The position numbers and the translations under genes were made by a program. A DNA stretch of 43,998 nucleotides, taken from assembly GCA_050186825.1 (NCBI GenBank), contig JBFWYD010000031.1:1-43998 (forward strand), in the 5' to 3' direction. Source of the stretch: Planctomycetota bacterium (GTDB lineage Bacteria > Planctomycetota > J058). How positions within the stretch are numbered: position 1 is the first letter of the stretch; each line of letters opens with the position of its first letter. The notes beneath the pieces are model-generated. The model was not told the origin of the DNA and did no database searches. It worked only from the letters and a program-made list of their open reading frames with translations. Positions 1 through 43,998 of this stretch are shown here, in pieces.

Positions 1-2
1 GA

Positions 3-42
3 CCCCGCTTGCCGGCCAAAGCAAGAGCGGGGTCGTCTCTTT
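3..42 (+). terminator. GC-rich stem-loop (ccccgcttgc ... gcaagagcgggg) followed by T-rich tract tcgtctcttt; candidate intrinsic terminator of an off-window upstream gene
   Basis: Inverted repeat with 8-nt loop read directly in the sequence, followed by a pyrimidine/T-rich run, and positioned ahead of the first credible gene. Confidence 0.3.
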
Positions 43-425
43 ACGTACGCGAACAGCTACGTGGCCGCCAGGGGCCGAAGGCCCGGCGAGTGGGCTGCGA
101 ATCTCTCCGAGCGTGGGCGCCGACAGTCGCCCTCGGATGCCGCCGCGTGTCTCGTCCCCGGCGGAGGGGACCAAGGTCCCGCGAGTGACCGACGAGCGGC
201 TGCGCAAGCTCGAGCGAACCAGTGGCGCAGGGGACCCGGAAGCAGAGGGTGCCCTGCTCCTGCAGCGACTGCGCGCGGGAGCGCGGCTGGACTGGCGCGC
301 CTGCGGCGCTGCGTGATCCCGTGGGCGCTCGGCCATGAGCACGACCGCCCAACGCGGAGGCCCCGCCCAGGCCTCTGATCCTTCACACGAGGGCTGCTAG
401 AGTCCCGCCCCCGGGGGGACCCTTC

Positions 426-2243
426 GTGAGCAACCTCACCGCGTCGATCCTGGCCAACGACCTCGAGGGGCTCACGGCCGCGCTCTCGGGGGCGAAGCCC
501 CACGAGCTGGGGAGCGCGTTCCAGATGGCCGCGCAGCGCGAGGGGACCTGTCCGCTCCTGCGCGCCCTGCTCGAGGCGGGCGTCGAGGAGCGGCAGGTCG
601 GCTACGGGCTGAGCCAGGCCTGCGAGCGCGGGCTGCAGGAGAACGTGGCCGCGATCCTCGCGGCGCGGCCCGGGATCCGGGTGGGCAACCGCAAGGGCGA
701 CGGGCCGCTCTACCAGGCCGCCCGGCGCGGCGACCTCGCGCTGGTGGAGCTGCTGCTCGGCGCGGGCGACGCGGAGCCCCTCGGCCACCTCGGCGAGGCC
801 GACCACGAGCAGGCGCCCGATGGTTGGCACCCGCTCCTGGCGGCGATCGAGGCCGGTGCGCCCGAGGTGGTCACGCGCCTGCTCGCGGCCGGCTGCGACC
901 CGAACTTCGCCACCCGCCGCCAGCGGAGCCCGCTCGACCTGGCCCGCGCGCTCGGGAACGAGGCGGTCGTGCGCGCGCTCGAGCGGGGCGGCGCGCGCCC
1001 GCTCGACCCGGCCTGGCTCGACCTCCAGGGCGCGGCCCGGAGCGGGGCCGTGGCGCGGGTGCAGGAGCTGATCCCCGCCGCGAGCGAGGAGGAGCTCGCC
1101 GAGGCGCTCTGGAGCGCGCTCCTCGGCGACCACGAGCCCGTCGTGGAAGCCCTGATCGCGCGCGGCCTGCCGCCGGAGCGGCTGACGCACGCCTTCTCCC
1201 AGGCGGTGCGGCTCTCGCGCTTCGCCGGGGCCGAGGCGCTGCTCGCCGCCGGGGCCGACCTGAACGGCCCCAACGAGCAGGGCAAGACCGCCCTCTACTG
1301 GGCGGCCGGCTTCGACGCCGCCGACGGGGTCCGCTGGCTGGCCGCGCGCGGCGCCGACCTCGAGGCCGTGGACCGCGACGGGGAGACCGCCCTGCATCGC
1401 GCCTGCGACCGTGGCTGCCGCCAGGCGGTCGAGGCCCTCCTGGCCGCCGGCGCCAACGTCAAGGCCAAGGACGCGCGCGGCAAGACGCCGGCCGCCTTCG
1501 CCAAGGACTACCCGGAGCTCAAGGCCCTGCTCAAGGCGGCGGGCGCGGCCCCGGCCTCGCCCGCCGCGGCCAAGCGCACGCTCAAGAAGAAGCTCGCCGG
1601 CCTGGCCCGCGAGGCGCATCCGCTCAAGACCTCGAGCAAGCCCGGTCCGCCCCGCGGCTCGCGCGTGGGCGGCCTCCCCTTCCTGCCCGCGGACGACCCC
1701 TGGCCGGTGTGCGCGACCTGCGCGCGCCCGCTGACCTTCTTCCTCCAGCTCGACCTCGACGACCTCCCGCTCCAGTTCGACGCGACCGGGCTGCTGCAGC
1801 TCTTCCGCTGCAGCGGCTGCGCTCCCGCCGCGCCTGCGGCCAAGGAGCAGCTCCTGCGCCGGCTGAGCGCGAGCGAGGGGGAGCGGCGCGCGGCGCCCGA
1901 AGGGACCAAGGTCCTCCCGCTCCGCACGATCACCGGCGCCAAGAAGCCCAAGCCCGACCTCCCCCGCCGCCCCGAGGACCACGACCAGCCTGTCCTCGGC
2001 CTCGAGCTCGACGTGCACGCCGAGCTCTGCCTCGCAGGCGACAAGCTCGGCGGCTGGCCGCACTGGATCCAGGACGCCTCCTGGCCCCTGGCCCCGCTGA
2101 GCCAGGCCCGCTGCGACCGCCTCCTCCTCCAGCTCGACACCGGCGGCGCGCTCGGCGACGAGCTGGGCGACGGCGGGATCGGCTTCCTGCTCTCCGCCGC
2201 GGCGGCGCCGGAGGAGGTCGTGTTCGTGTGGCAGTGCCTGTGA
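426..2243 (+). CDS. ankyrin-repeat protein with C-terminal DUF1963 (YwqG-like) domain
   Basis: 605-aa ORF with GTG start. The N-terminal ~370 aa carry repeated ankyrin signatures (G.TPL..A...G....V..LL..GAD.N). The C-terminal ~230 aa carry DUF1963-like motifs (GGLPFLP..DPWP.C..C..PLTFFLQLDLDDLP ... LLQLFRC..C ... KLGGWPHWIQD ... GDGGIGFLL). The protein-like composition contrasts with a junk antisense ORF. Confidence 0.8.
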   Translation: MSNLTASILANDLEGLTAALSGAKPHELGSAFQMAAQREGTCPLLRALLEAGVEERQVGYGLSQACERGLQENVAAILAARPGIRVGNRKGDGPLYQAARRGDLALVELLLGAGDAEPLGHLGEADHEQAPDGWHPLLAAIEAGAPEVVTRLLAAGCDPNFATRRQRSPLDLARALGNEAVVRALERGGARPLDPAWLDLQGAARSGAVARVQELIPAASEEELAEALWSALLGDHEPVVEALIARGLPPERLTHAFSQAVRLSRFAGAEALLAAGADLNGPNEQGKTALYWAAGFDAADGVRWLAARGADLEAVDRDGETALHRACDRGCRQAVEALLAAGANVKAKDARGKTPAAFAKDYPELKALLKAAGAAPASPAAAKRTLKKKLAGLAREAHPLKTSSKPGPPRGSRVGGLPFLPADDPWPVCATCARPLTFFLQLDLDDLPLQFDATGLLQLFRCSGCAPAAPAAKEQLLRRLSASEGERRAAPEGTKVLPLRTITGAKKPKPDLPRRPEDHDQPVLGLELDVHAELCLAGDKLGGWPHWIQDASWPLAPLSQARCDRLLLQLDTGGALGDELGDGGIGFLLSAAAAPEEVVFVWQCL

Positions 2244-2525
2244 GGGAGGGCACCTCCCTGCGCGAGCTCGAGCGACGCTGCGCCTCGGGCGCCGCGGAGG
2301 ACCGAGGCTGCCTTCCATGCGGAGCGGGTCCGCCTCGGAGTCCTCGCCGGAGCGGCTCGAGCTCGCGGCCTTCCTGGGCCCCCAGCGGCTCGGCGAGCGT
2401 TCGGCGGCGATCCGATGGCGCTGCGCCGGGAGACGGCCCAGGCCTCGATCCGAGTCGGCGCTTCGATCGGGAAGGAGCTGCTGGGGGCTCTGCCGCGGTC
2501 CTGACGACTCGGGGAGTGGCTTCGC

Positions 2526-2855
2526 CTACGCTCCGAGCAGTTCGGTCGCCTCTGCGTCGCTCAGCTCCTCAGCCGATTTTTCGAGGAGCAGCGCCGCGAG
2601 TTGCATCGGCTGGACCGTGACCCCGGAGCGCTCGCGAACACCGGCGGCGAGATGCTCGAGGCGCTCGAGCGTGCGCGGAGCGAGGGGCACGAGCCGTCGC
2701 TCCGTCCAGCTTGGATCGGTCGCCCTCCCCCCGCCCGCGGGGACCCGAAACCGCGCCTCGATCGCTGCGCTGAGCTCCAAGGCACCGAAGTAGCCGCCGG
2801 TGGAGGTGACCTTTCCGCGTCGCTTCGCGCCGAGGCCCTTGGCGATCTTGTTCAT
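2526..2855 (-). CDS. hypothetical small protein (109 aa)
   Basis: ATG at 2855-2853 preceded by a locally AT-richer stretch (caatatagatcg). The balanced composition (MNKIAKGLGAKRRGKVTSTGGYFGALELSAAIEARF...) contrasts with Arg/Gly/Pro-rich junk in the other frames. It is the only believable part of the 535-aa tracker ORF 2526..4133. Confidence 0.4.
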   Translation of the reverse strand: MNKIAKGLGAKRRGKVTSTGGYFGALELSAAIEARFRVPAGGGRATDPSWTERRLVPLAPRTLERLEHLAAGVRERSGVTVQPMQLAALLLEKSAEELSDAEATELLGA

Positions 2856-2983
2856 GCGCTTGGCCACGCCGATCAATATAGATCGCGCGCCGACCGCTGC
2901 CCAGGGCGAGGGCTCACTCTGCAACCCATCACCCCAAGTCGCTAGGCTCGGGCGCGCGAGCGAGGAGCGTCGGCCTGAGCCTC

Positions 2984-3295
2984 TTGTTCGAGATCGTCTA
3001 CTGGCTGTTCGTCCCCTTCGCGGGGGTGGCCCTGTTCGGGGCGCTGTTCGCGGCGAGCTGGCTCCAGGAGCGGATCGGTCCCCGCCCGACCCGGGCGCTC
3101 GTGCTCCTGACCGGACTGGGGATCCTGACCACGGGCTGCCTGCTCTCCGGCCGTCCCGGCGAGCTCGGCCTCGGCGGCTACGGGGTGCTCCTGGCGGGGA
3201 ACATCCTCGGGATCGTCCTGGTCGGCCTGGCCGTGGTCCGCTCCGACCACTCCCTGCCCGACCCGCCGGAGCGAAAGGGCCCCCCCCGGGCGTGA
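2984..3295 (+). CDS. small integral membrane protein (3 predicted TM helices)
   Basis: 103 aa with a TTG start. It has three strongly hydrophobic segments (IVYWLFVPFAGVALFGALFAASWL; ALVLLTGLGILTTGCLL; GVLLAGNILGIVLVGLAVV) separated by charged loops, typical of a real small membrane protein. Confidence 0.4.
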   Translation: MFEIVYWLFVPFAGVALFGALFAASWLQERIGPRPTRALVLLTGLGILTTGCLLSGRPGELGLGGYGVLLAGNILGIVLVGLAVVRSDHSLPDPPERKGPPRA

Positions 3296-3341
3296 GGGCA
3301 GGGCTGGTCCGGTGTCCTAGCGGCAGGCGGCGAGGCAGCGC

Positions 3342-4111
3342 GTGACCGAGTCGAGCCCCCCGGCCCCCGAAGGCGTGGACTGGTTCCAGCCCGCCCGGAT
3401 CACCCCGCGGATCTTCCAGAACGGCTACATCACGGCGCGCCAGGGCGAGCGGCTGCTCGGGCTCGGCGTCACGCACCTGCTCAACCTCGACCTGCCCTAC
3501 GGCACGAGCGGGATCGTGATGCCGGCAGGGCTCACGGTGTGGGAGCTCCTGCTCCACGACATGGCGCCCATGTCGCCAGATGACGCTCGGCGAGTGGTCG
3601 CGCTCTTCCAGCGCGCCCTCGATCTCGAGCAGGGGCGGATCTACGTCCACTGCAACGCGGGCCTGAGCCGCTCGCCCACGGCCGTATGGCTCTACCTCGT
3701 CGCGGCTGGCTGGGAGCCGGACGAGGCCCGTCGCACCATCGGCGCCGCGGCCAAGCACCTCGACGCGCCCGACCCGATCCTGGTGGACCGACTCGACCTC
3801 GACGACCTGCGCGCCTGGCCCGAACCCCGCGCTGGGAGCTGTGGCGGCAGGGGGCGGGCACCTACCCGAACGCGCTGGCGGCCTTCGGGCGCGCAGCGCC
3901 CGGGGGCCGCCAGCTCGACGCAAGCGGTGTGGCCGAGCGCAGCTCGGCCTCCGCGCCAGCGAACCTGCTCGAGGTCTGCGAGGACGAGGGGACCGCGCGA
4001 GCGGCCCTGGAACGGCTCGAGGCGAAGCAGCGCGAGTACGAGGCGCGGGGCTTCCCGCATCGTGTCCGCTTCTGGGTCGAAGCCTCGCGACCGCCCAAGG
4101 AGACGACATGA
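3342..4111 (+). CDS. dual-specificity (Cys-based, CX5R) protein phosphatase. The reading frame switches from frame 0 to frame +2 near 3826-3845, and the C-terminal ~90 aa end at TGA 4109-4111 (frameshift, authentic or a sequencing error)
   Basis: The N-terminal 165 aa contain the DUSP/PTP P-loop VHCNAGLSRSPT (HCxxGxxRS/T) in a DUSP-like context. Frame 0 then runs stop-free as Arg/Pro junk to 4937. A protein-like sequence (WELWRQGAGTYPNALAAFG...LERLEAKQREYEARGFPHRVRFWVEASRPPKETT) resumes in frame +2 and ends exactly at an ATGA overlap with the next gene. Confidence 0.55.
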
Positions 4112-4791
4112 GGGTCCTGGCCATTGGCGACATCCACGGCTGCTCCGCCGCCCTCGACGCCCTGCTCGAGGCGGTCCAGCCCGGCCCCGACGACCAGGTG
4201 ATCCCGCTCGGCGACTACGTGGACCGCGGGCCCGACAGCAAGGGCGTGATCGAGCGCCTGATCGCGCTCCAGGGCGCCACGAACCTGATCCCCCTGCTCG
4301 GCAACCACGACCAGATGATGCTCGACGCCCGGAGCGGCGACGCCGACAAGCTCTGGTGGATCGACGACTACGGGCGCAAGACCCTGGCCTCCTACGCGAC
4401 GCCCTTCGAGCGCGGCTCGCTCGAGACCGTGCCGCCCGAGCACTGGACCTTCCTCGCGGGCTGCCGCGACCTCCTCGAGACCGACACCCACGTGTTCGTC
4501 CACGCCAACCTCTACCCCGACCTCGAGCTCGCCGACCAGCCCGTGTTCATGACCCGCTGGGAGTCCCTGAGCGCGGACCTCTCCGCGGCGCACTGCTCGG
4601 GCAAGACCATGGTCTGCGGACACACCAGCCAGAAGTCGGGCCGGCCCCTCGACCTCGGCCACGCGGTGTGCATAGACACCTACGCCCACGGCGGCGGCTG
4701 GCTCTCCTGCCTCGACGCCTCCAGCGGTCGGCTGTGGCAGGCGAGCCAGGCGGGCGAGCTCTGGACGGGTTGGCTGCACGAGCGCTGCTGA
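4108..4791 (+). CDS. PPP-family Ser/Thr metallophosphatase (bacterial ApaH/PrpA-like calcineurin-fold phosphoesterase)
   Basis: 227 aa starting MRVLAIGDIHGC. It carries GDYVDRG and GNHD(Q) motifs plus downstream His residues (VHANLYPD, GHTS) in canonical PPP motif order. An AAGGAG RBS lies 6 nt upstream of the ATG, and the ATG overlaps the upstream TGA (ATGA). Confidence 0.85.
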   Translation: MRVLAIGDIHGCSAALDALLEAVQPGPDDQVIPLGDYVDRGPDSKGVIERLIALQGATNLIPLLGNHDQMMLDARSGDADKLWWIDDYGRKTLASYATPFERGSLETVPPEHWTFLAGCRDLLETDTHVFVHANLYPDLELADQPVFMTRWESLSADLSAAHCSGKTMVCGHTSQKSGRPLDLGHAVCIDTYAHGGGWLSCLDASSGRLWQASQAGELWTGWLHERC

Positions 4792-5120
4792 GCGCCTCTG
4801 CCTACCCGTCGAAGTTCCAGTCGGCAGGCAGCTCTCGAGCTCGACCGCTGCGTAGGTCCCCGAGCGCAGCTGAGCCAGGGCGGCGCGGAAACGCCCCCAC
4901 CCGTCAGCCGCGACCCAGATCGTCGTCTCTCCGTTGAAGCCGCCCAACCGCGCCTCGGCGCGCAGGCGCAGGTCGCCAGCGCTCGGGGTCCCGTCGGGAC
5001 CAGCTTCGAGCGGCTCCAGCACGAGCTCGGCGTCGGGCCCAGATGGATGCAGGGGAGGTGGAAGCGAGCGGGTCACCGCCTGAGCCTAGCGTGAGCCACG
5101 GCGGTCGAGCTCGCAGCCCC

Positions 5121-5156
5121 TCCAAACGACAACGGCCGGCCCCGAGGGACCGGCCG
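5121..5156 (-). terminator. intrinsic terminator-like hairpin (cggccggtccc tc ggggccggccg, about 11-bp stem) followed on the minus strand by TTGTCGTTTGG
   Basis: Lies ~35 nt downstream (minus strand) of the serine recombinase stop codon. It is a GC-rich stem with a short loop followed by a T-rich tract, a rare feature in this GC-rich genome. Confidence 0.45.
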
Positions 5157-5188
5157 CTGCCGCGAGATCGAACGAAACCCAGAGTTCC

Positions 5189-6241
5189 TTAGCCGACCGA
5201 GGACGCCGCGAGGCTCTGGTGGCGCGAGCGGGTGTCGCGCGCCTTGGCCGCGGGCTGCTCGACCGGGGCCGGCTTGGCCGGGGCCGGCTTGGCGGGCGGC
5301 TCCGTGGCCGCCGGCTGCTGGTCCTCGGCCTCGCCGGTCGCGGCCTCGAGCTCGAGGTCCTCGAGCTCGTCCTCGTCGTCGTCGCCCTTCTTCCCGCCCT
5401 CGCGGCTGCGCTTGTTGTTCGCCTTGATCAGCTGCTGGGCCTTGTTGAAGGTGATCGGGGCCACGATCGGCTCGTGGCGCCCCTTGACGTGGATGTCCCC
5501 GAAGTGGACGCGGCCGATGTAGGTGTCGTTCTTGAGGATCCAGGAGACCCCCGCCCGCGACCACTGCTTGCTCCGCCGCGTCCTGAGGCCCTGCTCGTCG
5601 AGGAGCTTGATCAGCCGCTTCATGCTGCGCAGGCGCAGGTACTCGCGAAAGATCAGCTTGACGACCTCGGCCTCCACCTCGTCCGGCACCAACATCACGC
5701 CCTCGCTCGAGCGCTTGTCGTAGTCGCGCCGGTAGCCGTAGGGAGCGGGGCCGCTCTGGTGCTTGCCCTGGCGGGCCCCCTCCTCGCGACCCTTCAGCAG
5801 GCGCTGCGCGATCTCGCGCTTGCGCTCCACCTCGTCGCTCTTGCGCGCCGCGACCTTCTTCGGCTGGCGCGCCTTGTAGTCCTCGACGATCGCCCGGAGC
5901 TGGCGGGCCGTGTCGTCGTTGGCGACGAGCACCCGCTTCCCGGCGTTCCGCAGCTCCTCGACGGGGTCGAAGGTGAGCGTGCTGCACAGCCCGCGGAGGC
6001 GGCAGCCGGAGACGATCAAGACCGCCTCCCAGTCGCTCTCCTCCATGTCGTCCAGGATGTTGACGAGCCCTGCGCGGGTGTCCTGGGTGGGGGTCAACCC
6101 GTGGTCGGTGTGGACCTTCTCCAGCGCGAGCCCGGTGTGGGAGGCGAAGGCCTCCAGTCTTCGAGTCTGCTCCTCGAGCGAGGGGAAGCCCCCTTCCTCC
6201 TGCTCGAGGTAGCTGACTCGGGCGTAGGCGACGACCTTCAC
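5189..6241 (-). CDS. serine recombinase. It has a resolvase/invertase-type catalytic domain plus a large-serine-recombinase 'recombinase' domain, lacks the zinc-ribbon/coiled-coil tail, and ends in a Lys/Pro/Ala/Asp-Glu-rich C-terminus
   Basis: The N-terminus MKVVAYARVSYLEQ matches the YxRVS(T)xxQ catalytic serine motif, and the downstream R..L.......D.L.V...RL.R block is present (TRAGLVNILDDMEESDWEAVLIVSGCRLRG). The recombinase-domain signatures APYGYRRD and ILKNDTYIGR follow. The protein is 350 aa with an acidic/KPAPA tail. The GTG start lies 7 nt after the MamK-like gene's stop. Confidence 0.8.
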   Translation of the reverse strand: MKVVAYARVSYLEQEEGGFPSLEEQTRRLEAFASHTGLALEKVHTDHGLTPTQDTRAGLVNILDDMEESDWEAVLIVSGCRLRGLCSTLTFDPVEELRNAGKRVLVANDDTARQLRAIVEDYKARQPKKVAARKSDEVERKREIAQRLLKGREEGARQGKHQSGPAPYGYRRDYDKRSSEGVMLVPDEVEAEVVKLIFREYLRLRSMKRLIKLLDEQGLRTRRSKQWSRAGVSWILKNDTYIGRVHFGDIHVKGRHEPIVAPITFNKAQQLIKANNKRSREGGKKGDDDEDELEDLELEAATGEAEDQQPAATEPPAKPAPAKPAPVEQPAAKARDTRSRHQSLAASSVG

Positions 6242-6248
6242 CGGTCGG

Positions 6249-7337
6249 TTAGCGCAGCTGCTCCCAGGCCTCGACCGGCATGTCGTAGGCGATCTTGAGC
6301 GCCCCGTTCGCGCCGGCGTAGACGGGCTCCTGCACCGGACGGACCTTGCCGCCGCCGTAGCCCTGGAGCGCCTCCTCGAGCGCGCGGTCGAGGCCGTGGA
6401 TGCGGCTGCCGCCGCCGGCCAGGATCACGTTGTTGCGCAGGCGGTCCTGGAACTCGGGGTCGAAGGTCGAGATCAGGCGGTCGACGGCCTCGACGATCGG
6501 CTCGACGATCCGGCTGCAGCCCTTGCGGACCTCGGCGGTCACGTCGAAGGCCTTGGGGCGGCCGCGCACGGGGAAGGTGACCATCACGGGCTCGGCGGCC
6601 TCGGTCACGAAGGCGTGCTTCTCCTTGATCTCGCGCACCATGTTGATGTTGAAGCTGGCGTCGGGGCAGCGGCCCTTGAACAGCTCGAACAGCTGGTGGT
6701 CGATGAAGTCGCCGGCCTGGGTCAGCGTGACCTGGTCGTCCTCGTCGGGCATCGAGCCCTTCATCCGGCAGAGGTCGGTGGTCCCGGCGCCGATGTCGAT
6801 CACCAGGCAGTCGTGGAGCCGGTCCATCCCGTAGGCGACCGAGAAGGGCTCGCTGCAGATCACCACCGAGTCGAGCACCTCACGGGCGGCCTCGATGATC
6901 GACTGCTTGTTGTGGATCGAGGCCTGCGCGGGGCAGCCGATCACGCCGTAGACGAGCTGGCCGGGCTTGGGGCGGGCCAGGCTGACCGCGTGCTGGATCA
7001 GGGCGCGCGCGGCCTCGAGGTTGGCGCTCACGTCCTCGCTCGGGGCGCCGGTCGAGTCGGAGTGCTTGATCACGCCCTTCTCGAGCGGGCGGTAGAGGTC
7101 GAGGGCCAGGCGGTGCGCCATGGCGTCGTCCCCGAACAGCACGTCGCGCTGGAGCAGCTTGCGCGAGACCACGTCGCGCGGGTAGCCGACGATGCTGCTG
7201 ACCGTCTCCCGCACGCCGTTGCTGGCCGAGATCGAGGTCCGCGAGGTGCCGAGGTCGATGCCGACGTAGAGGATCGAGTCGCTCTCGCCCTTCCGGTAGT
7301 TCAGGCGGTCCTGCGCCGCGCTCTTCTGCTTCTCCAT
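6249..7337 (-). CDS. actin-fold ATPase, MamK-like (MreB/ParM/MamK superfamily)
   Basis: Actin-fold signature motifs appear in order: phosphate-1 VGIDLGTSRTSI, connect-1 GVIGCPAQAS, phosphate-2 LVIDIGAGTTDLC, and adenosine/connect-2 ILAGGGSRIHGLDRALEEAL. Local blocks (IVGYPRD, CSEPFSVAYGMDRL, DEDDQVTLTQAGDFIDHQL) resemble MamK more than MreB or ParM, as far as I can recall. The start is ATG 7337-7335 (M27 of the tracker ORF) with a GGGGGAAG RBS 6 nt upstream. Confidence 0.85.
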   Translation of the reverse strand: MEKQKSAAQDRLNYRKGESDSILYVGIDLGTSRTSISASNGVRETVSSIVGYPRDVVSRKLLQRDVLFGDDAMAHRLALDLYRPLEKGVIKHSDSTGAPSEDVSANLEAARALIQHAVSLARPKPGQLVYGVIGCPAQASIHNKQSIIEAAREVLDSVVICSEPFSVAYGMDRLHDCLVIDIGAGTTDLCRMKGSMPDEDDQVTLTQAGDFIDHQLFELFKGRCPDASFNINMVREIKEKHAFVTEAAEPVMVTFPVRGRPKAFDVTAEVRKGCSRIVEPIVEAVDRLISTFDPEFQDRLRNNVILAGGGSRIHGLDRALEEALQGYGGGKVRPVQEPVYAGANGALKIAYDMPVEAWEQLR

Positions 7338-7392
7338 GATGTCTTCCCCCTGGGTGTTCAGCTCTGTTGGGTTCGTCGTCGTCTCGTGCGGC

Positions 7393-8166
7393 CTACGCCC
7401 GACGGCGGAGGCCAAGGTTCTGGTCGATCAGTCCGTTGAGCAGGCCACCCCCCCGGCGGCGCGCTCCCGAATTCGTTCCCAGCCCGCTGGCGGCGGGCGG
7501 CGGCGGCGGCGGCTCAGGGACCGCCGCTGGCGCGGGCGGCGGCTCCGCCCCGCGCGGCTCGGCCGCGTGGGTCCGCCCCGCCGCGGTCGACTGGCCCGGG
7601 TTGCGGAGCTCCACGTTGGCCCGCACCAGGCCCGCCAGGAGGCCCCCGCCGCCGCGCGGCATGGGCCGCGTCGTGTGTCCCGCGCCCTGGCTGGGCGCGC
7701 CCAGGCCCGCGGGCCGGCTCGGCGCCGCAGCCAGCGGCGTCGCGGCGACCGGCGCAGCGGCGACCGGCCCGTGCCCGAGCGGCGCGGCGACCGGCCCGTG
7801 CCCGAGCGGCGCGGCGACCGGCCCGTGCCCGAGCGGCCCGGCGACCGGCGCCGCGGCGGCGCGCTCGAGCCGCGCGGCGGCGCGCTCGAGCCTGGCCGCG
7901 ACCGCGGCCAGGCCCTCGCGCTCGCTGGCGCGCTCGGCCAGGCGCGCCTGCGCCTCGGCCAGCCGCTGGGCCAGCGCGTCGCGCTCGGCGCGCAGCCGGT
8001 CCAGCTCCGCCTGCGTCGGGCCCCCGCGGAGCTCGGCGCGCAGGCGCGCCACCTCCTCGCGCAGCCGGTTCCGCTCCTCCGAGAGGCGGGCGATGATCTC
8101 CACCGCGGCCCGCGGCAAGTCGCGGGTGCGGGAGAGGATCGCGGGGCTGCGCTCGAGGGTGGCCAC
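7393..8166 (-). CDS. coiled-coil plus Ala/Pro-rich repeat protein (candidate filament-associated adaptor)
   Basis: A GTG start follows a GGAG that overlaps the upstream stop (TGAGGAGCGAACACGTG). The N-terminal ~110 aa form a heptad-like coiled coil (ERNRLREEVARLRAELR...LAEAQARLAERASEREGLAAVAARLERAAARLERAAA). Then come three tandem GHGPVAAPL repeats, an Ala/Pro linker, and two copies of a GGGLL.GL...N..LR motif. Only the 3' ~775 nt of the 509-aa tracker ORF look protein-like. Confidence 0.5.
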   Translation of the reverse strand: MATLERSPAILSRTRDLPRAAVEIIARLSEERNRLREEVARLRAELRGGPTQAELDRLRAERDALAQRLAEAQARLAERASEREGLAAVAARLERAAARLERAAAAPVAGPLGHGPVAAPLGHGPVAAPLGHGPVAAAPVAATPLAAAPSRPAGLGAPSQGAGHTTRPMPRGGGGLLAGLVRANVELRNPGQSTAAGRTHAAEPRGAEPPPAPAAVPEPPPPPPAASGLGTNSGARRRGGGLLNGLIDQNLGLRRRA

Positions 8167-8177
8167 GTGTTCGCTCC

Positions 8178-9221
8178 TCAGCGGCCCTTGTGGCCGGGGC
8201 CGAAGCCGAAGCCGAAGGCGCCGAACTCCTGCTTGGCCCGGCGGACGGTGCTCCGCCGCGACTCGTCGGGCTCGGCGGCCTTGGCCGGCGCGGGCGCGGC
8301 GGGCTCTTCGGCCACGACCTCTGGCTCGGGTTCGGCCTTGGGCTCGAGCTCGGCCACGCGCTCGGCCAGCTGCGCCCGCTCCAGGGTCAGCTCGGCCAGC
8401 TGCTTGGCGTCGGCCTCGCGGGCCTGGTGCAGCTCGGCCGCCTCGCGGCGGGCCGCCTCGGCCTGGGCGCGCAGCGCGGTCAGGTCCTCGGCCAGGCTCG
8501 CGCAGCGCTTGAGGTAGGTGTCGCGCTCCTCGCGGAACTGGTCGCGCTCGCGGCGCATCCCGTCGCGCTCCTGGCGGAGCTGCTCGCGCTCGCTCGCCAT
8601 GGCGTCGCGCTCGTCCACGGTCCGGTCGCGCTCGTCTCGGAACTGCTCCAGGTCGTGGCGCAGGGCCTCGACCTCGCTCTCGAGCCGGTCGCGCTCGCGC
8701 TCGAGCTTGTCCCGCTCGGACTGGATCGAGCCCAGGTTCCCCTCGAGGTCCGCGTTGCGCCCCAGCTCCTCGTCCAGCCGCTCGCGCGCGCTGGTCTGGA
8801 GCCGCTTGAGGTTCTTCTCCAGCGAGCCGATCTGCGCGCGCAGCCGGGCCCGCTCGGCCAGCAGCTCGCGGATGTCCTGCTCCTGGAGCTTCTCGCCCGC
8901 CTCGCGGCCGAGGGCCTGGCACACCTCGTCGACCGCCGCCTGCAGCCGGCCGCGCTCGGCCTCGACCAGGCCCTTGGCGTGCTCGAGCTCCTTCTTCTCC
9001 TTGCCGAGCTTGGCGTTCTCCTGGAGCAGCCGCTCCACCCGCCGCTGGGCCGCGTCCTCGTCGCTGCTCGCGCCCTCCTGCTTGAGCTTCCCCAGGAGCT
9101 CGATCAGCTGGCTGCGCTCGATCACGCGCACGTTGTCGACCTTGGCCTTGCGCAGCTCGCGCACGTTCAGCGTGCGGGTGGCGGAGCGCAGCGCGCCGGA
9201 CAGCTCGTCGTCGAAGCTCAT
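8178..9221 (-). CDS. long coiled-coil protein with acidic Pro/Glu-rich C-terminal region and a GFGFGPG terminal motif
   Basis: 347 aa from ATG 9221-9219 with a strong RBS GGAGGAGGAAGG. About 250 aa of continuous heptad-rich E/R/L/Q/D coiled coil (ERDKLERERDRLESEVEALRHDLEQFRDERDR...) are followed by EPKAEPEPEVVAEEPAAPAPAKAAEPDES and RRAKQEFGAFGFGFGPGHKGR. The upstream 139 codons of the tracker ORF are Arg/Ala/Pro junk. Confidence 0.6.
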   Translation of the reverse strand: MSFDDELSGALRSATRTLNVRELRKAKVDNVRVIERSQLIELLGKLKQEGASSDEDAAQRRVERLLQENAKLGKEKKELEHAKGLVEAERGRLQAAVDEVCQALGREAGEKLQEQDIRELLAERARLRAQIGSLEKNLKRLQTSARERLDEELGRNADLEGNLGSIQSERDKLERERDRLESEVEALRHDLEQFRDERDRTVDERDAMASEREQLRQERDGMRRERDQFREERDTYLKRCASLAEDLTALRAQAEAARREAAELHQAREADAKQLAELTLERAQLAERVAELEPKAEPEPEVVAEEPAAPAPAKAAEPDESRRSTVRRAKQEFGAFGFGFGPGHKGR

Positions 9222-9283
9222 GGCCTTCCTCCTCCAGGTCCGCCCGGTGACCTCCCGGTCCCGAGCGCTCGCTGTGTTCCTCT

Positions 9284-9335
9284 CGGAAAATTCATGAGTC
9301 GGCTTGTGGGGGATTTCGAAAAAATCACGAGGCCG
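9284..9335. promoter_or_regulatory. AT-rich patch with the near-palindrome GATTTCGAAAAAATC, in the divergent promoter region between the coiled-coil/MamK-like operon (minus) and the ABC transporter operon (plus)
   Basis: This is the only markedly AT-rich 50 nt in a ~390-bp divergent intergenic region (ggaaaattcatgagtcggcttgtgggggatttcgaaaaaatcacgagg). The dyad symmetry suggests an operator or -10/-35 context. No convincing TTGACA/TATAAT pair could be assigned. Confidence 0.25.
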
Positions 9336-9615
9336 CTCCCAGAGCGGGTCCGCGCGCATCGCCGGGGCCTCGGGGCCGTCGCTTCGCCGCACAGGTCCTC
9401 CCCGCCAGGGCCCATCGCTCCGCCCCCGCGCGGGAGTCGATTGTTCAGGCGCATCCGACAGGGATGTGTGCAGTGTTCGGCCGACTGCACTGAGGCGACC
9501 GCCCATCGCCCTGGGCGCCGCTCGGCGCGCGGACCCACCCATCGCGGCGGGCGATGGGCGAAGGGCGCGGGTCGCCGCCGCCTGTGGGGACGACCCCAGG
9601 GAATAAGATCCCCGC

Positions 9616-11433
9616 GTGATCGAGGTCCAGGCCCTCACCCAGCGCTACGGGAGCTACGAGGCGGTCCGCGAGCTGAGCTTCGCCCTGGGCGCGGGGGAGG
9701 TGGTCGGCTTCCTCGGCCCCAACGGGGCGGGCAAGTCGACGACCCTCAAGGTGATCGCGAGCTTCCTGGCCCCGAGCGCCGGCCGGGTCAGCGTCGGGGG
9801 CTGCGACGTGGCCCGCGACCCCCTCGGGGTCCGGGCCCGGCTGGGCTACCTGCCCGAGCACTGCCCCCTCTACGAGGAGATGCTCGCGCGCGAGCTGCTC
9901 GACTTCGCCGCGCGCGTCCGCGGCCTGAGCCGCGCCGAGCGCGCCGCGGCCCGCGCGCGCGTGGTCGAGCGCTGCCGGCTGGAGGAGGTGATCGAGCGCC
10001 CGGTCAGCGACCTGAGCAAGGGCTACCGCCAGCGCCTCGGGCTGGCGACCGCCCTCCTGCACGACCCCCGGATCCTGGTCCTCGACGAGCCGACCAGCGG
10101 GCTGGACCCGAACCAGGTGCTCGAGATGCGTGCGCTCGTGCGCGAGCTGGGCCAGGAGCGCACGGTCCTGTTCAGCAGCCACGTGCTCTCCGAGGTCGAG
10201 GCCACCTGCGAGCGCGTGGTCGTGATCCACCGCGGCCGCCTGGTCGCGGACGACGCGGTGGCGAGCCTGGCGCGGCGGATCACCGGAGGGGCGCTCGACG
10301 TCCGTGGGGCGGAGGCCGAGGCGGTCGCAGGCGTCCCAGGCGTGGCCGAGGCCGTGGCGCTCGCCGACGGGCGGGTGCGCGCGCGGCCGCGGGCCGGCGT
10401 CGAGGACCTCGCGGCGCGGCTGTTCCGCTGGGCGGCCGGGAGCGGCCGGGTGCTCGTGGAGATAGCGCCGCAGCGGGTCACGCTCGAGGACGTGTTCGCG
10501 GCGCTGACCGCGGATTCGAAGGCGGTCGCTCCGCAGGCTACGGGATCAGGAGCCGCGGAGGCGGCTCTCCCTAGCGCGGCGCAGAGCCGCAGAGCCGCAG
10601 AGGGGCCCTCGCAGGAGCCGGCGCGCGACTCGGAGACGCCGGATTCGCAGGCGGCGGCTACCGAAGCGGGGGGGACAGGAGCTGCGAAGGCGTTGGATTT
10701 CAGCGCAGAGATCGCAGAGAGCGCGGAGATCGGTGGGTGTGAGCGAAGGCGCGGCTCCGATCCGTCGGGTGAAGGAGAGAAAACGAGGGAGAGAGACTCG
10801 GATTCGGATTCGGCTTCGGACTCCCCCCCGGCCTCGGATGCGACCCCTCGCTCACACCCCGCGATCTCCGCGATCTCTGCGATCTCTGCGCTGAATATCA
10901 ACGCTGTCGCACCCCCTCACGACCCCGAGCTCGCAGCCCGCTCCGGCTGTGAGTCTCCGGGCTCGGTCTCGGACTCGGACTCGGTCTCGGACTCGGACTC
11001 GGACTCGGACTCGGTCTCGGACTCGGTCTCGGTCTCGGACTCGGACTCGGCCTCGGCCTCGGCCTCGGCCTCGGACTCGGCCTCGGCCTCGGCCTCGGAC
11101 TCGGACTCGGTCTCCGCCTCGGACTCGGACTCGGACTCGGACTCGGACTCGGACTCGGACTCGGTCTCGGACTCGGACTCGGACTCGGACTCGGACTCGG
11201 ACTCGGACTCGGACTCGGACTCGCCCTCGGACTCGCCCTCGGACTCGGACTCGCGCCCTCGCTCACACCCACCGATCTCCGCGGACTCTGCGATCTCTGC
11301 GCTGAATAACAACGCTGTCGCACACCCTCGCGATCCCGACCTCGCAACTCGCCCCCGCTCAGAGTCTCCGGCCTCGGCCTCGGCCTCGGCCTCGGACTCG
11401 GACTCGGCTTCGGACCCGGAGCGCCCCACGTGA
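9616..11433 (+). CDS. ABC transporter ATP-binding protein (GldA-like; ABC-2/gliding-motility-associated type) carrying a ~300-aa low-complexity C-terminal extension encoded by a repeat element
   Basis: Walker [11 protein letters not shown]-loop, ABC signature LSKGYRQRL, Walker [13 protein letters not shown] and H-loop SSHVL are all present. The ATPase fold ends near LEDVFAALT (about nt 10530). The ORF then continues without a stop through an inverted-repeat element and (GACTCG)n arrays that encode (SD)n, up to TGA 11431-11433, which overlaps the GTG of the next gene. Confidence 0.8.
10540..11430. repeat. composite dispersed repeat (copy 1): unit A (~10540-10750), unit B (~10845-10975), (GACTCG)n-type hexanucleotide microsatellite arrays (~10958-11260 and ~11378-11425), and a second partial unit B (~11255-11385)
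   Basis: Near-identical sequence (>90% by eye) recurs at 17735-18400. Unit A is gcagaggggccctc...gattcgcaggcggcggct(a/g)ccgaagcggggg...gttggatttcagcgcagagatcgcagagagcgcggagatcg. Unit B is cgc(t/c)cacaccc(a/g)ccgatctccgcg.actctgcgatctctgcgctgaata(t/a)caacgctgtcgcac.ccctc.cgatccc and occurs 3 times in the window. The tcggactcggac tracts are directly visible. Confidence 0.9.
10699..10895. repeat. ~50-bp imperfect inverted repeats flanking a ~95-nt loop (potential large hairpin of the MITE/RPE type)
   Basis: The left arm (ttcagcgcagagatcgcagagagcgcggagatcggtgggtgtgagcgaagg) and right arm (cctcgctcacaccccgcgatctccgcgatctctgcgatctctgcgctgaa) are reverse complements with about 3 mismatches. The same architecture recurs at ~17897-18127. 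Confidence 0.8.
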
Positions 11434-13727
11434 GGGTCCCGCTGGCGATCGCGCGCCGCGAGCTAGGCGCCTTCTTCAAGCGACCCGCGGCCTGGGTGTT
11501 CCTGGCGGCCTTCCTGCTCGTGAGCACCGTGCTCGGGCTGCGCGGCTTCTTCGAGCGCGGGGTCTCGGACCTGCGCGACTACTTCCTCGGGCTGCGCTAC
11601 GCCTTCGTGCTGCTCGCGCCCGCGGCCGCCATGCGCCTGTGGGCCGAGGAGCGCCGGGCGCGGACCCTCGAGCTCCTGTTCTCGCTGCCCGTCTCGCCCG
11701 CGCAGGCCGTGCTCGGCAAGTACCTCGCCGGGGCCGCGGTGCTCCTGATCGCGCTCGCGCTCGGCGCGTGCCTCCCGCTGAGCCTCGCGCCCTACGCCAG
11801 CTTCGACGCGGGGCAGCTCGCGGCGGGCTACCTGGGCGCCTTCCTGGTCGCGGCCACCTACCTCGCGCTCGGGACCCTCGGCTCCGCGCTCAGCTCGAGC
11901 CAGGAGGTCGCCTTCCTGAGCGGAGCCCTGGCCTGCCTGCTGCTCAACCTGCTCGGCGACCCGCTCCTGACCGAGCGCGCGGCGGCCTACCTGCCCGAGC
12001 CCTGGGTGCGCGCCGCCGCGCGCTTCGCGGTGGGCGAGCACTTCGACGCCCTGACCCGCGGCGTGCTCGAGGCGCGCAGCCTGGCCTACTTCGGCGGCGT
12101 GAGCGCGCTGGCCCTGTTCCTGACCGTGCTCCTGGTCGAGCGCCGCTCGCGCGGGCGGGCCGAGGCCGCGCTGGCCGCCGTGCTGGCGCTCGCGGCGCTC
12201 GGGCTGTGGCTCGACCTCAGCGCGCAGCGCGCGCTCGCCGCGCGCGTCGACCTGACCGTCGAGCGGCGCAACTCGCTCGCGCCGCCGACCCGGGCGCTGC
12301 TCGCGCGCGTGCGCGACACCCTGGTGGTCCGGGCCTACCTCTCGCAGCACAAGCTGCCCGAGGCCACCCGGCCGGCCACGCGCCGGCTGCTCGACCTGCT
12401 CGAGGACCTCGAGGCCGCGGGCGGCGGTAAGGTCAAGCTCGAGGTCGTGGACCCGGTCACCCCCGAGCTCCAGGCGGCCGCCGAGCGCGAGGGCGTCGAG
12501 CGCTGCCAGTCGGAGATCGGCGGCGACCTGCGCACGCTCTACGCCGGCGTGGTCCTCTTCTACGGCGGGCGCCCCCCGGCCGCGATCCCGGTGGCGATCG
12601 ACCCGCGCCGCAACCTCGAGGTCGACCTCGCCCAGGCGATCCGCGGCCTGCTCACGCCGCGCCCGCGGGTCGGCGTGGCCGGGCTGGGCCGCGAGCAGTA
12701 CGAGGAGGCCCTGGCCCCGCTCCGCAAGGTGGCGACCGTCGAGGCGCTCGACCTCGCCCGGCTCAAGGCCGTCCCCGAGGGGATCGCGGCCCTGATCTAC
12801 ACCGCGCCCGTCCCCCCGCGCGAGCGCGAGGTCTACGTGCTCGACCAGTACCTCCAGCGCGGCGGGCGCCTGCTGCTCCTGCTCGAGGGCTACGGCCAGC
12901 CGCCCCAGGACCCCTGGCTGCGGCATCCCTTCGAGCTCGGCGCGCTCCAGCGCGCCCTCGAGGCCTGGGGCGTGCGCACGAGCCCCGCGCTCGTGGTCGC
13001 GGCCTCGCGCCGGACCTACACGATCCAGACCGAGCGCGGCCGCGTGCAGGCGGCCTACCCCTGGTTCCTGATCCCCACCCAGGGGACCCTCGGTCCGACC
13101 AACACCGCGGTGCTGCCCTTCGCGGTCGAGGTCGAGGCCCCGAAGGGCGAGGTCCTGCTCGCGACCGAGCCGGGCTGGGCGCTGCCCGGCCAGCAGCGGG
13201 TCGAGCCCACGCGCGCGCTCCAGCTCCCGGGCGACGAGCGCCGCCCGCGCGCGCTGGCGGTGGGCGTGCGCGGCGAACTCCTGAGCCCGTGGGCCGGCGG
13301 CCCGGGGCCGGTGCTCCTGCCCGAGGCCGAGGGCGGCGAGGACCCGCTCGCGATCCCGCTCGCGAAGCCCGCGGGCCCGGCCGCCCTGGCCGTGGTCGGC
13401 GACACCGACTTCCTGCGCCCGACCTTCGCCGCGCAGGGCCAGGCCGCCGCGCTCCTCCAGAACCTGGTCGAGTGGTGCCTCGACGACGGGGACCTGGCCC
13501 AGGTCCGCGCGCGGACCGCGCCGCCCGCCCTCAGCCAGGTGCCCGAGTCCGGGGTCGATCGGCGCGAGCTCTGGGCCTGGCGCTGGAACCTCGGCCTGGC
13601 CGCGCTAGTGCTCGCGGGCGGGCTGAGCTGGCTGGCCGCGCGGCGCGTGCGCCGCGATCGGGCCGCCAGCGCGCAGCGCGCGCGCCTCGCGCCACGCCCA
13701 GCGCCCCGGACCGGGGAGGCGGCGTGA
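11430..13727 (+). CDS. fusion of an ABC-2 family permease (GldF-like, N-terminal ~240 aa with 6 TM) and a GldG-like ABC-transporter auxiliary component (C-terminal ~520 aa with N- and C-terminal TM anchors)
   Basis: N-terminus [21 protein letters not shown]... with multiple hydrophobic helices, typical of an ABC-2 permease. It is followed by a TM anchor ([15 protein letters not shown]) and a long soluble domain, with a terminal anchor ([21 protein letters not shown]), as in GldG/ABC_transp_aux proteins. It sits immediately downstream of the ATPase with a 4-nt GTGA overlap. Confidence 0.75.
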
Positions 13728-15166
13728 GGCAGCTGCTCTCCCGTCGCGCCCTCTCCGGCCGCGTCCTCGCGCTGGCCGCGCTCGTGGCCCTGCTGGCCGG
13801 GGCCCGCGCGCTGGTGTGGGCCACGGCCCGCCCGCGCGACCGCGACGTGGGGGCGCTGCTCCTCGACTTCGACCCCGCGCAGGTCCAGGCGATCGAGCTC
13901 CAGCGCGGCGCCGACCGGGTCCGGCTCGAGCGCGCCGGGGCGGGCTGGGTGGTCGCGAGCCACGGCGGGCTGCCGGCCCGCGAGCGCGCGCCCGAGCTCC
14001 TGCTCGAGCGGCTGCGCGGCTGGCGGATCGAGCGCCTGGCTGGCGACGACCCCGCCCGCCACGCGGCCTGGATGGTCGACGCCGCGCAGGCCCGCCAGGT
14101 CCGGCTGCTCGCGGGCGACGGGCGGCGGCTGGCCGAGGTGTGGGTCGGCCGGGTCACGGGGATCGCGGCCGACCTGGTGCGCGAGCAGGGCTTCCGGATC
14201 GACCTCGACAAGCTCGGTCTGTTCGTCCGCCGCCTCGGCGCTCCCCCCCTCGGCCTCGGCCCCCTCGGATCGGGCGCCGACGCTTCGGACGGCGGGGCCG
14301 ACCCGCGCACCTTCGTGGTCAACGACTTCCTGACCCGCGAGCTCGACCCGCGCCCCGAGGTGTGGTTCGTGCGCCCGCTGGTGCGCGGGTCGCGCGAGCG
14401 CGCCTCGCGCCTCGTGGTCCGCCGGCCGGGCGCGCCCCCCCTCGACCTGCGCCTGACGCCCCCCCCGCACATCGAGGGCGAGGCCCGCCCCATCGACTTC
14501 CCGCGCGCCTTCGGGGCCCTGACCGCCCTGTTCCTGCTCGAGGCGCTGGGCCCGGCGGGAGGGGCCCCACCCCCCGACGCCATCGAGCTCGAGCTCGAGG
14601 TCCAGGGCGAGGCCCCGCAGCGGCTCCGGCTCTGGTCGCGCGGGGCGCGCTGGTTCCTCGCCACCGAGCAGCTCGCGGTCGAGGTGCGCGCCGGCGACGC
14701 GGCCCAGGCCGCCGCGCTCACCCGCCGCGAGGCGCTGCTCGCGCGCGAGCTGCTGCGCCTGGTCCCCGACCAGATCTCGCGGCTCCACTGGCAGCGCGGC
14801 GCCGAGGAGCGCAGCCTCGTGCGCCATCTCGACCGCCCCTGGGACGGGATCGCCACGGGCTGGTGGCATCCCCTCGCCGCGCGCGAGGTCGAAGCCGCCC
14901 AGGGGACCGCGCTGCTGACCTCCCTGTGCGCGCTGCGCCTCGCCGACTGGATCGTGGACCCGGCCGAGCTCGCGCGCGCGCTGGGGCCCGAGCCCGACGT
15001 CCTGGCCCTGAGCGGCAGCGTCGGGCGCGAGGAGCTGCGCTTCGGCCCGGTCCAGGACGGCCGGCGCGCCTGCACCACCTCGCGCCTCCCCGGCGCCGGC
15101 GGCTGGGTGGACGCGGCGGCCGTCGACGCGCTCTGGTCGCGCCTGCGCGCGCTGACCGGGGACTGA
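13724..15166 (+). CDS. DUF4340-like protein (commonly encoded downstream of GldG-like auxiliary components), N-terminal signal-anchor
   Basis: The GTG at 13724 overlaps the upstream TGA (GTGA), with a GGGGAGG RBS 5 nt upstream. The N-terminal hydrophobic anchor is VLALAALVALLAGARALVW. The composition is protein-like despite being Arg/Ala/Leu-rich. The family assignment is by genomic context and rough resemblance only. Confidence 0.5.
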   Translation: MRQLLSRRALSGRVLALAALVALLAGARALVWATARPRDRDVGALLLDFDPAQVQAIELQRGADRVRLERAGAGWVVASHGGLPARERAPELLLERLRGWRIERLAGDDPARHAAWMVDAAQARQVRLLAGDGRRLAEVWVGRVTGIAADLVREQGFRIDLDKLGLFVRRLGAPPLGLGPLGSGADASDGGADPRTFVVNDFLTRELDPRPEVWFVRPLVRGSRERASRLVVRRPGAPPLDLRLTPPPHIEGEARPIDFPRAFGALTALFLLEALGPAGGAPPPDAIELELEVQGEAPQRLRLWSRGARWFLATEQLAVEVRAGDAAQAAALTRREALLARELLRLVPDQISRLHWQRGAEERSLVRHLDRPWDGIATGWWHPLAAREVEAAQGTALLTSLCALRLADWIVDPAELARALGPEPDVLALSGSVGREELRFGPVQDGRRACTTSRLPGAGGWVDAAAVDALWSRLRALTGD

Positions 15167-15268
15167 AACCGGCTCGCGGGCTCCGACCCCGAGCGCTGCG
15201 TGCGACCGGGAGGCGTGGTCCACTCGTGCCCGCGGAGCCGGTCTCTCGCCCTCCGCCGAGGAGTCCGC

Positions 15269-16477
15269 ATGGTTCGGTGGTTCGAGCTGGGCCTGGCGCT
15301 GTTCGTGGTGCTCCTGGCCGCGGCGGCCCTGCTCGAGGTCACGCGCCGCGCGGGCCCGCGCGAGCCGCAGGAGCTCGAGGTCGAGCTGTGGCTCGACCCC
15401 AACCAGGCCGCCGCGGCGCAGGCCACGAGCGTGCACCTGGCCGGCGAGTTCAACGACTGGAGCCAGACGGCCTCCCCGCTCGAGCGCGGCCCCGACGGCG
15501 TGTGGCGGATCACCGTCCGCCTCCGTCCGGGCGTCTACCGCTACAAGTTCGTGGCGGGCGAGCGCTGGGTCTCGGACCCGCACAACCCGCTGCGCGAGCC
15601 CGGCGGGCATCGCAACTCGGTGCTCGTCGTCGGCTGTGTGCCGGTCCCGGACCTCGGCAGGGAGGCCGAGCCGCGCCCCCGCGAGGGGCGCCCCGGCGCC
15701 TTCCAGCGGGTCGAGGCGGCCGTGCTGCCCGCGCCGCCCGGGGGCCTCGAGCCGCGCCCGCTCTACGTCTACCTCCCGCCGAGCTACGAGCGAGAGCCCG
15801 CGCGCCGCTACCCCGTCCTCTACCTGCACGACGGCCAGAACGTGTGGTCGGACCCCGACGGCTGCTTCGGGCACGGGGGCTGGTACCTGGACACCACCTG
15901 CGAGCGGCTGTGGCGCGAGGGCGCGCTGCCCGAGCTGATCCTGGTCGGGGTCCCCAACAGCCCCGCGCGGATGCGCGAGTACGCGCCCGACCTCGCCGAG
16001 CCGCGGGCCGCGCCCTACCTGCGCTACCTGGTCGAGGTCGTGAAGCCCTTCGTCGACGGCCGCTACCGGACGCGCCCCGAGCGCGCGCACACCGCCATCA
16101 TGGGCAGCTCCCTCGGCGGGCTGATCTCCTTCGTGGGCGCGCTCTCCTACCCGGAGGTGTTCGGGCAGGCCGCCTGCCTCTCGTCGAGCTTCTGGTTCGA
16201 GGACGCGGGTGGCCGCGACGCCTTCGAGCTGCTCGCGCGGACGGGCCGCCCCGAGGTGCGCCTCTACGTGGACTCCGGTACGGCCGGCCCCAGCCAGGAC
16301 GGCGCGCCCGGCACGCGCAAGATGGCGGAGGCCTTGCGCGCGGCCGGCTGGGAGGGGCCCGCCTTCGAGCACTTCGAGGCCGAGGGCGCGACCCACGACG
16401 AGGGCGCCTGGCGCGCGCGCGCCGAGCGCCCGCTGCGCTTCTTGTTCCCCGTCGCGGCGGGTGGTCAGGGGGGGTAG
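15269..16477 (+). CDS. secreted/membrane-anchored esterase (putative esterase / esterase-D / enterochelin-esterase-like alpha/beta hydrolase) with an N-terminal CBM48/E-set-like carbohydrate-binding module
   Basis: ATG with a GAGGAG RBS, then a signal/anchor (MVRWFELGLALFVVLLAAAALL). The CBM48-like block is SVHLAGEFNDWSQ...GVWRITVRLRPGVYRYKFVAGERWVSDPHNP. The esterase hallmarks are YVYLPPSY...RYPVLYLHDGQN and a GSSLGG nucleophile elbow (GxSxG). Confidence 0.75.
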   Translation: MVRWFELGLALFVVLLAAAALLEVTRRAGPREPQELEVELWLDPNQAAAAQATSVHLAGEFNDWSQTASPLERGPDGVWRITVRLRPGVYRYKFVAGERWVSDPHNPLREPGGHRNSVLVVGCVPVPDLGREAEPRPREGRPGAFQRVEAAVLPAPPGGLEPRPLYVYLPPSYEREPARRYPVLYLHDGQNVWSDPDGCFGHGGWYLDTTCERLWREGALPELILVGVPNSPARMREYAPDLAEPRAAPYLRYLVEVVKPFVDGRYRTRPERAHTAIMGSSLGGLISFVGALSYPEVFGQAACLSSSFWFEDAGGRDAFELLARTGRPEVRLYVDSGTAGPSQDGAPGTRKMAEALRAAGWEGPAFEHFEAEGATHDEGAWRARAERPLRFLFPVAAGGQGG

Positions 16478-16486
16478 CTTCGACGC

Positions 16487-18429
16487 GTGCCCCGCTTCGT
16501 CCCCTGCCGGATCAGCCACCTCCTCGGCGAGCTGAGCGCGCTCCTGACCGAGCGCGACCGCGGGGCCTTCTACGCGCTGGCGCGCATCGTCGAGGCCTAC
16601 TACCACCACGCCGCCGGCGCCCAGACGCGCATGGCGGAGGAGCTCTACGCGCCCTTCGACCCCGACAGCGAGACCGTCCCGACCGTGGCCCCGCTCGGGG
16701 CCGACCCGGTCGGGCGGCTCTACGGCTGGCTGGACGGGCTGTTCGAGCGGGCCAACTTCGAGCGCGTCTCCCAGGACACGCTCCTCTCCGAGGCCGACCA
16801 GGAGGTGCTGACCACCTTCGAGATCGACCCCGACCTGCGCTCGGTCGAGCGCCTGGCCGTCTACGTGCGCGGGAGCGGGACCAAGGCCGTGCGCCTGCGC
16901 AAGGCCAAGGCCTTCTTCCGGCTCGAGGAGGCGGAGCAGCCCACCTACCGCCGCGTGGCGATCGTGGTCCGCACCGCGCACGACCCCTACGTGCTCCTGA
17001 AGATGTTCAAGGACGTGCCGCGCACCGACGTGGAGCTGCTGCTGCCCACCGTGCGCGTGAAGATGAAGCTCCTCGACAAGCTCAAGCTCTCGGGCACGGG
17101 CGGCGCCGCGGCGCTCTCGACCTGGAAGGTGCTCCGCCTCGCCTACACCTACGCGCCCACCATCACCAAGCTCCTGGCCGTCCCCTTCAAGCTGTTCCTG
17201 CTCCCGATCGCCTTCCTTGTCACGGCCTTCTACGGCGGCAAGACGGTCCTCGACTACGCCAAGATCCGCAGCAGCTACGTGACCGCGCTCGCCGAGCACC
17301 TCTACTCCATCACCCTCGCGAGCAACCGCGCCGTGCTCGGCCGCCTCGCCGCGCAGGCCGGCGAGGAGGACACCAAGGAGGCGCTGATCGCCTACGCGCT
17401 GCTGCTCGGCGCCCCCGAGGGGCTCTCCGCCGCCGCCCTGCGCGAGGCCGCCGAGGCCCTGGTCTGGGACCGCTACCGCGCGCGCGTCCGCTTCGACGTG
17501 GAGGACGCCCTGCGGAAGCTGAGCGAGCTCGAGCTGATCGAGCCGCTCGACGAGCAGCCAGGTGGCCCCGTGGCGCGCGCGGTCGACCTCGACGAGGCCC
17601 TTCGCCGCGTGGACAAGTCCTGGGACGACCTCTACAGCCCGCCGCCCCGCGAGACGCGGCTCTGGCGGCTGCTGCGGCGGAAGGAGCTCGCCGCGGGGGA
17701 GACTGCCGATTCGGAGGCGGTGACTGGCGAGGCGGAGGGATCAGGAGCTGCAGGGGCGGTTCAGCCCAGCGCAGCGGCGCAGAGGCGCGGAGACGCAGAG
17801 GGGCCCTCTCTGGAGCAGGCGCGCGACTCGGAGACGCCGGATTCGCAGGCGGCGGCTGCCGAAGCGGGGGGAACAGGAGCTGCGCAGGCGTTGGATTTCA
17901 GCGCAGAGATCGCAGAGAGCGCGGAGATCGCCAGGAGTGAGCGGAGGGGGGGCTCCGCAGCCCAGTCGGATCGGGACGAACGGACGGGCACGGGCACGGG
18001 CACGGGCACGGGCACGGGCATCCCAATGTCGAACTCGGACTCGGACTCGGACTCGCCCTCGGACTCGAAGTCGCGCCCTCGCCCACACCCACCGATCTCC
18101 GCGAACTCTGCGATCTCTGCGCTGAATAACAACGCTGTCGCACACCCTCGCGATCCCGGCCTCGCAACTCGCCCCGGCTCAGAGTCTCCGGCTTCGGCTT
18201 CGGACTCGGCCTCGGCCTCGGCCTCGGACTCGGACTCGGACTCGGTCCCGGACTCGGATTCGGATTCGGATTCGGATTCGGATTCGGCCTCGGCCTCGGC
18301 CTCGGACTCGGACTCGGACTCGGACTCGGACTCGGATTCGGATTCGGATTCGGACTCGGCCTCGAACTCGGACCCTGAAGCCGCGTCGGAAGACCCTGAC
18401 GACGTGCGGCCGATCCGGACGGTGCCGAG

Positions 18430-18433
<4 letters not shown>
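16487..18433 (+). CDS. DUF3754-like (TMEM143-like) membrane-associated protein. The core ends near nt 17700 and is followed by a ~240-aa low-complexity tail encoded by the second copy of the dispersed repeat
   Basis: The core of ~400 aa has a conserved-looking central hydrophobic hairpin (LLAVPFKLFLLPIAFLVTAFYGGKTVLDYAKIRSSYVTALAEHLYSITLASNRAVLGRL). The family call is from recollection only. The ORF continues stop-free through unit A, (GGGCAC)6 encoding TGTGTG, unit B and (GACTCG)n encoding (SD)n, to TGA 18431-18433, which overlaps the TTG start of the downstream kinase. Confidence 0.55.
17735..18400. repeat. composite dispersed repeat (copy 2): unit A (~17735-17950), inverted-repeat arms (~17897-17940 and ~18076-18127), (GGGCAC)6 (~17985-18020), unit B (~18073-18200), and a (GACTCG)n-type array (~18190-18370)
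   Basis: Direct nucleotide comparison with 10540-11430; the reading frame relative to the element is the same as in copy 1. Confidence 0.9.
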
Positions 18434-21621
<3,188 letters not shown>

Positions 21622-21635
21622 CAGACAGTTGACGC

Positions 21636-21661
21636 GCCGCGGGCGGGATCGGGCCCGCGGC
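21636..21661 (+). terminator. GC-rich hairpin (gccgcgggc gggatcgg gcccgcggc) 15 nt after the kinase stop, with no T-tract
   Basis: Perfect 9-bp inverted repeat with an 8-nt loop. Directly downstream, gaatagact is a weak -10-like element ahead of the histidine kinase GTG at 21680. Confidence 0.3.
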
Positions 21662-21679
21662 CGCGAATAGACTCGGGTC

Positions 21680-23620
21680 GTGCGACCTGGCGGGCTGCGG
21701 CTGGTGTTCCTCCTCACGGTGCTCCTGCCCGTGGCCGGGCTGGCGGCCCTGGGGGCCCGCGCGATCCAGCAGGAGGAGGCGCTCCTGGCGCAGCGCGAGG
21801 CGCAGCGCGCGGACGAGCTGGCCCACGCGGTGCGCGCGGGCGTGCGCCAGCTCCTGCTCGACGAGGCCCGCCAGACCCACACCCGCCTGCGCGAGGCGCT
21901 GGCCGCCGAGGAGGACCTAGAGGCCGTGCTCGCGACCCCGCGCCTCGGCCTGGCCCTGGTCGTGGACGGCGGGCTCGAGCAGCTCGCGCCGCGGCGCCCC
22001 TGGCGGGGGGGGGAGCTCGACCTGCCGCCCGCGGCCGACGAGCTGGGGCCCGCGCTCGCGCTCGAGCAGGCCGGGCAGCGCGCCGAGGCGCTGGCCGCCC
22101 TGGACGGGCTCGGGCTCGACGACCTGCCGTCCGCGCGGAACCTGCGCGCGCGGCTGCTGCTCGCGCTCGGCCGCACCGACGAGGCGCTGGAGTGCGACCG
22201 CTGGCTCGCGGCCCAGCCCGCGACCGGGGGCTACCCCCTGGCCTGGATCGCGCTCGAGCGCCGCGTCGACGCGCTGCTCGCGGCCGGCCGCCGGCTCGAG
22301 GCCGCGAGCGAGGTGGACGCCGGGCTACGGCGCGTGCTCCAGGGCGAGGCGGGGGCCTCGAGCCCGGGGGCCTGCGCCGCCCTGCTCGAGCGCCTGGGCG
22401 CGCGCGGGCGCGAGCTCGGCGTCTACGGCGGCCTGCTGCGCGAGGCGACGGCCCGCCAGCGCGAGGCGCGCGCGGCCGCGGAGCTCGCGGCCATCGGCTC
22501 GCTCGCCCAGGCCGAGGACCTCGACGCCCTGGACGCGCGCTTCGCCGCCGCGCCGCGCCGCGACGGGGTGCTGGTGCTCGGCCCCGAGGTCGAGGTCGCC
22601 GGCGGCGCGCGCCGCGTGGTGCTCGCGGTCTCGGGCGAGGAGCTGCGCGGTCGCCTCGAGCAGGTGGCCGCCGAGCGCAGCGGCGTGGACCGCGAGGCCT
22701 TCCGCGTGCGCCTCGAGGCCGGCGGCCCCGAGCCGCTGACGCGCGGGGCCGCGCTGGCGGTGAGCGTGGTCCCCACCGGCGACGCCTTCAGCGAGGAGCT
22801 CGCCCGGCGGCGCACGCTCCAGCGCCTGTCCCTGCTCGGGCTGCTGGTGGTGGTCGTGGCCGCGGGGGCCTTCGCGACCTACCGCGGGCTGCAGCGGAGC
22901 GCCGAGCTGGCGCGCGTGCGCTCGGACTTCGCCGCGAGCGTGACCCACGAGCTGCGCACGCCCCTGACCTCGATCCGCGCCATGGCCGAGATCCTCAGCC
23001 TGGGGAAGGTCAAGGACCCCGACCGCCAGAGCCGCTACTTCTCGGCGATCGCCGAGGAGAGCCAGCGCCTGGGCCGGCTGATCGAGGACGTGCTGACCGT
23101 GTCGCGCGTCGAGCGCGAGGGCTTCCGGGTGCAGCTCGCGCGCGCGGCCCCGGTCCCGGCCGTGCGGCGGATGGTCGAGGCCTTCCAGGCCTCCCCGGTC
23201 AGCCGCGGCCTGCCGATCGCGCTCGAGGCCGAGGCCCAGACCCCGAAGGTGCTCTGGGACGAGCACCTGATCGAGCGCGCGCTCACGAACCTGCTCGTGA
23301 ACGCGATCAAGTACGGCGGCGACCTCCCCGGGATCCGGGTCACGGTCAAGGCCGCGCAGCGCGAGTCCTGGGGGGTGGAGCTCGCGGTGCACGACCGCGG
23401 GCCAGGGATTCCGGAGGGCGAGCAGGAGCGGGTCCTGCGCCCCTTCGAGCGCGGGCAGGGGGCCGACAAGAGCAAGCCCGGCGCCGGGCTGGGGCTCGCG
23501 ATCGTGCGCGGGATCGTGGACGCCCACGGCGGCCAGCTCTCGCTCGAGAGCGCGCCGGGGCGCGGGACCACCTTCACGATCTGGCTGCCGGCGGTGGCGG
23601 GGGGGCTGACCCGGGGATGA
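21680..23620 (+). CDS. sensor histidine kinase (two TM segments, periplasmic sensor domain, HisKA plus HATPase_c)
   Basis: N-terminal TM (LVFLLTVLLPVAGLAAL) and a second TM (LSLLGLLVVVVAAGAFATY). H-box FAASVTHELRTPLTSI. N-box LIERALTNLLVNAIKYG. G1 box HDRGPGIP. G2 box GAGLGLAIV. Confidence 0.85.
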   Translation: MRPGGLRLVFLLTVLLPVAGLAALGARAIQQEEALLAQREAQRADELAHAVRAGVRQLLLDEARQTHTRLREALAAEEDLEAVLATPRLGLALVVDGGLEQLAPRRPWRGGELDLPPAADELGPALALEQAGQRAEALAALDGLGLDDLPSARNLRARLLLALGRTDEALECDRWLAAQPATGGYPLAWIALERRVDALLAAGRRLEAASEVDAGLRRVLQGEAGASSPGACAALLERLGARGRELGVYGGLLREATARQREARAAAELAAIGSLAQAEDLDALDARFAAAPRRDGVLVLGPEVEVAGGARRVVLAVSGEELRGRLEQVAAERSGVDREAFRVRLEAGGPEPLTRGAALAVSVVPTGDAFSEELARRRTLQRLSLLGLLVVVVAAGAFATYRGLQRSAELARVRSDFAASVTHELRTPLTSIRAMAEILSLGKVKDPDRQSRYFSAIAEESQRLGRLIEDVLTVSRVEREGFRVQLARAAPVPAVRRMVEAFQASPVSRGLPIALEAEAQTPKVLWDEHLIERALTNLLVNAIKYGGDLPGIRVTVKAAQRESWGVELAVHDRGPGIPEGEQERVLRPFERGQGADKSKPGAGLGLAIVRGIVDAHGGQLSLESAPGRGTTFTIWLPAVAGGLTRG

Positions 23621-24336
23621 GCGCGCGGATCCTGATCGTCGACGACGAGCCGCACGTGCTCGAGCCCCTGATCGACTTCTTCCTGGCCGAGGGCTACCAG
23701 GTCACGGGCGCGCGCGACGGGCAGCAGGCCCTGGACCTGGCGGCCGCGCAGCCGCCCGACCTGGTCCTGCTGGACTGGATGCTCCCCGTGATCGACGGGA
23801 TCGCGGTGTGCCGCGAGCTGCGCCGCCGCCACCCCGCGCTGCCGATCGTGCTCCTGACCGCCAAGGACGCCGAGGGCGACCGCGTGGTCGGCCTCGACTC
23901 GGGCGCCGACGACTACGTGGCCAAGCCCTTCGGGATGCTCGAGCTCAACGCGCGCGTGCGCGCGCACCTGCGCCGCGTGCGCCGGACCAGCTCCTCCGGC
24001 CGCAACCCCGCCGCCCGCGAGCCGAGCGAGGTGGTGATCGGCCCCTGCCGCCTCGACCGCGTGGCGCGCGTGGTCACCCGCGAGGGCGTGGACGTCAAGC
24101 TCTCGGCCATGGAGCTCAAGCTGCTCGAGTTCCTGGTCGCGCACGCCGGCCAGGTGATCCCGCGCGACCGGCTGCTGAACGAGGTGTGGGGCTACGAGCG
24201 CTACCCGAGCACACGCACCGTGGACACGCACATCTGGAAGCTGCGCCAGAAGCTCGAGCGCGACCCCAACGACCCGCGCCACTTCCTGACCGTGCACGGG
24301 ATCGGCTACCGCTTCCTGCTCGGCGGCGGCGCGTGA
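23617..24336 (+). CDS. OmpR/PhoB-family response regulator (REC plus winged-helix DNA-binding domain)
   Basis: 239 aa. The REC domain has the conserved Asp pocket (ILIVDDE ... LVLLDWMLP ... LTAKD). The C-terminal winged helix has LSAMELKLLEFL....V.RD.L...VWG and TVDTHIWKLRQKLE...FLTVHGIGYRF. The ATG overlaps the histidine kinase stop (ATGA). Confidence 0.9.
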   Translation: MSARILIVDDEPHVLEPLIDFFLAEGYQVTGARDGQQALDLAAAQPPDLVLLDWMLPVIDGIAVCRELRRRHPALPIVLLTAKDAEGDRVVGLDSGADDYVAKPFGMLELNARVRAHLRRVRRTSSSGRNPAAREPSEVVIGPCRLDRVARVVTREGVDVKLSAMELKLLEFLVAHAGQVIPRDRLLNEVWGYERYPSTRTVDTHIWKLRQKLERDPNDPRHFLTVHGIGYRFLLGGGA

Positions 24337-24373
24337 CCGCGCGCGCTCCCGAGGCCGTCGCGCGGGCGACGTC

Positions 24374-27300
24374 ATGAGGCCCTGGCCGGCCGCACTCGCC
24401 TACGCGGCGCTGCTCGCGCTCCCGGCCGCGGCGCAGCCCGCGGCCCAGGACCCGCTCGAGCGCTTCGCGGACGCGCTCCGGCGCGAGGCGGGCGAGGGGA
24501 AGCTGGCCGAGGCGCTCGCGATCTACCAGGCCCTCGCCGAAGACCCGACCACGCCCGCGGGCCTGCGCGCCCGCGCGCGGCTGCGCGCGGCGGCCTGCCT
24601 GGCGCAGCTCGGGCGCAAGGAGGAGGCGACCGCCATCTACGAGGAGCTGGCCCGCCGCGCGAGCGAGCCCGCCCGCCAGCGCGCCCAGGCCCGGGCCGCG
24701 CTCGAGGCCCTGCGGGTCGGCGGCGAGCTCGACCTCGCCCTGCGTCAGGACCGCGCCGGCAACCACGCCGCCGCGCAGCAGCTCTACTCGCGCCGGCTCA
24801 AGCGCCTGCCCGAGGACGCGCGCGGCTGGCTGCTGCGCGGGATCAGCCGCTACGCCGCGGGCGACCACGAGGGCGCCCAGGACGACCTCGAGCACGCGCT
24901 CGGGCTCAAGCCCCGCTGGTCGGTGGCCCTGCTCTGGCGCGCGCGCGCGGCGGCCGCGGCCGGCGACGACGAGCGGGCCGAGCGCGACCTCGACGCCGCG
25001 GTGACCCTGCGTCCGATGCAGCCCGAGGGCTACCTCGAGCGCGGTCGCTGGCACGCGAGCCGCCAGCGCTTCGACCTGGCCCAGCGCGACCTGGACCTGG
25101 CGCTGCGCCGCGACCCGGCCTGCCACGAGGCGCGGCTCGAGCTCGGGCGCCTGCACCTGGCGCGGCTCGACCTCGAGGCCGCCCGGCGCGAGCTGAGCGC
25201 CGTGGCGCGCCCTCGCGGCGCCGCCCCGCGGGCCGCGAGCGCGGCCCTGCTCGAGCTCGGCTGGCTGCTCGAGGCCGAGGCCGACCCGGTCCTGGCCCGC
25301 CTGGCCGCCGAGGAGCGCCTGGCCACGGCGGACGGCGCCGAGCACGAGGCCCCCCTGGCCGCGCTCCGGCGCGAGGCGACGCGCGCGGCGCTCCGGGCGG
25401 CCGAGTCGTCCTTCCGGCTCGCGCTCGAGCTCGACCCGAGCGCGATCGAAGCGGAGCTCGGCCTGCTCGAGCTGCGCGTCACAGCTCTCGAGGCCGCGCG
25501 CGCGGACGCGGGCCACGACGCGCAAGGCGGGGCGGAGCAGCCCTTGACCGCGACGATGCCGGCGGCATCGCCGGGCGCGCCGCGGCCGCAGGGATCGCCG
25601 GGCGCGCCGCGACCCGCGGGAGCCCCCGACGGGCGGCGACCCGAGGAGGGCCCCCACGCGCCGCGACCCGCGGGAGCGCCGGGCGCGTCGCGAGCCACGG
25701 GCGACCTCGCCGGCCCATCGCCTGGACCGGCGGGTCCCGCGATCGACGGCCGCGGCGGCGCGACGTCGCGCGACGAGCCGGGCGACACGTCGGGACCCGC
25801 CGCGTTCGGCGGCTCGGGCCTGGAGCCGTCGGCGGCGCTCGAGTCGCTGACGCGTAGGCTGGACGGGCTCTCGCCCTGCTCCCTCGACGAGCCGGAGGGA
25901 GAGGGCTGGCCGCTGCGCTGCGCGGAGCGGCGTCCGCTGCGCGAGTGGCGCGCGCGCGCCCTGCGGCTGCTGGCCCGCGCCCGCGCGCTGACCCACGACG
26001 TCCCGGGCGAGCGCGCCGCCTGGGAGCGCCTGCTCGCGCTCGACGCCCACGACCCCGCCGCGCTGGCCTGGCGCGCGCGCGGCGAGCGCGACCCGACCGC
26101 CCGCGCGCTGGCCGCGCGCGAGGCGCGCGACGCCGCGCAGGACGAGGCGCGCGCCGAGGGCCGCTGGCTGGCGCGCGCGCGCATCCGCTCGCGCCGCGCC
26201 CAGGGGCGCCGACTCCGCGCCGAGGAGCGCGCCGCGCTCTGGGCCTGCGCCCGCGCCTGGTCCGCGCTCCCCGGCGACGGCGAGGCCTTCCTGCTCGCGG
26301 CGCGCCTCACCGAGCGCGCGGGGCGCCGAGACCTCGCCCTCGAGCTCTCGCGCCGCGCCTGCGCCGCGGATCCGGACGCTCCCTCCGCCTGGGCATACCG
26401 CGGCCACCTGCTGGGCGGCGTGTCGCCCGCTCCCCACGCATCGCGCGACCCGAGCGCGACGGCCCCCGCGCACCTCGGCCCCGCGCACCTCGACCCCGCG
26501 CACCTCGACCCGCACGGCCCGCGCGACCCGACCCACGCGAAGCGCGACCCGAGCGACCCGAGCGACCCACGCGATTCCGGCGCGCCACCCGCGCTGCGCG
26601 ACCCGAGCGGCCCAGCTGCCCAAGGGGTCGCGCAGCGCGATCCGGCCGAGGCCGCGCGTTGCTACGACCGCGCGCTGGAGCTCGCGCTCGCGCAGTCCGC
26701 AGGCGCGCTCGACGCGTCCGCCGTCGAGGCCCTCGGCGGCCGCGCCCAGCTCCGGCTCGGCGCCCCCGACACCCGCGCCGCCGCGCGCGCGGACCTGCTG
26801 CGCATCCGCGACGGGGTCCCCCAGGACCTCGCGCCCCTCGACCCCTGGACCCTGCTCACCTGGCGGCGCGCCCTCGAGCTCCTGGCCGAGCTCCAGGCGA
26901 GCCCGCAGGACGAGGCCGAGCGCGCCCGCACCGCGGCTGCGCGCGAGCGCGTGACCGCGGCGATCGCCGCCCGCGCGCGCGCCGAGCTGCGCCGCGCCGA
27001 GCAGGCCGAGGCCAAGCTGGACTACCTGGGCGCGATCCGCGCCTACGAGCGCGTGCTCGCCCTCGACCCCGACGACGCCGAGGCGCATCGCGGCCGCGGC
27101 CAGGCGCATCTGCGCGCGGGCGACCTCCTGCTCGGCGCCCTGGACTTGTCGCGCGCCGCGCAGCTCGACCCGCGCCAGGGCCAGGCCCTGCTCGAGCGCG
27201 TGCGCCACGTCTCGCAGGTCGCCGACCTCGAGCGCGTCCTGCACGAGGCGACGGAGCTGGTCGAGTCGCTGCCCGAGGTGCCCGCCGCCCACCTCCTGCG

Positions 27301-27754
27301 CGGCCTCCTGACCCTGGCCCGCGCCGAGCTCGGCCGCGTCGGCCCCACCGACCTCGTCCAGGGGATCGCCGCCCTGGACCGCGCCCTGACCCTCGACCCG
27401 CGCTTCGTCCTCGCGCGCATCTGCCGCGGCAGCCTCGAGGAGGAGCTCGCCCGCCGCGGCGGCCCCGAGGCCCCCGCGTGCGCCCAGCGCGCCGACCGCG
27501 ACTTCGCCGCCGCCGAGGAGCTCTACCCCGCCGGCTGGCTCGCCCCCGCCCGCCGCGCCGCCCTCGCCGCCCGCGCCGCCGCGCGCCCCGAGCTCCCCGC
27601 CCGCGAGCGCGCGGCGCGGAGGACGCGGGCGCTCGAGCACCTGCGCCGCGCGGTGACCCGCGGCCTGGACCTCCAGGCGTGGCTCTCTCGCGAGACCGCC
27701 GCCGCGGCGGCCCTGAGCGGCCCGGAGCTGGAGGCGCTGCGCCGTCCGCGCTGA
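24374..27754 (+). CDS. secreted or lipoprotein-like TPR-repeat protein (1126 aa) with two internal low-complexity Pro/Gly/Ala/Asp segments
   Basis: N-terminal signal peptide MRPWPAALAYAALLALPAAAQPAAQDP. Many TPR-like 34-residue units (W..RG.....G....A..DL..AL.L.P). Low-complexity inserts occur at ~aa 395-480 (PGAPRPQGSPGAPRPAGAPDG...) and ~aa 690-760 (HLGPAHLDPAHLDPHGPRDPTHAKRDPSDPSDPRD). Confidence 0.65.
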   Translation: MRPWPAALAYAALLALPAAAQPAAQDPLERFADALRREAGEGKLAEALAIYQALAEDPTTPAGLRARARLRAAACLAQLGRKEEATAIYEELARRASEPARQRAQARAALEALRVGGELDLALRQDRAGNHAAAQQLYSRRLKRLPEDARGWLLRGISRYAAGDHEGAQDDLEHALGLKPRWSVALLWRARAAAAAGDDERAERDLDAAVTLRPMQPEGYLERGRWHASRQRFDLAQRDLDLALRRDPACHEARLELGRLHLARLDLEAARRELSAVARPRGAAPRAASAALLELGWLLEAEADPVLARLAAEERLATADGAEHEAPLAALRREATRAALRAAESSFRLALELDPSAIEAELGLLELRVTALEAARADAGHDAQGGAEQPLTATMPAASPGAPRPQGSPGAPRPAGAPDGRRPEEGPHAPRPAGAPGASRATGDLAGPSPGPAGPAIDGRGGATSRDEPGDTSGPAAFGGSGLEPSAALESLTRRLDGLSPCSLDEPEGEGWPLRCAERRPLREWRARALRLLARARALTHDVPGERAAWERLLALDAHDPAALAWRARGERDPTARALAAREARDAAQDEARAEGRWLARARIRSRRAQGRRLRAEERAALWACARAWSALPGDGEAFLLAARLTERAGRRDLALELSRRACAADPDAPSAWAYRGHLLGGVSPAPHASRDPSATAPAHLGPAHLDPAHLDPHGPRDPTHAKRDPSDPSDPRDSGAPPALRDPSGPAAQGVAQRDPAEAARCYDRALELALAQSAGALDASAVEALGGRAQLRLGAPDTRAAARADLLRIRDGVPQDLAPLDPWTLLTWRRALELLAELQASPQDEAERARTAAARERVTAAIAARARAELRRAEQAEAKLDYLGAIRAYERVLALDPDDAEAHRGRGQAHLRAGDLLLGALDLSRAAQLDPRQGQALLERVRHVSQVADLERVLHEATELVESLPEVPAAHLLRGLLTLARAELGRVGPTDLVQGIAALDRALTLDPRFVLARICRGSLEEELARRGGPEAPACAQRADRDFAAAEELYPAGWLAPARRAALAARAAARPELPARERAARRTRALEHLRRAVTRGLDLQAWLSRETAAAAALSGPELEALRRPR

Positions 27755-27809
27755 ACAGGATTGCATGGAGAGAAAACCTGCTCGCTCGCCTGCGCGCCTG
27801 CGAGCGTGT

Positions 27810-28493
27810 CTACGACCGCAGCTCGCACCAGCGCTCGACGATCTGGCCGGCGCGGACGATCGCCACGCCCGCGCGACCTCTGAGCGAGTCCCACCCGCCT
27901 TCGTCCCACTCCCAGAGCTCGTCTCCCCCGAGCATGCGCGCTGCGATCTCGGCGGCGCGCTCCCTCACGCGCATGGAGTCCGCCGCGAGGCCCAGGCGTC
28001 GCACGCAGAACTCGGCGTAGGTGGTCTGGCGCAGGAGGACCTGGCACAGCTCCGTGTGCTCATGCACCCACACCTCCCGGGCCTCCCAGCACCGAGCGCA
28101 GCCGACTTGCTCCCCAGCCGCGAAGGGGAAGGCGCGATCACGAGCCTGCTGAAGCTCCTTCGTGTCGCGGATGGGTGGCGGGAATCCGGACTGCTCCCGG
28201 AGGACCTGATCGTGTACGTCGCAGACTCGGAAGAGATCGAGGACTCCGGCAGGTGAGGTCTCGGCAGTGGGGACCTCGCTGACGAACGAGCACCACAGGC
28301 GCTCCTGCCAGAAGAGAAGGGCTCCCTTCTCCCGGCAGGGGCCATTGGCCGCCCGCACGAACCTCCGGTAGTCGTCAGGACCGACGAACGCGCGGAACTG
28401 CGCTCGAATGGCTTCGGGCTTCACGAACACCTCGGACAGGGCCGCGCTTGGCCGCAGCCTAGCTCGAGCCGGTAGGTCCGCCGACGCGACCAT
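27810..28493 (-). CDS. hypothetical Cys/Trp-rich protein (227 aa) in a locally lower-GC patch
   Basis: ATG at 28493-28491 (M56 of the tracker ORF). The protein-like sequence (MVASADLPARARLRPSAALSEVFVKPEAIRAQFRAFVGPDDYRRF...CREKGALLFWQERLWCSF...CARCWEAREVWVHEHTELCQ) has 8 Cys and 8 Trp. Local GC (~65%) is clearly lower than the flanks. Confidence 0.4.
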   Translation of the reverse strand: MVASADLPARARLRPSAALSEVFVKPEAIRAQFRAFVGPDDYRRFVRAANGPCREKGALLFWQERLWCSFVSEVPTAETSPAGVLDLFRVCDVHDQVLREQSGFPPPIRDTKELQQARDRAFPFAAGEQVGCARCWEAREVWVHEHTELCQVLLRQTTYAEFCVRRLGLAADSMRVRERAAEIAARMLGGDELWEWDEGGWDSLRGRAGVAIVRAGQIVERWCELRS

Positions 28494-28880
28494 GCTGGTC
28501 GCACGTGCGACGCCCTCGCCGAAGCTTGTCACTCTCCTTGCGGAGGAGCGCCCGAGCGGCCGCGCCGGCGGATGAGACCAGGTGCAGGGCGGTGTCTTCG
28601 TTTCCCGGAAATGAGCTGTCTCTCCGTCCCTGAGCGCAGACGCGATCCAAGTGGGCAAGCCCCGAGCTGCTCAGGGCTCCCGTCGCGGCATGAGCTTCGT
28701 AGCCGTTGCTCACGGCCCAGCCATTGCATTCTGGGTGCCCCGGGGGGGGCCGAGCTCACCCCCTGCAATCGACACGCCCAGCCGCAGGCACAGCCTGGAG
28801 CAGCGCTTCTGGCATCGGATCGCTGAAGGCGCGCTGGGGAGAGCCCGGGAGTCCGGCGTGCGGAAGCCGCACGCCTTCGC

Positions 28881-30407
28881 TCACCTCCCCGGCGGAGCGG
28901 CGAGGACGGCGGGGCGGCCGGTGACCAGGGCGTAGGTCCAGGGGTCGGCGAGGTGGGGCTCGCCCGGGAGGGCCTGGGTCGGGCACTCGGGCTCGCGCGT
29001 GCGACCGCGCATGCTGCGGCCGGCGGCGTGGCCGAGGACGGCGAGCCAGGCGCCGAGGAGCGCGGCGAGCAGCCAGCGTTGGGTGGGAGCGTGGCGGCGC
29101 CAGCGGACCAGGAGCTCGACGGCGGCGAGGGGGGCGAGGGCGCTGAGCGGCGCGATCGTGAAGCGCGTCGGGTCGTCGGTGGACCAGACCACGATCGTGG
29201 CGGCTGCGAGGCCCGCGGCGGCGAGGGCGAGCAGGCGACCGGCCGGGGCGCGCAGCGAGAGCAGGGCCAGGGGCAGGACCAGGAAGGCGTTCTTGGGCAG
29301 GAGGGCCGCCTCGAGCTGGTGCGCGAGGTTGCGCGCGATGCCCGCGAGGATCTGGGCCAGGCCCGCGGGCGGGGCGCTGCGCGCGGGGTCCATCAGGTCC
29401 TCGTAGCGCGCGGCGCGCAGCAGGTCGAGCTGCGGGGCGAGCACGCCGGTCGCGGCGCAGAGCGCGGCGTTGAGCGCGGCGAGGAGCGCGAGCAGCGCGA
29501 GCGCACGGCGGCGCCGGCCGCCCGCCCAGTGCCAGAGCACGAGCAGCGGGACCAGCACCCAGGCCTCGGGACGCGCGAAGCGGGCCAGGCCGGCGCAGAG
29601 GGCCTCGCCGAGGAGCGTGCCCCGACCGGCCGGGTCGAGCTCTCCCTGCCAGGCGAGGCGGAGGGCGGCGAGGACGAGCACCAGCCCCAGCGGCTCGGCC
29701 CAGAGGTGCACCGAGGCGCGGACCAGGAAGGGCAACCAGGCGACGGTCAGCCCTCCGAGCAGGGAGCACATGACCAAGGGAGCGCCGCGCAGACCGCGGC
29801 GCCGCGCGAGCTCGCCGCCGAGCGAGGCCGCGAGGACGGCGGCGAGCGCGGCCAGAGCCACGCCGCTGAGCTGGAGCGCGGCCGGTGGCCAGCCCGGCTC
29901 CGGGCGGACCAGGGGCGCGAGCAGCCACGGGTAGAGGGGAGCGCGCTCGCCGTAGGCCTCGTGGACGGCCGGAGCCTGCACGTCCGCGGCCTGGAAGCGG
30001 ACGCGGATCGGCAGGACGAAGCCCTCACCGGCGCGCAGCGAGCGCGCGATCAACAGGTTCTCGGCCGCATCGGGGCTGTGGTGGAAGTCGCGCAGGGCAG
30101 GCTCGAGGCGCGGGAGGACCGCGAGCACCGCGACCAGGAGCGCGAGCGCGATCCTCGGCAGGAGCCCAGGTCCATCCCGCGACACGGCCGCGAAGTCACG
30201 CGACCTCGACGCGGCCGCGGAGTCGCTCGACCTCGACACGGCCGCGAAGTCACGCGACCTCGACGCGACCGTGCTCTCACTCGACCTCGACGCGGCCGCG
30301 GAGTCGCTCGGCCTCGACGCGACCGTGCTCTCACTCGACCTCGACGCGGCCGCGGACTCGCTCGGCCTCGGAGACGCACGCGCGGGCTCGGGGATCGGGC
30401 TCGACAC
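28881..30407 (-). CDS. polytopic membrane glycosyltransferase-like protein (GT39/PMT_2/ArnT-like) with an N-terminal Ser-rich tandem 9-aa repeat region
   Basis: The C-terminal ~440 aa are extremely hydrophobic with at least 9 predicted TM helices. The first-loop motif is LRDFHHSPDAAENLLIARSLRAGEGFVL, resembling the D-E/A-A...Y/L loop of PMT_2/ArnT proteins. The start is assigned to GTG 30407-30405, 8 nt after the DUF58 stop, which places the 27-bp x7 repeat in-frame. An alternative start lies near 30193, after the repeat. The upstream 324 codons of the tracker ORF are Arg/Pro junk antisense to the DUF58 gene. Confidence 0.5.
   Translation of the reverse strand: MSSPIPEPARASPRPSESAAASRSSESTVASRPSDSAAASRSSESTVASRSRDFAAVSRSSDSAAASRSRDFAAVSRDGPGLLPRIALALLVAVLAVLPRLEPALRDFHHSPDAAENLLIARSLRAGEGFVLPIRVRFQAADVQAPAVHEAYGERAPLYPWLLAPLVRPEPGWPPAALQLSGVALAALAAVLAASLGGELARRRGLRGAPLVMCSLLGGLTVAWLPFLVRASVHLWAEPLGLVLVLAALRLAWQGELDPAGRGTLLGEALCAGLARFARPEAWVLVPLLVLWHWAGGRRRRALALLALLAALNAALCAATGVLAPQLDLLRAARYEDLMDPARSAPPAGLAQILAGIARNLAHQLEAALLPKNAFLVLPLALLSLRAPAGRLLALAAAGLAAATIVVWSTDDPTRFTIAPLSALAPLAAVELLVRWRRHAPTQRWLLAALLGAWLAVLGHAAGRSMRGRTREPECPTQALPGEPHLADPWTYALVTGRPAVLAAPPGR
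30184..30372. repeat. 27-bp tandem repeat x7 (minisatellite; consensus approximately gcggccgcggagtcgctcgacctcgac, alternating with the variants acggccgcgaagtcacgcgacctcgac and gcgaccgtgctctcactcgacctcgac)
   Basis: Seven contiguous 27-nt units are read directly. The period is divisible by 3. In the minus gene frame they encode 9-aa units (SRSSESTVA, SRPSDSAAA, SRSRDFAAV). Confidence 0.9.
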
Positions 30408-30415
30408 GCGCGCCT

Positions 30416-31306
30416 TCAGGCGCGCAGCAGCGCGCGGGCGGTGGCCTCGAAGGGGTCCGCGGGCGGGAGCCGCAGGCAGGTCACGCCGGCCTGCTCGAGC
30501 TCGCGGGTCGCGCGGTCGAGGCGGGCGTCGCGCTCGGTGCGCGCGGCCGCGAGGGCCAGGGGGCCGAGGGGGCGCAGCTCGCGGGCGCCGGTCTCGGCGT
30601 CGACGAGCTCGGCCAGGCCGCCCGCGGCGAGGGCCTCGCGCACGGCCGGGGGGACCTCGAGCTCGGGCTCGACCAGGAGCGCGCGCAGCTCGCAGCCGCG
30701 GGCGCGCAGGCGGCGCGCGGCGAGGGGGAGCTCTGGGTTGAGGCCGTCCGAGAGCAGGAGCGCGGCGCCGGGATGGCGGAGGTGCTGGGTGGCCAGGGTC
30801 GCGCCCCGATCGAGCGCGCTGGGGCCGCCGGCGCGGCCAACGGCCAGGAAGCGCAAGAGGCCCCGGAGCTGGCCCGGGCGGCGCAGCTCGTGGCGGCCGA
30901 GGGCCTCGCCGCACCACCAGAGCACCACGCGCACGTCGCGGGCCACGGCCACGGCCGCCAGGGCCGCGGCCGCCAGGGCGGCGCGCTCGAGCGGCGGCGG
31001 GTCGCCCGCGGCCATGGAGCCGCTGGCGTCGAGGAGCAGGTCGAGCCGCGGCTCGGGGAGCTCCTCCTGCACCTTGACCAGCAGGCGGTCGAGGCGCGCG
31101 TAGGCCGGCCAGTCGACCAGGCGCAGGTCGTCGCCCGGGGCGTAGTCGCGCCGGCTGCCCGGCTCGACCCCGCGGCCCGGCTGCTTGAGCGCGAAGCGCC
31201 GGCGTCGCGGCGGCCGGACCCGGCGGGCCAGGACCACCAGACGCTCGAGGCGCGCCGCCGTGCTCGACTCGAGGAGGACGCTCACCGCCGTCGTTGACCT
31301 CGCCAT
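30416..31306 (-). CDS. DUF58 family protein (VWA-like; usually partnered with MoxR AAA+ ATPases)
   Basis: The N-terminal DUF58 signature is G.G.E.GSRRDYAPGDDLRLVDWPAYARLDRLLVKVQEE, followed by the MIDAS-like LDASGSM; the protein is 296 aa. Confidence 0.8.
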   Translation of the reverse strand: MARSTTAVSVLLESSTAARLERLVVLARRVRPPRRRRFALKQPGRGVEPGSRRDYAPGDDLRLVDWPAYARLDRLLVKVQEELPEPRLDLLLDASGSMAAGDPPPLERAALAAAALAAVAVARDVRVVLWWCGEALGRHELRRPGQLRGLLRFLAVGRAGGPSALDRGATLATQHLRHPGAALLLSDGLNPELPLAARRLRARGCELRALLVEPELEVPPAVREALAAGGLAELVDAETGARELRPLGPLALAAARTERDARLDRATRELEQAGVTCLRLPPADPFEATARALLRA

Positions 31307-31364
31307 CCGCGCCCGCCGCCTCGACCAGGGACGAAGGCTGTCGCCTCCTGCAGGCGTCGCTCAG

Positions 31365-31808
31365 GATATCGCTCTCCATGCTCTACGCGCGGGACCCGTG
31401 GCCGGCGACGAGCCGGACCAGCGCGCCGACCTCTACTCCTTCGGCGTCATCCTGTTCGAGCTGCTGACGGGCGCCCTGCCGCTGACCGCGCTGACCGTCC
31501 GCGGCTTCCTGCGCGAGCACCTGGTCGCCGTGCCCCGGACCCTGGCGTCGGTGCGCCCCGAGGTCGCCTGGCCCGAAGGGATCGAGCGGCTCCTCGCGCA
31601 GCTCCTCGCCAAGGGCCCCGGCCAGCGGCCTGCCAGCGCCGCGACGGTCGAGGCCGAGCTCCATCGGCTGGCCAGGCCGATCGCGGCGGCCTTCGCCCAG
31701 GAGCCGCTCGGCCGCCGCCCCGCCGCCCGCACACCTCGTCCCCTGGGTCCCGACCCCGACCGCGTGCGTGGCTCGGGCGCCGTGACGGGCCCGCCCGCGC
31801 GGTCGTAG
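31365..31808 (+). pseudogene. C-terminal fragment of a Hanks-type Ser/Thr kinase (subdomains IX-XI plus tail only), with no N-lobe, catalytic loop or DFG
   Basis: DEPDQRADLYSFGVILFELLTGALP (subdomain IX D.YS.G..L.ELLTG) and the downstream LREHLV...P....RP...P.GIERLLAQLLAKGPGQRP (subdomain XI) are present. Nothing N-terminal to these exists because the DUF58 gene occupies the upstream DNA on the opposite strand. Confidence 0.55.
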
Positions 31809-31837
31809 GGCGGGCCGCGCTGCTGTAACCTCGCGGC

Positions 31838-32638
31838 GTGATCCGGGCCCGTGCTCCGCTCCTGCTCCTGATCGACGGCGCGCTGGTGCCGCACGGACCC
31901 GACCGGGTCACGCTCACCCTGGCCCCCGGCCCCGCCAGCGAGCACCGCTCGCGGGTGCGCGGGCTGGAGCACCAGCTGTGGGTCGACCCCTCGCTCCCGC
32001 CGCCCGCGGACGAGGGGCCGCTCGGGCCCGAGGCCAGCGCGCTGCGCGAGCTGCCCCCGGCGCAGGCCCTCGAGCTCGAGCGCGAGGGCCCCTGGCCGCC
32101 CCGGCCTGGCCTGGCGCTGGCCGCGCGCGCCGCGGCGCTCGCGGCCCTCGAGGCCGCGGCGCCCGCTCCCGCCCCGTCCGACCCGGCGTCCGACCTGGCG
32201 CCCGACCCGGCGCTCCTGGCCCTGCGGGCCGGCGAGCCCTGGCACCTCGCGGACGGGGCGCTGGCCCCGCTCGCGCCCGAGCAGCGGCGCTGGCTGGACG
32301 CGCGGCTGCTGCTCGCGCGCGACCGGACGCTCGGGCGCGGGGCGTCGCCGCGACCGCGCGACCCCGACCCCGGCGCAGGGCTCCTCGCCGTCCCGCCCGC
32401 CCCGCGCGAGCCCGAGCGCCCCGGCCGCTCCGAGCGCGACGCGCGCCAGCGCGCGGGCCTCGAGGCCCACGGCCTCGCGGCCGCGTGGCTGCTCGACGAC
32501 GGGGTGTGGCTGCTGCTCGCCGCGGACGGGCGGCGGGACGAGCTGGCCGCGGCCCTGCCCACGATCGGCCTCGAGCGCCAGCCGCTCTCCCTCGCGGAGC
32601 CGGCGCGCCTCGAGCTGGAAGGAGCGCTCCATGAGTGA
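31838..32638 (+). CDS. hypothetical protein (Ala/Leu/Pro-rich), overlapping the cutA start by 8 nt
   Basis: GTG-start ORF that fills the gap between the kinase fragment and cutA. The composition is protein-like but low-complexity. It is retained mainly because of its overlap-coupled junction with cutA. Confidence 0.35.
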   Translation: MIRARAPLLLLIDGALVPHGPDRVTLTLAPGPASEHRSRVRGLEHQLWVDPSLPPPADEGPLGPEASALRELPPAQALELEREGPWPPRPGLALAARAAALAALEAAAPAPAPSDPASDLAPDPALLALRAGEPWHLADGALAPLAPEQRRWLDARLLLARDRTLGRGASPRPRDPDPGAGLLAVPPAPREPERPGRSERDARQRAGLEAHGLAAAWLLDDGVWLLLAADGRRDELAAALPTIGLERQPLSLAEPARLELEGALHE

Positions 32639-32954
32639 GCCGCGCGGCCTGGTGGTCCTGTGCACGGTCCCCAACGAGGAGGAGGGCGCGCGCCTGGCCC
32701 GGGCGCTCGTCGACGAGCGCGTGGCGGCCTGCGTCAACCTGCTGCCCGGCGTGCGCTCCTTCTACCGCTGGGAGGGCGAGGTCAAGGACGACCCGGAGCT
32801 GCTGCTCGTGATCAAGACCACCCCGGCCCGCCGCGACGCGCTGATCGCGCGGATCCAGGCGCTCCACTCCTACTCCTGCCCCGAGGCGATCGCGCTCCCG
32901 ATCGCGGCCGGGAGCGAGCCCTACCTGCGCTGGCTGGGCGAGGTGACCGCGTGA
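32631..32954 (+). CDS. cutA: divalent-cation tolerance protein CutA
   Basis: 107 aa. The sequence VVLCTVPNEEEGARLARALVDERVAACVNLLPGVRSFYRWEGEVKDDPELLLVIKTT...YSCPEAIALPI is a canonical CutA1 sequence. Confidence 0.9.
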   Translation: MSEPRGLVVLCTVPNEEEGARLARALVDERVAACVNLLPGVRSFYRWEGEVKDDPELLLVIKTTPARRDALIARIQALHSYSCPEAIALPIAAGSEPYLRWLGEVTA

Positions 32955-34357
32955 GCCGTGCGACGACCGTCCTGCTCCTGCTGCTCCTCCTCCTCGGGGC
33001 CGCGGCCCGCGCGCAGGAGACCCCCACGCCGCCGCGCCCGCGCGAGGGTCGCGAGCAGCCCGCGCCCGAGGACGAGCGCTGCCGCCCGACCGACCTCGAG
33101 GCCCTGCGCGCGGCGGCCTTCGCGCCCGAGCGCCTGCGCGCGCGCCGCCGCGCGCTCCTGGCCGGGCTCCCCGAGGACGCGGTGGTCGTGATCGCGGGCC
33201 CGCCCGCCGAGAGCGACATCCTCGGCTACCGGCCCGAGCCGAACCTGCTCTACCTCTCGGGCCAGACCGATCCCTCGCTGACGCTCCTGCTCAGCAAGGA
33301 CGAGGACGTGATCTTCGCGCCCGAGCGCGACAAGCGCTGGGAGCGCTGGAACGGGGAGCGCCTGGCCGTGGGCAGCCCGCAGGCGGCCGCCTCGGGCTTC
33401 GGCGAGGTCGTGGCCAAGGGTCAGCGCAAGGCGCGCGTGCTCGCCGCGCTCGAGCGGCACAAGGGCGGGCTGTTCCTGCTCGGGGTCAGCCCCGCCGAGC
33501 TCGGGCTCGAGGGCGCGCCGCAGCACCGCTCGCCGGCCCCCGCGCTGGCGCGCCTGCGCCAGGTCAAGGACGCGGGCGAGCTGGCCCTGCTCGAGCGCGC
33601 CGCGGACATCACCTGCGCCGCGCTGGGCGAGGCCGCGGCCTCGGTCCGCCCCGGGCAGTACGAGTACGAGGTCGAGGCCGTGATCGAGTACCTGTTCGCG
33701 CGCTACGGCGCGCAGCGCCCGGGCTTCACCTCGATCGTCGGCTCGGGCCCCAACTCCTGCGTGCTGCACTACGGGAGCAACCGGCGCCGGATCGGCGCGG
33801 GCGAGCTGGTCGTGATGGACGTGGGCGCCGAGCTCTTCGGCTACACCGCGGACATCACGCGCACGGTCCCCAGCTCCGGCGCCTTCTCCCCGCGCCAGCG
33901 CGAGATCTACGAGCTGGTGCTGGCGGCCCAGAAGGCGGGCTTCGCCGCGGTGCGCCCCGGGGCCACCCTCGGCGACGTGGACGCGGCCGCGCGCAAGGTG
34001 ATCAAGGACGCGGGCTACGGGAGCTACTTCGCCCACTTCACCTCGCACTGGCTGGGGCTCGACGTGCACGACGTGGGCGAGCACCGGCGCGCGCTCGAGC
34101 CGGGGATGGTGCTCACGGTCGAGCCGGGGATCTACCTGAGCAAGGAGGACCTCGGGGTGCGGATCGAGGACTACGTGGTCGTCACCAAGGACGGCTGCCG
34201 CGTGCTCTCGGACGGGGTGCCCCGCACGGTCGCGGCGCTCGAGGCCCTGGCCAGGCGCGAGGGCGTGGGCAAGCTGCGGGTCACGCCCCTGCCCCCGCGC
34301 GCCCCCGTCGCCCCGAAGCCCTCGGGCGCGCGCCAGTTCGAGCTGCGCCTGCGCTGA
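32951..34357 (+). CDS. secreted Xaa-Pro aminopeptidase (M24B family, PepP-like)
   Basis: The GTG overlaps the cutA stop (GTGA). Signal peptide VSRATTVLLLLLLLLGAAARAQ. The M24 pita-bread motifs appear in order: HYGSN, VVMDVGAELFGYTADITRT, HFTSHWLGLDVHD, TVEPGIYL and RIEDYVVVT. Confidence 0.85.
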   Translation: MSRATTVLLLLLLLLGAAARAQETPTPPRPREGREQPAPEDERCRPTDLEALRAAAFAPERLRARRRALLAGLPEDAVVVIAGPPAESDILGYRPEPNLLYLSGQTDPSLTLLLSKDEDVIFAPERDKRWERWNGERLAVGSPQAAASGFGEVVAKGQRKARVLAALERHKGGLFLLGVSPAELGLEGAPQHRSPAPALARLRQVKDAGELALLERAADITCAALGEAAASVRPGQYEYEVEAVIEYLFARYGAQRPGFTSIVGSGPNSCVLHYGSNRRRIGAGELVVMDVGAELFGYTADITRTVPSSGAFSPRQREIYELVLAAQKAGFAAVRPGATLGDVDAAARKVIKDAGYGSYFAHFTSHWLGLDVHDVGEHRRALEPGMVLTVEPGIYLSKEDLGVRIEDYVVVTKDGCRVLSDGVPRTVAALEALARREGVGKLRVTPLPPRAPVAPKPSGARQFELRLR

Positions 34358-34950
34358 TGGACCACGGCCGCCGGACGCAGGAGCGGGCCGCGGCGGCCGG
34401 CGACCCCGAGGCCGCGGCCGCCCTCCTGCTCGCGCGGGTGCGCGACGGGGAGCTGGAGCGCGAGGGCCTGGAGCTCGCCGCGCACCTCGGCGAGGTCGCG
34501 GCAGCGCTGGCCCTGGGCCAGGCCGCGCCGCCGCCGCTCGAGCTCGAGCCCTGGCTCCAGGCGCTGGCGCGCTGGCCGGTCGAGGTCGCGCGCCGCGCGG
34601 TCTACGCCCTGGCCAGCCTGGCCGAGGACCGACGCCCGGGCGGCGCGCCCGACCCCGAGCTCGACGACATGCTGCGCGACTACCTGCGCCAGGCGCTCCC
34701 GGAGTACCGCCGCCAGATCCTGCGCCGCCAGCTCGAGCGCCAGACGAGCTCGCGCTGGCAGCAGGAGGCGACCAAGGCGGCCGCGTCCGCCGGCCCCGAG
34801 CGCGCCCTGCGGGTCCAGGCCGCGCAGCGCGCCTACGGCCTGGCGCAGCTCCTGCTCGGCGCGGGCGTCCAGGAGGAGGAGCTGCGCGCCGCCGTGCGCG
34901 CGCTGCTCCTGCCCTGGGCCCTGGGCGGGCCGGATCCGCTGGCGCCGTGA
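34357..34950 (+). CDS. hypothetical protein (197 aa)
   Basis: The ATG overlaps the upstream stop (TGATG). The composition is protein-like, with no recognisable motif. Confidence 0.35.
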   Translation: MDHGRRTQERAAAAGDPEAAAALLLARVRDGELEREGLELAAHLGEVAAALALGQAAPPPLELEPWLQALARWPVEVARRAVYALASLAEDRRPGGAPDPELDDMLRDYLRQALPEYRRQILRRQLERQTSSRWQQEATKAAASAGPERALRVQAAQRAYGLAQLLLGAGVQEEELRAAVRALLLPWALGGPDPLAP

Positions 34951-35010
34951 GCCCCGGCTGACCACCATGGCCCCCGTGCGAACGCGTCCGCGGAGCCCCG
35001 AGGTCGGCCG

Positions 35011-36540
35011 GTGAGCCAGGAGCTGCCAGGCATCCCGCTCGAGGTGCTGGAGCGAATCGGCGCGGGCGGGATGGGCGAGGTCTACCGCGCCCGCGACGCG
35101 CAGGGCCGCGCGCTCGCGCTCAAGCTCCTGCTGCGCGGGCAGGGCGAGGGCGACCCGACCGTGCGCCGACGCCGCTTCGAGCGCGAGGCCGCGGCCCTCG
35201 AGCGCGTCCAGCACCCCAACGTCGTCGGCGTGGTCGCGCGCGGCGACTCTCCTCGCGGCCCCTGGCTGGCCATGCCCTTCCTCGAGGGCGAGCCGCTCGA
35301 GGCCAAGCTCCCGCTCCCGATCCCCGCCGCGCTCGAGCTCGCGCTCCAGCTCGGCGCGGGGCTCCGGGCCGCGCACGCGGTGGGCGTCCTGCACCGCGAC
35401 CTCAAGCCGGACAACGTCGTGGTGTGTCGGGACGGGCGCTACGTGCTCGTGGACTTCGGGCTGACCAAGGACGTCGAGGGCCAGGGTCAGTCCGGGACCC
35501 TGACCCGCACCGGGATGCTCCAGGGCACGCCCGGCTACTGGGCGCCCGAGCAGGCCGCGGGCGAGGGGCGACGCGTGAGCGTCGAGACCGACGTCTACGG
35601 CTACGGCGCGACGCTCTACGCGGCGCTGACCGGCGTCCCGCCGGCCGACGGTCAGACCCTGCTCGAGCTGCTGGTCGCGACCCAGGAGCGACCGCCGCGG
35701 GCGCCGCGCGAGCTGCGCCCCGAGGTCCCCGCCTGGCTCGAGGCCTTCGTGCTCCGCTGCCTGGAGAAGAGCCCGAGCGCGCGCTACCCGAGCATGGAGG
35801 CCGCCCTGGAGGCGCTCCACGCGGGGATCGCGGGGCAGGCGCCCACCTGGCGCTGCTCAGGCTGCGGCGAGCCGCCCCGCGGCGGGGTCACGCCGCTCGT
35901 CTGCGTGTGCGGCAAGCAGTACCACCCGCTCTGCCTGCGCACCCAGCCCTGCGCGACCCCCGGCTGCGGAGGCGGCGGTCGCGCCAGCGGACGGGCGAGC
36001 CCCGGCCCCGGCCTGGTGGTGGACCCCGAGCCCGAGCCCCAGGAGCGCGCGCCCTCGCCGCTCCGGCGTCTGTTCGCCAACCCCGAGCGGGTCCAGACCG
36101 CGGTCTTCCTCTCGGCGATCGCCCTCGGCACCCTCCCCGGCCTGGCGCTCCTCCACGCCCACTGGGGCGCCAGCGCGGGCGGCGCCGAGCTCCGCGAGGC
36201 CGCGACGTTCCTCGCCGTCGGCGCCGTCGCGGGCGGGGTCCTGGCGGTGATCGCCCTGGCCGCCCTGGAGTGGCTCGGCGACCTGGTCCGCCAGCGCGAC
36301 GACCCCAAGATCCGCCTGACCTGCCTGACGATCCTGGGGAGCGCCCTCCTGGCCAGCGCCCTGGTCGCGGGCGAGAGCTGGCAGGCAGGCCGCAGCCCCA
36401 CTCAGGTGCTGGTGGTCGGGGTGCTCAGCTTCGTGGGCACCTTCGTGCTCGTGGGCCTGTTCATGGTCAGCGTCGTCGGCCAGGCGCTGGTCGCGCTGGT
36501 CGAGGCGCTGCGGGCGCTGCTCCGGGGCCGACGGCGCTGA
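35011..36540 (+). CDS. Hanks-type Ser/Thr kinase with a C-terminal Cys-cluster (zinc-ribbon-like) and a polytopic TM tail
   Basis: Kinase motifs: GAGGMGEVY, LALKLL, HRDLKPDN, DFGLTKD, GTPGYWAPEQ, DVYGYGATLY. Then WRCSGCGEPPRGGVTPLVCVCGKQYHPLC...CATPGCGGGG, and then 3-4 hydrophobic helices. Confidence 0.8.
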   Translation: MSQELPGIPLEVLERIGAGGMGEVYRARDAQGRALALKLLLRGQGEGDPTVRRRRFEREAAALERVQHPNVVGVVARGDSPRGPWLAMPFLEGEPLEAKLPLPIPAALELALQLGAGLRAAHAVGVLHRDLKPDNVVVCRDGRYVLVDFGLTKDVEGQGQSGTLTRTGMLQGTPGYWAPEQAAGEGRRVSVETDVYGYGATLYAALTGVPPADGQTLLELLVATQERPPRAPRELRPEVPAWLEAFVLRCLEKSPSARYPSMEAALEALHAGIAGQAPTWRCSGCGEPPRGGVTPLVCVCGKQYHPLCLRTQPCATPGCGGGGRASGRASPGPGLVVDPEPEPQERAPSPLRRLFANPERVQTAVFLSAIALGTLPGLALLHAHWGASAGGAELREAATFLAVGAVAGGVLAVIALAALEWLGDLVRQRDDPKIRLTCLTILGSALLASALVAGESWQAGRSPTQVLVVGVLSFVGTFVLVGLFMVSVVGQALVALVEALRALLRGRRR

Positions 36541-36571
36541 CTACGCCGCCCGGCTGACTTGCTCCGGTTCC

Positions 36572-36645
36572 CTCGTGCTCGTGCTCGTAGACGTCGTCGC
36601 GACTACGTCCACGCTCACGTCGACGATCACGAGCACGAGCACGGA
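36572..36645. terminator. large imperfect palindrome (cctcgtgctcgtgctcgt ... acgagcacgagcacgg, 15-bp arms, ~40-nt spacer with internal dyad symmetry) between convergent genes
   Basis: Located in the 153-bp gap between the 3' ends of the kinase (plus) and the S8 peptidase (minus). It is a candidate bidirectional terminator; there is no U-tract. Confidence 0.35.
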
Positions 36646-36693
36646 CGCGCCAGGCATCCAATCAAGCGGTCGACGCTGAAGCCCGCCGGTCGG

Positions 36694-39600
36694 CTACGGC
36701 GCGCCGCGGCGGAGGCGCAGCCCGAGCAGGGCCGCGAACACCAGCAGCAGGCTGAGCGGGGCGCCGCCCTCGCCGCCACTCCCCAGGCTGTCCGTCTCGA
36801 GGCTGCAGAGGCCGGTGGTGTGGCTGCCGCCGCCCGAGGACGCGCTGGGCGCGGCCGTCGAGCCCGGGGCCGTGGTGCCGACGCTGCTCGTCACGGGCGA
36901 AGCGGTCGAGCCGGTCCCGGTGCCGCCGCCGGGGGCGGGGGCGCCGGGGACGCGGGTCACGCCGAAGGTCTTGGCGATCCGGTTCAGCTCGTTGCCCGCG
37001 TAGTCGCGCGGCGCGTCGCGGAAGTAGAGGACGAAGCGCACCTCGCCGCTGGCGGCCGGGTACTCGTCGCCGCCGAGCGGCAGCGCGTCCTGGTTGGTCA
37101 GGGTCAGCACCGAGGACTTGATCCCCGGCTGGTCGCCCCAGCCGCTGCCGGTGGTGGGCACGAGCGTGCTCACCGGGCTGCCGAGGAGCGAGTCGCCGCT
37201 GGCGTCGAGGGCCTGGACCTCGAGCGCGTAGGCGCGGGCGTCCATGCTCACGTCGAAGCGGAAGGTGACCGTCATGGCGCCCGCCGGGAGCACGCCGTTG
37301 ACCGCCGCGCCCGCGTCGACGGTCACGTCGTAGGGCACGCAGAAGATCGGGTTGGTCCAGCAGCGGAAGGCGTCGGGGCCGAGGTCCATCTGGTCCGGGT
37401 TGCCGCGCGTGTAGGCGCCGAGCGCCAGGGCCGTGTTCTTGGTGATCGGGCCCTCCTTCGCGGCGTCCAGGGCGTGCTCGTGCCAGGTCCCCGCGCCGTT
37501 GAGCGAGAGCTCGTTGACGCCGGTGATCTGGTCGTAGCTGGAGAGGCCCGCGAAGCCGCTCGGCCGGTTGCGCGCCGGGTTCCGGTTGCCCGCCTCGGTC
37601 TTGTAGAGCAGCAGCGAGGCGATCGGGCCGAACTCGGCGTTGCTCGTGTAGTAGTAGCGGAAGGTCGGGGCCAGCGAGCCGCGCTCGACCAGCGCCGTGA
37701 AGCCGCCGTCGAGCGGGCCGGCGCCCCCGATCCGCCCGTCCGGGTCCTCGACGCGCCGGGCCTGGTCGTGCCAGCGCAGGTTCGCGCCGTCGAAGCGCGG
37801 CTCGGCGTCGAGCTCGAAGGTGGCCAGCGGGCCGTCGGTGGTCACCGAGTTGCCGTCGGCGTAGGCCGCGAACCAGCGGTCGCCCGCGCTCGCGCCCGGC
37901 TTGCCGTCGCCGAAGCAGTAGGTGCGGACCTTGTACCAGGCCTCGTCGCCCACGTTGTAGGTCATCTGGAGGCTGAGCGGCGTGGCCGCGCGCCCGACCG
38001 AGAAGTTGAAGTCACCGTGCGCGTCGGAGCCGCCGGCCTGGTAGAGCTTGCGGATGAAGCGGACCTCGGGGTCGCTCACGAAGCTGTAGTCGAGCGTCTT
38101 GCTGAGCGCCTCGTGCCAGAGGGTCATGCCGTCCCACAGGCCCTTGTCCCAGTCGTCCGAGCCGCGCTGGAAGTCGGGGTCGGTCCACGGGTTCAGGTCG
38201 TTGAAGTCGATCTGGCTGGTCGGCAGCGAGCGCGTCCCGCGCCCGTTGAAGAACTCGAGGCCCTTGATCACGAACTCGTTGCTCTGGTCGTGGACCTCGT
38301 CGCGCGTGCGCAGGGCGGGGTCGAGGCCGAAGGCCCGCTCGTAGTTGGCGGGGTTCCAGCCCTGGCCGCTGTAGGGATGGGCGGCGTAGGCGAAGCTCTC
38401 GCCCTGGGTCGCCTGGCGGTTCTTGGCCACGTCGTTGAGCAGCGGGAACAGGTCGACGTTGATGTTCGGGTTGCCCGGCCCCTTCAGCCAGCCGCCGCCG
38501 TGCCACGGGCCCTCCACGTGGTCGGCGTTGTAGAGCAGCATGTGCGCGCCGAGCGGGATCCCGGGGAGCAGGTTGAGGATCTTGTTCAGGAAGGGGATCC
38601 GCGGGAGCGGCACGTCCTGCTTGAAGGCCACCTCCTCGTTGGCGGTCTTGCCGAAGATCGTCCGGAAGGCGTCGAGCTGGGTGGTCCCGGGCTGCGCCCC
38701 GACCGACTGCGGGCCGAAGGGCGGGCGGTGGTCCGCGCCGTCGGGGTCGGGGATCGTGCGGTTGTTGAAGGACGAGTGGTCCGTCGTGATGATCTTCATG
38801 TAGGCGTCGGCGGCCGTGGGGCCGGGGGTGATCCCCAGCGACCAGGCCGTCTCGAAGACCATCTGCAGCGGGCCGCCGTAGGCCTTGCGCGGCGCGAAGA
38901 TGTCCAGCGGCGAGCCGAAGTACCACTCCGCGATCGTGTGGTGATGCACGTCGTGGTAGTGGTTGTCGCCGGGCAGCTCGGGCAGGTCGTCGGCCGCGAA
39001 GTGGACCTTCATCACCCCGCGGTGGTGCCCGTTGCTCGTCTTGCTGAACACCCACAGCACCACCCGGTGCTGCTCCCACTCCATGTCCATCTCGACGTAC
39101 TTGTCGACGCCGGGCGCGGGCGTCGCCGCGACGCCGAAGGCAGCGCGCGGCATGTGGAAGATCTCGTGCCGGCCGTTCTGGTCGAGGTCCTGGCCGCCGA
39201 ACAGGTCGAGGCCGCTCCCGCGCAGGTTGCCCCGCTCGTCGGCGATCTCGAGCCCGGCGGGGGCGGTGGGCGCCGCGCCGTGGGTGTCGGTGTAGAGGTT
39301 CTGCCAGGGGCCCGTGGCCGCGTCACCGACTGCGATCGTCGTGCGCGCCACGCGCAGCTTGGTGGTGTTGGTCCGCCCGCCCTTGCTGGGGACGAACACC
39401 TGGAGCGGCACGTAGGGCCGGTTGGGCGCCACCCGCCAGGGCGCGTCGTGGATCACGTCCACGCCGTTGCTCTGCTGGTAGAGCCCGTGCAGCGTGGTCT
39501 GGGTGCCGACCAGGAAGTCCAGGAAGGCGGTGTTGTCGAAGACCACCTGCTCGCCCGCGAGCGGGGTCGCGTGCACGCGCAGCCGCTGGATCGCGACCGG

Positions 39601-41616
39601 CGGCGCGGCCGGGATCGTGTAGGTGAACTGGACGGTCGCGCGCTGGCCCACGGCCAGGACAGGGATCGTCTGCACGCCCAGGCCGCCGGCCGCGGCGGGG
39701 ATCACGGCGGCGGGAGCGGTCGCGACAGGTCCGGCCGCGCTCACGTCGGCCTGGACGGCCACGTTCAGCGCGTCGGCCGTGCCGCGGTTCTCGACCTCGA
39801 CCTCGACGCCGACCGTGCCCGAGGGCGCGGTGGGCGAGGTGATCCGGCGGGCCACGACCCGCAGGTCGGCCTGCGCGCCCGGCGCGATCGTGGTGTTGGT
39901 GCCGAGCTCGTTGTCCGCGGTCTCGGTCTCGCCGGGCGGGGTGCTGGCGATCGCGCGGATCACGTAGTTGCCCGCGGGCGGGGCCACGAAGGGGTAGGTC
40001 AGCTTGCGGCGCTCGCCGACCGTGAGGTCGATCACCTGGAAGCCGATCTCGATGCGCGAGCCCGAGCCGGCCAGGATCCGCTCGACGCGGATCACGCGGT
40101 TGGTCAGCGCGGTGTTGCCCTCGTTGCTGACCTCGATCACCACGCTCGCGTTGGCCCCGGGGATCGGCTTCTGCGGGTAGACGCTCAGGTCGGTGACCGC
40201 GATGTCCACGTAGGTCGCGTCGGCGCGGAGCACGGCCAGCTCGGCGTCGAGCTGCCCGAAGCGGTAGGTGGTCCCGGCGGCCTTGAGCTCGGGGATCGGC
40301 CGCTGGGCGTTCTTGAGGATGTTCCCGATCTGGTCGCCCGTCAGGGTGGTCTGGCGCGAGGCGACCAGGGCGGCCACGCCCGAGGTGAAGGCCGCGGCGG
40401 CGCTCGAGCCGGTCACGAAGCCGTAGACGTCGCCCGGGAGGGTGGTCACGACCTTCTCGCCCGGGGCGCCGACCTCGACGCCCTCGGCCAGCACGGCGTC
40501 GTAGCCGAGCTTGCCGTCGGGCTGGAGCGCGGTGGCCGAGATCACGCCGGGGTAGGCGGCCGGGAACACCTCGTGGTGCACGGGGTCGTTGCCGGCCGAG
40601 GCCACGACCACGACCCCCGCCGTCAAGGCGCGGTTGACCGCGGCCTCGAGCACGGCGCTGCCCACCGGGGCGCCGAGCGAGAGGTTGATCACCCGCGCGT
40701 TCTGCTGGATCGCGTAGTCGATGCCGGCCACCACGTCGGCCACGCTGGCCTGGCCCTGCGAGTCGGCGACCTTCACGGGCATCACGCGGGCGTTCATGGC
40801 CACGCCGGCGACGCCGAGGTTGTTCTGCCCCTCGGCGGCCACGATCCCGCACATTGCGGTGCCGTGCCCGTTGTCGTCGCTCATGGTCGCGGTGTTGTTG
40901 ACGAAGTCGAAGCCCGGGACGAGCCGGTTGGCGAGGTCGGGGTGCGCGGTGTCGGCGCCCGTGTCGAGCACGGCCACCACCACGCTCTGGATGCCCGTGG
41001 TGATATCCCAGGCCCGCTCCAGGCCCGCGTTCTTGTTGCCGGTGACCTGGAAGAAGGGGTCGTTGGGGACCAGCGCGCAGCGGGCGACCGCGTTCGGCTC
41101 GGCGAAGCGCACCGCGGGCTCCGCGCGCAGGGCGACCAGCAGGCCGGCGACGTCGCGCTCACGGCTCAGGACCGCGTGGTCGCGCCCGAGGCGGAGCACC
41201 TTGGCGTCGAGGCGCGCGGCGAGCGCGTCGATCTCGGCGCCGCTCCCGCTCCAGCCCACGAGCACCTGGCCCGCGATCGAGGGGATGCCCTCGACGTCCA
41301 CCACGCGATGCTCGCGACCCTTGACCTGGTCGATGGCGTGGCGGAAGCGCGAGAGCATGGCCTTGGTGTCGAGCCCGCAGGTGTGCCCGGGGGCGCCGTG
41401 GCCCTCCTCGCCGTGCTCCTGCTCGCCTGGGCAGCCCGCGCCGTGCTCGTCCGCGTGCGCGCCGGCCGCCGTGCTGGCGACCACGGGGGCGGGCGCCGTG
41501 TCGGGCAGCGCGCGGGAGAGCAGGCAGAAGCAGCCGATGGCCCCGAGCGCGTAGAGCGCGCCGCGCGAGCGCCGCGGCCGACGCCCCTCGCCGAGGGGCG
41601 AACCCTGAACCTGCAT
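36694..41616 (-). CDS. giant secreted subtilisin-like (S8) serine peptidase with CARDB-like repeats, a long C-terminal region and a MYXO-CTERM-type sorting tail
   Basis: ATG 41616-41614 with a GGAGAGAGG RBS. Signal peptide ALYALGAIGCFCLLSRAL. Catalytic triad blocks VLDTGAD (Asp), HGTAMCGIVAA (His) and GSSAAAAFTSGVAAL (Ser). The C-terminus ...TTGLCSLETDSLGSGGEGGAPLSLLLVFAALLGLRLRRGAP has a Cys-containing motif, hydrophobic helix and Arg cluster, matching a MYXO-CTERM tail. Confidence 0.85.
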   Translation of the reverse strand: MQVQGSPLGEGRRPRRSRGALYALGAIGCFCLLSRALPDTAPAPVVASTAAGAHADEHGAGCPGEQEHGEEGHGAPGHTCGLDTKAMLSRFRHAIDQVKGREHRVVDVEGIPSIAGQVLVGWSGSGAEIDALAARLDAKVLRLGRDHAVLSRERDVAGLLVALRAEPAVRFAEPNAVARCALVPNDPFFQVTGNKNAGLERAWDITTGIQSVVVAVLDTGADTAHPDLANRLVPGFDFVNNTATMSDDNGHGTAMCGIVAAEGQNNLGVAGVAMNARVMPVKVADSQGQASVADVVAGIDYAIQQNARVINLSLGAPVGSAVLEAAVNRALTAGVVVVASAGNDPVHHEVFPAAYPGVISATALQPDGKLGYDAVLAEGVEVGAPGEKVVTTLPGDVYGFVTGSSAAAAFTSGVAALVASRQTTLTGDQIGNILKNAQRPIPELKAAGTTYRFGQLDAELAVLRADATYVDIAVTDLSVYPQKPIPGANASVVIEVSNEGNTALTNRVIRVERILAGSGSRIEIGFQVIDLTVGERRKLTYPFVAPPAGNYVIRAIASTPPGETETADNELGTNTTIAPGAQADLRVVARRITSPTAPSGTVGVEVEVENRGTADALNVAVQADVSAAGPVATAPAAVIPAAAGGLGVQTIPVLAVGQRATVQFTYTIPAAPPVAIQRLRVHATPLAGEQVVFDNTAFLDFLVGTQTTLHGLYQQSNGVDVIHDAPWRVAPNRPYVPLQVFVPSKGGRTNTTKLRVARTTIAVGDAATGPWQNLYTDTHGAAPTAPAGLEIADERGNLRGSGLDLFGGQDLDQNGRHEIFHMPRAAFGVAATPAPGVDKYVEMDMEWEQHRVVLWVFSKTSNGHHRGVMKVHFAADDLPELPGDNHYHDVHHHTIAEWYFGSPLDIFAPRKAYGGPLQMVFETAWSLGITPGPTAADAYMKIITTDHSSFNNRTIPDPDGADHRPPFGPQSVGAQPGTTQLDAFRTIFGKTANEEVAFKQDVPLPRIPFLNKILNLLPGIPLGAHMLLYNADHVEGPWHGGGWLKGPGNPNINVDLFPLLNDVAKNRQATQGESFAYAAHPYSGQGWNPANYERAFGLDPALRTRDEVHDQSNEFVIKGLEFFNGRGTRSLPTSQIDFNDLNPWTDPDFQRGSDDWDKGLWDGMTLWHEALSKTLDYSFVSDPEVRFIRKLYQAGGSDAHGDFNFSVGRAATPLSLQMTYNVGDEAWYKVRTYCFGDGKPGASAGDRWFAAYADGNSVTTDGPLATFELDAEPRFDGANLRWHDQARRVEDPDGRIGGAGPLDGGFTALVERGSLAPTFRYYYTSNAEFGPIASLLLYKTEAGNRNPARNRPSGFAGLSSYDQITGVNELSLNGAGTWHEHALDAAKEGPITKNTALALGAYTRGNPDQMDLGPDAFRCWTNPIFCVPYDVTVDAGAAVNGVLPAGAMTVTFRFDVSMDARAYALEVQALDASGDSLLGSPVSTLVPTTGSGWGDQPGIKSSVLTLTNQDALPLGGDEYPAASGEVRFVLYFRDAPRDYAGNELNRIAKTFGVTRVPGAPAPGGGTGTGSTASPVTSSVGTTAPGSTAAPSASSGGGSHTTGLCSLETDSLGSGGEGGAPLSLLLVFAALLGLRLRRGAP

Positions 41617-41671
41617 GACGACCTCTCTCCTCGACCGGCGCGCAGAGCGCCCGCACCCACCACCCGCTTGC

Positions 41672-41690
41672 GAGCAAACGGTCGTCCGAT
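41672..41690 (-). promoter_or_regulatory. sigma-54-like promoter candidate (minus strand cGGacgaccgtTTGCt, GG-N10-GC spacing) ~55 nt upstream of the S8 peptidase ATG
   Basis: The -12 element TTGCT matches the consensus. The -24 element is only a partial match (cGGACG versus TGGCAC). The spacing is correct. Confidence 0.2.
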
Positions 41691-41872
41691 GCGGACGCTG
41701 ATTGGCGGATTCGCGTGGCCGGTGAAGACGCAGTAAATACAATCCCGCGAGAGGCTTGTAAACGGGAATCCCACCCCGGGTCCGCGGGGTCCCCGATCCT
41801 GGTCACCCGATTTCGGGAAATCCCGACGCCACCAGGACTCGCCGCGCTGCGTCACTCGTGGGGCCTGGACGG

Positions 41873-42135
41873 GCCAAGGCCGAAGAGAACGCCAAGGTGC
41901 GGTGGAGCGAGCTCCGGCGGCGACAAGGTCGGGTCGAGATTCCTCCGGCCTCAGGGTCCGGTTGCGAGGGCTCTCTGCAGAGAAAGGAACGCCAAGACGC
42001 GAAGCCGAGAGGATCGGGTCGTGTGCAGAGCACCGCAGAACGCCAAGGCCGAGGAGAACGCGAAGGTGCGGTCGGCGAGCTAGGAGCGAGCTCCGGCGAC
42101 AAGGTCGGGTCGAGACTCCTCCGGCCTCAGGGTCC
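41873..42135. repeat. two ~85-90-bp direct repeats (41873-41959 and 42042-42135; ~90% identical) separated by ~85 bp, located between the S8 peptidase 5' region and the SDR 3' end
   Basis: Copy 1 is ccaaggccgaagagaacgccaaggtgcggtggagcgagctccggcggcgacaaggtcgggtcgagattcctccggcctcagggtccg. Copy 2 is ccaaggccgaggagaacgcgaaggtgcggtcggcgagctaggagcgagctccggcgacaaggtcgggtcgagactcctccggcctcagggtccg. A third partial gaacgccaag box occurs between them. Confidence 0.8.
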
Positions 42136-42147
42136 GCGCAGCTCGGC

Positions 42148-42849
42148 TCAGAAGTCCTGGCCGAGGGCGTGGACGCTCAGCTCGTCCACGTTGACCCCGG
42201 GCGGCTGGCGCACGAGGTCCACGATCACGCCCGCGAGGTGGCCGGGGTCGAGCTCCCAGGGCTGCGTGTTGGCCGAGGGCGCGCGCCCGCCGAAGTGGGT
42301 GTTCACGATCCCCGGGTTGACCACGGTGGACTTCACGCCCGCGGTCCGCAGCTCGCGCGCGAGCGACTGCGAGAAGCCGGCCACCGCGTGCTTGGTGGCA
42401 GCGTAGACCGCCATGTTCGCGAGCGGCTTGCGGGCCAGGTCCGAGGCGATGTGGACGAGGTGCCCGCGGCCGCGCGCGACCATCGCGGGGACGACCTCAC
42501 GCGTGAGCAGCACCAGCCCGAGCAGGTTGACCTCGACCTGGAGCGCGAGCTCCTCGGGCGAGCTCTCGAGGAAGGGCTTGTAGCTGCCCGTCCCCGCGTT
42601 GTTGATCAGCGCGTCGACCGGGCCGAAGCGCGCCTCGAGGGCCGCAAGCGCGGGGCGGAGGGTGGCGCGATCGGCGAGGTCGAGGCGCGCGGTGGCCAGG
42701 CGCTCGTGGCCGAGCTCGTCCGCGAGCGCGCGCAGCTCCGGCTCGCTGCGCGCCACCGCGGACACGCGCGCGCCGGCGGCGTGGAAGGCGCGCGCCAGCG
42801 CGCAGCCGAGGCCGCGGCTGGCGCCGGTGATCAGGACGTGGTCGTGCAC
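42148..42849 (-). CDS. short-chain dehydrogenase/reductase (SDR)
   Basis: GTG start with an AGGAG RBS. Cofactor-binding motif TGASRGLG (TGxxxGxG), NNAG, and the catalytic YAATK (YxxxK); 233 aa. Confidence 0.85.
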   Translation of the reverse strand: MHDHVLITGASRGLGCALARAFHAAGARVSAVARSEPELRALADELGHERLATARLDLADRATLRPALAALEARFGPVDALINNAGTGSYKPFLESSPEELALQVEVNLLGLVLLTREVVPAMVARGRGHLVHIASDLARKPLANMAVYAATKHAVAGFSQSLARELRTAGVKSTVVNPGIVNTHFGGRAPSANTQPWELDPGHLAGVIVDLVRQPPGVNVDELSVHALGQDF

Positions 42850-43998
42850 GGCGGCGCTCCTGCGCTGGGGTCGGGGTCGAGGCCAGGCTCGAGGCCAGGC
42901 TCGAGCTCCGGGTCGGGGTCGAGGTGCTCCTCGGGGGCCGGACCATCCTCGGGGACGAGGTCCGGCGCGAGCGTGAGCCCGAGCGCGAGCAGGAGCAGGC
43001 CGCCGGTCGTCCCACCCCACAGGATCCACGCGTCGGCGAGCGCGCGCCCGAGCGGGCCGCGCCCGGCCAGGCCGACGGCCAGGAGCGCCAGGGCCAGCGG
43101 CGCGCGATGCCGCCCCGGGCGCAGCAGGAGCGCCCCCGCGACCGCGCCCGGGAGGATCAAGGTCACGAGGTGCGGCTTCCAGGCGATGGGCGAGACCAGC
43201 GGGATCGCGGCCGTGACCAGGGCCAGGGCGCGTACGCCGCGCGCGCGCTGCGCGAGCGCGAGCGCCAGCGCGAAGGCGCCGAGCGACAGCGCGCGGGCGA
43301 GCAGCAGCGCGCGCTCGGGCGGGAGGGCGAGCAGCAGCGGGCGCGGCGTCTGGCCGGCGTCGGCGCTCCCGGCCAGGAGGCGCGCGGCGAGGCCAGGGAG
43401 CGCCGCGTTGTTGCCGACGAAGGCGTGGTAGCGCGCGTTCCAGGGGGTGACCTCGAGCGCGAAGCGCGCCAGGTAGTCGAGGTTCCGCCCCCAGCCGAGG
43501 ACGAGGGCGGGCAGGAGCAGGAGCGCCGCGAGGGTGGCGCCCGCGGCGGCGACCACGCGCCTGCGCCCCCGGAGCAGGTAGTGGGCGACGACCAGCCCCG
43601 GGGTCAGCTTGAGCGCAACCGCCGCGGCGAGCAGCGCGCCGCCCAGGAGCTCGCCGCGCTGGAGCTCGCCGCGCTGGGCGCTTCCCGGCGCGGCCCCGAC
43701 GCCCGCGCGCTCGACCGCGGCGATCCCCTCGAGGGTCAGCCAGGCCACGAGCAGGTTGACCTGCCCATGGTTCAGGTCGCTCCACGCGTAGCGCAGCCAG
43801 AAGCCGAGCCCGAGCGCCACGGCGAGCGCGCTCGGCGGGCGCGGGAGCAGGTCCACGGCCAGCCAGGCCGCGCGGAAGGCGGCCAGGACCCCGAGCGCGC
43901 ACCACAGCCCGCGCAGGAGCGGGAAGGGGAGGGCGCACAGCGGGGCGAAGGCGAGCGCGAAGGGCGGCGGGTAGATGTAGGCCGTCGGCCGGGTCGGG
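42831..43998 (-). CDS. polytopic membrane protein, GT87/DUF2029-like (polyprenol-phosphate-sugar dependent glycosyltransferase family); the 5' end lies beyond the window
   Basis: Continuous hydrophobic helices with a conserved-looking loop WLRYAWSDLNHGQVNLLVAWL (the DL..GQVNL motif typical of DUF2029/GT87). The C-terminal tail PDLVPEDGPAPEEHLDPDPELEPGLEPGLDPDPSAG is encoded by a short tandem repeat (ggccaggctcgag x2). The stop overlaps the SDR start by ~18 nt. Confidence 0.5.
   Translation of the reverse strand, partial: PTRPTAYIYPPPFALAFAPLCALPFPLLRGLWCALGVLAAFRAAWLAVDLLPRPPSALAVALGLGFWLRYAWSDLNHGQVNLLVAWLTLEGIAAVERAGVGAAPGSAQRGELQRGELLGGALLAAAVALKLTPGLVVAHYLLRGRRRVVAAAGATLAALLLLPALVLGWGRNLDYLARFALEVTPWNARYHAFVGNNAALPGLAARLLAGSADAGQTPRPLLLALPPERALLLARALSLGAFALALALAQRARGVRALALVTAAIPLVSPIAWKPHLVTLILPGAVAGALLLRPGRHRAPLALALLAVGLAGRGPLGRALADAWILWGGTTGGLLLLALGLTLAPDLVPEDGPAPEEHLDPDPELEPGLEPGLDPDPSAGAPPCTTTS

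Follow-up and report, generated by a model that had tools for sequence, protein, structure and literature searches.

The window analyzed here is a 43,998-nt stretch of Planctomycetota DNA. On its forward strand, between positions 3342 and 4937, a gene for a Cys-based dual-specificity phosphatase (DUSP) runs into a gene for a PPP-family metallophosphatase, and the first of these changes reading frame without meeting a stop codon. A sequence-only reading of this locus had offered four explanations for the switch: a recent frameshift pseudogene, a sequencing error, a programmed frameshift, or a small separate gene encoded in the second frame. It had also proposed that the two phosphatases form a translationally coupled dephosphorylation module. 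We asked which of these explanations fits the locus, using codon-position statistics, orthologues, structure models, and independent assemblies.

Reading frames and gene products at the phosphatase locus

Codon-position GC and homology place the coding signal in frame 0 (positions p with p mod 3 = 0) from 3342 to approximately 3823, in frame 2 from approximately 3824 to 4111, and in frame 1 from 4108 to 4791. The GC3 of frame 0 is 0.9 to 1.0 up to about 3820; from there to about 4100, frame 2 has a GC3 of 0.87 to 0.93, and frame 1 reaches 1.0 over 4108 to 4790. Viterbi segmentation of codon-position GC positions the switch at 3823/3824, at the CCCC run (3825 to 3828) to which the sequence-only reading had drawn attention. 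Together with the GC3 change and the homology described below, this confirms the switch that had been proposed at about 3830. According to the stop map, frame 0 continues out of frame from 3830 to 4937 (~369 codons) and crosses the entire PPP gene before its first stop, a TGA at 4935 to 4937, as expected from the earlier description of about 1.1 kb of stop-free junk. This tail is rich in Arg and Pro, and its GC3 drops to 0.3 to 0.8. In the rest of the 44-kb window, a Viterbi scan revealed no further evident stop-free frame switch. The NCBI assembly records no protein product for 3296 to 4107.

The frame-0 part (3342 to 3829, GTG start at 3342) encodes a DUSP-type Cys phosphatase catalytic domain, in agreement with the initial assignment. 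Its P-loop, HCNAGLSRS (3648 to 3674, Cys codon 3651 to 3653), fits the HCx5R(S/T) signature, and the motif VHCNAGLSRS (3645 to 3674) is invariant in 13 orthologues. The domain matches Pfam families PF22784 (PTP-SAK; 32.7 bits, cut-off 27) and PF22785 (28.6 bits, cut-off 27), and scores 28.5 bits against PF00782 (DSPc), under the cut-off of 33.5 for that family. Upstream of the P-loop, Asp73 in an HDM motif, a candidate for the general-acid Asp, is invariant in the orthologue alignment. By BLASTP, the frame-0 translation aligns with residues 2 to 151 of the orthologue P0002 (E = 8e-76, 70% identity), and the last conserved frame-0 codon is a Trp at 3816 to 3818. P0002 was modelled with AF2 in place of the window protein (pLDDT 91, pTM 0.90). 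Foldseek matched this model to DUSP15, DUSP22, and DUSP5 (E of about 1e-6 to 3e-7), with target-normalised TM-scores of 0.73, 0.71 to 0.75, and 0.72 to 0.78, respectively. No DUSP orthologue was found in species-representative genomes, where an alignment scan gave distant P-loop matches only; the gene context of the orthologues was taken from metagenome contigs.

The frame-2 part (3830 to 4111, ending with the TGA at 4109 to 4111) belongs to the same ancestral protein as its C-terminal module, and the translation of this part aligns with residues 154 to 210 of P0002 (BLASTP, E = 3e-14). In the AF2 models, this module is a beta-beta-alpha-beta unit of about 55 amino acids. A domain search on this part, as the sequence-only reading had suggested, returned no Pfam match, and a PDB fold match was likewise not found. 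As far as the predicted structures show, these proteins form a bacterial DUSP subfamily that has not been characterised and whose conserved beta-beta-alpha-beta C-terminal module has no known relative.

Immediately downstream, frame 1 contains an intact gene for a PPP/ApaH-like metallophosphatase of 227 amino acids (4108 to 4791). Its designation as a canonical PPP metallophosphatase was upheld by the motifs GDIHG, GDYVDRG, and GNHD and by a PF00149 match of 58 bits (cut-off 21.5). The protein has more than 6000 homologues at E<=1e-20, and its best PDB matches are the T. brucei ApaH-like protein 2qjc (1.6e-11), ApaH chains, and lambda phosphatase. None of the NCBIfam equivalogs was reached (ApaH, 55 versus 176 bits; PrpA/B, 47 and 37 versus ~330 bits), so that a role as Ser/Thr protein phosphatase is only one possibility for its predicted activity, beside one resembling Ap4A hydrolase.

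The ATG of the PPP gene (4108 to 4110) overlaps the frame-2 TGA in an ATGA, and an AAGGAG Shine-Dalgarno sequence, read directly from the DNA, lies at 4097 to 4102, 5 nt upstream of the ATG; it falls within the final codons (K-E) of the ancestral DUSP frame. The ATGA at 4108 to 4111 serves frame 2 only; the ORF that starts at 3342 passes there in frame 0 and stops at 4937. Of the proposed translational coupling, the ATGA and the ribosome-binding site are real, but only in the repaired or ancestral frame, and the two ORFs as they stand do not share the overlapping stop and start of a coupled pair.

Origin of the frame switch

None of the 13 DUSP orthologues (205 to 225 amino acids) is frameshifted. 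In 12 of them, one continuous ORF spans both parts, which answers positively the question of whether orthologues would show a single gene; the thirteenth, P0008, is interrupted by an in-frame TAG. Between the invariant Trp and the motif RWELW, the window has 11 nt at 3819 to 3829, CCCGAACCCCG, including the CCCC run, compared to 12 nt (four codons) in the orthologues. The aligned junction reads W-PEP(P)-RWELW in the window and W-AKAP-RWELW in the orthologues. The window thus lacks an intact full-length DUSP ORF through a 1-nt deletion in this interval, and one added C restores an ORF of 256 amino acids. In the P0002 model, the shift position falls in the linker just before the first strand of the C-terminal module. 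The ratio of C-module identity to N-domain identity is 0.63 against the orthologues and 0.61 among the orthologues themselves. The region past the shift is as conserved as expected, indicating that the break is recent.

The single-ORF orthologues, the 11 versus 12 nt, and the absence of extra divergence all support the first of the four explanations: a once-continuous DUSP gene was very likely broken by a real, recent 1-nt deletion and is now most probably a young pseudogene. The ancestral gene would have encoded a protein of ~225 amino acids, consisting of an atypical DUSP-type catalytic domain, a short linker, and the beta-beta-alpha-beta module, with a stop codon that overlapped the PPP start (ATGA). 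One base would then have been lost within 3819 to 3829, in or next to the C run, in this landfill Planctomycetota population. This loss would have left the catalytic domain in frame 0, the C-terminal module in frame 2, and a run of ~369 nonsense codons that extends over the PPP gene. At best, the product would be the catalytic domain followed by junk. The PPP gene would presumably also have lost termination-reinitiation coupling and would depend on the AAGGAG site in front of it. In a separate event, the 99-nt hairpin repeat described below would have entered the C-terminal module as an in-frame loop insertion of 31 codons. An intact minority allele may exist in the population and would be compatible with the assembly-level data.

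Loss of the C-terminal module could also be tolerated or even advantageous, with a catalytic domain that still works, and P0008 could be a parallel case; we consider this rather unlikely, though the best of the alternatives. The catalytic residues and the entire DUSP fold lie 5' of the shift, and homologues consisting of the catalytic domain only are on record (P0014, 143 amino acids; P0015, 163 amino acids), so some activity might survive. The TAG of P0008, which comes from a marine lineage, lies five codons past the shift point with intact sequence downstream, a mild coincidence with a chance of ~6% under random placement along the gene. Reassignment of TAG in the P0008 lineage was considered and rejected, since TAG terminates four of eight neighbouring genes. 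The two independent breaks lie no more than about 6 codons from the domain junction, but a pair of events is not enough to demonstrate selection. Moreover, the window allele, unlike P0008, has no nearby stop, and its ~369 junk residues would probably harm folding or stability. Preservation is as good past the break as ahead of it in both lineages, which fits very recent events or function equally.

An error in sequencing or assembly would mean that the true genome has one more C and an intact gene coupled to the PPP gene. The break does coincide with or adjoin short C runs, the DNA has 76% GC, and the source is a metagenome-assembled genome. However, Illumina HiSeq 2x150 sequencing seldom miscalls a 4-base homopolymer. 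The NCBI genome and the Logan contigs of two runs agree base for base: L021 and L022 (SRR27751815 and SRR27751816) match the window without a single mismatch along 3.8 and 2.6 kb, the shift site included, and both runs are Illumina HiSeq 2x150 data (bioRxiv 10.1101/2024.05.30.596742). No assembly yields a near-identical intact protein, and none was found in a collection of 5.8 billion proteins, in which the neighbouring PPP protein and the protein P0016 (see below) each have two NCBI accessions. An identical PPP protein is encoded by a second NCBI metagenome-assembled genome (accessions MGE0710060.1 and MGE4145660.1). Because the two independent Illumina run assemblies match the window completely across the site, and the rest of the 44 kb is without an evident frame break, we regard an error as improbable.

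Slightly less credible still is a programmed -1 ribosomal frameshift, or another form of recoding, through which catalytic domain and C-terminal module would be made as one protein and coupling to the PPP gene restored. Moving from frame 0 to frame 2 does amount to a -1 shift, the frame past the switch has been kept in full, a highly stable hairpin follows it, and the stop codon of P0008 lies close to this junction, followed by sequence that is intact. Nevertheless, no X XXY YYZ heptamer occurs in 3800 to 3835, and the frame-0 codons at the shift site are TGG CCC GAA CCC CGC GCT, and a back-slip from either CCC codon would pair with ACC or GCC, mispaired at the first position. The hairpin at 3874 to 3914 begins 46 nt past the C run, compared to 5 to 9 nt for a stimulator, and belongs to the repeat that is absent from the orthologues; on both grounds it was rejected as a frameshift stimulator. 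Rfam returned no match at gathering thresholds in the window as a whole, and none at E<=1 between 3700 and 4200. Without a slippery heptamer, a suitably placed structure, or a shifted orthologue among the 13, programmed frameshifting is very unlikely. A +1 slip at CCC_C into frame 1 was also rejected. Frame 1 has no stop from 3667 until inside the PPP gene, so such a slip would give a DUSP-PPP fusion, but the GC3 of frame 1 is 0.5 to 0.77 over 3830 to 4100, and it is frame 2 that holds the conserved sequence. As a point against the young-pseudogene reading, the preserved frame-2 sequence would also fit ongoing translation by recoding.

An independent small gene in frame 2 can be dismissed: an ORF of 141 amino acids does span 3686 to 4111 with coding-like GC3 after 3824, but no start codon is available close to the switch, the sole start of the ORF (ATG 3686) sits 140 nt inside the DUSP domain where frame-2 GC3 is a non-coding 0.4 to 0.6, and its conserved part corresponds to residues 154 to 210 of single-ORF orthologues.

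The DUSP break is thus most probably an ordinary recent gene break, not programmed recoding, and little is at stake for the finding itself. It illustrates that, in high-GC DNA, a simple 1-nt deletion can mimic recoding or a hidden gene when an off-frame is open.

The hairpin repeat and the phosphatase neighbourhood

The repeat element within the C-terminal module (3866 to 3964, 99 nt) is an in-frame insertion with a net gain of 31 codons. It contains two hairpins, each with a GCA loop: the first (3874 to 3914) has a 19-bp stem, the longest hairpin in the 44-kb window, and the second (3931 to 3949) an 8-bp stem. The element folds at -73.5 kcal/mol (z = -4.8). A second copy (L019:3622-3720), identical at 95 of 99 nt (96%), was found inside P0016, a gene unrelated to the DUSP gene and located on a different contig. 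Both copies come from one assembly (GCA_050250455.1), and their flanks are unrelated. Both copies lie on codon boundaries and add 31 codons to their genes, and the repeat corresponds to a 31-residue gap in all 13 DUSP orthologues and all five P0016 homologues. CGAAC occurs as a direct repeat at both ends of both copies, where a duplication is indistinguishable from element sequence. Beyond these two directly observed copies, assembly breakpoints suggest a third. No additional copy was found in the 44-kb window, exact-word scans of JGI metagenomes gave no matches, and a search with the repeat peptide gave no candidates. We tentatively propose, at somewhat less than an even chance, that the repeat is a mobile family like the Rickettsia palindromic elements (RPEs) in free-living, high-GC Planctomycetota, inserting in frame and adding loops of about 31 residues. 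A less likely addition to this mobile-repeat reading is that the junction between catalytic domain and C-terminal module is a recurrent break or recoding point, used independently in the window and in the marine P0008.

Conservation of gene order does not support a dedicated dephosphorylation module. A PPP gene is absent beside the DUSP gene in seven of seven DUSP-orthologue loci, and a DUSP gene is absent in all four PPP-homologue loci. Hanks kinases are present in the window as had been noted, but rather than several there are two genes with a Pkinase domain (18430 to 21621 and 35011 to 36540), which belong to other transcription units at distances of 14 and 31 kb. Judged by these neighbourhoods, the pair of phosphatases appears to be a lineage-specific arrangement and not a conserved system.

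Comparison with known systems

The window DUSP family resembles the atypical DUSPs (DUSP15, DUSP22, and DUSP5; PF22784, PF22785, and PF00782) in its HCxxGxxR(S) P-loop, upstream HDM Asp, and fold. It differs from them by the extra C-terminal module of ~55 amino acids, and the window copy is in addition frameshifted. The PPP protein shares its motifs and a strong Metallophos match with lambda phosphatase, PrpA, PrpB, ApaH, and 2qjc, and at 227 amino acids it is similar in size to lambda phosphatase and PrpA/B. In contrast to PrpA/B and ApaH, it stays under every NCBIfam equivalog cut-off. As at programmed -1 sites, including those of dnaX and the IS3/IS1 transposases, two overlapping frames encode one conserved protein in the -1 direction; unlike at those sites, there is no slippery heptamer and no properly spaced stimulator, and the shift is not conserved.

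For the repeat, the basis of comparison is formed by the RPEs and intragenic MITEs (review PMC10969869). Similar to RPEs, it measures ~100 nt, is strongly palindromic, lies in frame in unrelated genes of one genome, and encodes a loop peptide. It differs in its host, a high-GC Planctomycetota metagenome-assembled genome rather than Rickettsia, and in the two copies seen directly. If the mobile-repeat reading is true, it would extend a phenomenon best documented in Rickettsia, and a multi-copy repeat would be a convenient case for studying how repeats drive protein loop insertion outside that genus.

Reading frames across the DUSP-PPP region

The GC content of the window is approximately 72%, so that third-position GC (GC3) reveals the coding frame. 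When codons starting at positions p mod 3 = 0, 1, and 2 are designated frames 0, 1, and 2, GC3 equals 0.9 to 1.0 in frame 0 from the GTG at 3342, where the dual-specificity phosphatase (DUSP) gene starts, to approximately 3820; 0.87 to 0.93 in frame 2 from approximately 3820 to 4100; and 1.0 in frame 1 from 4108 to 4790, across the downstream metallophosphatase (PPP) gene (4108-4791). Viterbi segmentation with seven states, based on GC by codon position, places the first frame switch at 3823/3824, at the CCCC run at 3825-3828. Frame 0 has no stops between 3318 and 4935 in the stop map, while frame 2 closes at 4109-4111 and frame 1 at 4789-4791. The PPP start codon (ATG, 4108-4110) overlaps the frame-2 TGA (4109-4111), and its Shine-Dalgarno sequence is the AAGGAG at 4097-4102, within the last five DUSP codons. 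GC3, the stop map, and direct reading of the sequence thus bear out the layout given in the sequence-only reading, with its frame switch, TGA/ATG overlap, and AAGGAG site.

Frame 1 is open from 3667, giving a false 89-codon N-terminal extension of the PPP gene (316-amino-acid [aa] ORF, 3841-4791, plus strand), and an antisense ORF of 535 aa (2526-4133, minus strand) covers the entire DUSP gene. Both are spurious, as is typical of high-GC DNA, and neither has coding-like GC3. The DUSP gene is preceded on the same strand, after a gap of 46 nt, by a gene for a 103-aa hydrophobic protein (2984-3295, plus strand), whose match to the MFS_1 C terminus is weak (E = 5e-4, under the cutoff). It may represent a small membrane protein or what is left of a transporter.

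The frame-0 part (164 aa) matches PF22784 (PTP-SAK DSP-PTPase; 32.7 bits, cutoff 27) and PF22785, scores slightly under the cutoff for PF00782 (DSPc), and contains the P-loop HCNAGLSRS. The domain search proposed for the frame-2 C-terminal stretch was run and returned zero Pfam matches. The PPP product matches Metallophos (58 bits) and has the motifs GDIHG, GDYVDRG, and GNHD. Among NCBIfam models, it comes closest to ApaH and PrpA/PrpB, with every score far under the cutoff; among solved structures, it comes closest to the Trypanosoma brucei ApaH-like protein 2qjc (1.6e-11), ApaH chains, and lambda phosphatase. The family is very large, with more than 6,000 matches at E ≤ 1e-20. From these similarities, "PPP/ApaH-like metallophosphatase" is a safe designation, and a role as Ser/Thr protein phosphatase is plausible.

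Origin of the frame break

To find orthologues, a conceptual 256-aa protein, obtained by adding one C to the CCCC run, was queried against 5.8 billion proteins. Thirteen orthologues of 205 to 225 aa were found, several of which cover 93 to 95% of the query. The orthologue comparison proposed in the sequence-only reading shows that the orthologues read through both parts as one ORF, with an uninterrupted alignment (...LDLxxLRxW-AxxP-RWELWRRGxKTYPxL...RGFxxxVxxWxEExRP). In the orthologue P0002, the frame-0 piece aligns to residues 2-151 (E = 8e-76) and the frame-2 piece to residues 154-210 (E = 3e-14). The invariant Trp codon (3816-3818) and the RWELW Arg codon (3830-3832) are separated by 11 nt in the window but by four codons in all orthologues, which means that one base is missing within 3819-3829. 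The AlphaFold model of P0002 (pLDDT of 91, pTM of 0.90) has a DUSP fold at residues 1-150, with Foldseek matches to DUSP15, DUSP22, and DUSP5, and a beta-beta-alpha-beta module at residues 154-208, for which a PDB fold search gave no match. The frameshift falls in the three-residue linker between the two.

A sequencing error, one of the origins raised previously, is unlikely. Logan contigs from runs SRR27751816 (L021, spanning window 98-3903) and SRR27751815 (L022, spanning 1341-3903) have zero mismatches to the window, site included. Four-base homopolymers are seldom miscalled in Illumina HiSeq 2x150 sequencing. Both runs are landfill metagenomes sequenced in this way (bioRxiv 10.1101/2024.05.30.596742). 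There are two NCBI accessions each for the neighboring PPP protein and for P0016, an unrelated protein discussed below; the landfill population is thus represented in two or more deposited records. In NCBI GCA_050250455.1 (contig JBFWOT010000064.1, a Planctomycetota bacterium MAG), 3296-4107 has no recorded protein product, and no near-identical intact DUSP protein was found among the 5.8 billion proteins, the best match being 72% identical. Crude as the model is, the Viterbi segmentation of the 44 kb gives no second case in which the frame changes on one strand with no intervening stop, and it is clear that indels are not pervasive in the assembly. We conclude that the 1-nt deletion is genuine.

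A programmed -1 frameshift joining frame 0 to frame 2 has the right direction but is highly improbable. The sequence TGG CCC GAA CCC CGC GCT lacks an X XXY YYZ heptamer, slippage of a single tRNA on either CCC codon leads to GCC or ACC, the nearest strong structure starts 46 nt downstream, an Rfam search gave zero matches, and none of the 13 orthologues is shifted. A separate small gene in frame 2 is excluded, as the stretch corresponds to residues 154-210 of the single-ORF P0002; the sole start, ATG 3686, lies deep within the DUSP domain, where frame 2 is noncoding.

A second break was found in the marine orthologue P0008 (157 aa), which ends at a TAG replacing the conserved Trp of RWEL-W, five codons past the window's frameshift site. 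The TAG is present in a 52-kb Tara scaffold and an independent assembly (L012:5001-5632 and L013:3393-4024). The 52 codons that follow stay in frame and are 88% identical to P0002, as is the sequence preceding the stop. Without the TAG, the ORF in L012 would close with a TAA immediately ahead of the start codon (ATG) of an ADP-ribosylglycohydrolase gene (5633-6520). Reassignment of TAG in this lineage was considered and rejected, since TAG is an ordinary stop in four of eight neighboring genes. In bacteria, it is reportedly common for an in-frame stop to be followed by preserved sequence (PMC7918605). Two recent independent breaks within approximately 6 codons of the domain junction have a chance of approximately 6% under random placement, which is noteworthy but is not evidence of recoding.

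With the 31-residue insertion described below left out, the window is 40% identical to the orthologues in the C-terminal module and 64% in the N-terminal domain. This ratio of 0.63 compares to 0.61 among the orthologues themselves; decay is not detectable, indicating a recent break. The continuous orthologues, the 11 nt in place of four codons, and the undecayed module support the recent frameshift raised as one option in the sequence-only reading: a once-continuous DUSP gene suffered a 1-nt deletion and is now most probably a young pseudogene, beside an intact PPP gene. Ribosomes starting at 3342 would produce the catalytic domain followed by approximately 369 Arg/Pro-rich residues and would pass the PPP start out of frame. 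Consequently, the ATGA stop/start coupling is presumably lost, and the PPP gene probably relies on its own AAGGAG site.

Genomic neighborhood of the two phosphatase genes

The two phosphatase genes are adjacent in this genome, but conservation does not support the suggestion of a dedicated dephosphorylation module. By tblastn, the PPP gene is absent from all seven DUSP-orthologue loci (four lineages), which have other neighbors instead, including DUF5063, ADP-ribosylglycohydrolase, PrkA, SMI1_KNR4, and a sigma-54 activator. Conversely, among PPP homologues on usable contigs, the three closest (66 to 68% identity) are represented by four loci, all without a DUSP gene. The pairing is therefore real but lineage specific. 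Hanks kinases are present in the window, although two rather than "several" (18430-21621 and 35011-36540), 14 and 31 kb from the phosphatases, with many unrelated genes between.

DUF5063 lies directly upstream of the DUSP orthologue in L012 and L013 (one lineage), and an unannotated 184-aa gene takes its place on the contig of orthologue P0005. Among contigs L012, L013, L015, and L017, SMI1_KNR4 and ADP-ribosylglycohydrolase each lie downstream on a single contig, and ParE/RHH is close by on a single one. These neighbors have a conflict-system flavor, which, together with the match to PF22785 ("polymorphic toxin DSP-PTPase"), hints that this DUSP subfamily may not be a housekeeping phosphatase.

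Elsewhere in the window, 426-2243 (plus strand) encodes a 605-aa protein with ankyrin repeats and a DUF1963 domain (precomputed Pfam matches, NCBI record). A MamK-family actin-like protein (6249-7337, minus strand) matches NCBIfam NF040964 (431 bits, cutoff 400) and, more weakly, BeeR. Beside it (5189-6241, 7393-8166, and 8178-9221, all minus strand) are a large serine recombinase and two proteins without a confident Pfam match; one of these two has only a weak, subthreshold match to the APG6_N coiled-coil profile. Magnetosome genes are not evident in the window, and this company is unusual for a MamK-like gene in such a MAG.

A 99-nt in-frame hairpin repeat

The DUSP frame break is ordinary biology; the in-frame hairpin repeat most deserves follow-up. 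The window protein contains 31 residues absent from all 13 DUSP orthologues, and this peptide recurs with 91% identity in the unrelated 362-aa P0016, whose gene lies elsewhere in the assembly, on a different contig. At the nucleotide level, window 3866-3964 and L019:3622-3720 are identical at 95 of 99 nt (96%), with zero gaps, sharp boundaries, and unrelated flanks. All five P0016 homologues lack exactly 31 residues at that point. As the residues are missing in homologues of both proteins, the repeat was inserted into each gene. The two copies are in frame, sit on a codon boundary, and share one reading frame. The repeat folds as two hairpins with GCA loops, of 19 and 8 bp (-73.5 kcal/mol, z = -4.8); the 19-bp stem exceeds every other hairpin in the window in length. 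In the model of the frame-2 piece, most inserted residues form a low-confidence loop (pLDDT of <50 at residues 33-46).

The Logan contigs stop at 3903 and resume at 3935, inside the repeat. If k = 31 is assumed for these assemblies, the last k-mer with the window-specific base 3873 ends at 3903, and the first with the flank base 3965 starts at 3935. Because the L019 copy differs from the window copy at 3948, the break at 3935 would then imply at least a third copy, identical over 3934-3964. The breakpoints thus suggest that the sample contains one or more additional copies of the repeat. Further copies were not found in exact-word scans of JGI metagenomes, and a search for the inserted peptide gave zero candidates. 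In its behavior, the repeat resembles the Rickettsia palindromic elements (RPE) and other intragenic MITEs (reviewed in PMC10969869).

Follow-up and report, generated by a model that had tools for sequence, protein, structure and literature searches.

Why is a gene for an actin-like ATPase followed, after only 7 nt, by a gene for a relative of serine recombinases, and what might this pair do together with two coiled-coil proteins encoded upstream? We examined this question in a 43,998-nt window (the whole stretch of DNA analysed, hereafter the 44-kb window) from a Planctomycetota MAG. An earlier note made from the sequence alone had suggested a myxobacterial host, but the organism belongs to Planctomycetota, not Myxococcota.

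Gene layout and upstream region

The locus comprises four co-directional minus-strand genes: g1 (8178–9221; ATG start; 347 aa), g2 (7393–8166; GTG start; 257 aa), g3 (6249–7337; ATG start; 362 aa), and g4 (5189–6241; GTG start; 350 aa), separated by gaps of 11, 55, and 7 nt. The four frames have GC3 values of 0.95–0.99 (g1, 0.99; g2, 0.95), above those of overlapping opposite-strand ORFs, and NCBI annotates four genes of the same lengths on the identical public contig, in agreement with the array described in the earlier note. The translation signals given there are also seen in the sequence. In particular, the Shine-Dalgarno sequence GGAGGAGGAAGG (9224–9235, minus strand) precedes g1; the g1 stop codon overlaps the GAGGAG that precedes the g2 GTG; and the g4 GTG lies 7 nt past the g3 TAA, with no Shine-Dalgarno sequence within reach. 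RNA folding of the region 3′ of g4 reveals a terminator-like, GC-rich hairpin (5128–5161, core 5134–5155, minus strand) of −44.9 kcal/mol (z = −4.4; matched by 0 of 200 shuffled sequences), supporting the proposed terminator; a simple terminator scan did not flag this hairpin because its U-tract is weak.

The region upstream of g1 contains two types of candidate regulatory elements. The 8-mer GCGATGGG occurs four times at 9411–9558, in three direct copies and one inverted copy, and this cluster may be an operator or a centromere-like site: it contains an inverted pair, CCCATCGC-N5-GCGATGGG, at 9538–9558, and 4 of the 6 occurrences of GCGATGGG in the 44-kb window fall inside these 150 bp. Perfect 12-nt inverted repeats are present at 9500–9511/9549–9560 and at 9346–9357/9525–9536. 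In orthologous loci, the sequence preceding g1 shows no conservation of the GCGATGGG cluster. The second type, an AT-rich element, GATTTTTTCGAAATC (9312–9326, minus strand), located ~100 nt upstream of the g1 start, is conserved: the 9-mer GATTTTTTC is present exactly in the window, L005, and L084, at −78 to −128, and as close variants in L001, L007, L008, and L085, within intergenic sequence that is otherwise unconserved. Element GATTTTTTCGAAATC probably belongs to the operon promoter, and no other DNA motif common to the orthologous loci was found.

The actin and its coiled-coil partners

Profile and PDB comparisons identify g3 as a MamK-family actin-like ATPase. Specifically, g3 scores 431 bits against the NCBIfam MamK model (NF040964; cutoff 400), and its best PDB matches are MamK structures 5LJW and 5JYG (E = 1e-83), with an identity to MamK of ~40%. 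Assignment to MreB is ruled out (58 bits against an NCBIfam cutoff of 293; PDB E = 1e-8), as is assignment to BeeR (227 bits against a cutoff of 530; E = 2e-41 for 8R2N vs 1e-83 for MamK), and the comparison as a whole places g3 with MamK rather than with MreB, ParM, or FtsA. Residues D28, G30, T31, D181, G183, G185, T186, and G308–G310 are invariant across g3 homologues, and E163, which aligns with MamK E143, is nearly invariant. The actin motifs quoted in the earlier note are present in g3 and invariant across homologues, and the blocks that it called MamK-like do line up with MamK in the PDB comparison. We conclude from these alignments that g3 truly belongs to the MamK family of actins and that its set of motifs for predicted ATPase activity and polymerisation is intact.

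The two upstream genes encode putative adaptors. The N-terminal region of g1 (residues 1–115) is conserved and contains the invariant sequence EKLGxxKxxLEHxKGLxExER; it is followed by a long coiled coil, an acidic/Pro linker, and a C-terminus comprising GFGFGFG and a basic motif (residues 333–347, 8181–8225), of which the FGFGFG tail is kept in 11 orthologues. The AF2 model of g1 has helices at residues 54–108 and 114–289 and a disordered tail. The g2 protein comprises a short coiled coil, a (GPVAAPLGH)x3 repeat (a 27-nt tandem repeat, 3.4 copies, 98% match, 7757–7849), and a poly-Pro linker located between two copies of the motif GGLLxGL(V/I)xxN(V/L)xLR, at residues 174–188 (7603–7647) and 240–254 (7405–7449). 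Orthologues of g2 are present in at least 10 loci, and one or two copies of the motif, an amphipathic C-terminal element of general form GG-Φ-L-x-x-L-Φ-x-x-N-Φ-x-L-R, are present in every g2-like protein examined. We take this motif to be reminiscent of WH2 helices and of the ParR tail.

Both proteins are related to the single adaptor encoded by a paralogous planctomycetal MamK-like operon. The N-terminal region of g1 (residues 4–115) aligns with the N-terminal region of that adaptor at an hhalign probability of 97% (E = 9e-11), and a motif related to that of g2 is present in 61 of 63 such adaptors. By these homologies, g1 and g2 together are the split halves of the paralogous operon's single adaptor, and the MamJ-like character proposed for them in the earlier note is an analogy only.

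A truncated recombinase that follows the actin

The g4 protein is a truncated homologue of large serine recombinases. It comprises a catalytic-domain fold (residues 1–125, 5867–6241), an αE helix (residues 132–157), a recombinase/DNA-binding domain (residues 160–280, 5402–5764), and a disordered, acidic/Pro tail (residues 281–350). Pfam detects Resolvase (36 bits) and Recombinase (67 bits) domains; the AF2 model has a pLDDT of 86.6, with residues 1–280 mostly above 90; and Foldseek matches the model to Bxb1, SprA, phiC31, and the recombinase domain of A118/LI integrase, with the g4 recombinase domain superimposing on 4KIS (rmsd 1.8–2.0 Å over 130 residues). No zinc-ribbon/coiled-coil domain was found in g4 by Pfam, in the AF2 model, or by Foldseek. 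The zinc ribbon PF13408 is absent from all g4 family members (193–390 aa) and present in all next-best matches, and an E-value gap, 1e-41 vs 1e-18, parts the family from true large serine recombinases. Thus, g4 is a derivative of a large serine recombinase that has lost its zinc-ribbon/coiled-coil domain. Large serine recombinases need this domain to recognise att sites and for synapsis.

The catalytic residues are not conserved in the g4 family. The nucleophile column of 82 members contains Ser in 31, Thr in 29, another residue in 9, and no residue in 13. The set Y6/R8/S10/D36/R68/R71, each residue of which is required for Tn3 resolvase activity (PMC2794168), is kept in 2 of the 82 members, or in 16 when an Arg at position 70 is allowed. 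In eight members the entire N-terminal domain is missing, and a 210-aa orthologue, consisting of the recombinase domain only, still directly follows the actin gene. In the window, g4 has Y6, R8, S10, D36, R45, and R68; in the MAFFT alignment D67 is replaced by Cys and R71 by Gly, and an Arg is present one position off R71 (CRLRG), which HMMER aligns with the R71 equivalent of SprA through a one-residue gap. Since window g4 retains most catalytic residues, residual catalysis in this genome is possible; in its closest homologue, which is 74% identical, the nucleophile position is occupied by Thr. All invariant columns fall within residues 147–278, comprising the C-terminus of αE and the recombinase domain, and the tail varies among orthologues, being acidic, basic, or absent, with Lys-rich, histone-H1-like tails in close orthologues. 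The name serine recombinase, used in the earlier note, is right for the fold and domains established by Pfam, AF2, and Foldseek, but probably wrong for the activity. The built-in resolution function suggested there is unlikely, because the zinc-ribbon/coiled-coil domain is missing, the catalytic residues are unconserved, and some orthologues retain only the DNA-binding domain.

The four genes recur as a unit, and g4 goes with the operon rather than with an adjacent mobile element. The module is present in about 28 loci (counting as g3-then-g4 loci the window, 14 genome loci, L084, L085, and 11 metagenome loci), with actin identities of 61–88%, g4 starting 1–21 nt past the actin gene, and g1- and g2-like genes upstream wherever the contig extends far enough; the flanking genes vary by locus (SecY and ribosomal proteins, a peptidase, or an ABC transporter). 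Pairwise identities of g3 and of the g4 recombinase domain are 88/87, 86/86, 84/82, 80/78, 74/72, and 71/71%, and over the same loci the identity of the g4 N-terminal domain drops from 80% to 34%. Thus, as measured by these identities, the g4 DNA-binding domain diverges as slowly as the actin. Sister loci L016 and L020 have g1-like, g2-like, and MamK-like genes and no g4, indicating that g4 is accessory to the core filament system. More divergent g4 relatives (39–45% identity) are located beside sigma70-like/HTH genes, in surroundings that resemble phages or mobile elements and contain no actin gene close by; their sigma70-like/HTH neighbourhoods favour a regulator role.

Proposed function and known systems

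The reading that we favour, with a probability of roughly 0.55, is that the locus is a chromosomal, vertically inherited, lineage-specific cytoskeletal operon of an uncultured planctomycete in which g4 is a domesticated, non-catalytic DNA-binding partner; the new cytoskeletal system offered as one option in the earlier note is essentially right. In this proposal, g3 would polymerise into dynamic filaments, and the C-terminal motifs of g1 and g2 would dock the coiled-coil adaptors onto the filament, as the ParR tail docks onto ParM and WH2 onto actin, or alternatively onto the membrane. The g4 protein, with its translation coupled to that of the actin, would no longer recombine DNA and would instead be a partner that binds DNA sequence-specifically. 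It would link a DNA locus or the nucleoid to the filament system in a ParR-like manner, autoregulate the operon, or do both. A coupling of DNA to the filament is what we infer. The module is accordingly a testable candidate for DNA or cell-shape organisation in FtsZ-less bacteria.

Two alternatives concern the role of g4. It is possible, if rather doubtful, that the operon serves shape, motility, or division and that g4 is only its autoregulator and does not physically connect DNA to the filament. Serine resolvases, Tn3 TnpR for example, are known to double as repressors, and the neighbours of the divergent relatives, the sister loci that keep adaptors and actin without g4, and the conserved promoter-like sequence with local inverted repeats upstream of g1 are all consistent with such a role; a purely cytoskeletal function has a parallel in saltatorellin, which forms filaments and is a proposed driver of shape-shifting (bioRxiv 10.1101/817700). 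However, a recombinase domain as conserved as the actin would be unusually strong conservation for a local autoregulator, g4 lies downstream of the actin at 1–21 nt in parM-parR order, the Lys-rich tails suggest bulk DNA association, and no conserved operator was found across the loci. That g4 is still active in this genome, resolving dimers of a filament-segregated replicon or flipping nearby DNA, is improbable. The residues retained by the window protein, including the Arg adjacent to position 71, and the perfect 12-nt inverted repeats would fit such an activity, but the Cys and Gly at positions 67 and 71, the Thr of the closest homologue, the rarity of the catalytic set (2 of 82, or 16 with Arg at 70), the missing zinc-ribbon/coiled-coil domain, the recombinase-domain-only orthologues in the same gene position, and the position of the conserved promoter-like element, which is not within the segments that the inverted repeats delimit, argue against it.

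The remaining alternatives concern the origin of the cluster. A partition-plus-resolution unit of an integrated plasmid, ICE, or prophage, as the earlier note had envisaged for a plasmid or ICE, is very improbable: PHROGs assigns g4 to an integrase family and, weakly, g3 to a phage partition protein, and the divergent g4 relative L086 sits among phage-like genes, but the module occupies unrelated chromosomal neighbourhoods in its about 28 loci, with actin and g4 co-diverging. The 44-kb window contains no tRNA genes, no flanking direct or att-like repeats, and no mobile-element genes, the neighbours being ordinary by Pfam, which argues against a plasmid or ICE unit, as do the uniform GC content and the absence of PADLOC matches (0). 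Least credible of all is that g3 is a genuine magnetosome MamK in a remnant magnetosome gene cluster. It does exceed the NCBIfam MamK cutoff, and magnetotactic members of Planctomycetota are known (PMC10653835), but Pfam detects no mam or mad genes in the 44-kb window, as the earlier note had indicated, or among the annotated genes of the orthologous/paralogous loci L001–L003, g3 is only ~40% identical to MamK, and its partner genes are unrelated to MamJ or MamY.

Comparison with MamK (5LJW, 5JYG, 5LJV) shows that g3 shares the family, all nucleotide-binding motifs, and the catalytic Glu (MamK E143), and differs in that its operon has no magnetosome gene cluster, its host lineage is non-magnetotactic, and its partners are two coiled-coil adaptors and a recombinase-derived protein rather than MamJ or MamY. 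In Desulfovibrio magneticus RS-1, the coiled-coil proteins Mad20, Mad23, Mad25, and Mad26 organise magnetosomes with MamK/Mad28 (PMC12748827), likewise combining a MamK-type actin with several coiled-coil proteins; that network has no DNA-binding partner and serves magnetosomes, and no sequence relationship of its proteins to g1 or g2 was found. Type II ParMRC systems share the layout, with an actin-like gene followed by a DNA-binding-protein gene and repeated DNA upstream, and the proposed logic, in which a DNA-bound adaptor is captured by the filament through a short peptide. They differ in having ParM rather than a MamK-family actin and a small RHH ParR rather than a protein derived from a large serine recombinase, whereas the locus here has two extra coiled-coil proteins, is chromosomal and vertically inherited, and has upstream repeats that are unconserved. 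With Bxb1, phiC31, A118/LI integrase, and SPbeta SprA, g4 shares the N-terminal catalytic fold, the αE helix, and the recombinase domain; at 193–390 aa, compared with ~500–600 aa, its family lacks the zinc-ribbon/coiled-coil, conserved catalytic residues, att sites, and a mobile-element context.

Further parallels are present in the PVC superphylum. BeeR, a three-stranded tubular actin of Verrucomicrobiota (8R2N; PMC11929497), is, like g3, a MamK-related actin of a bacterium without magnetosomes, from which g3 is separated by its score (227 bits against 530). Saltatorellin, the MamK-like actin of Saltatorellus ferox, forms filaments in E. coli and M. gryphiswaldense (bioRxiv 10.1101/817700); its host too is a non-magnetotactic member of the Planctomycetota radiation, in which it is present beside other actins, and its C-terminus, ...YWEQLK as deduced from a published primer, resembles ...AWEQLR of g3. 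The preprint mentions no coiled-coil or recombinase-like neighbours, with 0 occurrences of "recombinase" and of "coiled". The paralogous planctomycetal operon, apparently undescribed, comprises a BY-kinase/ParA-like ATPase, a ~260-aa adaptor, and a MamK-like actin 58–65% identical to g3, and the adaptor's C-terminal motif, K-K-x-L-M-x-x-I-F-x-A-N-L-x-L-Q, matches the g2 motif. It differs from the present operon in having one adaptor rather than two, no recombinase-like gene, and often a P-loop ATPase upstream, and it is far more widespread, being present across Planctomycetota and holding most of at least 577 species-level matches.

A four-gene operon encoding a MamK-family actin

The operon consists of four co-directional genes on the minus strand: g1 (8178-9221; 347 aa) and g2 (7393-8166; 257 aa), which encode two coiled-coil adaptors; g3 (6249-7337; 362 aa), which encodes a MamK-family actin; and g4 (5189-6241; 350 aa, GTG start), which encodes a truncated relative of serine recombinases. 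The earlier note, a reading of the sequence by itself, had placed the same four genes here, and the NCBI annotation of the same contig in the public record agrees on all four lengths. The frames have GC3 values of 0.95-0.99, above those of the overlapping antisense ORFs, in a window of ~75% GC, and are separated by gaps of 11, 55, and 7 nt. The translation signals described in that reading are present: the ribosome-binding site quoted for g1 is found in the sequence, the g1 stop codon overlaps the GAGGAG that precedes the g2 GTG, and the g4 GTG lies 7 nt past the g3 TAA without a Shine-Dalgarno sequence of its own. The terminator proposed after g4 corresponds to a terminator-like GC-rich hairpin on the minus strand (5128-5161; -44.9 kcal/mol, z = -4.4), which a terminator scan did not flag; a sigma-70 promoter scan found no promoter. 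The Ala/Pro repeat reported for g2 is encoded by a 27-nt unit repeated 3.4 times in tandem. We reject the possibility that g2 is a spurious ORF because its GC3, its orthologues, and the conservation of its motifs speak for a real gene. Rfam identifies no RNA family in 4900-9800, and PADLOC returns coiled-coil noise only.

Profile and structure-database comparisons assign g3 to MamK rather than to MreB, as had been suspected from local sequence blocks. Specifically, g3 scores 431 bits against the NCBIfam MamK model NF040964 (cutoff 400; profile positions 1-330 of 335), 226.6 bits against the BeeR model (cutoff 530), and 57.8 and 44 bits against the MreB models NF010539 (cutoff 293) and TIGR00904 (cutoff 366), respectively; no ParM/StbA family is present among its Pfam and NCBIfam hits at E <= 0.1, of which MamK is the best. 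The best match in the PDB is MamK (E = 1e-83), followed by BeeR (2e-41) and MreB (1e-8). Homologues show no variation in the phosphate-1, phosphate-2, and adenosine motifs, and MamK E143 aligns with the Glu of SEPF in g3. By these matches and motifs, g3 is a member of the known MamK family whose ATPase motifs are all intact, and it is predicted to polymerise. Within the family, it is probably close to the saltatorellin type.

Pfam detects no mam/mad domains in the 44-kb window or among the Pfam-annotated genes of three related loci (L001-L003), in agreement with the initial impression that magnetosome genes do not surround g3, and we reject the interpretation of the operon as a magnetosome remnant because it lacks mam genes. 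The neighbours of the operon in the window encode an ABC transporter, kinases, peptidases, and a metallophosphoesterase. The ABC-transporter ATPase gene (9616-11433, plus strand), which is divergent from the operon, encodes a ~300-aa C-terminal Ser-Asp low-complexity extension whose coding sequence contains 49 copies of the hexamer CGGACT (repeats at 10958-11253) and a duplicated 215-nt block (10795-11009 and 11206-11420), and which reaches the start of an ABC-2 permease/auxiliary gene. Elsewhere in the window, a plus-strand gene (339-2243) encodes ankyrin repeats fused to DUF1963, an unusual bacterial architecture unrelated to the operon.

Conservation of the module and its paralogous operon

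Relatives of g3 are encoded in more than 577 species-level genomes. A neighbour analysis of 80 loci revealed two groups, a split supported by an NJ tree: recombinase-linked loci (identifiable by actins at least 61% identical to g3 that form one clade, by a g4 homologue directly after the actin gene, and by g1-like and g2-like genes before it), and widespread loci (identifiable by the remaining actins, 58-65% identical to g3, by a gene for a single ~260-aa adaptor before the actin gene, in many cases itself preceded by a BY-kinase/ParA-like P-loop ATPase gene, and by the absence of a recombinase-like gene). A search started from g4 gave the same grouping as the search from the actin. Both operons are present in one MAG in several cases, such as JAWKSZ (L011 and L028) and JAGQRJ (L009 and L032). 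The assignment of the host to the myxobacteria does not stand: proteins identical to the actin and to the recombinase-like protein are recorded from a Planctomycetota MAG, and all 80 related genome loci belong to Planctomycetota MAGs. The paralogous operon (P-loop ATPase, adaptor, and MamK-like protein) occurs in L003 (6435-9095) and in ~60 other loci (e.g. L019, L022, L036, L053, and L079), has an adaptor that ends in GIASIYRxVQGL and KKxLMxxIFxANLxLQK, and apparently has no description in the literature searched.

The four genes form a conserved unit, and the co-conservation on which the earlier note had made its proposal depend is seen in other loci, where g1-like and g2-like genes, the actin gene, and g4 recur together. 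In particular, the MamK-like gene is directly followed by a g4 that is 47% identical to window g4 in L084, and by a 210-aa g4 having the recombinase domain only in L085, and in both loci the two genes upstream of the actin bear the g1 and g2 end motifs. Adjacency of actin and g4 is found in 11 further metagenome loci. No g4 is present in L016 and L020, two loci that branch next to L085, basally in the recombinase-linked clade. L016 (4037-8080; BPJM01 KatS3mg102) comprises a g1-like gene with an FGFG tail, a g2-like gene with ALLERLASANRELRR, a MamK-like gene, and then a 187-aa ORF that replaces g4; L020 gives no g4 hit. Either g4 was gained after L016 and L020 split off, or it was lost in them. 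In L010 (1248-2209), a frameshift or an assembly error divides the g4 orthologue into separate ORFs (HMM positions 1-131 for one, 125-293 for the other), and the public annotation retains the recombinase-domain half only (P0170, 242 aa).

An origin as an integrated plasmid or ICE partition-resolution unit, as first suggested for this operon, is contradicted by its surroundings. The module is found in chromosomal contexts with housekeeping neighbours, the longest contig measuring 369 kb; its synteny is conserved in these varied contexts, with flanking genes that vary between loci; and no tRNA genes, att-like or flanking repeats, or mobile-element genes are found around the window copy. The variable flanks and the lack of tRNA, att-like, and mobile-element features therefore argue that the module is a vertically inherited part of the chromosome rather than what is left of an ICE or plasmid.

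The adaptors g1 and g2 are homologous, as judged from profile alignment and conserved end motifs, to the single adaptor of the paralogous operon. Specifically, g1 residues 4-115 match the N-terminal part of that adaptor (hhalign probability 97%, E = 9e-11), g2-like proteins have one or two C-terminal copies of the motif GG-Φ-L-x-x-L-Φ-x-x-N-Φ-x-L-R (residues 174-188 and 240-254 in window g2, with a poly-Pro linker between them), and 61 of 63 paralogous adaptors end in K-[KR]-x-[LM]-[ML]-x-x-I-F-x-A-N-x-x-L-[QRK], whose Phe and Asn do not vary. The N-terminal homology of g1 and the likeness of the g2 motif to the paralogous adaptor indicate that g1 and g2 represent a single ancestral adaptor split in two. 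The g1 family is small, with 22 representatives among 1.84 billion proteins in an exhaustive search (a word-indexed search with the g1 N-terminus gave one match), and has the invariant segment EKLGxxKxxLEHxKGLxExER and a C-terminus with a conserved GFGFGFG and a basic motif. The AF2 model of g1, built on these 22 representatives, comprises a low-confidence helical N-terminus, helices at residues 54-289 forming a long coiled coil, and a disordered tail, with no recognisable cargo-binding fold. The motif kept across the paralogous systems is an amphipathic helix in which one Asn never varies, and it has the look of a peptide for protein docking. It may resemble WH2 helices and the C-terminal helix of ParR, which occupy a hydrophobic cleft in actin and in ParM, respectively.

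A truncated serine-recombinase fold and the DNA upstream of g1

The g4 protein has a truncated large-serine-recombinase fold in which the DNA-binding domain is strongly conserved and the catalytic residues are not. It matches Pfam Resolvase (PF00239; 36.4 bits, cutoff 23.3) and Recombinase (PF07508; 67.4 bits, cutoff 21.1), and its AF2 model (pLDDT 86.6, mostly > 90 for residues 1-280) comprises a catalytic-domain fold, a long αE helix, a recombinase domain, and a disordered tail. The N-terminal domain of the model matches those of Bxb1, SprA, phiC31, and TP901-1; Foldseek retrieves Bxb1, SprA, phiC31, and the A118/LI integrase recombinase domain; and the g4 recombinase domain superimposes on A118/LI integrase (4KIS) with an rmsd of 1.8-2.0 Å for 130 residues. 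Neither g4 nor any of the 82 family members (E <= 1e-41; 193-390 aa) has the zinc-ribbon/coiled-coil domain (PF13408). The next matches beyond the family, at E values of 1e-18 or worse, are ordinary large serine recombinases (500-600 aa) in which PF13408 is present.

Catalytic residues were numbered by aligning the 82 members to γδ resolvase, whose sequence served for numbering only. Window g4 has Y6, R8, S10, D36, R45, and R68, a Cys in place of D67, and the motif CRLRG instead of DRLxR, such that R71 is missing or displaced by one residue. In Tn3 resolvase, each of Y6, R8, S10, D36, R68, and R71 is required, and mutation abolishes activity (PMC2794168). Window g4 thus has five of these six residues and an Arg one position off, and the strict set is retained in 2 of the 82 members (16 if Arg at position 70 is accepted). 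The nucleophile column contains Ser in 31 members, Thr in 29, another residue in 9, and none in 13, and the N-terminal domain is wholly missing in 8. By contrast, all invariant columns of the family alignment fall within residues 147-278, which comprise the C-terminal part of αE and the recombinase domain. The identity of this domain follows that of the actin almost exactly (actin/recombinase domain, 88/87% at the highest and 71/71% at the lowest), whereas N-terminal-domain identity drops from 80% to 34% across the same loci. The tail varies: acidic in window g4, it is rich in Lys and resembles histone H1 in close relatives, and other members lack it.

The designation of g4 as a serine recombinase accordingly holds for its fold and its Resolvase and Recombinase domains and probably fails for its activity: with no zinc-ribbon domain and a catalytic set that varies across the family, g4 is probably not a functional large serine recombinase. 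The pairing of a conserved recombinase domain with unconserved catalytic residues suggests that the conserved function of the family is DNA binding, predicted to be by the recombinase domain, and not recombination. To our knowledge, a serine recombinase turned non-catalytic DNA-binding protein would be unusual.

Divergent g4 relatives, 39-45% identical, occur without an adjacent actin in L086 (6001-6819), L096 (3881-4846), L100 (664-1563), L102 (3974-4867), and L103. In L086, L096, and L102, a sigma70-like/HTH gene precedes the relative, and the surroundings are phage-like or have a GC content of ~50%. The g4 family probably derives from a mobile element, with proteins of the type found in L086, L096, L102, and L100 as its source, and its members may in essence be regulators that bind DNA. 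The proteins of these four loci are short and have degenerate or Thr-type 'nucleophile' motifs, and the phage-like surroundings of L086 contain DNA methyltransferase genes and many small ORFs.

Upstream of g1, four of the six window occurrences of the 8-mer GCGATGGG lie within 150 bp (9411-9558). This cluster is specific to the window, not being found at orthologous loci, and most orthologous loci have no shared or analogous repeat array. K-mer sharing among the orthologous upstream and downstream regions identifies a promoter-like AT-rich element as the only shared sequence: GATTTTTTC(C/G)AAA, 80-130 nt upstream of g1, with adjoining promoter-like blocks, which places g1 at the head of a conserved transcription unit. 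The 394-bp gap between g1 and the ABC-transporter gene also contains two perfect 12-nt inverted repeats (9346-9357 / 9525-9536 and 9500-9511 / 9549-9560), which overlap the GCGATGGG cluster and are, by a rough estimate, above chance for 480 bp. In L084, ACCCGGGG occurs five times (both orientations) at 1390-1695, within ~300 bp before g1, out of seven occurrences in the locus. If the GCGATGGG and ACCCGGGG clusters were binding sites, their sequence would differ between genomes while the recognition region of g4 is nearly invariant.

Proposed mechanism and comparison with known systems

We propose that the g1 and g2 adaptors would dock on the g3 filament through their C-terminal motifs, and that g4, made in step with the actin by translational coupling, would bind DNA and would either link a DNA locus or the nucleoid to the filament system or regulate the operon. 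The main alternative for the first step is that the adaptor C-terminal motif targets the membrane rather than the filament. We assign the overall picture of the module a probability of roughly 0.55; that, within this picture, g4 physically couples DNA to filaments we consider less likely than not. The most specific version of the proposal appears unlikely to us: in a lineage of FtsZ-less Planctomycetota, a domesticated, catalytically dead remnant of a large serine recombinase would serve as the ParR-analogous DNA-binding adaptor of a chromosomal actin machine, in which MamK filaments organised by coiled-coil proteins would position or segregate chromosomal DNA and the adaptors would dock via tandem WH2-like/ParR-tail-like helices.

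The module is of interest because Planctomycetota lack FtsZ (PMC11032199). For planctomycete division, DNA segregation, and shape change, it offers a testable candidate machine: a MamK-type actin that hundreds of planctomycete genomes encode at 60-88% conservation and that has adaptors of its own, to which the recombinase-linked lineage adds a predicted, co-evolving DNA-binding partner. The conserved adaptor C-terminal motifs are well-defined candidate peptides for filament binding and may show that bacterial actins, like eukaryotic actin and ParM, are regulated by peptide-in-cleft interactions.

The literature searched contains no description of a MamK/actin-like filament gene with a serine-recombinase-type partner. 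Saltatorellin, the MamK-like actin of the planctomycete-related Saltatorellus, forms filaments in heterologous hosts, and the preprint that describes it makes no mention of partner genes (bioRxiv 10.1101/817700); its primer-derived 3′ end has no match in the loci examined. The known systems differ from the module in distinct respects. MamK is encoded in a magnetosome gene cluster and acts on magnetosomes, whereas Pfam detects no mam/mad domains in the 44 kb around g3. Large serine recombinases have PF13408 and are associated with att sites or a mobile element, whereas g4 lacks PF13408 and has no tRNA genes, flanking repeats, or mobile-element genes detected around it. The module is also not a ParMRC system, because its actin belongs to MamK and not to ParM/StbA, because a 350-aa large-serine-recombinase fold takes the place of the small RHH or wHTH ParR encoded after the actin, and because it is chromosomal, whereas ParMRC is carried by plasmids or phages. 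A ParMRC centromere is made of iterated repeats beside the operon; the window has four GCGATGGG copies within 150 bp upstream, and at most orthologous loci no shared or analogous array is found. The pairs parM-parR and g3-g4 share the same gene order, an actin gene followed by the gene for a DNA-binding protein, established for ParR and predicted for g4.

Follow-up and report, generated by a model that had tools for sequence, protein, structure and literature searches.

The window, by which we mean the whole 43,998-nt stretch of planctomycete DNA that was analysed, contains a run of four genes on the minus strand, designated A to D in the direction of transcription, which encode two coiled-coil proteins, an actin-like protein and, at the end of the run, a protein derived from a serine recombinase. 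The features of the locus are:

9281..9325, minus strand: AT-rich bipartite element upstream of gene A (TTTTTTCGAAA, about 35 nt, TTTTCCGAGA), from an alignment of 8 loci
8178..9221, minus strand: gene A, coiled-coil protein of 347 aa, with orthologues in 10 loci
7393..8166, minus strand: gene B, coiled-coil low-complexity protein of 257 aa, from GC3 frame analysis and ORFs
6249..7337, minus strand: gene C, MamK-family actin-like protein of 362 aa counted from ATG, NCBIfam NF040964 at 430.6 bits against a cutoff of 400
5189..6241, minus strand: gene D, serine-recombinase-derived protein of 350 aa, an ORF with a GTG start
5122..5167, minus strand: GC-rich hairpin just past the D stop codon, with about 17-21 bp in its stem and a computed folding energy of -52.1 kcal/mol (z = -2.7)

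Genes A, B, C and D are co-transcribed as an operon, to which the hairpin behind D gives a terminator-like end. Only 7 nt separate the stop of C from the start of D, and translation of the two genes is probably coupled; an AGGGGGA Shine-Dalgarno-like motif lies ahead of gene C, whereas D begins at its GTG without a strong motif of this kind. The product of gene C passes the NCBIfam cutoff for MamK, the actin of magnetotactic bacteria, but no magnetosome genes are present here, and its match to the ParM family (NF010498) has an E value of 0.16. Gene B, with orthologues in nine loci, encodes two C-terminal GGGLLxGLxxxNLxLR motifs that recur across loci, and gene A encodes a C-terminal FGFGFG motif, likewise recurrent, together with a basic end. 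Pfam returned only coiled-coil noise for gene A, and BLASTP of the window's B against the B-like protein of locus L021 was not significant (E 0.18), the short C-terminal motif being alike by eye only.

One clade of uncultured Planctomycetota has conserved the A-B-C-D operon. Gene C stands immediately upstream of D in all 17 D loci with enough upstream sequence (with a gap of no more than 24 nt in most), A and B are found wherever the contig of a D locus extends that far, and gene order and orientation are the same in all 19 loci, which lie on chromosomal contigs of up to 947 kb. D keeps its position while the identity of the actin falls from 88% to 61%. Searching in reverse, from homologues of the actin, we found D in both of the two loci at 71% identity or above; homologues at 63-68% identity belong to operons of the same type from which D is absent, indicating that D is an accessory rather than a core part of the operon.

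The product of gene D (MGE0710061.1, 100% identical to database protein P0001) is labelled "recombinase family protein" by NCBI. Pfam assigns residues 3-160 to Resolvase (E 6.6e-9) and residues 189-274 to Recombinase (PF07508; E 1.5e-18, 67.4 bits against a cutoff of 21.1); the same scan gave no match to the zinc ribbon Zn_ribbon_recom (PF13408) and none to any helix-turn-helix (HTH) family, the Recombinase domain standing where an HTH would be. In the AlphaFold model (mean pLDDT 86) an N-terminal domain (residues 1-125), a helix (132-157) and the Recombinase domain (about 160-282) can be distinguished, and the chain beyond about residue 283 is of low confidence or disordered. Scan and model together bear out the short architecture put forward in the preliminary description of this locus, that is, an N-terminal domain and a Recombinase domain without zinc ribbon, coiled coil or HTH. 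The best Foldseek matches to the model in the PDB are the Bxb1, SPbeta SprA, phiC31 and A118 integrases (E 5e-13 to 1e-8), a sequence search of the PDB also returned serine integrases as best matches, and the Recombinase domain matches that of DNA-bound A118 integrase (4kis) in both sequence and structure. We divide the protein as follows:

5867..6241, minus strand: residues 1-125, resolvase-like N-terminal domain whose active site is degenerate (pLDDT above 90; alignment with 33 control integrases)
5762..5866, minus strand: residues 126-160, a variable linker and then the long helix 132-157, which corresponds to helix E (AlphaFold secondary structure)
5396..5761, minus strand: residues 161-282, Recombinase domain PF07508 (Pfam; invariant columns)
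5192..5395, minus strand: residues 283-350, disordered, fast-evolving tail (pLDDT below 70)

D shares the order of N-terminal domain, helix E and Recombinase domain with the large serine recombinases (Bxb1, phiC31, A118/LI, SPbeta SprA, TP901-1) and retains their W..(V/I)..IL.N..Y.G signature, but it is about 200 aa shorter, lacks the zinc ribbon and coiled coil, has a degenerate active site and is fixed in a cytoskeletal operon, with no mobile-element context and no att sites found. With the small serine recombinases (Tn3 and gamma-delta resolvases, Hin/Gin) it has the N-terminal fold and the YxRxS motif in common, but the Recombinase domain takes the place of the C-terminal HTH_7, and R71 and D67 are absent.

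This short form is shared by the close relatives of D. About 80 of these, all from Planctomycetota-type metagenome assemblies, were recovered at E values of 1e-41 to 1e-154 and measure 190-390 aa; the sole exception in length, P0078 (586 aa), has a different, non-recombinase architecture. Ordinary zinc-ribbon integrases match D at E 6e-18 or weaker. A search of 1.8 billion cluster representatives with a family profile gave, at E ≤ 1e-30, some 140 clusters, of which almost all have lengths of 130-350 aa. The preliminary description had allowed that D might be a simple pseudogene, truncated or frameshifted relative to full-length orthologues; this is ruled out, since the close relatives are equally short and the ORF is intact in the orthologues. 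The N-terminal domain of one relative, P0050 in locus L019, may be frameshifted, possibly through an assembly error. Domain combinations vary at the edges of the family: P0070 (locus L006) consists of the Recombinase domain alone, encoded downstream of the actin gene, and in P0078 and P0080 this domain is fused to unrelated N-terminal or XRE-type HTH modules. More distant short proteins (about 260-290 aa; profile E 1e-30 to 1e-50) have the same two domains and the same lack of a zinc ribbon as D, but in them the active site, degenerate in the D clade, is intact (YRSRDRR-type signature, Y-R-S-R-D/S-R-R). These proteins may be true recombinases, and their existence implies that absence of the zinc ribbon need not block catalysis.

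The catalytic domain of D, previously taken to be intact, proved to be degenerate, both in the window and across the family. In gamma-delta resolvase numbering, the window protein keeps Y6, R8, S10, D36, R45 and R68, with R8 and S10 in the expected YARVS, but carries D67C and R71G; the expected DRLxR block reads CRLRG, with an Arg at position 70, and the positions R8-S10-R45-D67-R68-R71 read R-S-R-C-R-G. When these last six residues were compared across the family, all six occurred together in only one of 63 D relatives as against 30 of 33 control integrases, where R8, S10, R45, R68 and R71 are each present in 33/33 and D67 in 30/33. Among the 63 relatives, 30 have Ser and 28 Thr at position 10, 35 keep R45, 32 keep D67 (26 others have Cys there) and 13 keep R71; Y6, R8, D36 and R68 are well conserved. 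In Tn3 resolvase, R71A lowers cleavage about 1000-fold and D67A or D67N about 50-fold, and substitution at either position abolishes resolution in vivo (PMC2794168); of the six residues described as crucial in that enzyme, the window protein retains five, namely Y6, R8, S10, D36 and R68 (PMC2794168). Judged from these alignments, the D family appears to be under no further constraint to cleave DNA. The Ser or Thr at position 10 in 58/63 relatives, together with the residues retained in the window protein, indicates that part of the pocket is still constrained, and an altered or residual chemistry is possible.

We consider it quite unlikely that D has remained active as a site-specific recombinase, a resolvase or invertase acting through Ser/Thr10, for example in resolving dimers beside an actin partition locus. 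Resolvase genes do adjoin par loci on plasmids, and the conservation of Y6, R8, D36, R68 and the hydroxyl residue at position 10 would fit such an activity, as would the existence of distant two-domain proteins of about 270 aa with an intact YRSRDRR. However, R71 has been lost in 50/63 family members and D67 in 31/63, and the nucleophile is replaced by Thr in 28/63 where all 33 controls have Ser. The reading is also disfavoured by the locus in which a Recombinase domain alone occupies the same position, by indels within the rotation-interface helix, and by the uniform gene order and orientation in the 19 chromosomal loci. A search for att, res, hix or inverted-repeat sites in the operon and throughout the 44-kb window yielded no repeat pair above the GC-rich background, in which a GC content of 76% gives many chance matches. 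The suggestion that D provides the resolution function of a partition module is upheld as far as its cytoskeletal, partition-like neighbour is concerned, but the evidence speaks against resolution chemistry.

The Recombinase domain and the helix preceding it are nearly invariant across the D family (alignment A1), and a conserved motif, RLLxGRExGAxxGKHQSGPAPYGY, begins within residues 126-160 and extends into the domain; in the same alignment the linker in helix E is gappy and variable in length. Values of dN/dS were 0.16-0.41 for the Recombinase domain, 0.32-0.90 for the N-terminal domain and approximately 1 for the tail, and can be read only relative to one another because the extreme GC3 compresses dS. 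The Recombinase domain has a net charge of +11, which rises to +17 when the linker is included. The charge of the N-terminal domain (mean of -5.3 in the family and -3.6 in the controls) differed too little to be taken as evidence that contact with DNA has been lost.

The tail contains both of the features that had been pointed out in it, the acidic run DDDEDELEDLELE (residues 287-299, positions 5345-5383) and PAKPAPAKPAP (residues 316-326, with a twofold AKPAP repeat at 5264-5296), and a 15-nt DNA repeat is found in the region encoding it. The proposal that it functions as an H1/AlgP-like tail fares less well: the two AKPAP repeats lie in a region of net charge -8, dN/dS is near 1, and the tail is not conserved, since in D relatives between 4 and 113 aa follow the Recombinase domain with net charges from -20 to +19. 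The terminal RDTRSRH is common to the nearest relatives only.

The composition of D, reported earlier as an atypical GC of about 67%, is that of its surroundings. D has a GC content of 70.0% and the neighbouring actin gene 69.1%, with similar stretches elsewhere in the window, making the dip trivial, and GC3 in the stop-to-stop frame that holds D (5189-6424) is 0.95, the level of the neighbouring genes, which gives no signal of foreign DNA. Native GC3 and codon usage rule out foreign DNA on grounds of composition. We found no tRNA, integrase or mobile-element genes near D in the window, where the genes around it are of ordinary chromosomal kinds; in IMG/VR no close relative of D turned up, the best matches being ordinary integrases at no more than 31% identity, and PHROGs returned a match only to a generic integrase family. 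The viral databases thus argue against a phage origin of the D locus.

These results make it very improbable that D is a decaying remnant of a phage or mobile element that lies next to an actin gene by chance. Such a history would agree with the surroundings of more distant D relatives (39-44% identity; L005 and L007), which are phage- or element-like, with methyltransferases, a tyrosine integrase and many small ORFs, and with L020, which likewise lacks an actin gene; this context suggests that the D family originated from a mobile element. Against decay stand the intact ORF of all orthologues, the nearly invariant Recombinase domain under purifying selection, the position kept as the actin diverged, and the absence of flanking repeats and element genes from a locus of native GC3. 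The idea that D is a remnant of an integrated element is accordingly abandoned, with native codon usage, conserved synteny and the lack of nearby tRNA, att-like repeats or mobile genes all opposed to it. The automatic label "recombinase family protein" is apt to cause D loci to be wrongly flagged as mobile elements.

No DNA target of D emerged from the analysis. The motif of the bipartite element has six matches in the window where 0.35 would be expected, and elements resembling it are also found in D-less loci and ahead of another gene. Because the element is present where D is not, it is probably just the operon promoter, and it makes a weak candidate for an operator; a scan for sigma-70 promoters gave zero matches. 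The conserved elements upstream of A read TTTTTYCRAAA / TTCCGARA / CACTAGAYC, and palindromic boxes are present there (TTTCGAAA; CTAGATCTAG in L024 and L025). As an operator specific to D this set was rejected, given the related elements in D-less loci and before another gene, and given that the third box, CACTAGAYC, is matched poorly in the window despite the near invariance of the Recombinase domain.

It is unlikely, in our estimation, that D is only a transcription factor, its Recombinase domain occupying an operator from which A-B-C-D or other genes would be controlled, with no physical link to the filament. A GTG start without a strong Shine-Dalgarno-like motif suits a low-abundance regulator, and both the palindromic boxes and the relatives in which a Recombinase domain is fused to an XRE-type HTH are in keeping with regulation; the upstream boxes, however, also occur in D-less loci and include one that is poor in the window, and regulators of a single operon are rarely so strictly coupled at its end over this divergence, ParR being an exception.

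We find it moderately likely that D has been domesticated from a large serine recombinase and serves as the DNA-binding subunit, as adaptor and/or autoregulator, of an actin module. The position of D directly after a MamK-like actin gene, its degenerate catalytic site and its retained DNA-binding half suggest that it probably acts with a bacterial cytoskeleton as its DNA-binding partner. That D is a domesticated recombinase, as had been proposed at the outset, is supported by purifying selection on the Recombinase domain, by the degenerate active site and by a fixed position in a conserved operon. In such a protein the dimerisation-type N-terminal fold, the long helix and, above all, a Recombinase domain that we infer to bind specific DNA sequences would have been kept while the zinc ribbon and coiled coil were lost. 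D would link the system of actin filaments to the nucleoid or to a site on the DNA through a putative contact with the actin, and in place of or alongside this role as adaptor it would autoregulate the operon.

A precedent for the gene arrangement is provided by ParR, AlfB and Alp7R, small DNA-binding proteins that are encoded directly downstream of, and tightly coupled to, the gene for an actin-like ATPase. In type II (ParMRC-like) systems ParR attaches to the centromere and also controls expression of its own operon. D shares with ParR its place behind the actin gene, and by analogy we propose for it a dual role as adaptor and regulator; the fold of ParR is ribbon-helix-helix, whereas that of D derives from a recombinase. 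The locus also differs from ParMRC in that gene C belongs to the MamK family rather than to ParM, in its chromosomal location and in its two additional coiled-coil genes, and at A-B-C-D we found no centromere-like repeat array but instead the conserved bipartite upstream element that D-less loci also have. A more far-reaching scheme, possible but improbable, is that a serine integrase has become kinetochore-like, with its Recombinase domain seated on a chromosomal site and acting with the two coiled-coil proteins and a dynamic MamK-like filament in a chromosomally encoded, actin-driven positioning or segregation of DNA.

If D has the role that we favour, it would represent the exaptation of a serine integrase as a DNA-binding protein without catalytic activity, and the actin-based positioning systems would include an adaptor of a new fold; the literature that we searched contains no precedent for a linkage between D and actin. 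The MamK-like actins of non-magnetotactic Planctomycetota, of the saltatorellin type, would moreover gain a testable molecular partner, with DNA as a candidate cargo. Saltatorellin is the MamK-like actin of Saltatorellota and forms filaments in E. coli and Magnetospirillum (bioRxiv 10.1101/817700); neither that paper nor those on BeeR mention a recombinase-like neighbour. The product of gene C ends in xWEQL(K/R), and the published cloning primer for saltatorellin encodes a similar C-terminus, YWEQLK (bioRxiv 10.1101/817700).

The key finding on gene D, which encodes the serine-recombinase-derived protein, is its surroundings. D is the last gene of a four-gene operon, A-B-C-D, and its open reading frame occupies exactly the interval assigned to it in the preliminary description:

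9281-9325, minus strand: bipartite AT-rich element upstream of A, conserved in the related loci L001, L003, L009, L012-L014 and L016
8178-9221, upstream of C: A, a coiled-coil protein ending in FGFGFG plus basic residues
7393-8166, upstream of C: B, a coiled-coil protein with two C-terminal GGGLLxGLxxxNLxLR motifs
6249-7337, same strand as D: C, a MamK-family actin-like protein, ending seven nucleotides upstream of D
5189-6241, minus strand: D, 350 aa, GTG start

C scores 430.6 bits against NCBIfam NF040964 (cutoff 400), and a strong GC hairpin lies 3' of D. Ordinary chromosomal genes flank the operon (ankyrin protein, phosphatases, ABC transporter and subtilase), with no tRNA or integrase in the window flanks.

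We collected D-family loci from species-representative genomes and metagenome contigs and searched these loci with the four window proteins. An actin gene lies immediately upstream of D in 17 of the 17 loci with upstream sequence, mostly across a gap of at most 24 nucleotides; A and B lie 5' of the actin on every contig that extends far enough, and gene order and orientation are invariant in all loci. No fixed pairing of a D-type protein with a bacterial actin was found in the literature searched. The reverse search, starting from actin homologues, gave a graded picture:

L024 and L025: actin 71-74% identical to that of the window; followed by a D gene whose only recognisable domain is PF07508
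L006: actin 61% identical; followed by a D gene with the Recombinase domain only
L021, L022 and L023: actin 63-68% identical; no D

In L022 and L023 the gene after the actin encodes a small lipoprotein. In L021 (4435-7095) the MamK-like actin (63% identity) is preceded by genes for a ParA-like ATPase and a B-like coiled-coil protein and lies close to rpmH; the contig, 7 Mb long, belongs to a Planctomycetes MAG. This layout is a further hint of a link between the actin family and positioning or partition. Distant D relatives (39-44% identity; loci L005, L007 and L020) occur without the actin, and their neighbours in L005 and L007 (methyltransferases, a tyrosine integrase and many small ORFs) hint at a mobile-element origin of the family. 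No close relatives of D were present in IMG/VR.

In D, Pfam matches Resolvase weakly (residues 3-160, E = 6.6e-9) and the Recombinase domain PF07508 clearly (residues 189-274, E = 1.5e-18), and it detects no Zn_ribbon_recom, HTH or any further domain; the NCBIfam models for CcrB, XisF and IS607 match only far below threshold. An AlphaFold model based on 82 aligned sequences has high confidence (mean pLDDT 86) and divides the protein as follows:

Residues 1-125: N-terminal alpha/beta domain
Between the N-terminal domain and the long helix: short, poorly ordered linker
Residues 132-157: long helix
Residues about 160-282: compact Recombinase domain
After the Recombinase domain: essentially disordered tail

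The top Foldseek matches in the PDB are the large serine integrases Bxb1, SPbeta SprA, phiC31 and A118, and a PDB sequence search concurs. Because domain, fold and PDB searches agree, the two-domain architecture without zinc ribbon or HTH, as first described, is real. [quoted passage not shown]

A protein identical to D is annotated 'recombinase family protein' in a Planctomycetota MAG (MGE0710061.1). The protein database holds about 80 close relatives (E = 1e-41 to 1e-154), nearly all from metagenomes or Planctomycetota MAGs and of 190-390 aa, the sole exception (586 aa) having a different architecture. Scores then drop abruptly to E = 6e-18 and weaker, where the matches are ordinary 450-600-aa integrases with zinc ribbons. 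A D-family profile searched against 1.84 billion cluster representatives recovered about 140 clusters with E <= 1e-30; nearly all span 130-350 aa and comprise the N-terminal and Recombinase domains or the Recombinase domain alone. With close relatives likewise short, D as a truncated integrase was ruled out. More distant short relatives, of about 270 aa, carry a fully intact YRSRDRR signature, and a missing zinc ribbon alone is therefore no proof of inactivity. In P0050, the D orthologue at L019:1251-2113, the N-terminal domain is apparently frameshifted and the Recombinase domain in frame, which is either real N-terminal decay or an assembly error.

The Recombinase domain is probably the functional core of D, as it is conserved, evolves slowest and occurs in other arrangements. 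Among 34 D-family sequences with an overall identity of only 43-74%, the segment from RLLxGRExGAxxGKHQSGPAPYGY through WSRAGVSWILKNDTYxGRVHFG to FNKxQ..I..NNKR is near-invariant. Computed per region against nine orthologues, dN/dS is 0.16-0.41 for the Recombinase domain, 0.32-0.90 for the N-terminal domain and about 0.7-1.7 for the tail, values that are inflated in absolute terms by a GC3 of about 0.95 and robust in their ranking. The module stands alone in P0070 (210 aa), lies behind unrelated N-terminal regions in other proteins, and is combined with XRE-type HTH modules in P0078 and P0080. Integrases use this domain for sequence-specific DNA binding, the matched A118 integrase-DNA complex 4kis being an example; linker and Recombinase domain of D together carry a net charge of +17. 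The conservation data contradict the earlier suggestion that D is the remnant of an integrated element, and that it is a decaying mobile-element remnant appears extremely improbable.

To assess the active site, we aligned 63 D-family members and, as controls, 33 canonical integrases that the same search had returned, using gamma-delta resolvase as a ruler.

Active-site residues (gamma-delta resolvase numbering) in the integrase controls, the D family and the window protein
R8: controls 33/33; D family 57/63; window protein R
S10 (nucleophile): controls 33/33; D family 30/63; window protein S
R45: controls 33/33; D family 35/63 (Cys 19); window protein R
D67: controls 30/33; D family 32/63 (Cys 26); window protein C
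R68: controls 33/33; D family 60/63; window protein R
R71: controls 33/33; D family 13/63; window protein G
All six together: controls 30/33; D family 1/63; window protein no

Position 10 is otherwise Thr (28/63), Asn, His, Gly or a gap, and Y6 and D36 are kept in 63/63. In Tn3 resolvase, mutation of Y6, R8, S10, D36, R68 or R71 lowers cleavage by a factor of about 1000 or more, the loss in D67 and R45 mutants is about 50-300-fold, and resolution in vivo fails in all these mutants (PMC2794168). The window protein keeps five of the six crucial residues, with R71 missing and an Arg one position earlier, and so is among the better preserved family members; its catalytic domain is not intact, as had been claimed, R71 being Gly and D67 Cys. 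The alignment makes clear that the family overall is not under selection for recombination chemistry, and length-variable insertions at the start of the helix E equivalent would be hard to square with a rotation interface as precise as that of active serine recombinases. That D is a still-active resolvase or invertase is quite unlikely: besides these residue statistics, a Recombinase-domain-only orthologue exists, no repeat pair rises above the GC-rich background of the operon or the window as a candidate site, and the fixed order and orientation of the genes speak against it. Part of the old pocket is still constrained, because Y6, R8, D36 and R68 are conserved together with a hydroxyl residue at position 10 (58/63), and could have a role in binding phosphate or the DNA backbone, in regulation or in residual chemistry. 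Cysteines at positions 45 (19/63) and 67 (26/63), window residues R56 and C80, often occur together (pattern xxCCRx) and place one or two cysteines in the former pocket, where a redox or metal role is conceivable.

From genomic evidence alone we infer a function for D: the best-supported reading is that of a domesticated pseudo-recombinase, which a module of MamK-like actin and coiled-coil proteins would have recruited for DNA binding. The degenerate active site, conserved Recombinase domain and fixed actin pairing bear out the initial proposal of a domesticated recombinase. Such a protein would combine a dimer-type N-terminal scaffold with a sequence-specific Recombinase domain. The C-D arrangement parallels that of ParM-ParR, AlfA-AlfB and Alp7A-Alp7R, in which a gene for a small DNA-binding protein is closely coupled to the actin gene before it. 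ParR links DNA to the filament and is also the repressor of its operon, and D might by analogy do either or both; that it acts as a transcription factor only seems rather unlikely.

Nearly every locus has a strong Shine-Dalgarno-like AGGGGGA 6-10 nucleotides ahead of the actin start (window 7338-7360). The motif is absent before D, which has a GTG start in 10/10 close loci; this fits a system that produces more of the filament protein than of an adaptor or regulator. The bipartite element upstream of A reads TTTTTYCRAAA, about 35 nucleotides, then TTCCGARA, often followed by CACTAGAYC, a box that in L024 and L025 is the palindrome CTAGATCTAG; in L016 the element also precedes a small convergent gene. 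Since the boxes also occur in loci without D and before another gene, they are most simply read as a promoter, probably of a clade-specific type. B orthologues share the C-terminal motif GG(L/F)LxxL(I/V)xxNLxLR (two copies in the window), and A orthologues, also in loci without D, have the FGFGFG and basic end; both are candidate actin-binding or membrane-binding peptides.

When expressed in heterologous hosts, the related Saltatorellota actin saltatorellin assembles into filaments; no partner or cargo is known for it, and the paper describing it does not mention a recombinase (bioRxiv 10.1101/817700). Both saltatorellin and C have an xWEQL(K/R) C-terminus, which suggests that they belong to the same actin family.

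The supposed histone-like DNA-binding tail of D did not hold up: PAKPAPAKPAP is two copies of a 15-nucleotide repeat, and the tail has a net charge of -8. Across the family the tails are 4-113 aa long, with net charges between -20 and +19; those of the nearest relatives are Lys/Ala/Thr/Pro-rich and H1-like (+11 to +19), a region mostly turned acidic in the window protein. The tail is therefore a fast-evolving disordered appendage and no conserved DNA-binding domain. All six members of one D sub-clade (P0049, P0052 and P0054-P0057) end in ...AA-COOH (e.g. TSAA, IVAA, INAA), resembling ssrA-like ClpXP degrons. The lower GC noted for D holds against the window (70.0% versus 75.8%) but not against the adjoining actin gene (69.1%); several other window stretches have similar GC, and the GC3 of the frame holding D (0.95) is the same as in neighbouring genes.

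Just past the operon end, on the strand opposite to D (3342-4791, plus strand), lie dual-specificity phosphatase-like and calcineurin-like metallophosphoesterase genes; Ser/Thr kinases flank the D operon in L001. Elsewhere in the window, 10576-11433 and 17681-18433 (plus strand) have a block of about 0.7 kb in common at 84-91% identity. It lies in the 3' parts of the ABC-transporter ATPase ORF 9607-11433 and of ORF 16478-18433, contains (Ser-Asp)n 12-nucleotide tandem repeats and a repeated 20-residue protein motif, and could be either a repeat tail common to the two ORFs or a non-coding repeat element misread as coding.

What the first reader, a model, noticed from the sequence alone, without database searches (positions are those of the whole stretch)
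7393..8166. Coiled-coil protein with three tandem GHGPVAAPL repeats and a duplicated GGGLL-GL---N--LR C-terminal motif
The protein has an N-terminal coiled coil, then three exact 9-aa repeats (GPLGHGPVAAPLGHGPVAAPLGHGPVAA) and an Ala/Pro linker. Two copies of a Gly/Leu motif follow (GGGLLAGLVRANVELRNPG and GGGLLNGLIDQNLGLRRRA), separated by a Pro-rich spacer. Short duplicated C-terminal peptides on a flexible linker are typical of adaptors that dock onto polymer subunits, as ParR and MamJ do. This is a candidate interaction motif for the downstream actin-like protein.
Basis: inference. Interest (0 to 1): 0.5.

Follow-up and report, generated by a model that had tools for sequence, protein, structure and literature searches.

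The report
Docking-motif adaptor for MamK-like actin
This is a real, conserved gene for a coiled-coil protein whose two short C-terminal helices carry a motif found on the partner gene of MamK-type bacterial actin across uncultured Planctomycetota, so the motif is most likely how this unstudied cytoskeleton is engaged.

Summary
The minus-strand ORF 8166..7393 (257 aa) is a real gene: GC3 is 95%, it is called in the source record, and about 29 homologue clusters exist.

It has two heptad-patterned helices, a disordered Pro/Ala linker and two short helices that carry GGG-[LM]LxxL[VI]xxN[VL]xLR.

The GHGPVAAPL x3 repeat is a recent 27-nt tandem duplication. No orthologue has it, so it is probably only linker-length variation.

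The Gly/Leu motif is the conserved part. It has an invariant Asn and occurs in 1-3 copies in orthologues. A relaxed form lies near the C-terminus of the ORF directly upstream of a MamK-like gene in 67 of 78 loci, against 0.45 expected by chance. This holds whatever N-terminal domain that protein has.

The gene belongs to a conserved four-gene cassette:
- a coiled-coil protein with an FGFGFG tail;
- this adaptor;
- a MamK-family actin;
- a truncated serine-recombinase derivative whose family does not conserve the catalytic Ser.

Best reading: a multivalent adaptor that docks on the MamK-like actin through these helices, as ParR, arcadin-2 and WH2 proteins dock on their actins. By sequence it is neither a ParR nor a WH2 family member. 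It is a new variant of a known kind.

The parts
7393..8166 (-). Target gene: 257-aa adaptor (coiled coil, disordered linker, two docking motifs)
   Evidence: ORF and translation; GC3 0.95; called as 257 aa in the source record; homologues
8050..8118 (-). Family-defining N-terminal helix LPRAAVEIIARLSEERNRLREEV (aa 17-39)
   Evidence: Invariant or near-invariant columns P17-E37 in A1 and A3; also present in the long 500-830-aa relatives
7855..8118 (-). Two heptad-patterned helices (aa 17-46 and 51-104), including the conserved RLERAxARLE
   Evidence: AF2 helices at pLDDT above 90; heptad test
7757..7849 (-). 27-nt tandem repeat, 3.4 copies, encoding PLGHGPVAA x3 in the disordered linker; lineage-specific
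   Evidence: TRF 98% matches; absent from all 28 aligned homologues; pLDDT about 50
7603..7674 (-). Motif copy 1: TTRPMPRGGGGLLAGLVRANVELR (aa 165-188)
   Evidence: Invariant R166, R170, G174, L176, N183, L186, R187 in A1; AF2 helix 175-187
7486..7548 (-). Pro-rich spacer between the two motifs (aa 207-227)
   Evidence: Sequence; not conserved in sequence and variable in length among orthologues
7396..7461 (-). Motif copy 2 at the extreme C-terminus: RRRGGGLLNGLIDQNLGLRRRA (aa 236-257)
   Evidence: Invariant L245, N249, R253; AF2 helix 241-255; same core as the C-terminal motif of partner proteins in distant loci
6249..7337 (-). MamK-family actin-like protein (362 aa), 55 nt downstream of the target
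   Evidence: NCBIfam MamK 430.9 bits against a cutoff of 400; MamK structures 5LJW/5JYG/5LJV at E 1e-83; 100% match to P0016, 'MamK family actin-like protein'
8178..9221 (-). Upstream coiled-coil protein (347 aa): N-terminal 'KVxVI' domain, coiled coil, FGFGFG-basic tail
   Evidence: Conserved synteny; N-terminus homologous to that of the single-type partners (hhalign 97%, E 4e-11); start coordinate
5189..6241 (-). Serine-recombinase derivative (350 aa): catalytic-like NTD, Recombinase domain, disordered tail; no zinc ribbon
   Evidence: Pfam; family survey; AF2 and Foldseek; conserved synteny

Best explanation
The ORF encodes a modular adaptor of a chromosomal MamK-family actin cytoskeleton in an uncultured Planctomycetota lineage.

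Shown here:
- An invariant N-terminal helix and about 90 residues of heptad-patterned helix form the stalk.
- A disordered Pro/Ala linker follows. Its 9-aa triple repeat is a recent, non-conserved slippage product.
- Two short helices carry the motif GGG-[LM]LxxL[VI]xxN[VL]xLR. The motif occurs in 1-3 copies in orthologues.
- In relaxed form, the motif marks the C-terminus of the protein encoded directly upstream of MamK-like genes across a large clade.

Inferred:
- Each helix docks on a MamK-like subunit, most plausibly in the hydrophobic groove between subdomains IA and IIA, the site used by ParR on ParM, arcadin-2 on crenactin and WH2 on actin.
- The coiled coil makes the protein at least dimeric, so it would present four or more actin-binding helices on flexible tethers.
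- Such a protein could nucleate filaments, hold their ends, or bridge them to cargo.
- In related lineages one protein carries both the 'KVxVI' N-terminal domain and the motif. Here these are split between the upstream coiled-coil protein and this ORF, which suggests the two work as a complex, possibly with the pseudo-recombinase encoded downstream of the actin.
For: Real gene.

Architecture: AF2 gives helices 16-46 and 51-104 (pLDDT above 90), a disordered linker, and short helices 175-187 and 241-255.

Conservation is concentrated in the N-terminal helix and the two motifs. Motif copy number is 1, 2 or 3 in relatives.

The four-gene cassette is conserved in every related locus examined with enough sequence.

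Motif-actin linkage: 52 of 93 loci with a strict pattern and 67 of 78 non-redundant loci with a relaxed one. Background is 8 hits in 1.05 M six-frame residues, so 0.45 are expected in the space searched.

The motif persists while the rest of the partner changes: a KVxVI-domain type, a GGDEF-like type, 500-830-aa coiled-coil types, and the intermediate L096. The actin is the only constant neighbour: the BY-kinase-like ATPase and the recombinase-like gene are each present in only part of the loci.

The invariant Asn lies in the middle of the hydrophobic arc, and the hydrophobic moment is low (0.19-0.29). This fits a specific protein interface better than a lipid-binding helix.

Precedent for C-terminal helices of neighbouring genes binding the actin groove: PMC5173319.
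Against: The 67-of-78 enrichment is not 67 independent events, because most partner proteins are homologous to one another. It shows strong purifying selection and synteny, not contact.

Eleven loci show no motif with the pattern used.

The groove as binding site, the oligomeric state, and any effect on polymerisation are pure inference.

The cargo and the cellular role are unknown.
Confidence: 0.6

Rival explanations
1. The C-terminal helices are membrane-targeting amphipathic helices, like those of FtsA or MinD. The adaptor would bind the actin through another region and tether filaments to the membrane.
For: The motifs are short predicted helices at or near the C-terminus, behind a flexible linker. 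They are rich in Leu, Ile and Val and are followed by basic residues (RRRA, RRRGT).
Against: The hydrophobic moment is low for the window's copies (0.19 and 0.29). An invariant Asn and a conserved Arg/Gln sit within the hydrophobic arc. Sequence conservation at fixed positions across very divergent partners is, from general knowledge, atypical of membrane-targeting helices, where mainly the amphipathic pattern is kept. There are no aromatic residues in the window's copies.
Confidence: 0.15
2. The motif binds a different partner or another part of the same complex (for example the KVxVI domain of the coiled-coil protein or an unlinked host factor), or it mediates self-association. The actin linkage would then be only operon-level.
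For: Only co-location was shown, not contact. The cassette proteins all carry conserved terminal tails (FGFGFG-basic; R-rich ...ASVxG), which suggests a web of peptide-domain contacts.
Against: None of the other components is universal. The KVxVI domain is replaced by a GGDEF-like domain in several partners. The ATPase and the recombinase-like gene each occur in only a subset of loci. The actin is 49-100% identical and always adjacent.
Confidence: 0.15
3. The protein is a ParR-type centromere-binding adaptor of an integrated plasmid or phage partition module, and it binds DNA itself.
For: It sits next to an actin-like gene and a recombinase-family gene, as partition and resolution genes do on plasmids. 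A cluster of four GCGATGGG octamers lies upstream of the cassette.
Against: There is no ribbon-helix-helix: the AF2 model has no strand in the N-terminus. There is no ParR profile hit. The actin and the target have no match in 72,556 plasmids, and the target has none in the viral contigs. The flanks are ordinary chromosomal genes. The octamer cluster is not conserved in related loci. The recombinase-like family has lost its catalytic Ser in most members.
Confidence: 0.05
4. The ORF is a spurious reading frame in GC-rich DNA, and the repeats are low-complexity noise.
For: High-GC DNA yields long ORFs in several frames here. The C-terminal half is compositionally biased.
Against: GC3 is 0.95 in this frame. 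A Shine-Dalgarno-like GGAG precedes the start. Orthologues at 38-61% identity sit in the same position of a conserved cassette.
Confidence: 0.01

Closest known systems
ParR of type II (ParMRC) plasmid partition
   Same: An adaptor encoded next to an actin-like gene. A flexible C-terminal helix docks in the filament subunit's hydrophobic groove, and the assembly is multivalent (PMC5173319; mechanism from established knowledge of Gayathri et al. 2012).
   Different: ParR has an N-terminal ribbon-helix-helix that binds parC repeats and is plasmid-borne. The target has an all-helical coiled-coil N-terminus, no ParR profile match, a chromosomal context, no conserved centromere-like repeats, and tandem motif copies.
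Arcadin-2 of the crenarchaeal arcade cluster
   Same: It is encoded in the same cluster as its actin (crenactin). Only the C-terminal approximately 17-residue peptide binds, in the IA/IIA groove (PMC5173319).
   Different: It is archaeal, has a single motif with a key Trp, and acts as a depolymeriser or sequesterer. There is no sequence similarity.
Tandem WH2-domain actin nucleators (Spire, Cobl, VopL/VopF)
   Same: From memory: arrays of short helices with an LLxxIxxGxxLKK-type pattern, separated by Pro-rich linkers, sometimes dimerised by a coiled coil. The target has [LM]LxxL[VI]xxN[VL]xLR(R) in 1-3 copies, Pro-rich linkers and a coiled coil.
   Different: No Pfam WH2 match even at E up to 10. 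The spacing differs by one residue and an invariant Asn replaces the Gly. The partner is a MamK-family bacterial actin. The resemblance is probably convergent at most.
MamK partners in magnetotactic bacteria (MamJ; Mad20/23/25/26 coiled-coil proteins)
   Same: These are coiled-coil or repetitive proteins that work with MamK filaments (PMC12748827). A related locus (L096) has an acidic A/P/E/V-rich repetitive partner reminiscent of MamJ.
   Different: There are no magnetosome genes in the window, no sequence similarity was found, and no docking motif is described for those proteins.
Saltatorellin (MamK-like actin of the Saltatorellus clade)
   Same: It is a MamK-like actin from high-GC, FtsZ-less planctomycete relatives, and it forms filaments in E. 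coli (bioRxiv 10.1101/817700; GC about 70%, PMC11032199).
   Different: Orthology to the window's actin could not be tested here. That paper does not mention neighbouring genes, partners or a recombinase (0 occurrences).

Membership tests
MamK family actin-like proteins (the downstream gene) | Score above the curated NCBIfam NF040964 cutoff and close similarity to solved MamK | tested here: met
   430.9 bits against a cutoff of 400; 5LJW at E 1.1e-83 over residues 17-362
ParR (type II partition adaptor) | N-terminal ribbon-helix-helix DNA-binding domain | tested here: not met
   AF2 shows no strand; residues 16-104 are helix. No ParR or RHH profile in Pfam or NCBIfam
ParR (type II partition adaptor) | Iterated centromere repeats (parC) next to the operon | tested here: inconclusive
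   Four GCGATGGG octamers lie at 9411-9558 but are not conserved in eight related loci
ParR (type II partition adaptor) | C-terminal peptide binds the actin-like ATPase | not testable with these tools
Only gene-neighbourhood support exists
WH2 domain | Match to the Pfam WH2 profile | tested here: not met
   No WH2 hit at E up to 10 for the C-terminal regions of the window protein and of the three-motif relative
Coiled-coil protein | Heptad periodicity of hydrophobic residues in long helices | tested here: met
   For aa 51-104, a/d positions hold 50% LIVM against 3% elsewhere, 0 of 2000 shuffles. For aa 17-46, 67% against 14%, 67 of 2000 shuffles. AF2 helices
Membrane-targeting amphipathic helix | High hydrophobic moment with an uninterrupted apolar face | tested here: not met
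   Hydrophobic moment 0.19-0.29. The invariant Asn sits at 80 degrees within the 0-180 degree apolar arc. Lipid binding itself was not tested
Large serine recombinase (the gene downstream of the actin) | Catalytic NTD plus Recombinase-domain fold | tested here: met
   Pfam Resolvase and Recombinase. AF2 pLDDT 86; Foldseek top hits are Bxb1, SPbeta and phiC31 integrases, and the LI integrase Recombinase domain aligns at rmsd 2.4-3.7 A
Large serine recombinase (the gene downstream of the actin) | Zinc-ribbon / coiled-coil C-terminal domain | tested here: not met
   None of the 82 family clusters has PF13408, whereas most (20 of 25) of the next, distant hits (true LSRs of 460-570 aa) do. The tail is disordered from about residue 303
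Large serine recombinase (the gene downstream of the actin) | Conserved nucleophilic Ser and the DRxxR arginines | tested here: not met
   Among the 43 aligned family members the Ser position holds S in about 14, T in about 17, and N/H/L/G/A/I or nothing in the rest. The R71 equivalent is absent, and D67 is Cys in the window protein

The most novel reading that the evidence does not exclude
The cassette is a previously unrecognised actin machine of FtsZ-less Planctomycetota. It would combine a coiled-coil dimer carrying tandem, WH2-like docking helices that nucleates or end-tracks MamK-type filaments, a split-off partner with an FGFGFG tail, and a domesticated serine recombinase that has kept only its DNA-binding function. 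Together these would couple filament dynamics to the chromosome (segregation or dimer handling) or to cell division or shape change.
Probability: 0.18. Interest if true: 0.85.

Novelty: new variant of a known kind. Interest (0 to 1): 0.6.

Why it matters
MamK-like actins are widespread in Planctomycetota: 4639 proteins at E up to 1e-30 among the candidates scored. These bacteria lack FtsZ (PMC11032199), and how they divide, segregate DNA and, in the Saltatorellus clade, change shape is unresolved. One such actin ('saltatorellin') has been proposed to drive shape-shifting, but no partner has been described.

A 13-residue motif that identifies the partner gene in most loci gives a direct experimental handle: peptide binding, point mutants and localisation. 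Its tandem, Pro-linked arrangement would be a bacterial parallel to eukaryotic WH2 arrays.

The linked recombinase derivative, which has lost its catalytic Ser in most members, would be a rare case of a serine recombinase domesticated into a structural or DNA-anchoring role.

Tried and rejected
2. WH2 and ParR membership: no profile matches.
3. Plasmid or phage origin: the actin and the target have no hits in PLSDB, and the target has none in IMG/VR.
4. The GHGPVAAPL repeat as a functional element was rejected. It is absent from all orthologues. Other lineages have their own unrelated repeats in the same linker, such as APSTARTTETVYSP x2 in P0138 and APAREA repeats in P0145.
5. The GCGATGGG cluster as a conserved centromere is not conserved.
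6. Full-length homology between the target family and the single-type partners is not significant (hhalign 27%). Only the short motif is shared, so common ancestry of the motif is not proven.
7. Orthology of the window's actin to saltatorellin could not be tested.
8. No Pfam or NCBIfam family exists for the target, the coiled-coil protein or the single-type partners.

Full report

Coordinates 7393-8166 are a single minus-strand ORF: GTG at 8166, 257 codons, and a GGAG 7 nt upstream, immediately after the stop of the preceding gene. Third-position GC is 0.95, the same signature as the flanking genes in this 75.8% GC window. NCBI record GCA_050250455.1 (JBFWOT010000064.1) is identical to the window over 9089 nt and calls the same 257-aa product.

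- PLGHGPVAA occurs three times exactly (aa 111-137). It is encoded by a 27-nt unit present 3.4 times at 98% identity.
- An Ala/Pro linker follows.
- GGGGLLAGLVRANVELR and GGGLLNGLIDQNLGLRRRA are separated by a Pro-rich spacer.

AF2, run on a 29-sequence alignment, gives two confident helices (16-46 and 51-104, pLDDT above 90). It also gives a disordered middle that includes the 9-aa repeat (pLDDT about 50), and two short helices, 175-187 and 241-255, which coincide with the two motifs. The long helices have genuine heptad periodicity.

**2. What is conserved?**

A search of 5.8 billion proteins found 15 homologues. A profile search of 1.84 billion cluster representatives found 29 clusters at E up to 1e-3. 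All come from metagenomes or Planctomycetota MAGs.

Conservation is concentrated in three places:
- an almost invariant N-terminal helix, LPRAAVEIIARLSAERNRLR;
- RLERAxARLE at the end of the coiled coil;
- the two Gly/Leu motifs (invariant N183, L186, L245, N249; near-invariant G174, L176, L179, R187, G239, G240, L242, R253).

The GHGPVAAPL repeat is an insertion unique to this genome. Other orthologues have unrelated repeats of their own in the same linker. The repeat is therefore best read as replication slippage in a tolerant linker.

The docking-type motif, by contrast, varies in copy number:
- one copy in relatives with a 500-830-aa coiled coil;
- two copies in most;
- three copies in P0142/L008, P0144, P0147 and P0149.

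**3. Genomic context**

The gene is the second of four co-directional genes:
- a 347-aa coiled-coil protein (8178-9221) ending in FGAFGFGFGPGHKGR;
- the target;
- an actin-like protein (6249-7337);
- a recombinase-family protein (5189-6241).

The same four genes, in the same order, occur in every related locus with enough sequence. Their flanks differ.

The actin is a MamK-family member: NCBIfam 430.9 bits against a cutoff of 400, and E 1e-83 to solved MamK. Across loci it is 74-89% identical, whereas the target is only 38-61% identical.

The window around the cassette is ordinary chromosome, with ABC transporter, kinase, TPR, ankyrin and peptidase genes. Neither the actin nor the target has a match in 72,556 plasmids, and the target has none in the viral contigs.

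**4. The motif follows the actin**

In more distant MamK-like loci (49-65% identity) the four-gene arrangement is replaced. There, a single upstream protein carries an N-terminal 'KVxVI' domain, a coiled coil, a GIASIYRxVQGL box and, at its very end, LMxxIFxANLxL[RQ]. A BY-kinase-like ATPase is often present as well.

I fetched 80 further loci using the actin alignment and scanned the 700 nt upstream of each actin gene in three frames.
- With a strict pattern, 52 of 93 loci have the motif within 45 residues of a stop codon.
- Inspection showed that many misses were false negatives of the pattern.
- With the relaxed pattern [LMFIV][LMFIV]xx[LMIVF][LIMVFY]xxNxx[LIMVFW][RQKL], 67 of 78 non-redundant loci are positive.
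- The background is 8 hits in 1.05 million six-frame residues, which gives 0.45 expected in the space searched.

One caveat applies. Most of these partners are homologues of one another, so this measures purifying selection plus synteny, not 67 independent events.

The more telling point is that the motif survives while everything else in the partner changes:
- a KVxVI-domain N-terminus, or a GGDEF-like one;
- very long coiled coils;
- the split arrangement found here;
- an intermediate locus (L096), in which the motif protein still carries GVPSLY...ILRRLVTDNLALRQ.

The N-terminus of the window's upstream coiled-coil protein is homologous to that of the single-type partners (hhalign 97%, E 4e-11). 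The target shares only the motif with them. In this lineage, then, the domain and the motif have been distributed over two proteins, which predicts that the two act together.

The other neighbours, the ATPase and the recombinase-like gene, are each confined to subsets of loci. The actin is the only constant.

**5. Mechanism**

Established precedent is that short C-terminal helices of proteins encoded next to an actin homologue bind the hydrophobic groove between subdomains IA and IIA. ParR does this on ParM, arcadin-2 on crenactin, and WH2 or thymosin on actin (PMC5173319).

The motif here is a 13-residue helix. Its apolar positions 1, 2, 5, 6, 10 and 12 span about 180 degrees of the helical wheel. 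An invariant Asn (position 9) and a conserved Arg/Gln (position 13) lie inside that arc, and the hydrophobic moment is low (0.19-0.29). This favours a specific protein interface over a lipid-binding helix.

I therefore rate 'actin-docking helices on a multivalent coiled-coil adaptor' as the best explanation (0.6). The binding site, the stoichiometry and the effect on filaments (nucleation, end-tracking, bridging or sequestration) are all inferred.

**6. The recombinase-like gene**

It folds as the catalytic-like N-terminal domain, the long helix and the Recombinase domain of a large serine recombinase, followed by a disordered tail (AF2 pLDDT 86; Foldseek top hits are Bxb1, SPbeta and phiC31 integrases).

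Its family comprises 82 clusters of 190-390 aa. None has the zinc-ribbon domain. There is then a score gap, from E about 1e-41 to 1e-18, before ordinary integrases of 460-570 aa appear.

Among the 43 aligned members:
- the nucleophilic Ser position holds Ser in about 14 and Thr in about 17;
- the rest have other residues or have lost the N-terminal domain entirely;
- the R71 equivalent is missing;
- the Recombinase domain is nearly invariant.

Many members lie on the same contigs as MamK-like genes (matching contig lengths; L096). This looks like a domesticated pseudo-recombinase, probably kept for DNA binding (inference).

**7. Comparison with known systems**

The arrangement works like ParR, arcadin-2 or WH2 proteins, but membership of those families fails:
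- there is no RHH and no ParR profile hit;
- there is no WH2 profile hit at E up to 10;
- there is no Pfam or NCBIfam family for the target or its partners.

MamK partners in magnetotactic bacteria (MamJ and the Mad coiled-coil proteins) are functionally analogous but unrelated in sequence.

The actin may correspond to 'saltatorellin' of the Saltatorellus clade. I could not test that, and the paper describes no neighbouring genes.

**8. Verdict**

This is a new variant of a known kind of system, with an unexpected pseudo-recombinase companion.

Noticed in passing
window 5189-6241 (-), and P0160-P0241: The recombinase-family gene downstream of the actin belongs to a distinct truncated family: no zinc ribbon, catalytic Ser replaced or the N-terminal domain lost in most members, and a nearly invariant Recombinase domain. 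It is repeatedly linked to MamK-like genes and looks like a domesticated pseudo-recombinase. Its tail ends in a conserved R-rich ...ASVxG motif.
   Followed up: yes
window 8181-8228 (-): The upstream coiled-coil protein ends in FGAFGFGFGPGHKGR. An (F)GFGFG-plus-basic tail is conserved in its orthologues (L001, L002, L008, L011, L012, L096). GFG boxes also occur inside the long target relatives (P0155, P0159). This may be a second short linear motif of unknown partner.
   Followed up: partly
window 9411-9558: Four of the six GCGATGGG octamers in the whole 44-kb window (3.3 expected window-wide) cluster within 148 nt of the intergenic region between the cassette and the divergent ABC-transporter gene. 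The cluster is not conserved in eight related loci.
   Followed up: yes
window ~9285-9345 (-); L001, L002, L004 upstream of the coiled-coil gene: An AT-rich element (TTTTTC[CG]AAA, followed in W and L004 by TGAATTTTCCGA) is conserved just upstream of the first cassette gene in an otherwise 76% GC genome. It is probably the promoter or an operator.
   Followed up: no
window 9616-11433 (+), especially ~10600-11430: The ABC-transporter ATPase has a roughly 300-aa C-terminal extension. It contains long Ser-Asp (SDSDSD) runs and a duplicated segment RSHPxISAxSAISALNxNAVAxPxDPxLA.
   Followed up: no
L013, L014, L015 and many of L016-L095: In the wider MamK-like clade the partner gene is often preceded by a BY-kinase-like (tyrosine-autokinase/MinD-type) ATPase. 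In L013 and L014 a roughly 600-aa protein lies further upstream (faint HEAT-repeat hit in L014 only). L013 lies next to rpmH.
   Followed up: partly
L035, L048, L060, L063, L071, L076, L078, L080: Some motif-bearing partners start with a GGDEF-like segment (for example LSIGVDRIASLGDLYGHESKG) instead of the KVxVI domain. This hints at regulatory variants of the adaptor.
   Followed up: no
L096:1737-3617: In this intermediate locus the coiled-coil partner contains a long acidic Ala/Pro/Glu/Val-rich repetitive region reminiscent of MamJ. The recombinase-like gene there is reduced to the Recombinase domain alone (210 aa).
   Followed up: partly
P0138, P0145 (orthologues of the target): Other orthologues carry their own unrelated tandem repeats in the same disordered linker (APSTARTTETVYSP x2; APAREA repeats). 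The linker is therefore a hotspot for slippage expansions.
   Followed up: partly

Follow-up and report, generated by a model that had tools for sequence, protein, structure and literature searches.

The best-documented case of in-frame 'selfish DNA in genes' is Rickettsia, whose reduced, intracellular genome carries the palindromic elements RPE-1 to RPE-10 (Ogata et al., 2000, 2002; see PMC10969869 and PMC3733652 for summaries). Here we analyse a palindromic repeat within the genes of a free-living-type, extremely GC-rich MAG. Like the RPEs, this element is dispersed, hairpin-forming and non-autonomous, lies inside unrelated protein-coding genes, and is read in a single open frame, adding a conserved peptide while leaving the host domains intact. 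However, RPEs are about 100–150 bp long and occupy dozens of loci, whereas our element has two to four times this length (about 290–500 nt) and is known from five loci. Hexanucleotide arrays growing to 49 units also set it apart from the RPEs. The source MAG has a GC content of ~75% and is labelled 'Planctomycetota bacterium' by NCBI, instead of belonging to the Myxococcota as the sequence-only reading had supposed; homology to the elements of the AT-rich alphaproteobacterium Rickettsia therefore seems implausible. Our preferred explanation, to which we give a probability of roughly 0.75, is a family of palindromic repeats, lineage-specific and non-autonomous, that behaves in the manner of the RPEs.

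Intragenic repeats have also been reported beyond Rickettsia, for example the GTAG-/CGTC-tagged REPs of Opitutus terrae (PMC3733652). Hence, the in-frame location that had been taken as the hallmark of Rickettsia-type elements is indeed RPE-like, but not exclusive to Rickettsia. REP and REPIN sequences share with our element that they are palindromic and sometimes lie within ORFs, where they code for extra residues. The arm core of the element, (CGCAGAGNN)3, also resembles short REP-like intergenic hairpins in many soil bacteria. In contrast, REP units are 20–40 bp long with a GTAG or CGTC tag (PMC3733652), whereas the arms described here measure about 120–135 nt and have no consistent tag; GTAG occurs only sporadically, in the right arm of sequence L051 and in the reverse complement of one left arm (locus 1, below). 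REPs are often linked to RAYT transposases, whereas the available 65 kb, comprising L051 and the window (the whole stretch of 43,998 nt that was analysed), showed no RAYT.

MITEs such as Correia/NEMIS, ERIC and Nezha are likewise small, non-coding-type, inverted-repeat-bearing and multi-copy, with in-frame fusions possible (PMC10969869). Typical MITEs, however, have terminal inverted repeats of 15–30 bp around an unrelated middle part and are accompanied by target-site duplications, whereas in our element the palindrome takes up nearly the entire length and no target-site duplication was identified. Another comparison is with the mycobacterial MIRUs, reportedly described by Supply and colleagues in 1997 as tandem direct repeats of 40–100 bp, which are said to lie between cistrons and not mid-gene, and not to be palindromes. 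Their frame is reportedly continuous with the flanking genes, and their ends overlap the stop and start of the neighbouring cistrons. The two loci in the window resemble MIRUs as operon repeats with a continuous frame and a stop/start overlap with the neighbouring cistron. Finally, the staphylococcal Sdr/Clf adhesins also contain long (Asp-Ser)n tracts whose DNA consists of repeated hexamer-type units. The NCBIfam models SdrD, ClfA, ClfB and SdrC scored only 24–40 bits against cut-offs of 999–2500, a low-complexity similarity, and in contrast to these adhesins our element lacks the adhesin architecture, signal peptide and sortase motif, and its tract grows from a palindromic repeat.

Architecture of the element in the ATPase and DUF3754 genes

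The window contains the element in a gene for an ABC transporter ATPase (locus 1) and, 7 kb away, in a gene for a DUF3754 protein (locus 2).

Locus 1
9616..10509, + strand: core of host gene 1, GldA-type ABC transporter ATPase, residues 1–298 (TIGR03522, PDB 4yer, GC3)
10510..10625, + strand: L', degenerate extra left-arm copy with (CGCAGAGCC)x3, left end of the long form, begins GCGGATTCGAAGGCGG (direct-repeat family D3, GC3 drop)
10626..10765, + strand: L, left arm of the palindrome, core TTCAGC GCAGAGATC GCAGAGAGC GCGGAGATC (inverted repeats I2, I3)
10766..10830, + strand: loop with short GATTCG/GGCTTCG/GACTC seeds (sequence; apex unpaired or weakly paired in the fold)
10831..10960, + strand: R1a, inner right arm (nhmmer, E=3e-33; 80% complementary to L)
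10958..11253, + strand: array of 49 units (TRF period 6, 49.3 copies, 90% matches; unit list)
11241..11375, + strand: R1b, outer right arm (inverted repeat I3, nhmmer arm profile, identity to R2)
11369..11420, + strand: terminal short array, about 8 units GCCTCG/GACTCG (TRF, unit list)
11416..11433, + strand: probable native 3' end of the ATPase gene, CCGGAGCGCCCCACGTGA (third positions again G/C only; sequence)
11430..13727, + strand: downstream gene, fusion of ABC-2 permease and GldG-like domain, context only, outside the element (Pfam, NCBI)

Locus 2
16487..17699, + strand: core of host gene 2, DUF3754 protein (PF12576 at residues 159–281; GC3 0.99)
17700..17823, + strand: L', begins ACTGCCGATTCGGAGGCGG (family D3; weak arm-profile match at 17715–17793)
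17824..17962, + strand: L, left arm (nhmmer arm profile)
17963..18061, + strand: loop with (GGCACG)5-6 and (GACTCG)4-6 arrays (TRF 17984–18020 and 18029–18074; unit list)
18062..18195, + strand: R2, right arm (nhmmer, E=7e-34; 75–77% complementary to its own L, I6)
18196..18375, + strand: array of 29–30 units (TRF span 18200–18373; unit list)
18376..18433, + strand: short tail to the stop, TGA overlapping TTG 18430 of the Ser/Thr kinase gene (sequence, third positions)

As its basic unit, the element has an imperfect palindrome of ~290 nt with two arms, each arm core consisting of three 9-nt CGCAGAG-type units plus TTCAG/CTGAA. The long form of ~500 nt is this unit extended by L', and GACTCG-type hexanucleotide seeds are located in the loop and at the right end. 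The arm profile covers about 120–130 nt per arm and matched L on the minus strand at both loci (10641–10763, E=4e-31; 17839–17961, E=1e-28), the two left arms being 89% identical. A 20-mer from the arm core, found in L of locus 1 at 10699–10718, has five occurrences in the window versus 0 expected. Inverted repeats had been proposed before at a length of ~50 bp; they are present, but extend over 94 nt at 80% (10667–10760 versus 10834–10927) and over 78 nt at 87% (10683–10760 versus 11245–11322).

The latter pair reflects a second right arm at locus 1, since R1b pairs with L better (87%) than R1a does (80%). R1b, the third right-hand module of the sequence-only reading, was recovered at 11241–11371, and its closest relative is the right arm of locus 2 (94.7% identity); R1a is 84% identical to R1b and R2 alike. 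The two copies as a whole had been called near-identical. Copies they are, but the full spans 10540–10975 and 17735–18200 share only 78% identity, with 91% across the 184 nt of 10576–10759 versus 17774–17957; overall, identity between copies ranges from 78 to 95%. Members of direct-repeat family D3, which includes L', share 62–73% identity, and L' also recurs in an RND permease (P0001) and a ketosynthase-like protein (P0002). A nested palindrome of L' and R1b was unsupported, with an identity of only 58–61%.

RNA folding gave the large hairpin that had been predicted, with z = -9.1 at locus 1 and z = -6.1 at locus 2, and the compact copy in a C39 peptidase gene (on L051) forms a near-perfect hairpin of 274 nt (z = -12.9). 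Folds as stable as these (z = -6 to -13) might point to a functional RNA or DNA hairpin, acting for example as mRNA stabiliser, processing site or translational-coupling brake, with the open frame as a side effect. This would fit the position of both window copies directly ahead of the following gene with its overlapping start, and the related-looking (CGCAGAGNN)n hairpins between cistrons in other bacteria (e.g., L049). However, other copies lie mid-gene, so that the family has no conserved placement with respect to gene ends, Rfam yielded no meaningful match for the element, and the complementarity at locus 2 has decayed to 75–77%. Moreover, compensatory changes between the arms are lacking. 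The left arms resemble one another more than their partner right arms, and the arms do not co-vary, which gives no indication that the hairpin itself is maintained. We consider this explanation unlikely.

The long (GACTCG)n-type arrays noted earlier are present, although not as pure repeats but as interrupted G[A/C/T][C/T]TCG units. At locus 1 they comprise 31 GACTCG, 8 GCCTCG, 6 GTCTCG and other units that read (D/A/V-S)n, with an in-frame GC3 of 1.0; at locus 2 they comprise 11 GACTCG, 8 GATTCG, 7 GCCTCG and others. The number of units at the right end differs per copy: locus 1 has 49 and locus 2 has 30, as against about 8 in the RND permease and 2 in L051.

Reading frame, composition and host domains

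At both loci, the host frame runs through the element to a probably native stop, as had been claimed: it is stop-free up to TGA 11431–11433 at locus 1, which overlaps GTG 11430 (GTGA), and up to TGA 18431–18433 at locus 2, which overlaps TTG 18430 (TTGA). At locus 1, GGAG is located 9 nt upstream of the GTG start of the next gene. The other two forward frames of the right arm contain TGA/TAA stops, within GCTGAATAA.

An open frame of this kind might arise artificially, if a repeat were collapsed or chimeric in the MAG or if ORFs were open by chance at 75% GC. The lengths of the ~300-nt arrays may indeed be mis-assembled in a MAG, none of the six frames of the hexamer arrays contains a stop, and the Logan short-read assembly (SRR27751816) contained one 3.8-kb contig with a neighbouring gene but none spanning the repeat-bearing genes. 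Yet the copies differ from each other (78–95% identity), and on both sides each adjoins unique host sequence that is in frame. Variant units interrupt the arrays, which are hence not featureless, and identical products occur in two deposited assemblies, which may not be independent. Shuffling of the non-microsatellite parts indicates that a frame without stops has a probability of about 0.03–0.04 per locus. An assembly or annotation artefact thus appears highly improbable.

The element differs strongly from its host genes in composition. Host genes have GC1/2/3 of about 0.8/0.5/0.98 (GC3 range 0.97–0.99; 0.98 in the core of host gene 1), whereas the arms of the element are flat, with GC1=GC2=GC3 at about 0.65–0.77 in every frame. 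Third-position G/C shifts sharply at the junctions, falling from codon GAT 10513 on at locus 1 and from codon ACT 17702 at locus 2, where the last ~30 nt of the tail have host-like third positions. This non-coding-like composition supports the view that the element is probably foreign DNA and not part of native tails.

The element begins after complete host domains, and the tails are additional to these. In the ATPase, residues 2–298 of a 605-residue product align with positions 3–301 of the 301 positions of TIGR03522 (GldA_ABC_ATP), and the alignment with PDB 4yer covers residues 2–299. Pfam found no domain in the element-derived tail of either window locus. As for the genes that follow, the 765-aa product starting at 11430 contains ABC2_membrane_2/3, DUF7088 and ABC_transp_aux and has an identical protein in the NCBI annotation named 'Gldg family protein', while the ORF at 18430 encodes the Ser/Thr kinase, with a Pkinase domain at residues 12–259.

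Copies at other loci in the same organism

The element is known from five loci in one organism, in genes for the ABC ATPase, the DUF3754 protein, the RND permease, the C39 peptidase and the ketosynthase-like protein. The three additional copies are from the same MAG (accession series MGE07.../MGE41..., GCA_050250455.1). In the RND efflux permease P0001, residues 427–633 (~207 residues) are inserted mid-protein at a site where MdtB has 3, with homology on both sides. The C39 peptidase P0003 carries a 288-nt copy (L051:10445–10732) between two domains, upstream of the Peptidase_C39_2 domain at residues 269–386. The ketosynthase-like protein P0002 contains a left-half copy (L', L and loop) after the ketosynthase N-terminal domain; a putative frame-shifted right arm in this protein had alignment scores within the null range. 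The permease copy and locus 2 have the whole L'+L+loop+R unit in common, which indicates that a discrete unit was copied. This includes the loop peptide, with fewer GT units in the permease, and repeat numbers differ.

These complete host domains, the composition and the further copies all bear out the central proposal of the sequence-only reading, a dispersed palindromic MITE/RPE-like element located in frame within coding sequence. That the copies sit at gene 3' ends is true of the window loci, but does not extend to the family, as the permease and peptidase copies are internal. For the same reason, translational coupling to the downstream gene, which had been put forward as the cause of frame retention, can at most be a local reason. 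In general, the frame would be retained because a copy that broke it would destroy the gene that carries it. Three of the five loci came from protein searches, which retrieve in-frame copies only, and statistics on frame and intragenic location are biased accordingly; the unbiased DNA sample is the 65 kb of the window and L051, in which the arm profile (nhmmer) found no more copies.

One peptide of 10 residues is invariant in 5/5 copies, and PxISAxSAISAL is present in 4/5 (alignments A1, A2). An alternative explanation might be that the element is a true protein module, namely a linker or tail that is disordered and rich in acidic residues and serine, and that was shuffled under protein-level selection, with an incidental palindrome. 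This would be in line with the single reading frame of all recognisable copies (including PPISA.SAISAL), with a GC3 of 0.85–1.0 in the microsatellite frame, and with the similarity to the Ser-Asp repeats of the staphylococcal adhesins, far below cut-off as that is. However, the arms lack the codon-position GC signature of real genes, whose GC3 is about 0.98, and substitutions are equal at all codon positions. Differences between copies by codon position were 10/8/14, 7/8/6 and 7/7/6, an even spread that gives no sign of selection on the peptide. Complementarity of 80–87% over 78–94 nt, and the 274-nt hairpin of L051, are DNA-level features that have no protein rationale. Furthermore, the sites are of different kinds (C-termini, linkers of enzymes and the loop of a membrane pump), and no homologue outside the source organism was found among 1.84 billion representative proteins, where the profile search returned only two proteins, both from the source organism. 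A protein module hence seems very unlikely, and an RPE-like DNA repeat remains our preferred explanation.

Other searches gave a similar picture. An exact 20-mer scan of the GTDB species genomes, which do not include the source genome, gave only single matches in Nitrospira and Acidobacteriota, which were either about as frequent as expected by chance or part of other CTCTGCG-type repeats. The same scan in JGI metagenomes gave 43 loci, none of which is this element; about 25 of these represent a different, Blastocatellia-type palindrome. With a six-frame concatenated protein query, in which Arg-rich frames probably dominated, the permease was the sole find among the 8000 candidates listed. Profile searches against 90% clusters (A2, A3) gave zero matches and also missed the permease, and hence do not count as negative evidence. 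Literature searches with the core sequence and accession numbers returned nothing relevant. As seen so far, the family is lineage-restricted, a new sequence family in one organism.

Proposed insertion, array growth and spread

The insertion sites spare the host domains, being located after the GldA model in the ATPase, between MdtB-homologous blocks in the permease and upstream of the C39 domain in the peptidase. Probably, the unit was copied into unrelated genes, and the copies that survived were those keeping one particular open frame at sites where an extra disordered Ala/Ser/Asp/Glu/Gly-rich peptide could be tolerated. Such tolerant sites would include an interdomain linker, a loop on the cytoplasmic side of the RND pump, and C-terminal tails just before the ribosome binding site and start of the gene that follows. 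After insertion, the hexamer seeds may have expanded by slippage. Since any number of hexamer units keeps the frame, the result would be (Asp/Ala/Val-Ser)n tracts with a maximum length of about 100 residues, presumably translated as part of the host protein.

How the element spread may be approached from its ends and surroundings. At the junctions mapped by GC3, no direct repeat indicative of a target-site duplication was evident, the ends being fuzzy and three copies being available as DNA, and the copies have no clear terminal motif common to all. The 65 kb contain no transposase with matching ends; the only nearby recombinase is a serine recombinase at 5189–6241, without arm sequences beside it. 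Instead of transposition, spread might have occurred through recombination or gene conversion, and the location of the window loci only 7 kb apart, with 94.7% identity between R1b and R2, counts toward this alternative.

Acidobacteriota and other soil bacteria also have the (CGCAGAGNN)n-CTGAA arm core, in REP-like hairpins, and this common core could reflect joint mobilising or DNA-binding machinery across phyla. A rather doubtful reading is that the element acts as an active generator of new protein sequence, through in-frame insertion and fast hexamer expansion, possibly with cross-phylum machinery. If so, disordered Asp/Ser-rich tails, linkers and loops would be created de novo in otherwise conserved bacterial proteins.

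For the RPE-like repeat that we favour, palindromic insertion combined with frame-neutral hexamer expansion would offer a route by which a conserved protein may gain as many as ~300 residues from a repeat. For annotation, this is a warning that, in proteins of high-GC MAGs, long C-terminal 'extensions' as well as low-complexity inserts within the chain can be repeat insertions and not domains. In this host, a GC3 of ~0.98 exposes foreign segments, and their boundaries can be mapped by composition alone.

Repeated palindromic DNA in two gene tails

Repeated DNA is common to the long tails of two ORFs in the window, whose GC content is 70–82%. The features concerned, in which L denotes a left arm and R a right arm of the element, are as follows.

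9616-11433, ORF of a GldA-type ABC ATPase, 605 aa (locus 1)
10576-10759, left part of the element at locus 1
10831-10960, inner right-hand module of locus 1 (R1a)
10958-11253, period-6 array of 49 units
11241-11371, outer right-hand module of locus 1 (R1b)
16487-18433, ORF of a DUF3754 protein, 648 aa (locus 2)
17774-17957, left part of the element at locus 2
18062-18191, right-hand module of locus 2 (R2)
18200-18373, period-6 array of 29–30 units

The sequence-only reading had called the two copies near-identical. The left parts are 91% identical across 184 nt; over the full spans of that reading identity is 78%. The third right-hand module that it reported is present: R1b is 94.7% identical to R2, and R1a is 84% identical to both. 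The window has five occurrences of the 20-mer TCTGCGATCTCTGCGCTGAA where none is expected by chance, two on the minus strand (left arms) and three on the plus strand (right arms). The inverted-repeat arms are 78–94 nt long with a complementarity of 80–87%. When all arms are aligned, similarity extends over ~120–135 nt, and a profile from this alignment matches exactly the known arms and no other site in the window. RNA folding bears out the proposed large hairpin (z = -9.1 at locus 1 and -6.1 at locus 2). With repeats, inverted repeats, arrays and stops all located, the observation of a repeated palindromic element with arrays in two ORF tails is confirmed.

The tails are foreign to their host genes, as is evident from the complete host domains, the composition and the lack of visible selection on the protein. 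The ATPase matches the GldA model TIGR03522 over the full length of the model (residues 2-298 versus profile positions 3-301 of 301) and PDB 4yer over residues 2-299, and no Pfam family matched the remaining ~305 residues. In the host coding parts, GC at codon positions 1, 2 and 3 is ~0.73–0.83, 0.44–0.58 and 0.97–0.99, whereas the non-array parts of the element stay flat at 0.65–0.77 across codon positions, whichever frame is read. The host parts have hardly any codons with A or T in third position; these are frequent in the element, and third positions place its bounds at ~10510 to ~11415 (locus 1) and ~17700 to ~18400 (locus 2). Differences between copies are spread evenly over codon positions 1/2/3 (10/8/14, 7/8/6 and 7/7/6), and no protein-level selection is visible in this spread.

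Both ORF stops overlap the start of the next gene, as had been noted (GTGA at 11430-11433, TTGA at 18430-18433), and NCBI's annotation has the 765-aa protein that starts at 11430 with identical sequence. The ribosome-binding region and the overlapping start were left intact at both loci. The right arm has one open forward frame and stops in both others; after shuffling of the non-array parts, the probability that a given frame is stop-free was only 0.03–0.04. A collection of 15 billion proteins contains neighbouring proteins from this MAG but no exact match to the 605-aa or the 648-aa product. NCBI's annotation may have used other starts or treated repeat-bearing genes differently.

Further copies and their hexanucleotide arrays

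The genes of the window are carried by GCA_050250455.1 (contig JBFWOT010000064.1) and by a second assembly. A six-frame protein query found P0001, an RND efflux permease of 1236 aa. In its alignment with MdtB, residues 4-426 pair with MdtB 15-430 and residues 634-1230 with MdtB 434-1023, which leaves an insert of ~207 residues where MdtB has three. By AcrB topology, we take this site to be the cytoplasmic loop after the helix with the proton-relay Asp pair. A full unit, consisting of a degenerate extra left arm (L'), L, loop and R, makes up this insert, which is nearest to locus 2, with the same loop peptide and fewer Gly-Thr and Asp-Ser units.

Among 1.84 billion representative proteins searched with a profile, only P0002 and P0003 matched. 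P0003 is a C39-family peptidase encoded on another contig of the same assembly (L051). Its compact copy of 288 nt (L051:10445-10732) lies upstream of the Peptidase_C39_2 domain (residues 269-386) and forms an almost perfect hairpin (z = -12.9). P0002 (NCBI MGE0708476.1), a short ketosynthase-N-like protein, carries only the left half (L', L and loop) at residues 173-290, with Gly-Thr and Ser-Val runs and no recognisable right arm. The 75 residues after this copy matched no family and no arm frame, and the gene may be degenerate. P0001, P0002 and P0003 have paired NCBI accessions from the same two series, labelled 'Planctomycetota bacterium'. An exact 20-mer scan of GTDB species genomes and JGI metagenomes gave no copy of the window element.

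Two of the further copies lie mid-gene. Hence, the proposed position at the 3' end, before an overlapping start, describes the two window loci but not the family. Because three of the five loci came from searches in protein space, any statement that the element is always in-frame is biased; the DNA-level search of this genome covered 65 kb.

The long arrays lie 3' of the right arms, with lengths as assembled in the MAG, and shorter ones occur in loops and at ends. They are interrupted, with units G[A/C/T][C/T]TCG and a longest pure run of nine units. The L051 copy has two or three hexamer units in its loop and two at its right end, which indicates that hexamer seeds belong to the compact unit. 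Across copies, the right end has 2, about 8, 30 and 49 units, a spread that fits slippage after insertion. The seeds would thus expand by slippage once the element is inserted, and with a six-base unit any change in unit number keeps the frame.

Origin of the element and comparison with known repeats

These findings fit a palindromic repeat, non-autonomous and confined to one lineage, that entered unrelated genes by copying of a discrete unit, for which we infer transposition. The 65 kb of this genome's DNA that were searched gave no target-site duplication, terminal motif or transposase. The two window loci lie 7 kb from each other, and gene conversion between them could account for the high identity of R1b and R2. 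A copied palindromic repeat would persist where the frame is preserved and the extra disordered peptide is harmless.

Left arms are more alike mutually than to their partner right arms, and arm complementarity ranges from near-perfect in L051 down to 75–77% at locus 2. From this pattern the palindrome looks inherited from a master copy and decaying, rather than maintained by compensatory change. Both this and the variable position of the hairpin within genes speak against a conserved RNA function for it.

Rickettsia palindromic elements (RPEs) form hairpins and are dispersed in-frame in unrelated genes with a conserved peptide frame (PMC10969869, PMC3733652). By analogy, the window element resembles them in all these aspects of behaviour, but sequence homology seems implausible. 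Its behaviour had been called the hallmark of Rickettsia-type elements; the likeness holds, but Rickettsia is not alone in having palindromic repeats that are read in-frame, since Opitutus terrae is among the other bacteria for which intragenic REPs were reported (PMC3733652). The window element differs from these known systems in its size (290–500 nt), its composite L'+L+R architecture, its built-in hexanucleotide arrays that grow to ~100-residue Asp/Ser tracts, its very GC-rich host labelled Planctomycetota, and an arm core of 9-nt CGCAGAG-type units.

Similar arm cores and other window features

Unrelated soil bacteria have the arm core in short REP-like hairpins too, by either common descent or convergence. 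A different, abundant palindromic repeat, which has an exact 20-mer in common with the window element, is found in contigs of 52–56% GC (L005:850-960, L008, L010, L011, L013, L015, L019, L020, L023, L027 and ~15 more metagenome loci); two GTDB matches bearing it are labelled Blastocatellia and Pyrinomonadaceae. The ~36-bp stem of this repeat comprises four 9-nt units, TCTCTGCGG TCCTCTGCG TATCTCTGCG ATCTCTGCG-CTGAA...TTAA-CGCAGAGAT..., often within a longer unit beginning GGCTTTGCACAAAAAG. In a contig of 68% GC, an operon that, from its translations, looks formate-dehydrogenase/NADH-dehydrogenase-type has a (CGCAGAGNN)n / (NNCTCTGCG)n-CTGAA hairpin between two of its cistrons (L049:5050-5165). 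The upstream ORF (3340-5106) ends in the hairpin loop, so that its last ~15 residues are repeat-encoded. Nitrospira contigs (L001:3161-3183, L004:4994-5016 and L016) have the 23 nt TCTGCGATCTCTGCGCTGAATAT in common with the R1a arm, with no repeat structure around it. This match is probably due to chance, because about one 20-mer match is expected in 596 Gb.

Two adjoining genes lie 3–4 kb upstream of locus 1, and no arm sequences were found beside the first.

5189-6241, minus strand, serine recombinase gene (Resolvase and Recombinase domains)
6249-7337, minus strand, gene named 'MamK family actin-like protein' by NCBI

In the ORF of a TPR protein (24374-27754), third-position GC falls below 0.8, versus ~0.95, at 25586-25763 and 26534-26702. 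Tandem repeats with units of 27 nt (25562-25701) and 39 nt (26464-26568) coincide with these stretches, which may represent further repeat insertions or expansions in frame. At 30180-30370, periods of 27, 54 and 81 nt are nested in one tandem repeat; the 27-nt period has 7.1 copies with 78–90% matches, and both GC and AT skew are strongly positive in this region. Another 27-nt tandem repeat, near-perfect (3.4 copies, 98%), lies at 7757-7849 inside the minus-strand ORF 7393-8166.

Follow-up and report, generated by a model that had tools for sequence, protein, structure and literature searches.

The Ser-Asp-rich tail of 307 amino acids carried by an ABC transporter ATPase most probably arises because a composite repeat specific to this lineage is translated by default; the tail would not be a domain that evolved together with the ATPase. 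We assign this reading a probability of about 0.7. The best reading of the repeat itself is that it is ORF-compatible, either selfish or structural, and it would be analogous to the Rickettsia RPEs and the mycobacterial MIRUs. The element combines a left flank, a long and imperfect palindrome whose arms measure ~95 nt, and hexamer tracts of the GACTCG type at the palindrome centre and the right end. It lies in frame between the last conserved residue of the ATPase and the gene's final codons. We infer that the element is mobile, that the tail is translated and that the tracts vary in length. All positions given below refer to the window, which is the whole stretch of 43,998 nucleotides that was analysed.

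The ATPase gene and the layout of its tail

The ORF at 9616 to 11433 of the forward strand begins with GTG, encodes 605 amino acids and contains no internal stop. Residues 1-298 (9616 to 10509, forward strand) form a GldA-like ABC transporter ATP-binding domain, as indicated by Pfam, NCBIfam, codon-position GC content and AlphaFold2. The Pfam ABC_tran model matched residues 18-161 of the 605-residue ORF (E=3.6e-27). The NCBIfam GldA model TIGR03522 scored 286.3 bits and aligned end to end, with residues 2-298 matching positions 3-301 of the 301 in the model. The domain therefore ends with LEDVFAALT at nt 10509; the preliminary description had recognized the same final residues but placed them near nt 10530, about 20 nt too far downstream. 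The GC content at the three codon positions (GC1/2/3) of the domain is 0.81/0.50/0.98, and AlphaFold2 gave a pLDDT of ~90 for residues 1-301 of the 605-residue product.

The gene directly downstream (11430 to 13727, forward strand; GC1/2/3 of 0.81/0.53/0.98) encodes a fusion of a GldF-like ABC-2 permease with an auxiliary domain that is GldG-like, based on the Pfam families ABC2_membrane_3, DUF7088 and ABC_transp_aux. GldA and GldF of Bacteroidota are the best NCBIfam matches in this operon and the two genes stand in the corresponding order. However, the scores are well below the curated equivalog cutoffs for GldA (286.3 against 402.6 bits), for GldF (127.6 against 288.5 bits) and for GldG, a weak match (39.3 against 389.85 bits). 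In addition, the GldF-like and GldG-like parts are fused here in one ORF of 765 amino acids, and the lineage is not Bacteroidota. Judged from these profile scores, "GldA-like" is a fair name for the ATPase, but "GldA" is not.

Past residue 298 the ORF continues for 307 stop-free codons in frame with the ATPase, in agreement with the approximately 300 codons first described. All parts of this tail are on the forward strand. The left part of the element (10510 to 10666) begins where homology to the second copy starts and where the orthologs end, and Tandem Repeats Finder (TRF) detected a run of the 8-mer CGCAGAGC at 10580-10602. Palindrome arm A (10667 to 10760) is supported by the inverted repeats I1/I2, the count of a 34-mer and RNA folding. 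A central spacer (10761 to 10833), defined by sequence and composition, follows and contains a short GAYTCG proto-microsatellite at about 10790-10830. The same site holds three units in the copy at L008 and (ACGGGC)6 plus (TCGGAC)6.5 in the second copy of the window. Arm A' and a right-hand segment (10834 to 10957) were identified from the inverted repeats, the 34-mer count, copy comparison and consensus pairing. The main (TCGGAC)n hexanucleotide microsatellite (10958 to 11253; 49.3 units, TRF score 445, 90% matches) is read as SD, SV, SA and SP, and its units include 31 CGGACT, 7 CGGTCT and 7 CGGCCT. A second arm A' with its right-hand segment (11245 to 11368) was found as the direct repeat D2 (10795-11009 and 11206-11420), and it shares 96.6% identity with arm A' in the 17705-18430 element. 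A terminal (TCGGCC/TCGGAC) microsatellite of 8.7 units by TRF (11369 to 11420) precedes the last codons and the TGA stop of the extended ORF (11421 to 11433; sequence and ORF list).

The tail contains about 49, 9 and 4 hexamers of the TCGGAC type, whose codons TCG GAC are consistent with GAY-TCN. The estimate of about 60 Ser-X dipeptides built from GAC and TCG codons was accurate, since 60 in-frame S[D/V/A/P] dipeptides were counted, in runs of 5, 48 and 7. The whole tail holds 39 SD, 22 SA, 7 SV and 5 SP, and its 307 residues include 85 Ser (28%), 53 Ala, 48 Asp (16%) and 25 Pro. A flexible, low-complexity tail had been proposed, and AlphaFold2 agreed with this, giving a pLDDT below 50 and no secondary structure for residues 302-605.

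The microsatellite in the tail is far beyond chance expectation. The openness of the remaining sequence is only mildly unusual and is not rare by chance: in dinucleotide-preserving shuffles the probability of finding no stop in the non-microsatellite parts was 0.07 in the ATPase tail and 0.17 in the second copy. The Ser-Asp frame is the sole forward frame of the hexamer with a GC3 of 1.0. Two other interpretations of the tract were rejected. The minus-strand ORF at 10917-11429 (SESE...) was not accepted as a hidden gene, as it owes its high GC3 solely to the hexamer. A phase-variation switch, as in a simple-sequence contingency locus, does not fit the repeat period of 6 reported by TRF; with this period slippage alters only the length of the tract and never shifts the frame, as had been anticipated.

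Unrelated host genes and orthologs lacking the element

One line of evidence against an evolved tail of the ATPase is that the element also occurs elsewhere. The body of a DUF3754/TMEM143-family gene (16487 to 17704, forward strand; Pfam DUF3754 and 42 homologs) is unrelated to the ATPase, and a second copy of the element is fused to it in the same frame, 7 kb downstream of the ATPase tail. This second composite element (17705 to 18373, forward strand; copy alignment and TRF) consists of the left part, arm A, the (ACGGGC)6 and (TCGGAC)6.5 tracts, arm A' and (TCGGAY/TCGGCC)29. It is followed by the 3' end of the extended DUF3754 ORF (18374 to 18433, forward strand), whose TGA overlaps the TTG start of a Ser/Thr kinase gene by 4 nt, as seen from the ORFs and the Pfam match of the kinase; the extended protein is 648 amino acids long. 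The two copies in the window are ~85% identical outside the microsatellites. A 34-mer from the arm occurs five times in the window against none expected, and the two composite copies together hold five arms.

When 1.84 billion representative proteins were scanned exhaustively with HMMER, only two further proteins with the element were identified, both from Planctomycetota MAG assemblies. Four hosts are thus known, an ABC ATPase, a DUF3754 protein, a C39 peptidase and a ketoacyl-synthase-like protein; three of the copies are available as DNA (two in the window and one in L008) and P0173 as protein only. In P0172 the palindrome core (GC3 0.77) is flanked in frame by an N-terminal domain (GC3 0.97) on one side and by a Peptidase_C39_2 domain (GC3 0.98) on the other. 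The frame in use is the only stop-free frame of the core, and the sequence ahead of the catalytic Cys in the C39 domain has no in-frame start codon. Each element has one stop-free frame, and in all copies seen it is this frame that is fused to the host ORF, although for the two MAG copies this agreement is subject to ascertainment bias because both were found by a protein query in that frame.

The orthologs of the window genes lack the element. The best homologs of the ATPase (66% and 63% identity; 333 and 344 amino acids) have no tail, and the closest stops 8 residues past LEDVFAALT. Likewise, all 42 homologs of the DUF3754 protein are 380-445 amino acids long, and the closest ends with ...RLLRREEDEAG, at the point where the element starts. 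The element was missing from all recovered homologs of both genes.

At both loci the stop of the extended ORF overlaps the next start by 4 nt, as GTGA at 11430-11433 for the permease and as TTGA at 18430-18433 for the kinase, and each of these starts is the sole in-frame candidate near the onset of the conserved region of the downstream gene. A GGAG motif lies 8 nt upstream of the permease GTG. In the element-free ortholog operon L010 the ATPase and permease genes likewise overlap by 4 nt. From the in-frame position of the element it follows that the ancestral stop was displaced 921 nt downstream, and at that point the TGA retains a 4-nt overlap with the permease GTG.

These observations also bear on the view that the tail is an artefact of assembly or sequencing, in which the ATPase truly stops after its domain and the apparent read-through was created by an erroneous indel, or by a repeat that was collapsed or misjoined. 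The stop in the closest ortholog agrees with this view, and assemblies are prone to errors at long microsatellites and at dispersed repeats. However, stop loss or frame restoration would be needed alike at two separate loci, both extended ORFs finish exactly on the next gene's start codon, and an independent assembly also has the element in frame, inside a two-domain gene. We therefore regard an artefact as highly improbable. It had been suggested that orthologs with a stop immediately after the ATPase domain would point to a sequencing error; such a stop does exist, 8 residues past LEDVFAALT, but this does not make the read-through a sequencing error, because the in-frame fusion recurs at the second locus of the window and genes of an independently assembled genome also contain the element in frame.

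Other searches returned no further copies. Neither a scan of genome contigs for an exact 30-mer of the arm nor a scan of metagenome contigs for a 33-mer gave a match. A 21-mer of the arm had five short matches (21-31 nt) in genome contigs, in Nitrospira and Acidobacteriota MAGs, which are not the element. A degenerate peptide pattern matched 379 times in metagenome contigs, with none confirmed. The non-repeat part of the tail gave no match in a word-indexed search of proteins, and the two MAG proteins came only from HMMER. A blastn search against plasmids found nothing, and a PDB sequence search with P0172 for the two-domain architecture without the insert gave no useful match. No terminal inverted repeats were found beyond the palindrome itself. 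No target-site duplication was visible at three junction pairs, where the flanks are too diverged from the ortholog DNA (L006 and L007) for breakpoints to be placed.

Conservation of the palindrome as nucleic acid

The palindrome arms are 94 nt long and 80-87% complementary, with 77 consensus pairs, and would form a stem of ~90 bp. RNA folding gave z-scores of -9.9 for the ATPase copy and -5.7 for the second copy. About 50 central pairs do not vary among the three DNA copies, and seven pairs have changed on both sides. A 14-residue peptide is identical in all four host proteins, but it is encoded by the palindrome stem, and the stretch that encodes it is identical in the three DNA copies at every nucleotide, synonymous sites included. 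The palindrome core does not differ among copies. Mismatches between copies at the three codon positions number 13/11/15, 4/7/5 and 7/6/6, so that there is no third-position excess. The non-microsatellite part of the tail has a flat GC1/2/3 of 0.68/0.67/0.71, and the flanking genes have a GC3 of 0.98. Outside the microsatellites the composition of the element is of the intergenic type, a non-coding signature. From the sequence comparison, conservation appears to act on the palindrome as nucleic acid and not on the peptide.

These results bear on the idea that the Ser-Asp tail is an exapted functional appendage, that is, a flexible acidic regulator, phosphorylatable or cation-binding, and possibly a substrate of a neighbouring kinase. 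Several features are consistent with it. First, there is no in-frame stop, and the tail should be made. Secondly, the tail is rich in Ser and Asp and predicted to be disordered. Third, the hexamer has a GC3 of 1.0 in the frame used, as in a selected coding frame. The shared peptide would also fit, as would the presence of Ser/Thr kinases, which had been noted nearby; at least two such genes are encoded in the window (18430-21621 and 34951-36540), the first directly 3' of the second copy. However, the shared peptide is the palindrome stem itself, the substitutions between copies show no codon-position bias, the composition is intergenic-like, the element is attached to functionally unrelated proteins, and no recovered ortholog of either window gene carries it. 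We consider a functional appendage quite unlikely, and the earlier proposal of an evolved, phosphorylatable ATPase tail was not sustained, given the copy on DUF3754, the absence from homologs, the composition and the lack of a third-position excess.

Another reading is that the element is primarily an RNA or DNA device acting between cistrons, for example a hairpin for mRNA processing or stability, or one that sets the ratio of upstream to downstream expression, with translation being incidental. The long stem with its strongly negative z-scores, the conservation of the stem with some double changes, and the position of both window copies exactly at junctions of co-oriented genes are consistent with such a role. 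However, the MAG copy is within a single gene, at a domain linker and not at a junction. Rfam gave no match in a search of the whole window, and a scan of 9300-11700 found no terminator-like or promoter-like site inside the tail. Scans for tRNA and tmRNA found nothing. This role is unlikely as the explanation of the tail, and it overlaps and is compatible with the default translation of a repeat.

Under default translation of the repeat, in-frame copies would be the ones retained, while copies out of frame would truncate the host and uncouple or frameshift the downstream gene, and would probably be purged. The hexamer tracts would then lengthen and shorten by slippage while keeping the frame. 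A seed of 2-3 units, which is the state of the MAG copy, may have grown in this way to the 49 units seen here and produced the Ser-Asp, Ser-Ala and Ser-Val runs. The gene would then encode an ABC ATPase whose C-terminal appendage is disordered, acidic and probably tolerated. A bolder proposal is that the Planctomycetota have a family of palindromic mobile elements, active, so far undescribed and compatible with ORFs, to which the element belongs. Such elements would persist by being translated, land at gene ends and linkers, keep the -4 coupling and seed in-frame-expanding tracts that become long, acidic and disordered Ser-Asp tails and linkers in unrelated proteins, some perhaps exapted, e.g. 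as substrates of the abundant Ser/Thr kinases. We view this as unlikely.

Comparison with known repeat systems

In-frame fusions of MITE-like repeats are known from the RPEs (PMC10969869) and also from intragenic ERIC and BOX elements. The element described here is similar in that it is a dispersed palindrome with one open frame, found in frame in unrelated genes and absent from the orthologs of the window genes, and the peptide segment that it contributes falls at tolerant sites such as termini and linkers. It differs in its lineage, which is Planctomycetota-like with ~75% GC, and in having no sequence relationship to these repeats. It is also larger (a ~300-nt palindrome, or 0.7-0.9 kb with the tracts), contains expanding hexanucleotide microsatellites and is known from four copies.

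The MIRUs provide a parallel for the junctions, because the open frame of the repeat has a -4 overlap with the downstream start, and variable copy number is also a feature of MIRUs (PMC12548453). As in MIRUs, the repeat lies at junctions of co-oriented genes with a -4 stop/start overlap that should preserve translational coupling. However, the tandem unit of a MIRU is 40-100 bp long and has a small ORF of its own, which also overlaps the upstream stop. The repeat described here has a unit of 6 nt, its frame continues that of the upstream gene without an intervening stop, a long palindrome is present and one copy is intragenic.

If the default-translation reading is correct, the RPE/MIRU type of phenomenon extends to a very GC-rich Planctomycetota-like lineage, beyond its classic hosts. 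A palindrome with a period-6 microsatellite could then add hundreds of disordered residues while leaving the frame and the coupling to the next gene intact. This would offer a tractable case of the de novo birth of intrinsically disordered tails, and the tract would be a likely length-polymorphic marker. Annotation pipelines will list an "ABC ATPase" of 605 residues and a "DUF3754 protein" of 648 residues with unusual Ser-Asp tails, which are best taken as element-derived extensions and not as new domain architectures.

The tail had also been compared with the staphylococcal Sdr/Clf repeats. The Sdr/Clf repeats belong to adhesins that are secreted and LPXTG-anchored, are built from an 18-nt unit (GAYTCNGAYTCNGAYAGY) that ends in AGY, and are glycosylated by SdgA/SdgB; the R region sits between the ligand-binding domains and the LPXTG wall anchor. 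The comparison holds for the long Ser-Asp runs encoded by GAY-TCN codons and for a repeat number that is likely variable. It does not extend further, as the tail forms the C-terminus, on the cytoplasmic side, of a nucleotide-binding ABC protein, has a 6-nt unit with many SA, SV and SP variants in place of the 18-nt unit, and ends with ...SDPERPT, with no LPXTG, signal peptide or anchor. An Sdr-like wall-spanning stalk was rejected for this reason, since the host is a cytoplasmic nucleotide-binding domain lacking an anchor. A GT87-family protein (42834-43997), positionally unrelated to the tail, was the sole glycosyltransferase seen in the window.

The ATPase gene and its extension

The ORF at 9616-11433 (plus strand) contains 605 open codons from a GTG start, and an ABC nucleotide-binding domain makes up its residues 1-298 (Pfam ABC_tran, E = 3.6e-27). 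GldA was the best NCBIfam model and aligned end to end (residues 2-298 with model positions 3-301 of 301), but the score of 286 bits was below the cutoff of 402.6. Thus, "GldA-like", the label used in the preliminary description, is accurate; LEDVFAALT (nt 10509) closes the domain. The gene that follows (11430-13727) encodes a GldF-like ABC-2 permease with a fused GldG-like auxiliary domain (Pfam, NCBIfam) in a single 765-aa ORF. The GldF-like and GldG-like parts are two genes (253 and 533 aa) in L010, an ortholog operon without the element, and appear split or frameshifted in L006, an ortholog contig (ORFs 4823-5788 and 5595-7244).

After residue 298 the ORF continues for 307 codons, which bears out the Ser-X tail of about 300 codons noted earlier. 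Ser makes up 28% of the tail, Ala 17% and Asp 16%. Its hexamers form three groups: a short one at about 10790-10830 and two period-6 arrays, at 10958-11253 (49.3 units, 90% matches) and 11369-11420 (8.7 units). In frame they encode 60 S[D/V/A/P] dipeptides, grouped 5 + 48 + 7. AlphaFold2 predicted residues 1-301 with a pLDDT of about 90 and residues 302-605 with a pLDDT below 50 and without secondary structure. Tail homologs were absent from the alignment, so the low pLDDT fits a disordered tail without establishing one. We consider this tail to be the probable read-through (roughly 70%, judged from sequence comparison) of a new, lineage-restricted palindrome-plus-hexamer repeat.

A composite repeat in frame with its host genes

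The element consists of a left part (L), palindrome arms A and A', a right segment and hexamer tracts. In the ATPase tail, arm A (10667-10760) is the inverted complement of the first arm A' (10834-10927; 94 nt, 80% complementary), and a second A' lies at 11245-11322. An arm 34-mer occurred five times in the window and never in 100 shuffles; two of the five matches are at 17897-18126, inside a second copy of the whole composite (17705-18430). Copy 2 contains L, arm A, an (ACGGGC)6 + (TCGGAC)6.5 spacer, arm A', the right segment and a 29-unit TCGGAY/TCGGCC array. It is joined, in the same element frame as copy 1, to the 3' end of an unrelated DUF3754/TMEM143-family gene (16487-18433), whose protein is lengthened by about 240 residues (17705-18433); (ACGGGC)6 at 17984-18020 encodes a (Thr-Gly)6 run. 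Without microsatellites the copies are about 85% identical. The A' at 11245-11371 shares 96.6% identity with the copy-2 A' but only 85% with its neighbour (10834-10960), which points to a recent exchange of sequence between the two loci. Neither a target-site duplication nor a cognate transposase was seen; at the element junctions the flanks are too diverged from the orthologs to place breakpoints.

Orthologs lack the extension. In a search of 5.8 billion proteins the best ATPase homologs (66% and 63% identity, 333-344 aa) all lacked the tail. The closest ortholog stops 8 aa past the point where the element begins in the window, with the conserved permease start within about 100 nt on its contig, and a 4-nt overlap joins the ATPase and permease genes of L010. 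All 42 of 42 DUF3754 homologs are 380-445 aa long, and those with named sources are all from Planctomycetota, which points to that phylum for the window as well. The nearest of them (75% identity) has the C-terminus ...RLWRLLRREEDEAG-stop; the window gene runs ...RLWRLLRRKELAAGET and then into the element. The preliminary description had held that a stop right after the domain, in orthologs and on re-sequencing, would make the read-through a sequencing error. Orthologs do stop there, but sequence comparison indicates an insertion in the window gene rather than an error, since two loci carry the fusion and an independent assembly has the element in frame within genes. An assembly artefact is likewise unlikely, given this recurrence.

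A word-indexed protein search with the non-repeat tail as query gave no match. An exhaustive HMMER scan of 1.84 billion representatives identified exactly two proteins, P0172 and P0173, both annotated from the same Planctomycetota MAG assemblies; the query was in this frame, so their agreement in frame is biased by ascertainment. P0173 (364 aa) begins with ketoacyl-synthase-like sequence, after which come L, arm A, a Gly-Thr run and SD/SV repeats. In P0172 (429 aa) the palindrome core (arm A, SDSDS, arm A') occupies residues ~148-248, between an N-terminal domain and a Peptidase_C39_2 domain. The P0172 gene, on locus L008 (GCA_050250455.1, contig JBFWOT010000017.1), holds the insert at 10442-10744 and brings the copies known as DNA to three. 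No in-frame start codon precedes the C39 catalytic Cys in L008; thus, on sequence grounds, this copy is a genuine in-frame insertion within one gene, at the linker between two domains. Its hexamer tracts have only 2-3 units, which looks like an unexpanded state.

Pattern scans did not find the element in GTDB species-representative genomes or JGI metagenome contigs, nor did blastn find it in plasmids. An arm 21-mer, TTCAGCGCAGAGATCGCAGAG, was found exactly in five unrelated MAG contigs (Nitrospira, Acidobacteriota), with about 0.3 expected by chance in 596 Gb: L001 3157-3195, L004 4990-5028, L002 7612-7644, L005 896-928 and L003 2760-2781. The L005 match belongs to a small palindrome, and further CGCAGAG-type 9-mers, in AT-rich DNA, come after the L002 and L005 matches. 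The 21-mer could be a short repeat motif of wide distribution or a low-complexity coincidence.

Peptide or nucleic acid

True genes of the window have an extreme codon-position GC structure (GC1/GC2/GC3 of 0.81/0.50/0.98 in the ATPase, 0.81/0.53/0.98 in the permease and 0.73/0.45/0.99 in DUF3754). The non-microsatellite tail gave 0.68/0.67/0.71 in copy 1 and 0.68/0.68/0.74 in copy 2, and its overall GC of about 0.69 is near that of the intergenic DNA upstream of the ATPase gene. For L008 the values were 0.79/0.55/0.97 in the N-terminal domain, 0.67/0.68/0.77 in the insert and 0.81/0.54/0.98 in the C39 domain. Read as TCG-GAC the hexamer has a GC3 of 1.0, a one-in-three chance set by the element's own register. 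Mismatches between copies are even over the three codon positions (13/11/15, 4/7/5 and 7/6/6), and nothing in them indicates purifying selection on a tail peptide. In every copy, L008 included, the frame in use is the only stop-free one of six; by shuffling, an equally long open frame is only mildly unlikely (P = 0.07 for copy 1, 0.17 for copy 2).

A 14-residue stretch is identical in all four host proteins and at every nucleotide in the three DNA copies, and it coincides with the palindrome stem. Folded as RNA, the palindrome of copy 1 gave -181 kcal/mol (z = -9.9) and that of copy 2 a z of -5.7. A consensus fold of the three cores has 77 pairs, about 50 of them central and invariant and 7 changed on both sides with pairing kept; with three sequences this is weak evidence for stem conservation. 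Taken together, this suggests constraint on the palindrome as nucleic acid rather than on the peptide. The whole window was scanned against Rfam, with no match.

These results bear on the proposal that the tail is a functional, phosphorylatable appendage of the ATPase. Ser/Thr kinase genes, noted earlier, do lie at 18430 and 34951, but the proposal found no positive support and is improbable: the same element is on the unrelated DUF3754 gene, orthologs do without the tail, composition and codon-position mismatches are not coding-like, and conservation is at the nucleic-acid level. A role of the hairpin at the RNA level is somewhat less doubtful, though still unlikely; it would fit alongside read-through of a repeat, but the intragenic MAG copy speaks against a purely intercistronic device.

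Gene junctions and proposed origin

Two genes carry the element in frame at their 3' ends, and a third has it internally, also in frame. The TGA of the ATPase ORF overlaps the permease start (GTGA, 11430-11433, with GGAG 8 nt upstream), and that of the DUF3754 ORF overlaps the start of the Ser/Thr kinase gene (TTGA, 18430-18433). GTG 11430 and TTG 18430 are the sole in-frame start candidates near the beginning of the downstream conserved regions.

We propose that transposition or recombination spreads or copies the element, and that within coding DNA the only copies to persist would be those in the stop-free frame at sites that tolerate them, for example variable C-terminal tails and linkers. 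Where the element sits at an operon junction, read-through would hold termination beside the downstream start and so keep translational coupling. The long hairpin would be melted by translating ribosomes, and period-6 slippage could lengthen the tracts at no penalty. On this view the 605-aa ATPase, acidic disordered tail included, would be a tolerated by-product. There are parallels: in-frame fusions are known for Rickettsia palindromic elements and other MITE-like repeats (PMC10969869), as for the window element, and the -4 coupled ORF of MIRUs, which insert at start codons (PMC12548453), resembles the TGA/start overlaps here. The element is best explained as a new repeat of a known class, the ORF-compatible bacterial repeats.

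Several other features were observed. A segment of 87 nt (41979-42065), beyond the annotated end of a subtilase-like gene (36697-41802, minus strand), shares 84% identity with intergenic MAG DNA on the opposite strand (L008 12552-12636). It was ruled out as a tRNA and looks like another dispersed repeat with a ~9-nt periodic GAACGCCAAG/ACGCGAAG pattern. A large serine recombinase gene (5192-6424, minus strand; Pfam Resolvase + Recombinase) may be a sign of an integrated mobile element near the window's left part. Tandem repeats are present at 7757-7849 (27-nt unit, 3.4 copies, 98% identity) and 30180-30370 (27/54/81-nt array, about 7 units). Lastly, an MreB/actin-like gene lies at 6249-7427 (minus strand), and an ankyrin-repeat protein with a DUF1963 domain is encoded at 339-2243.
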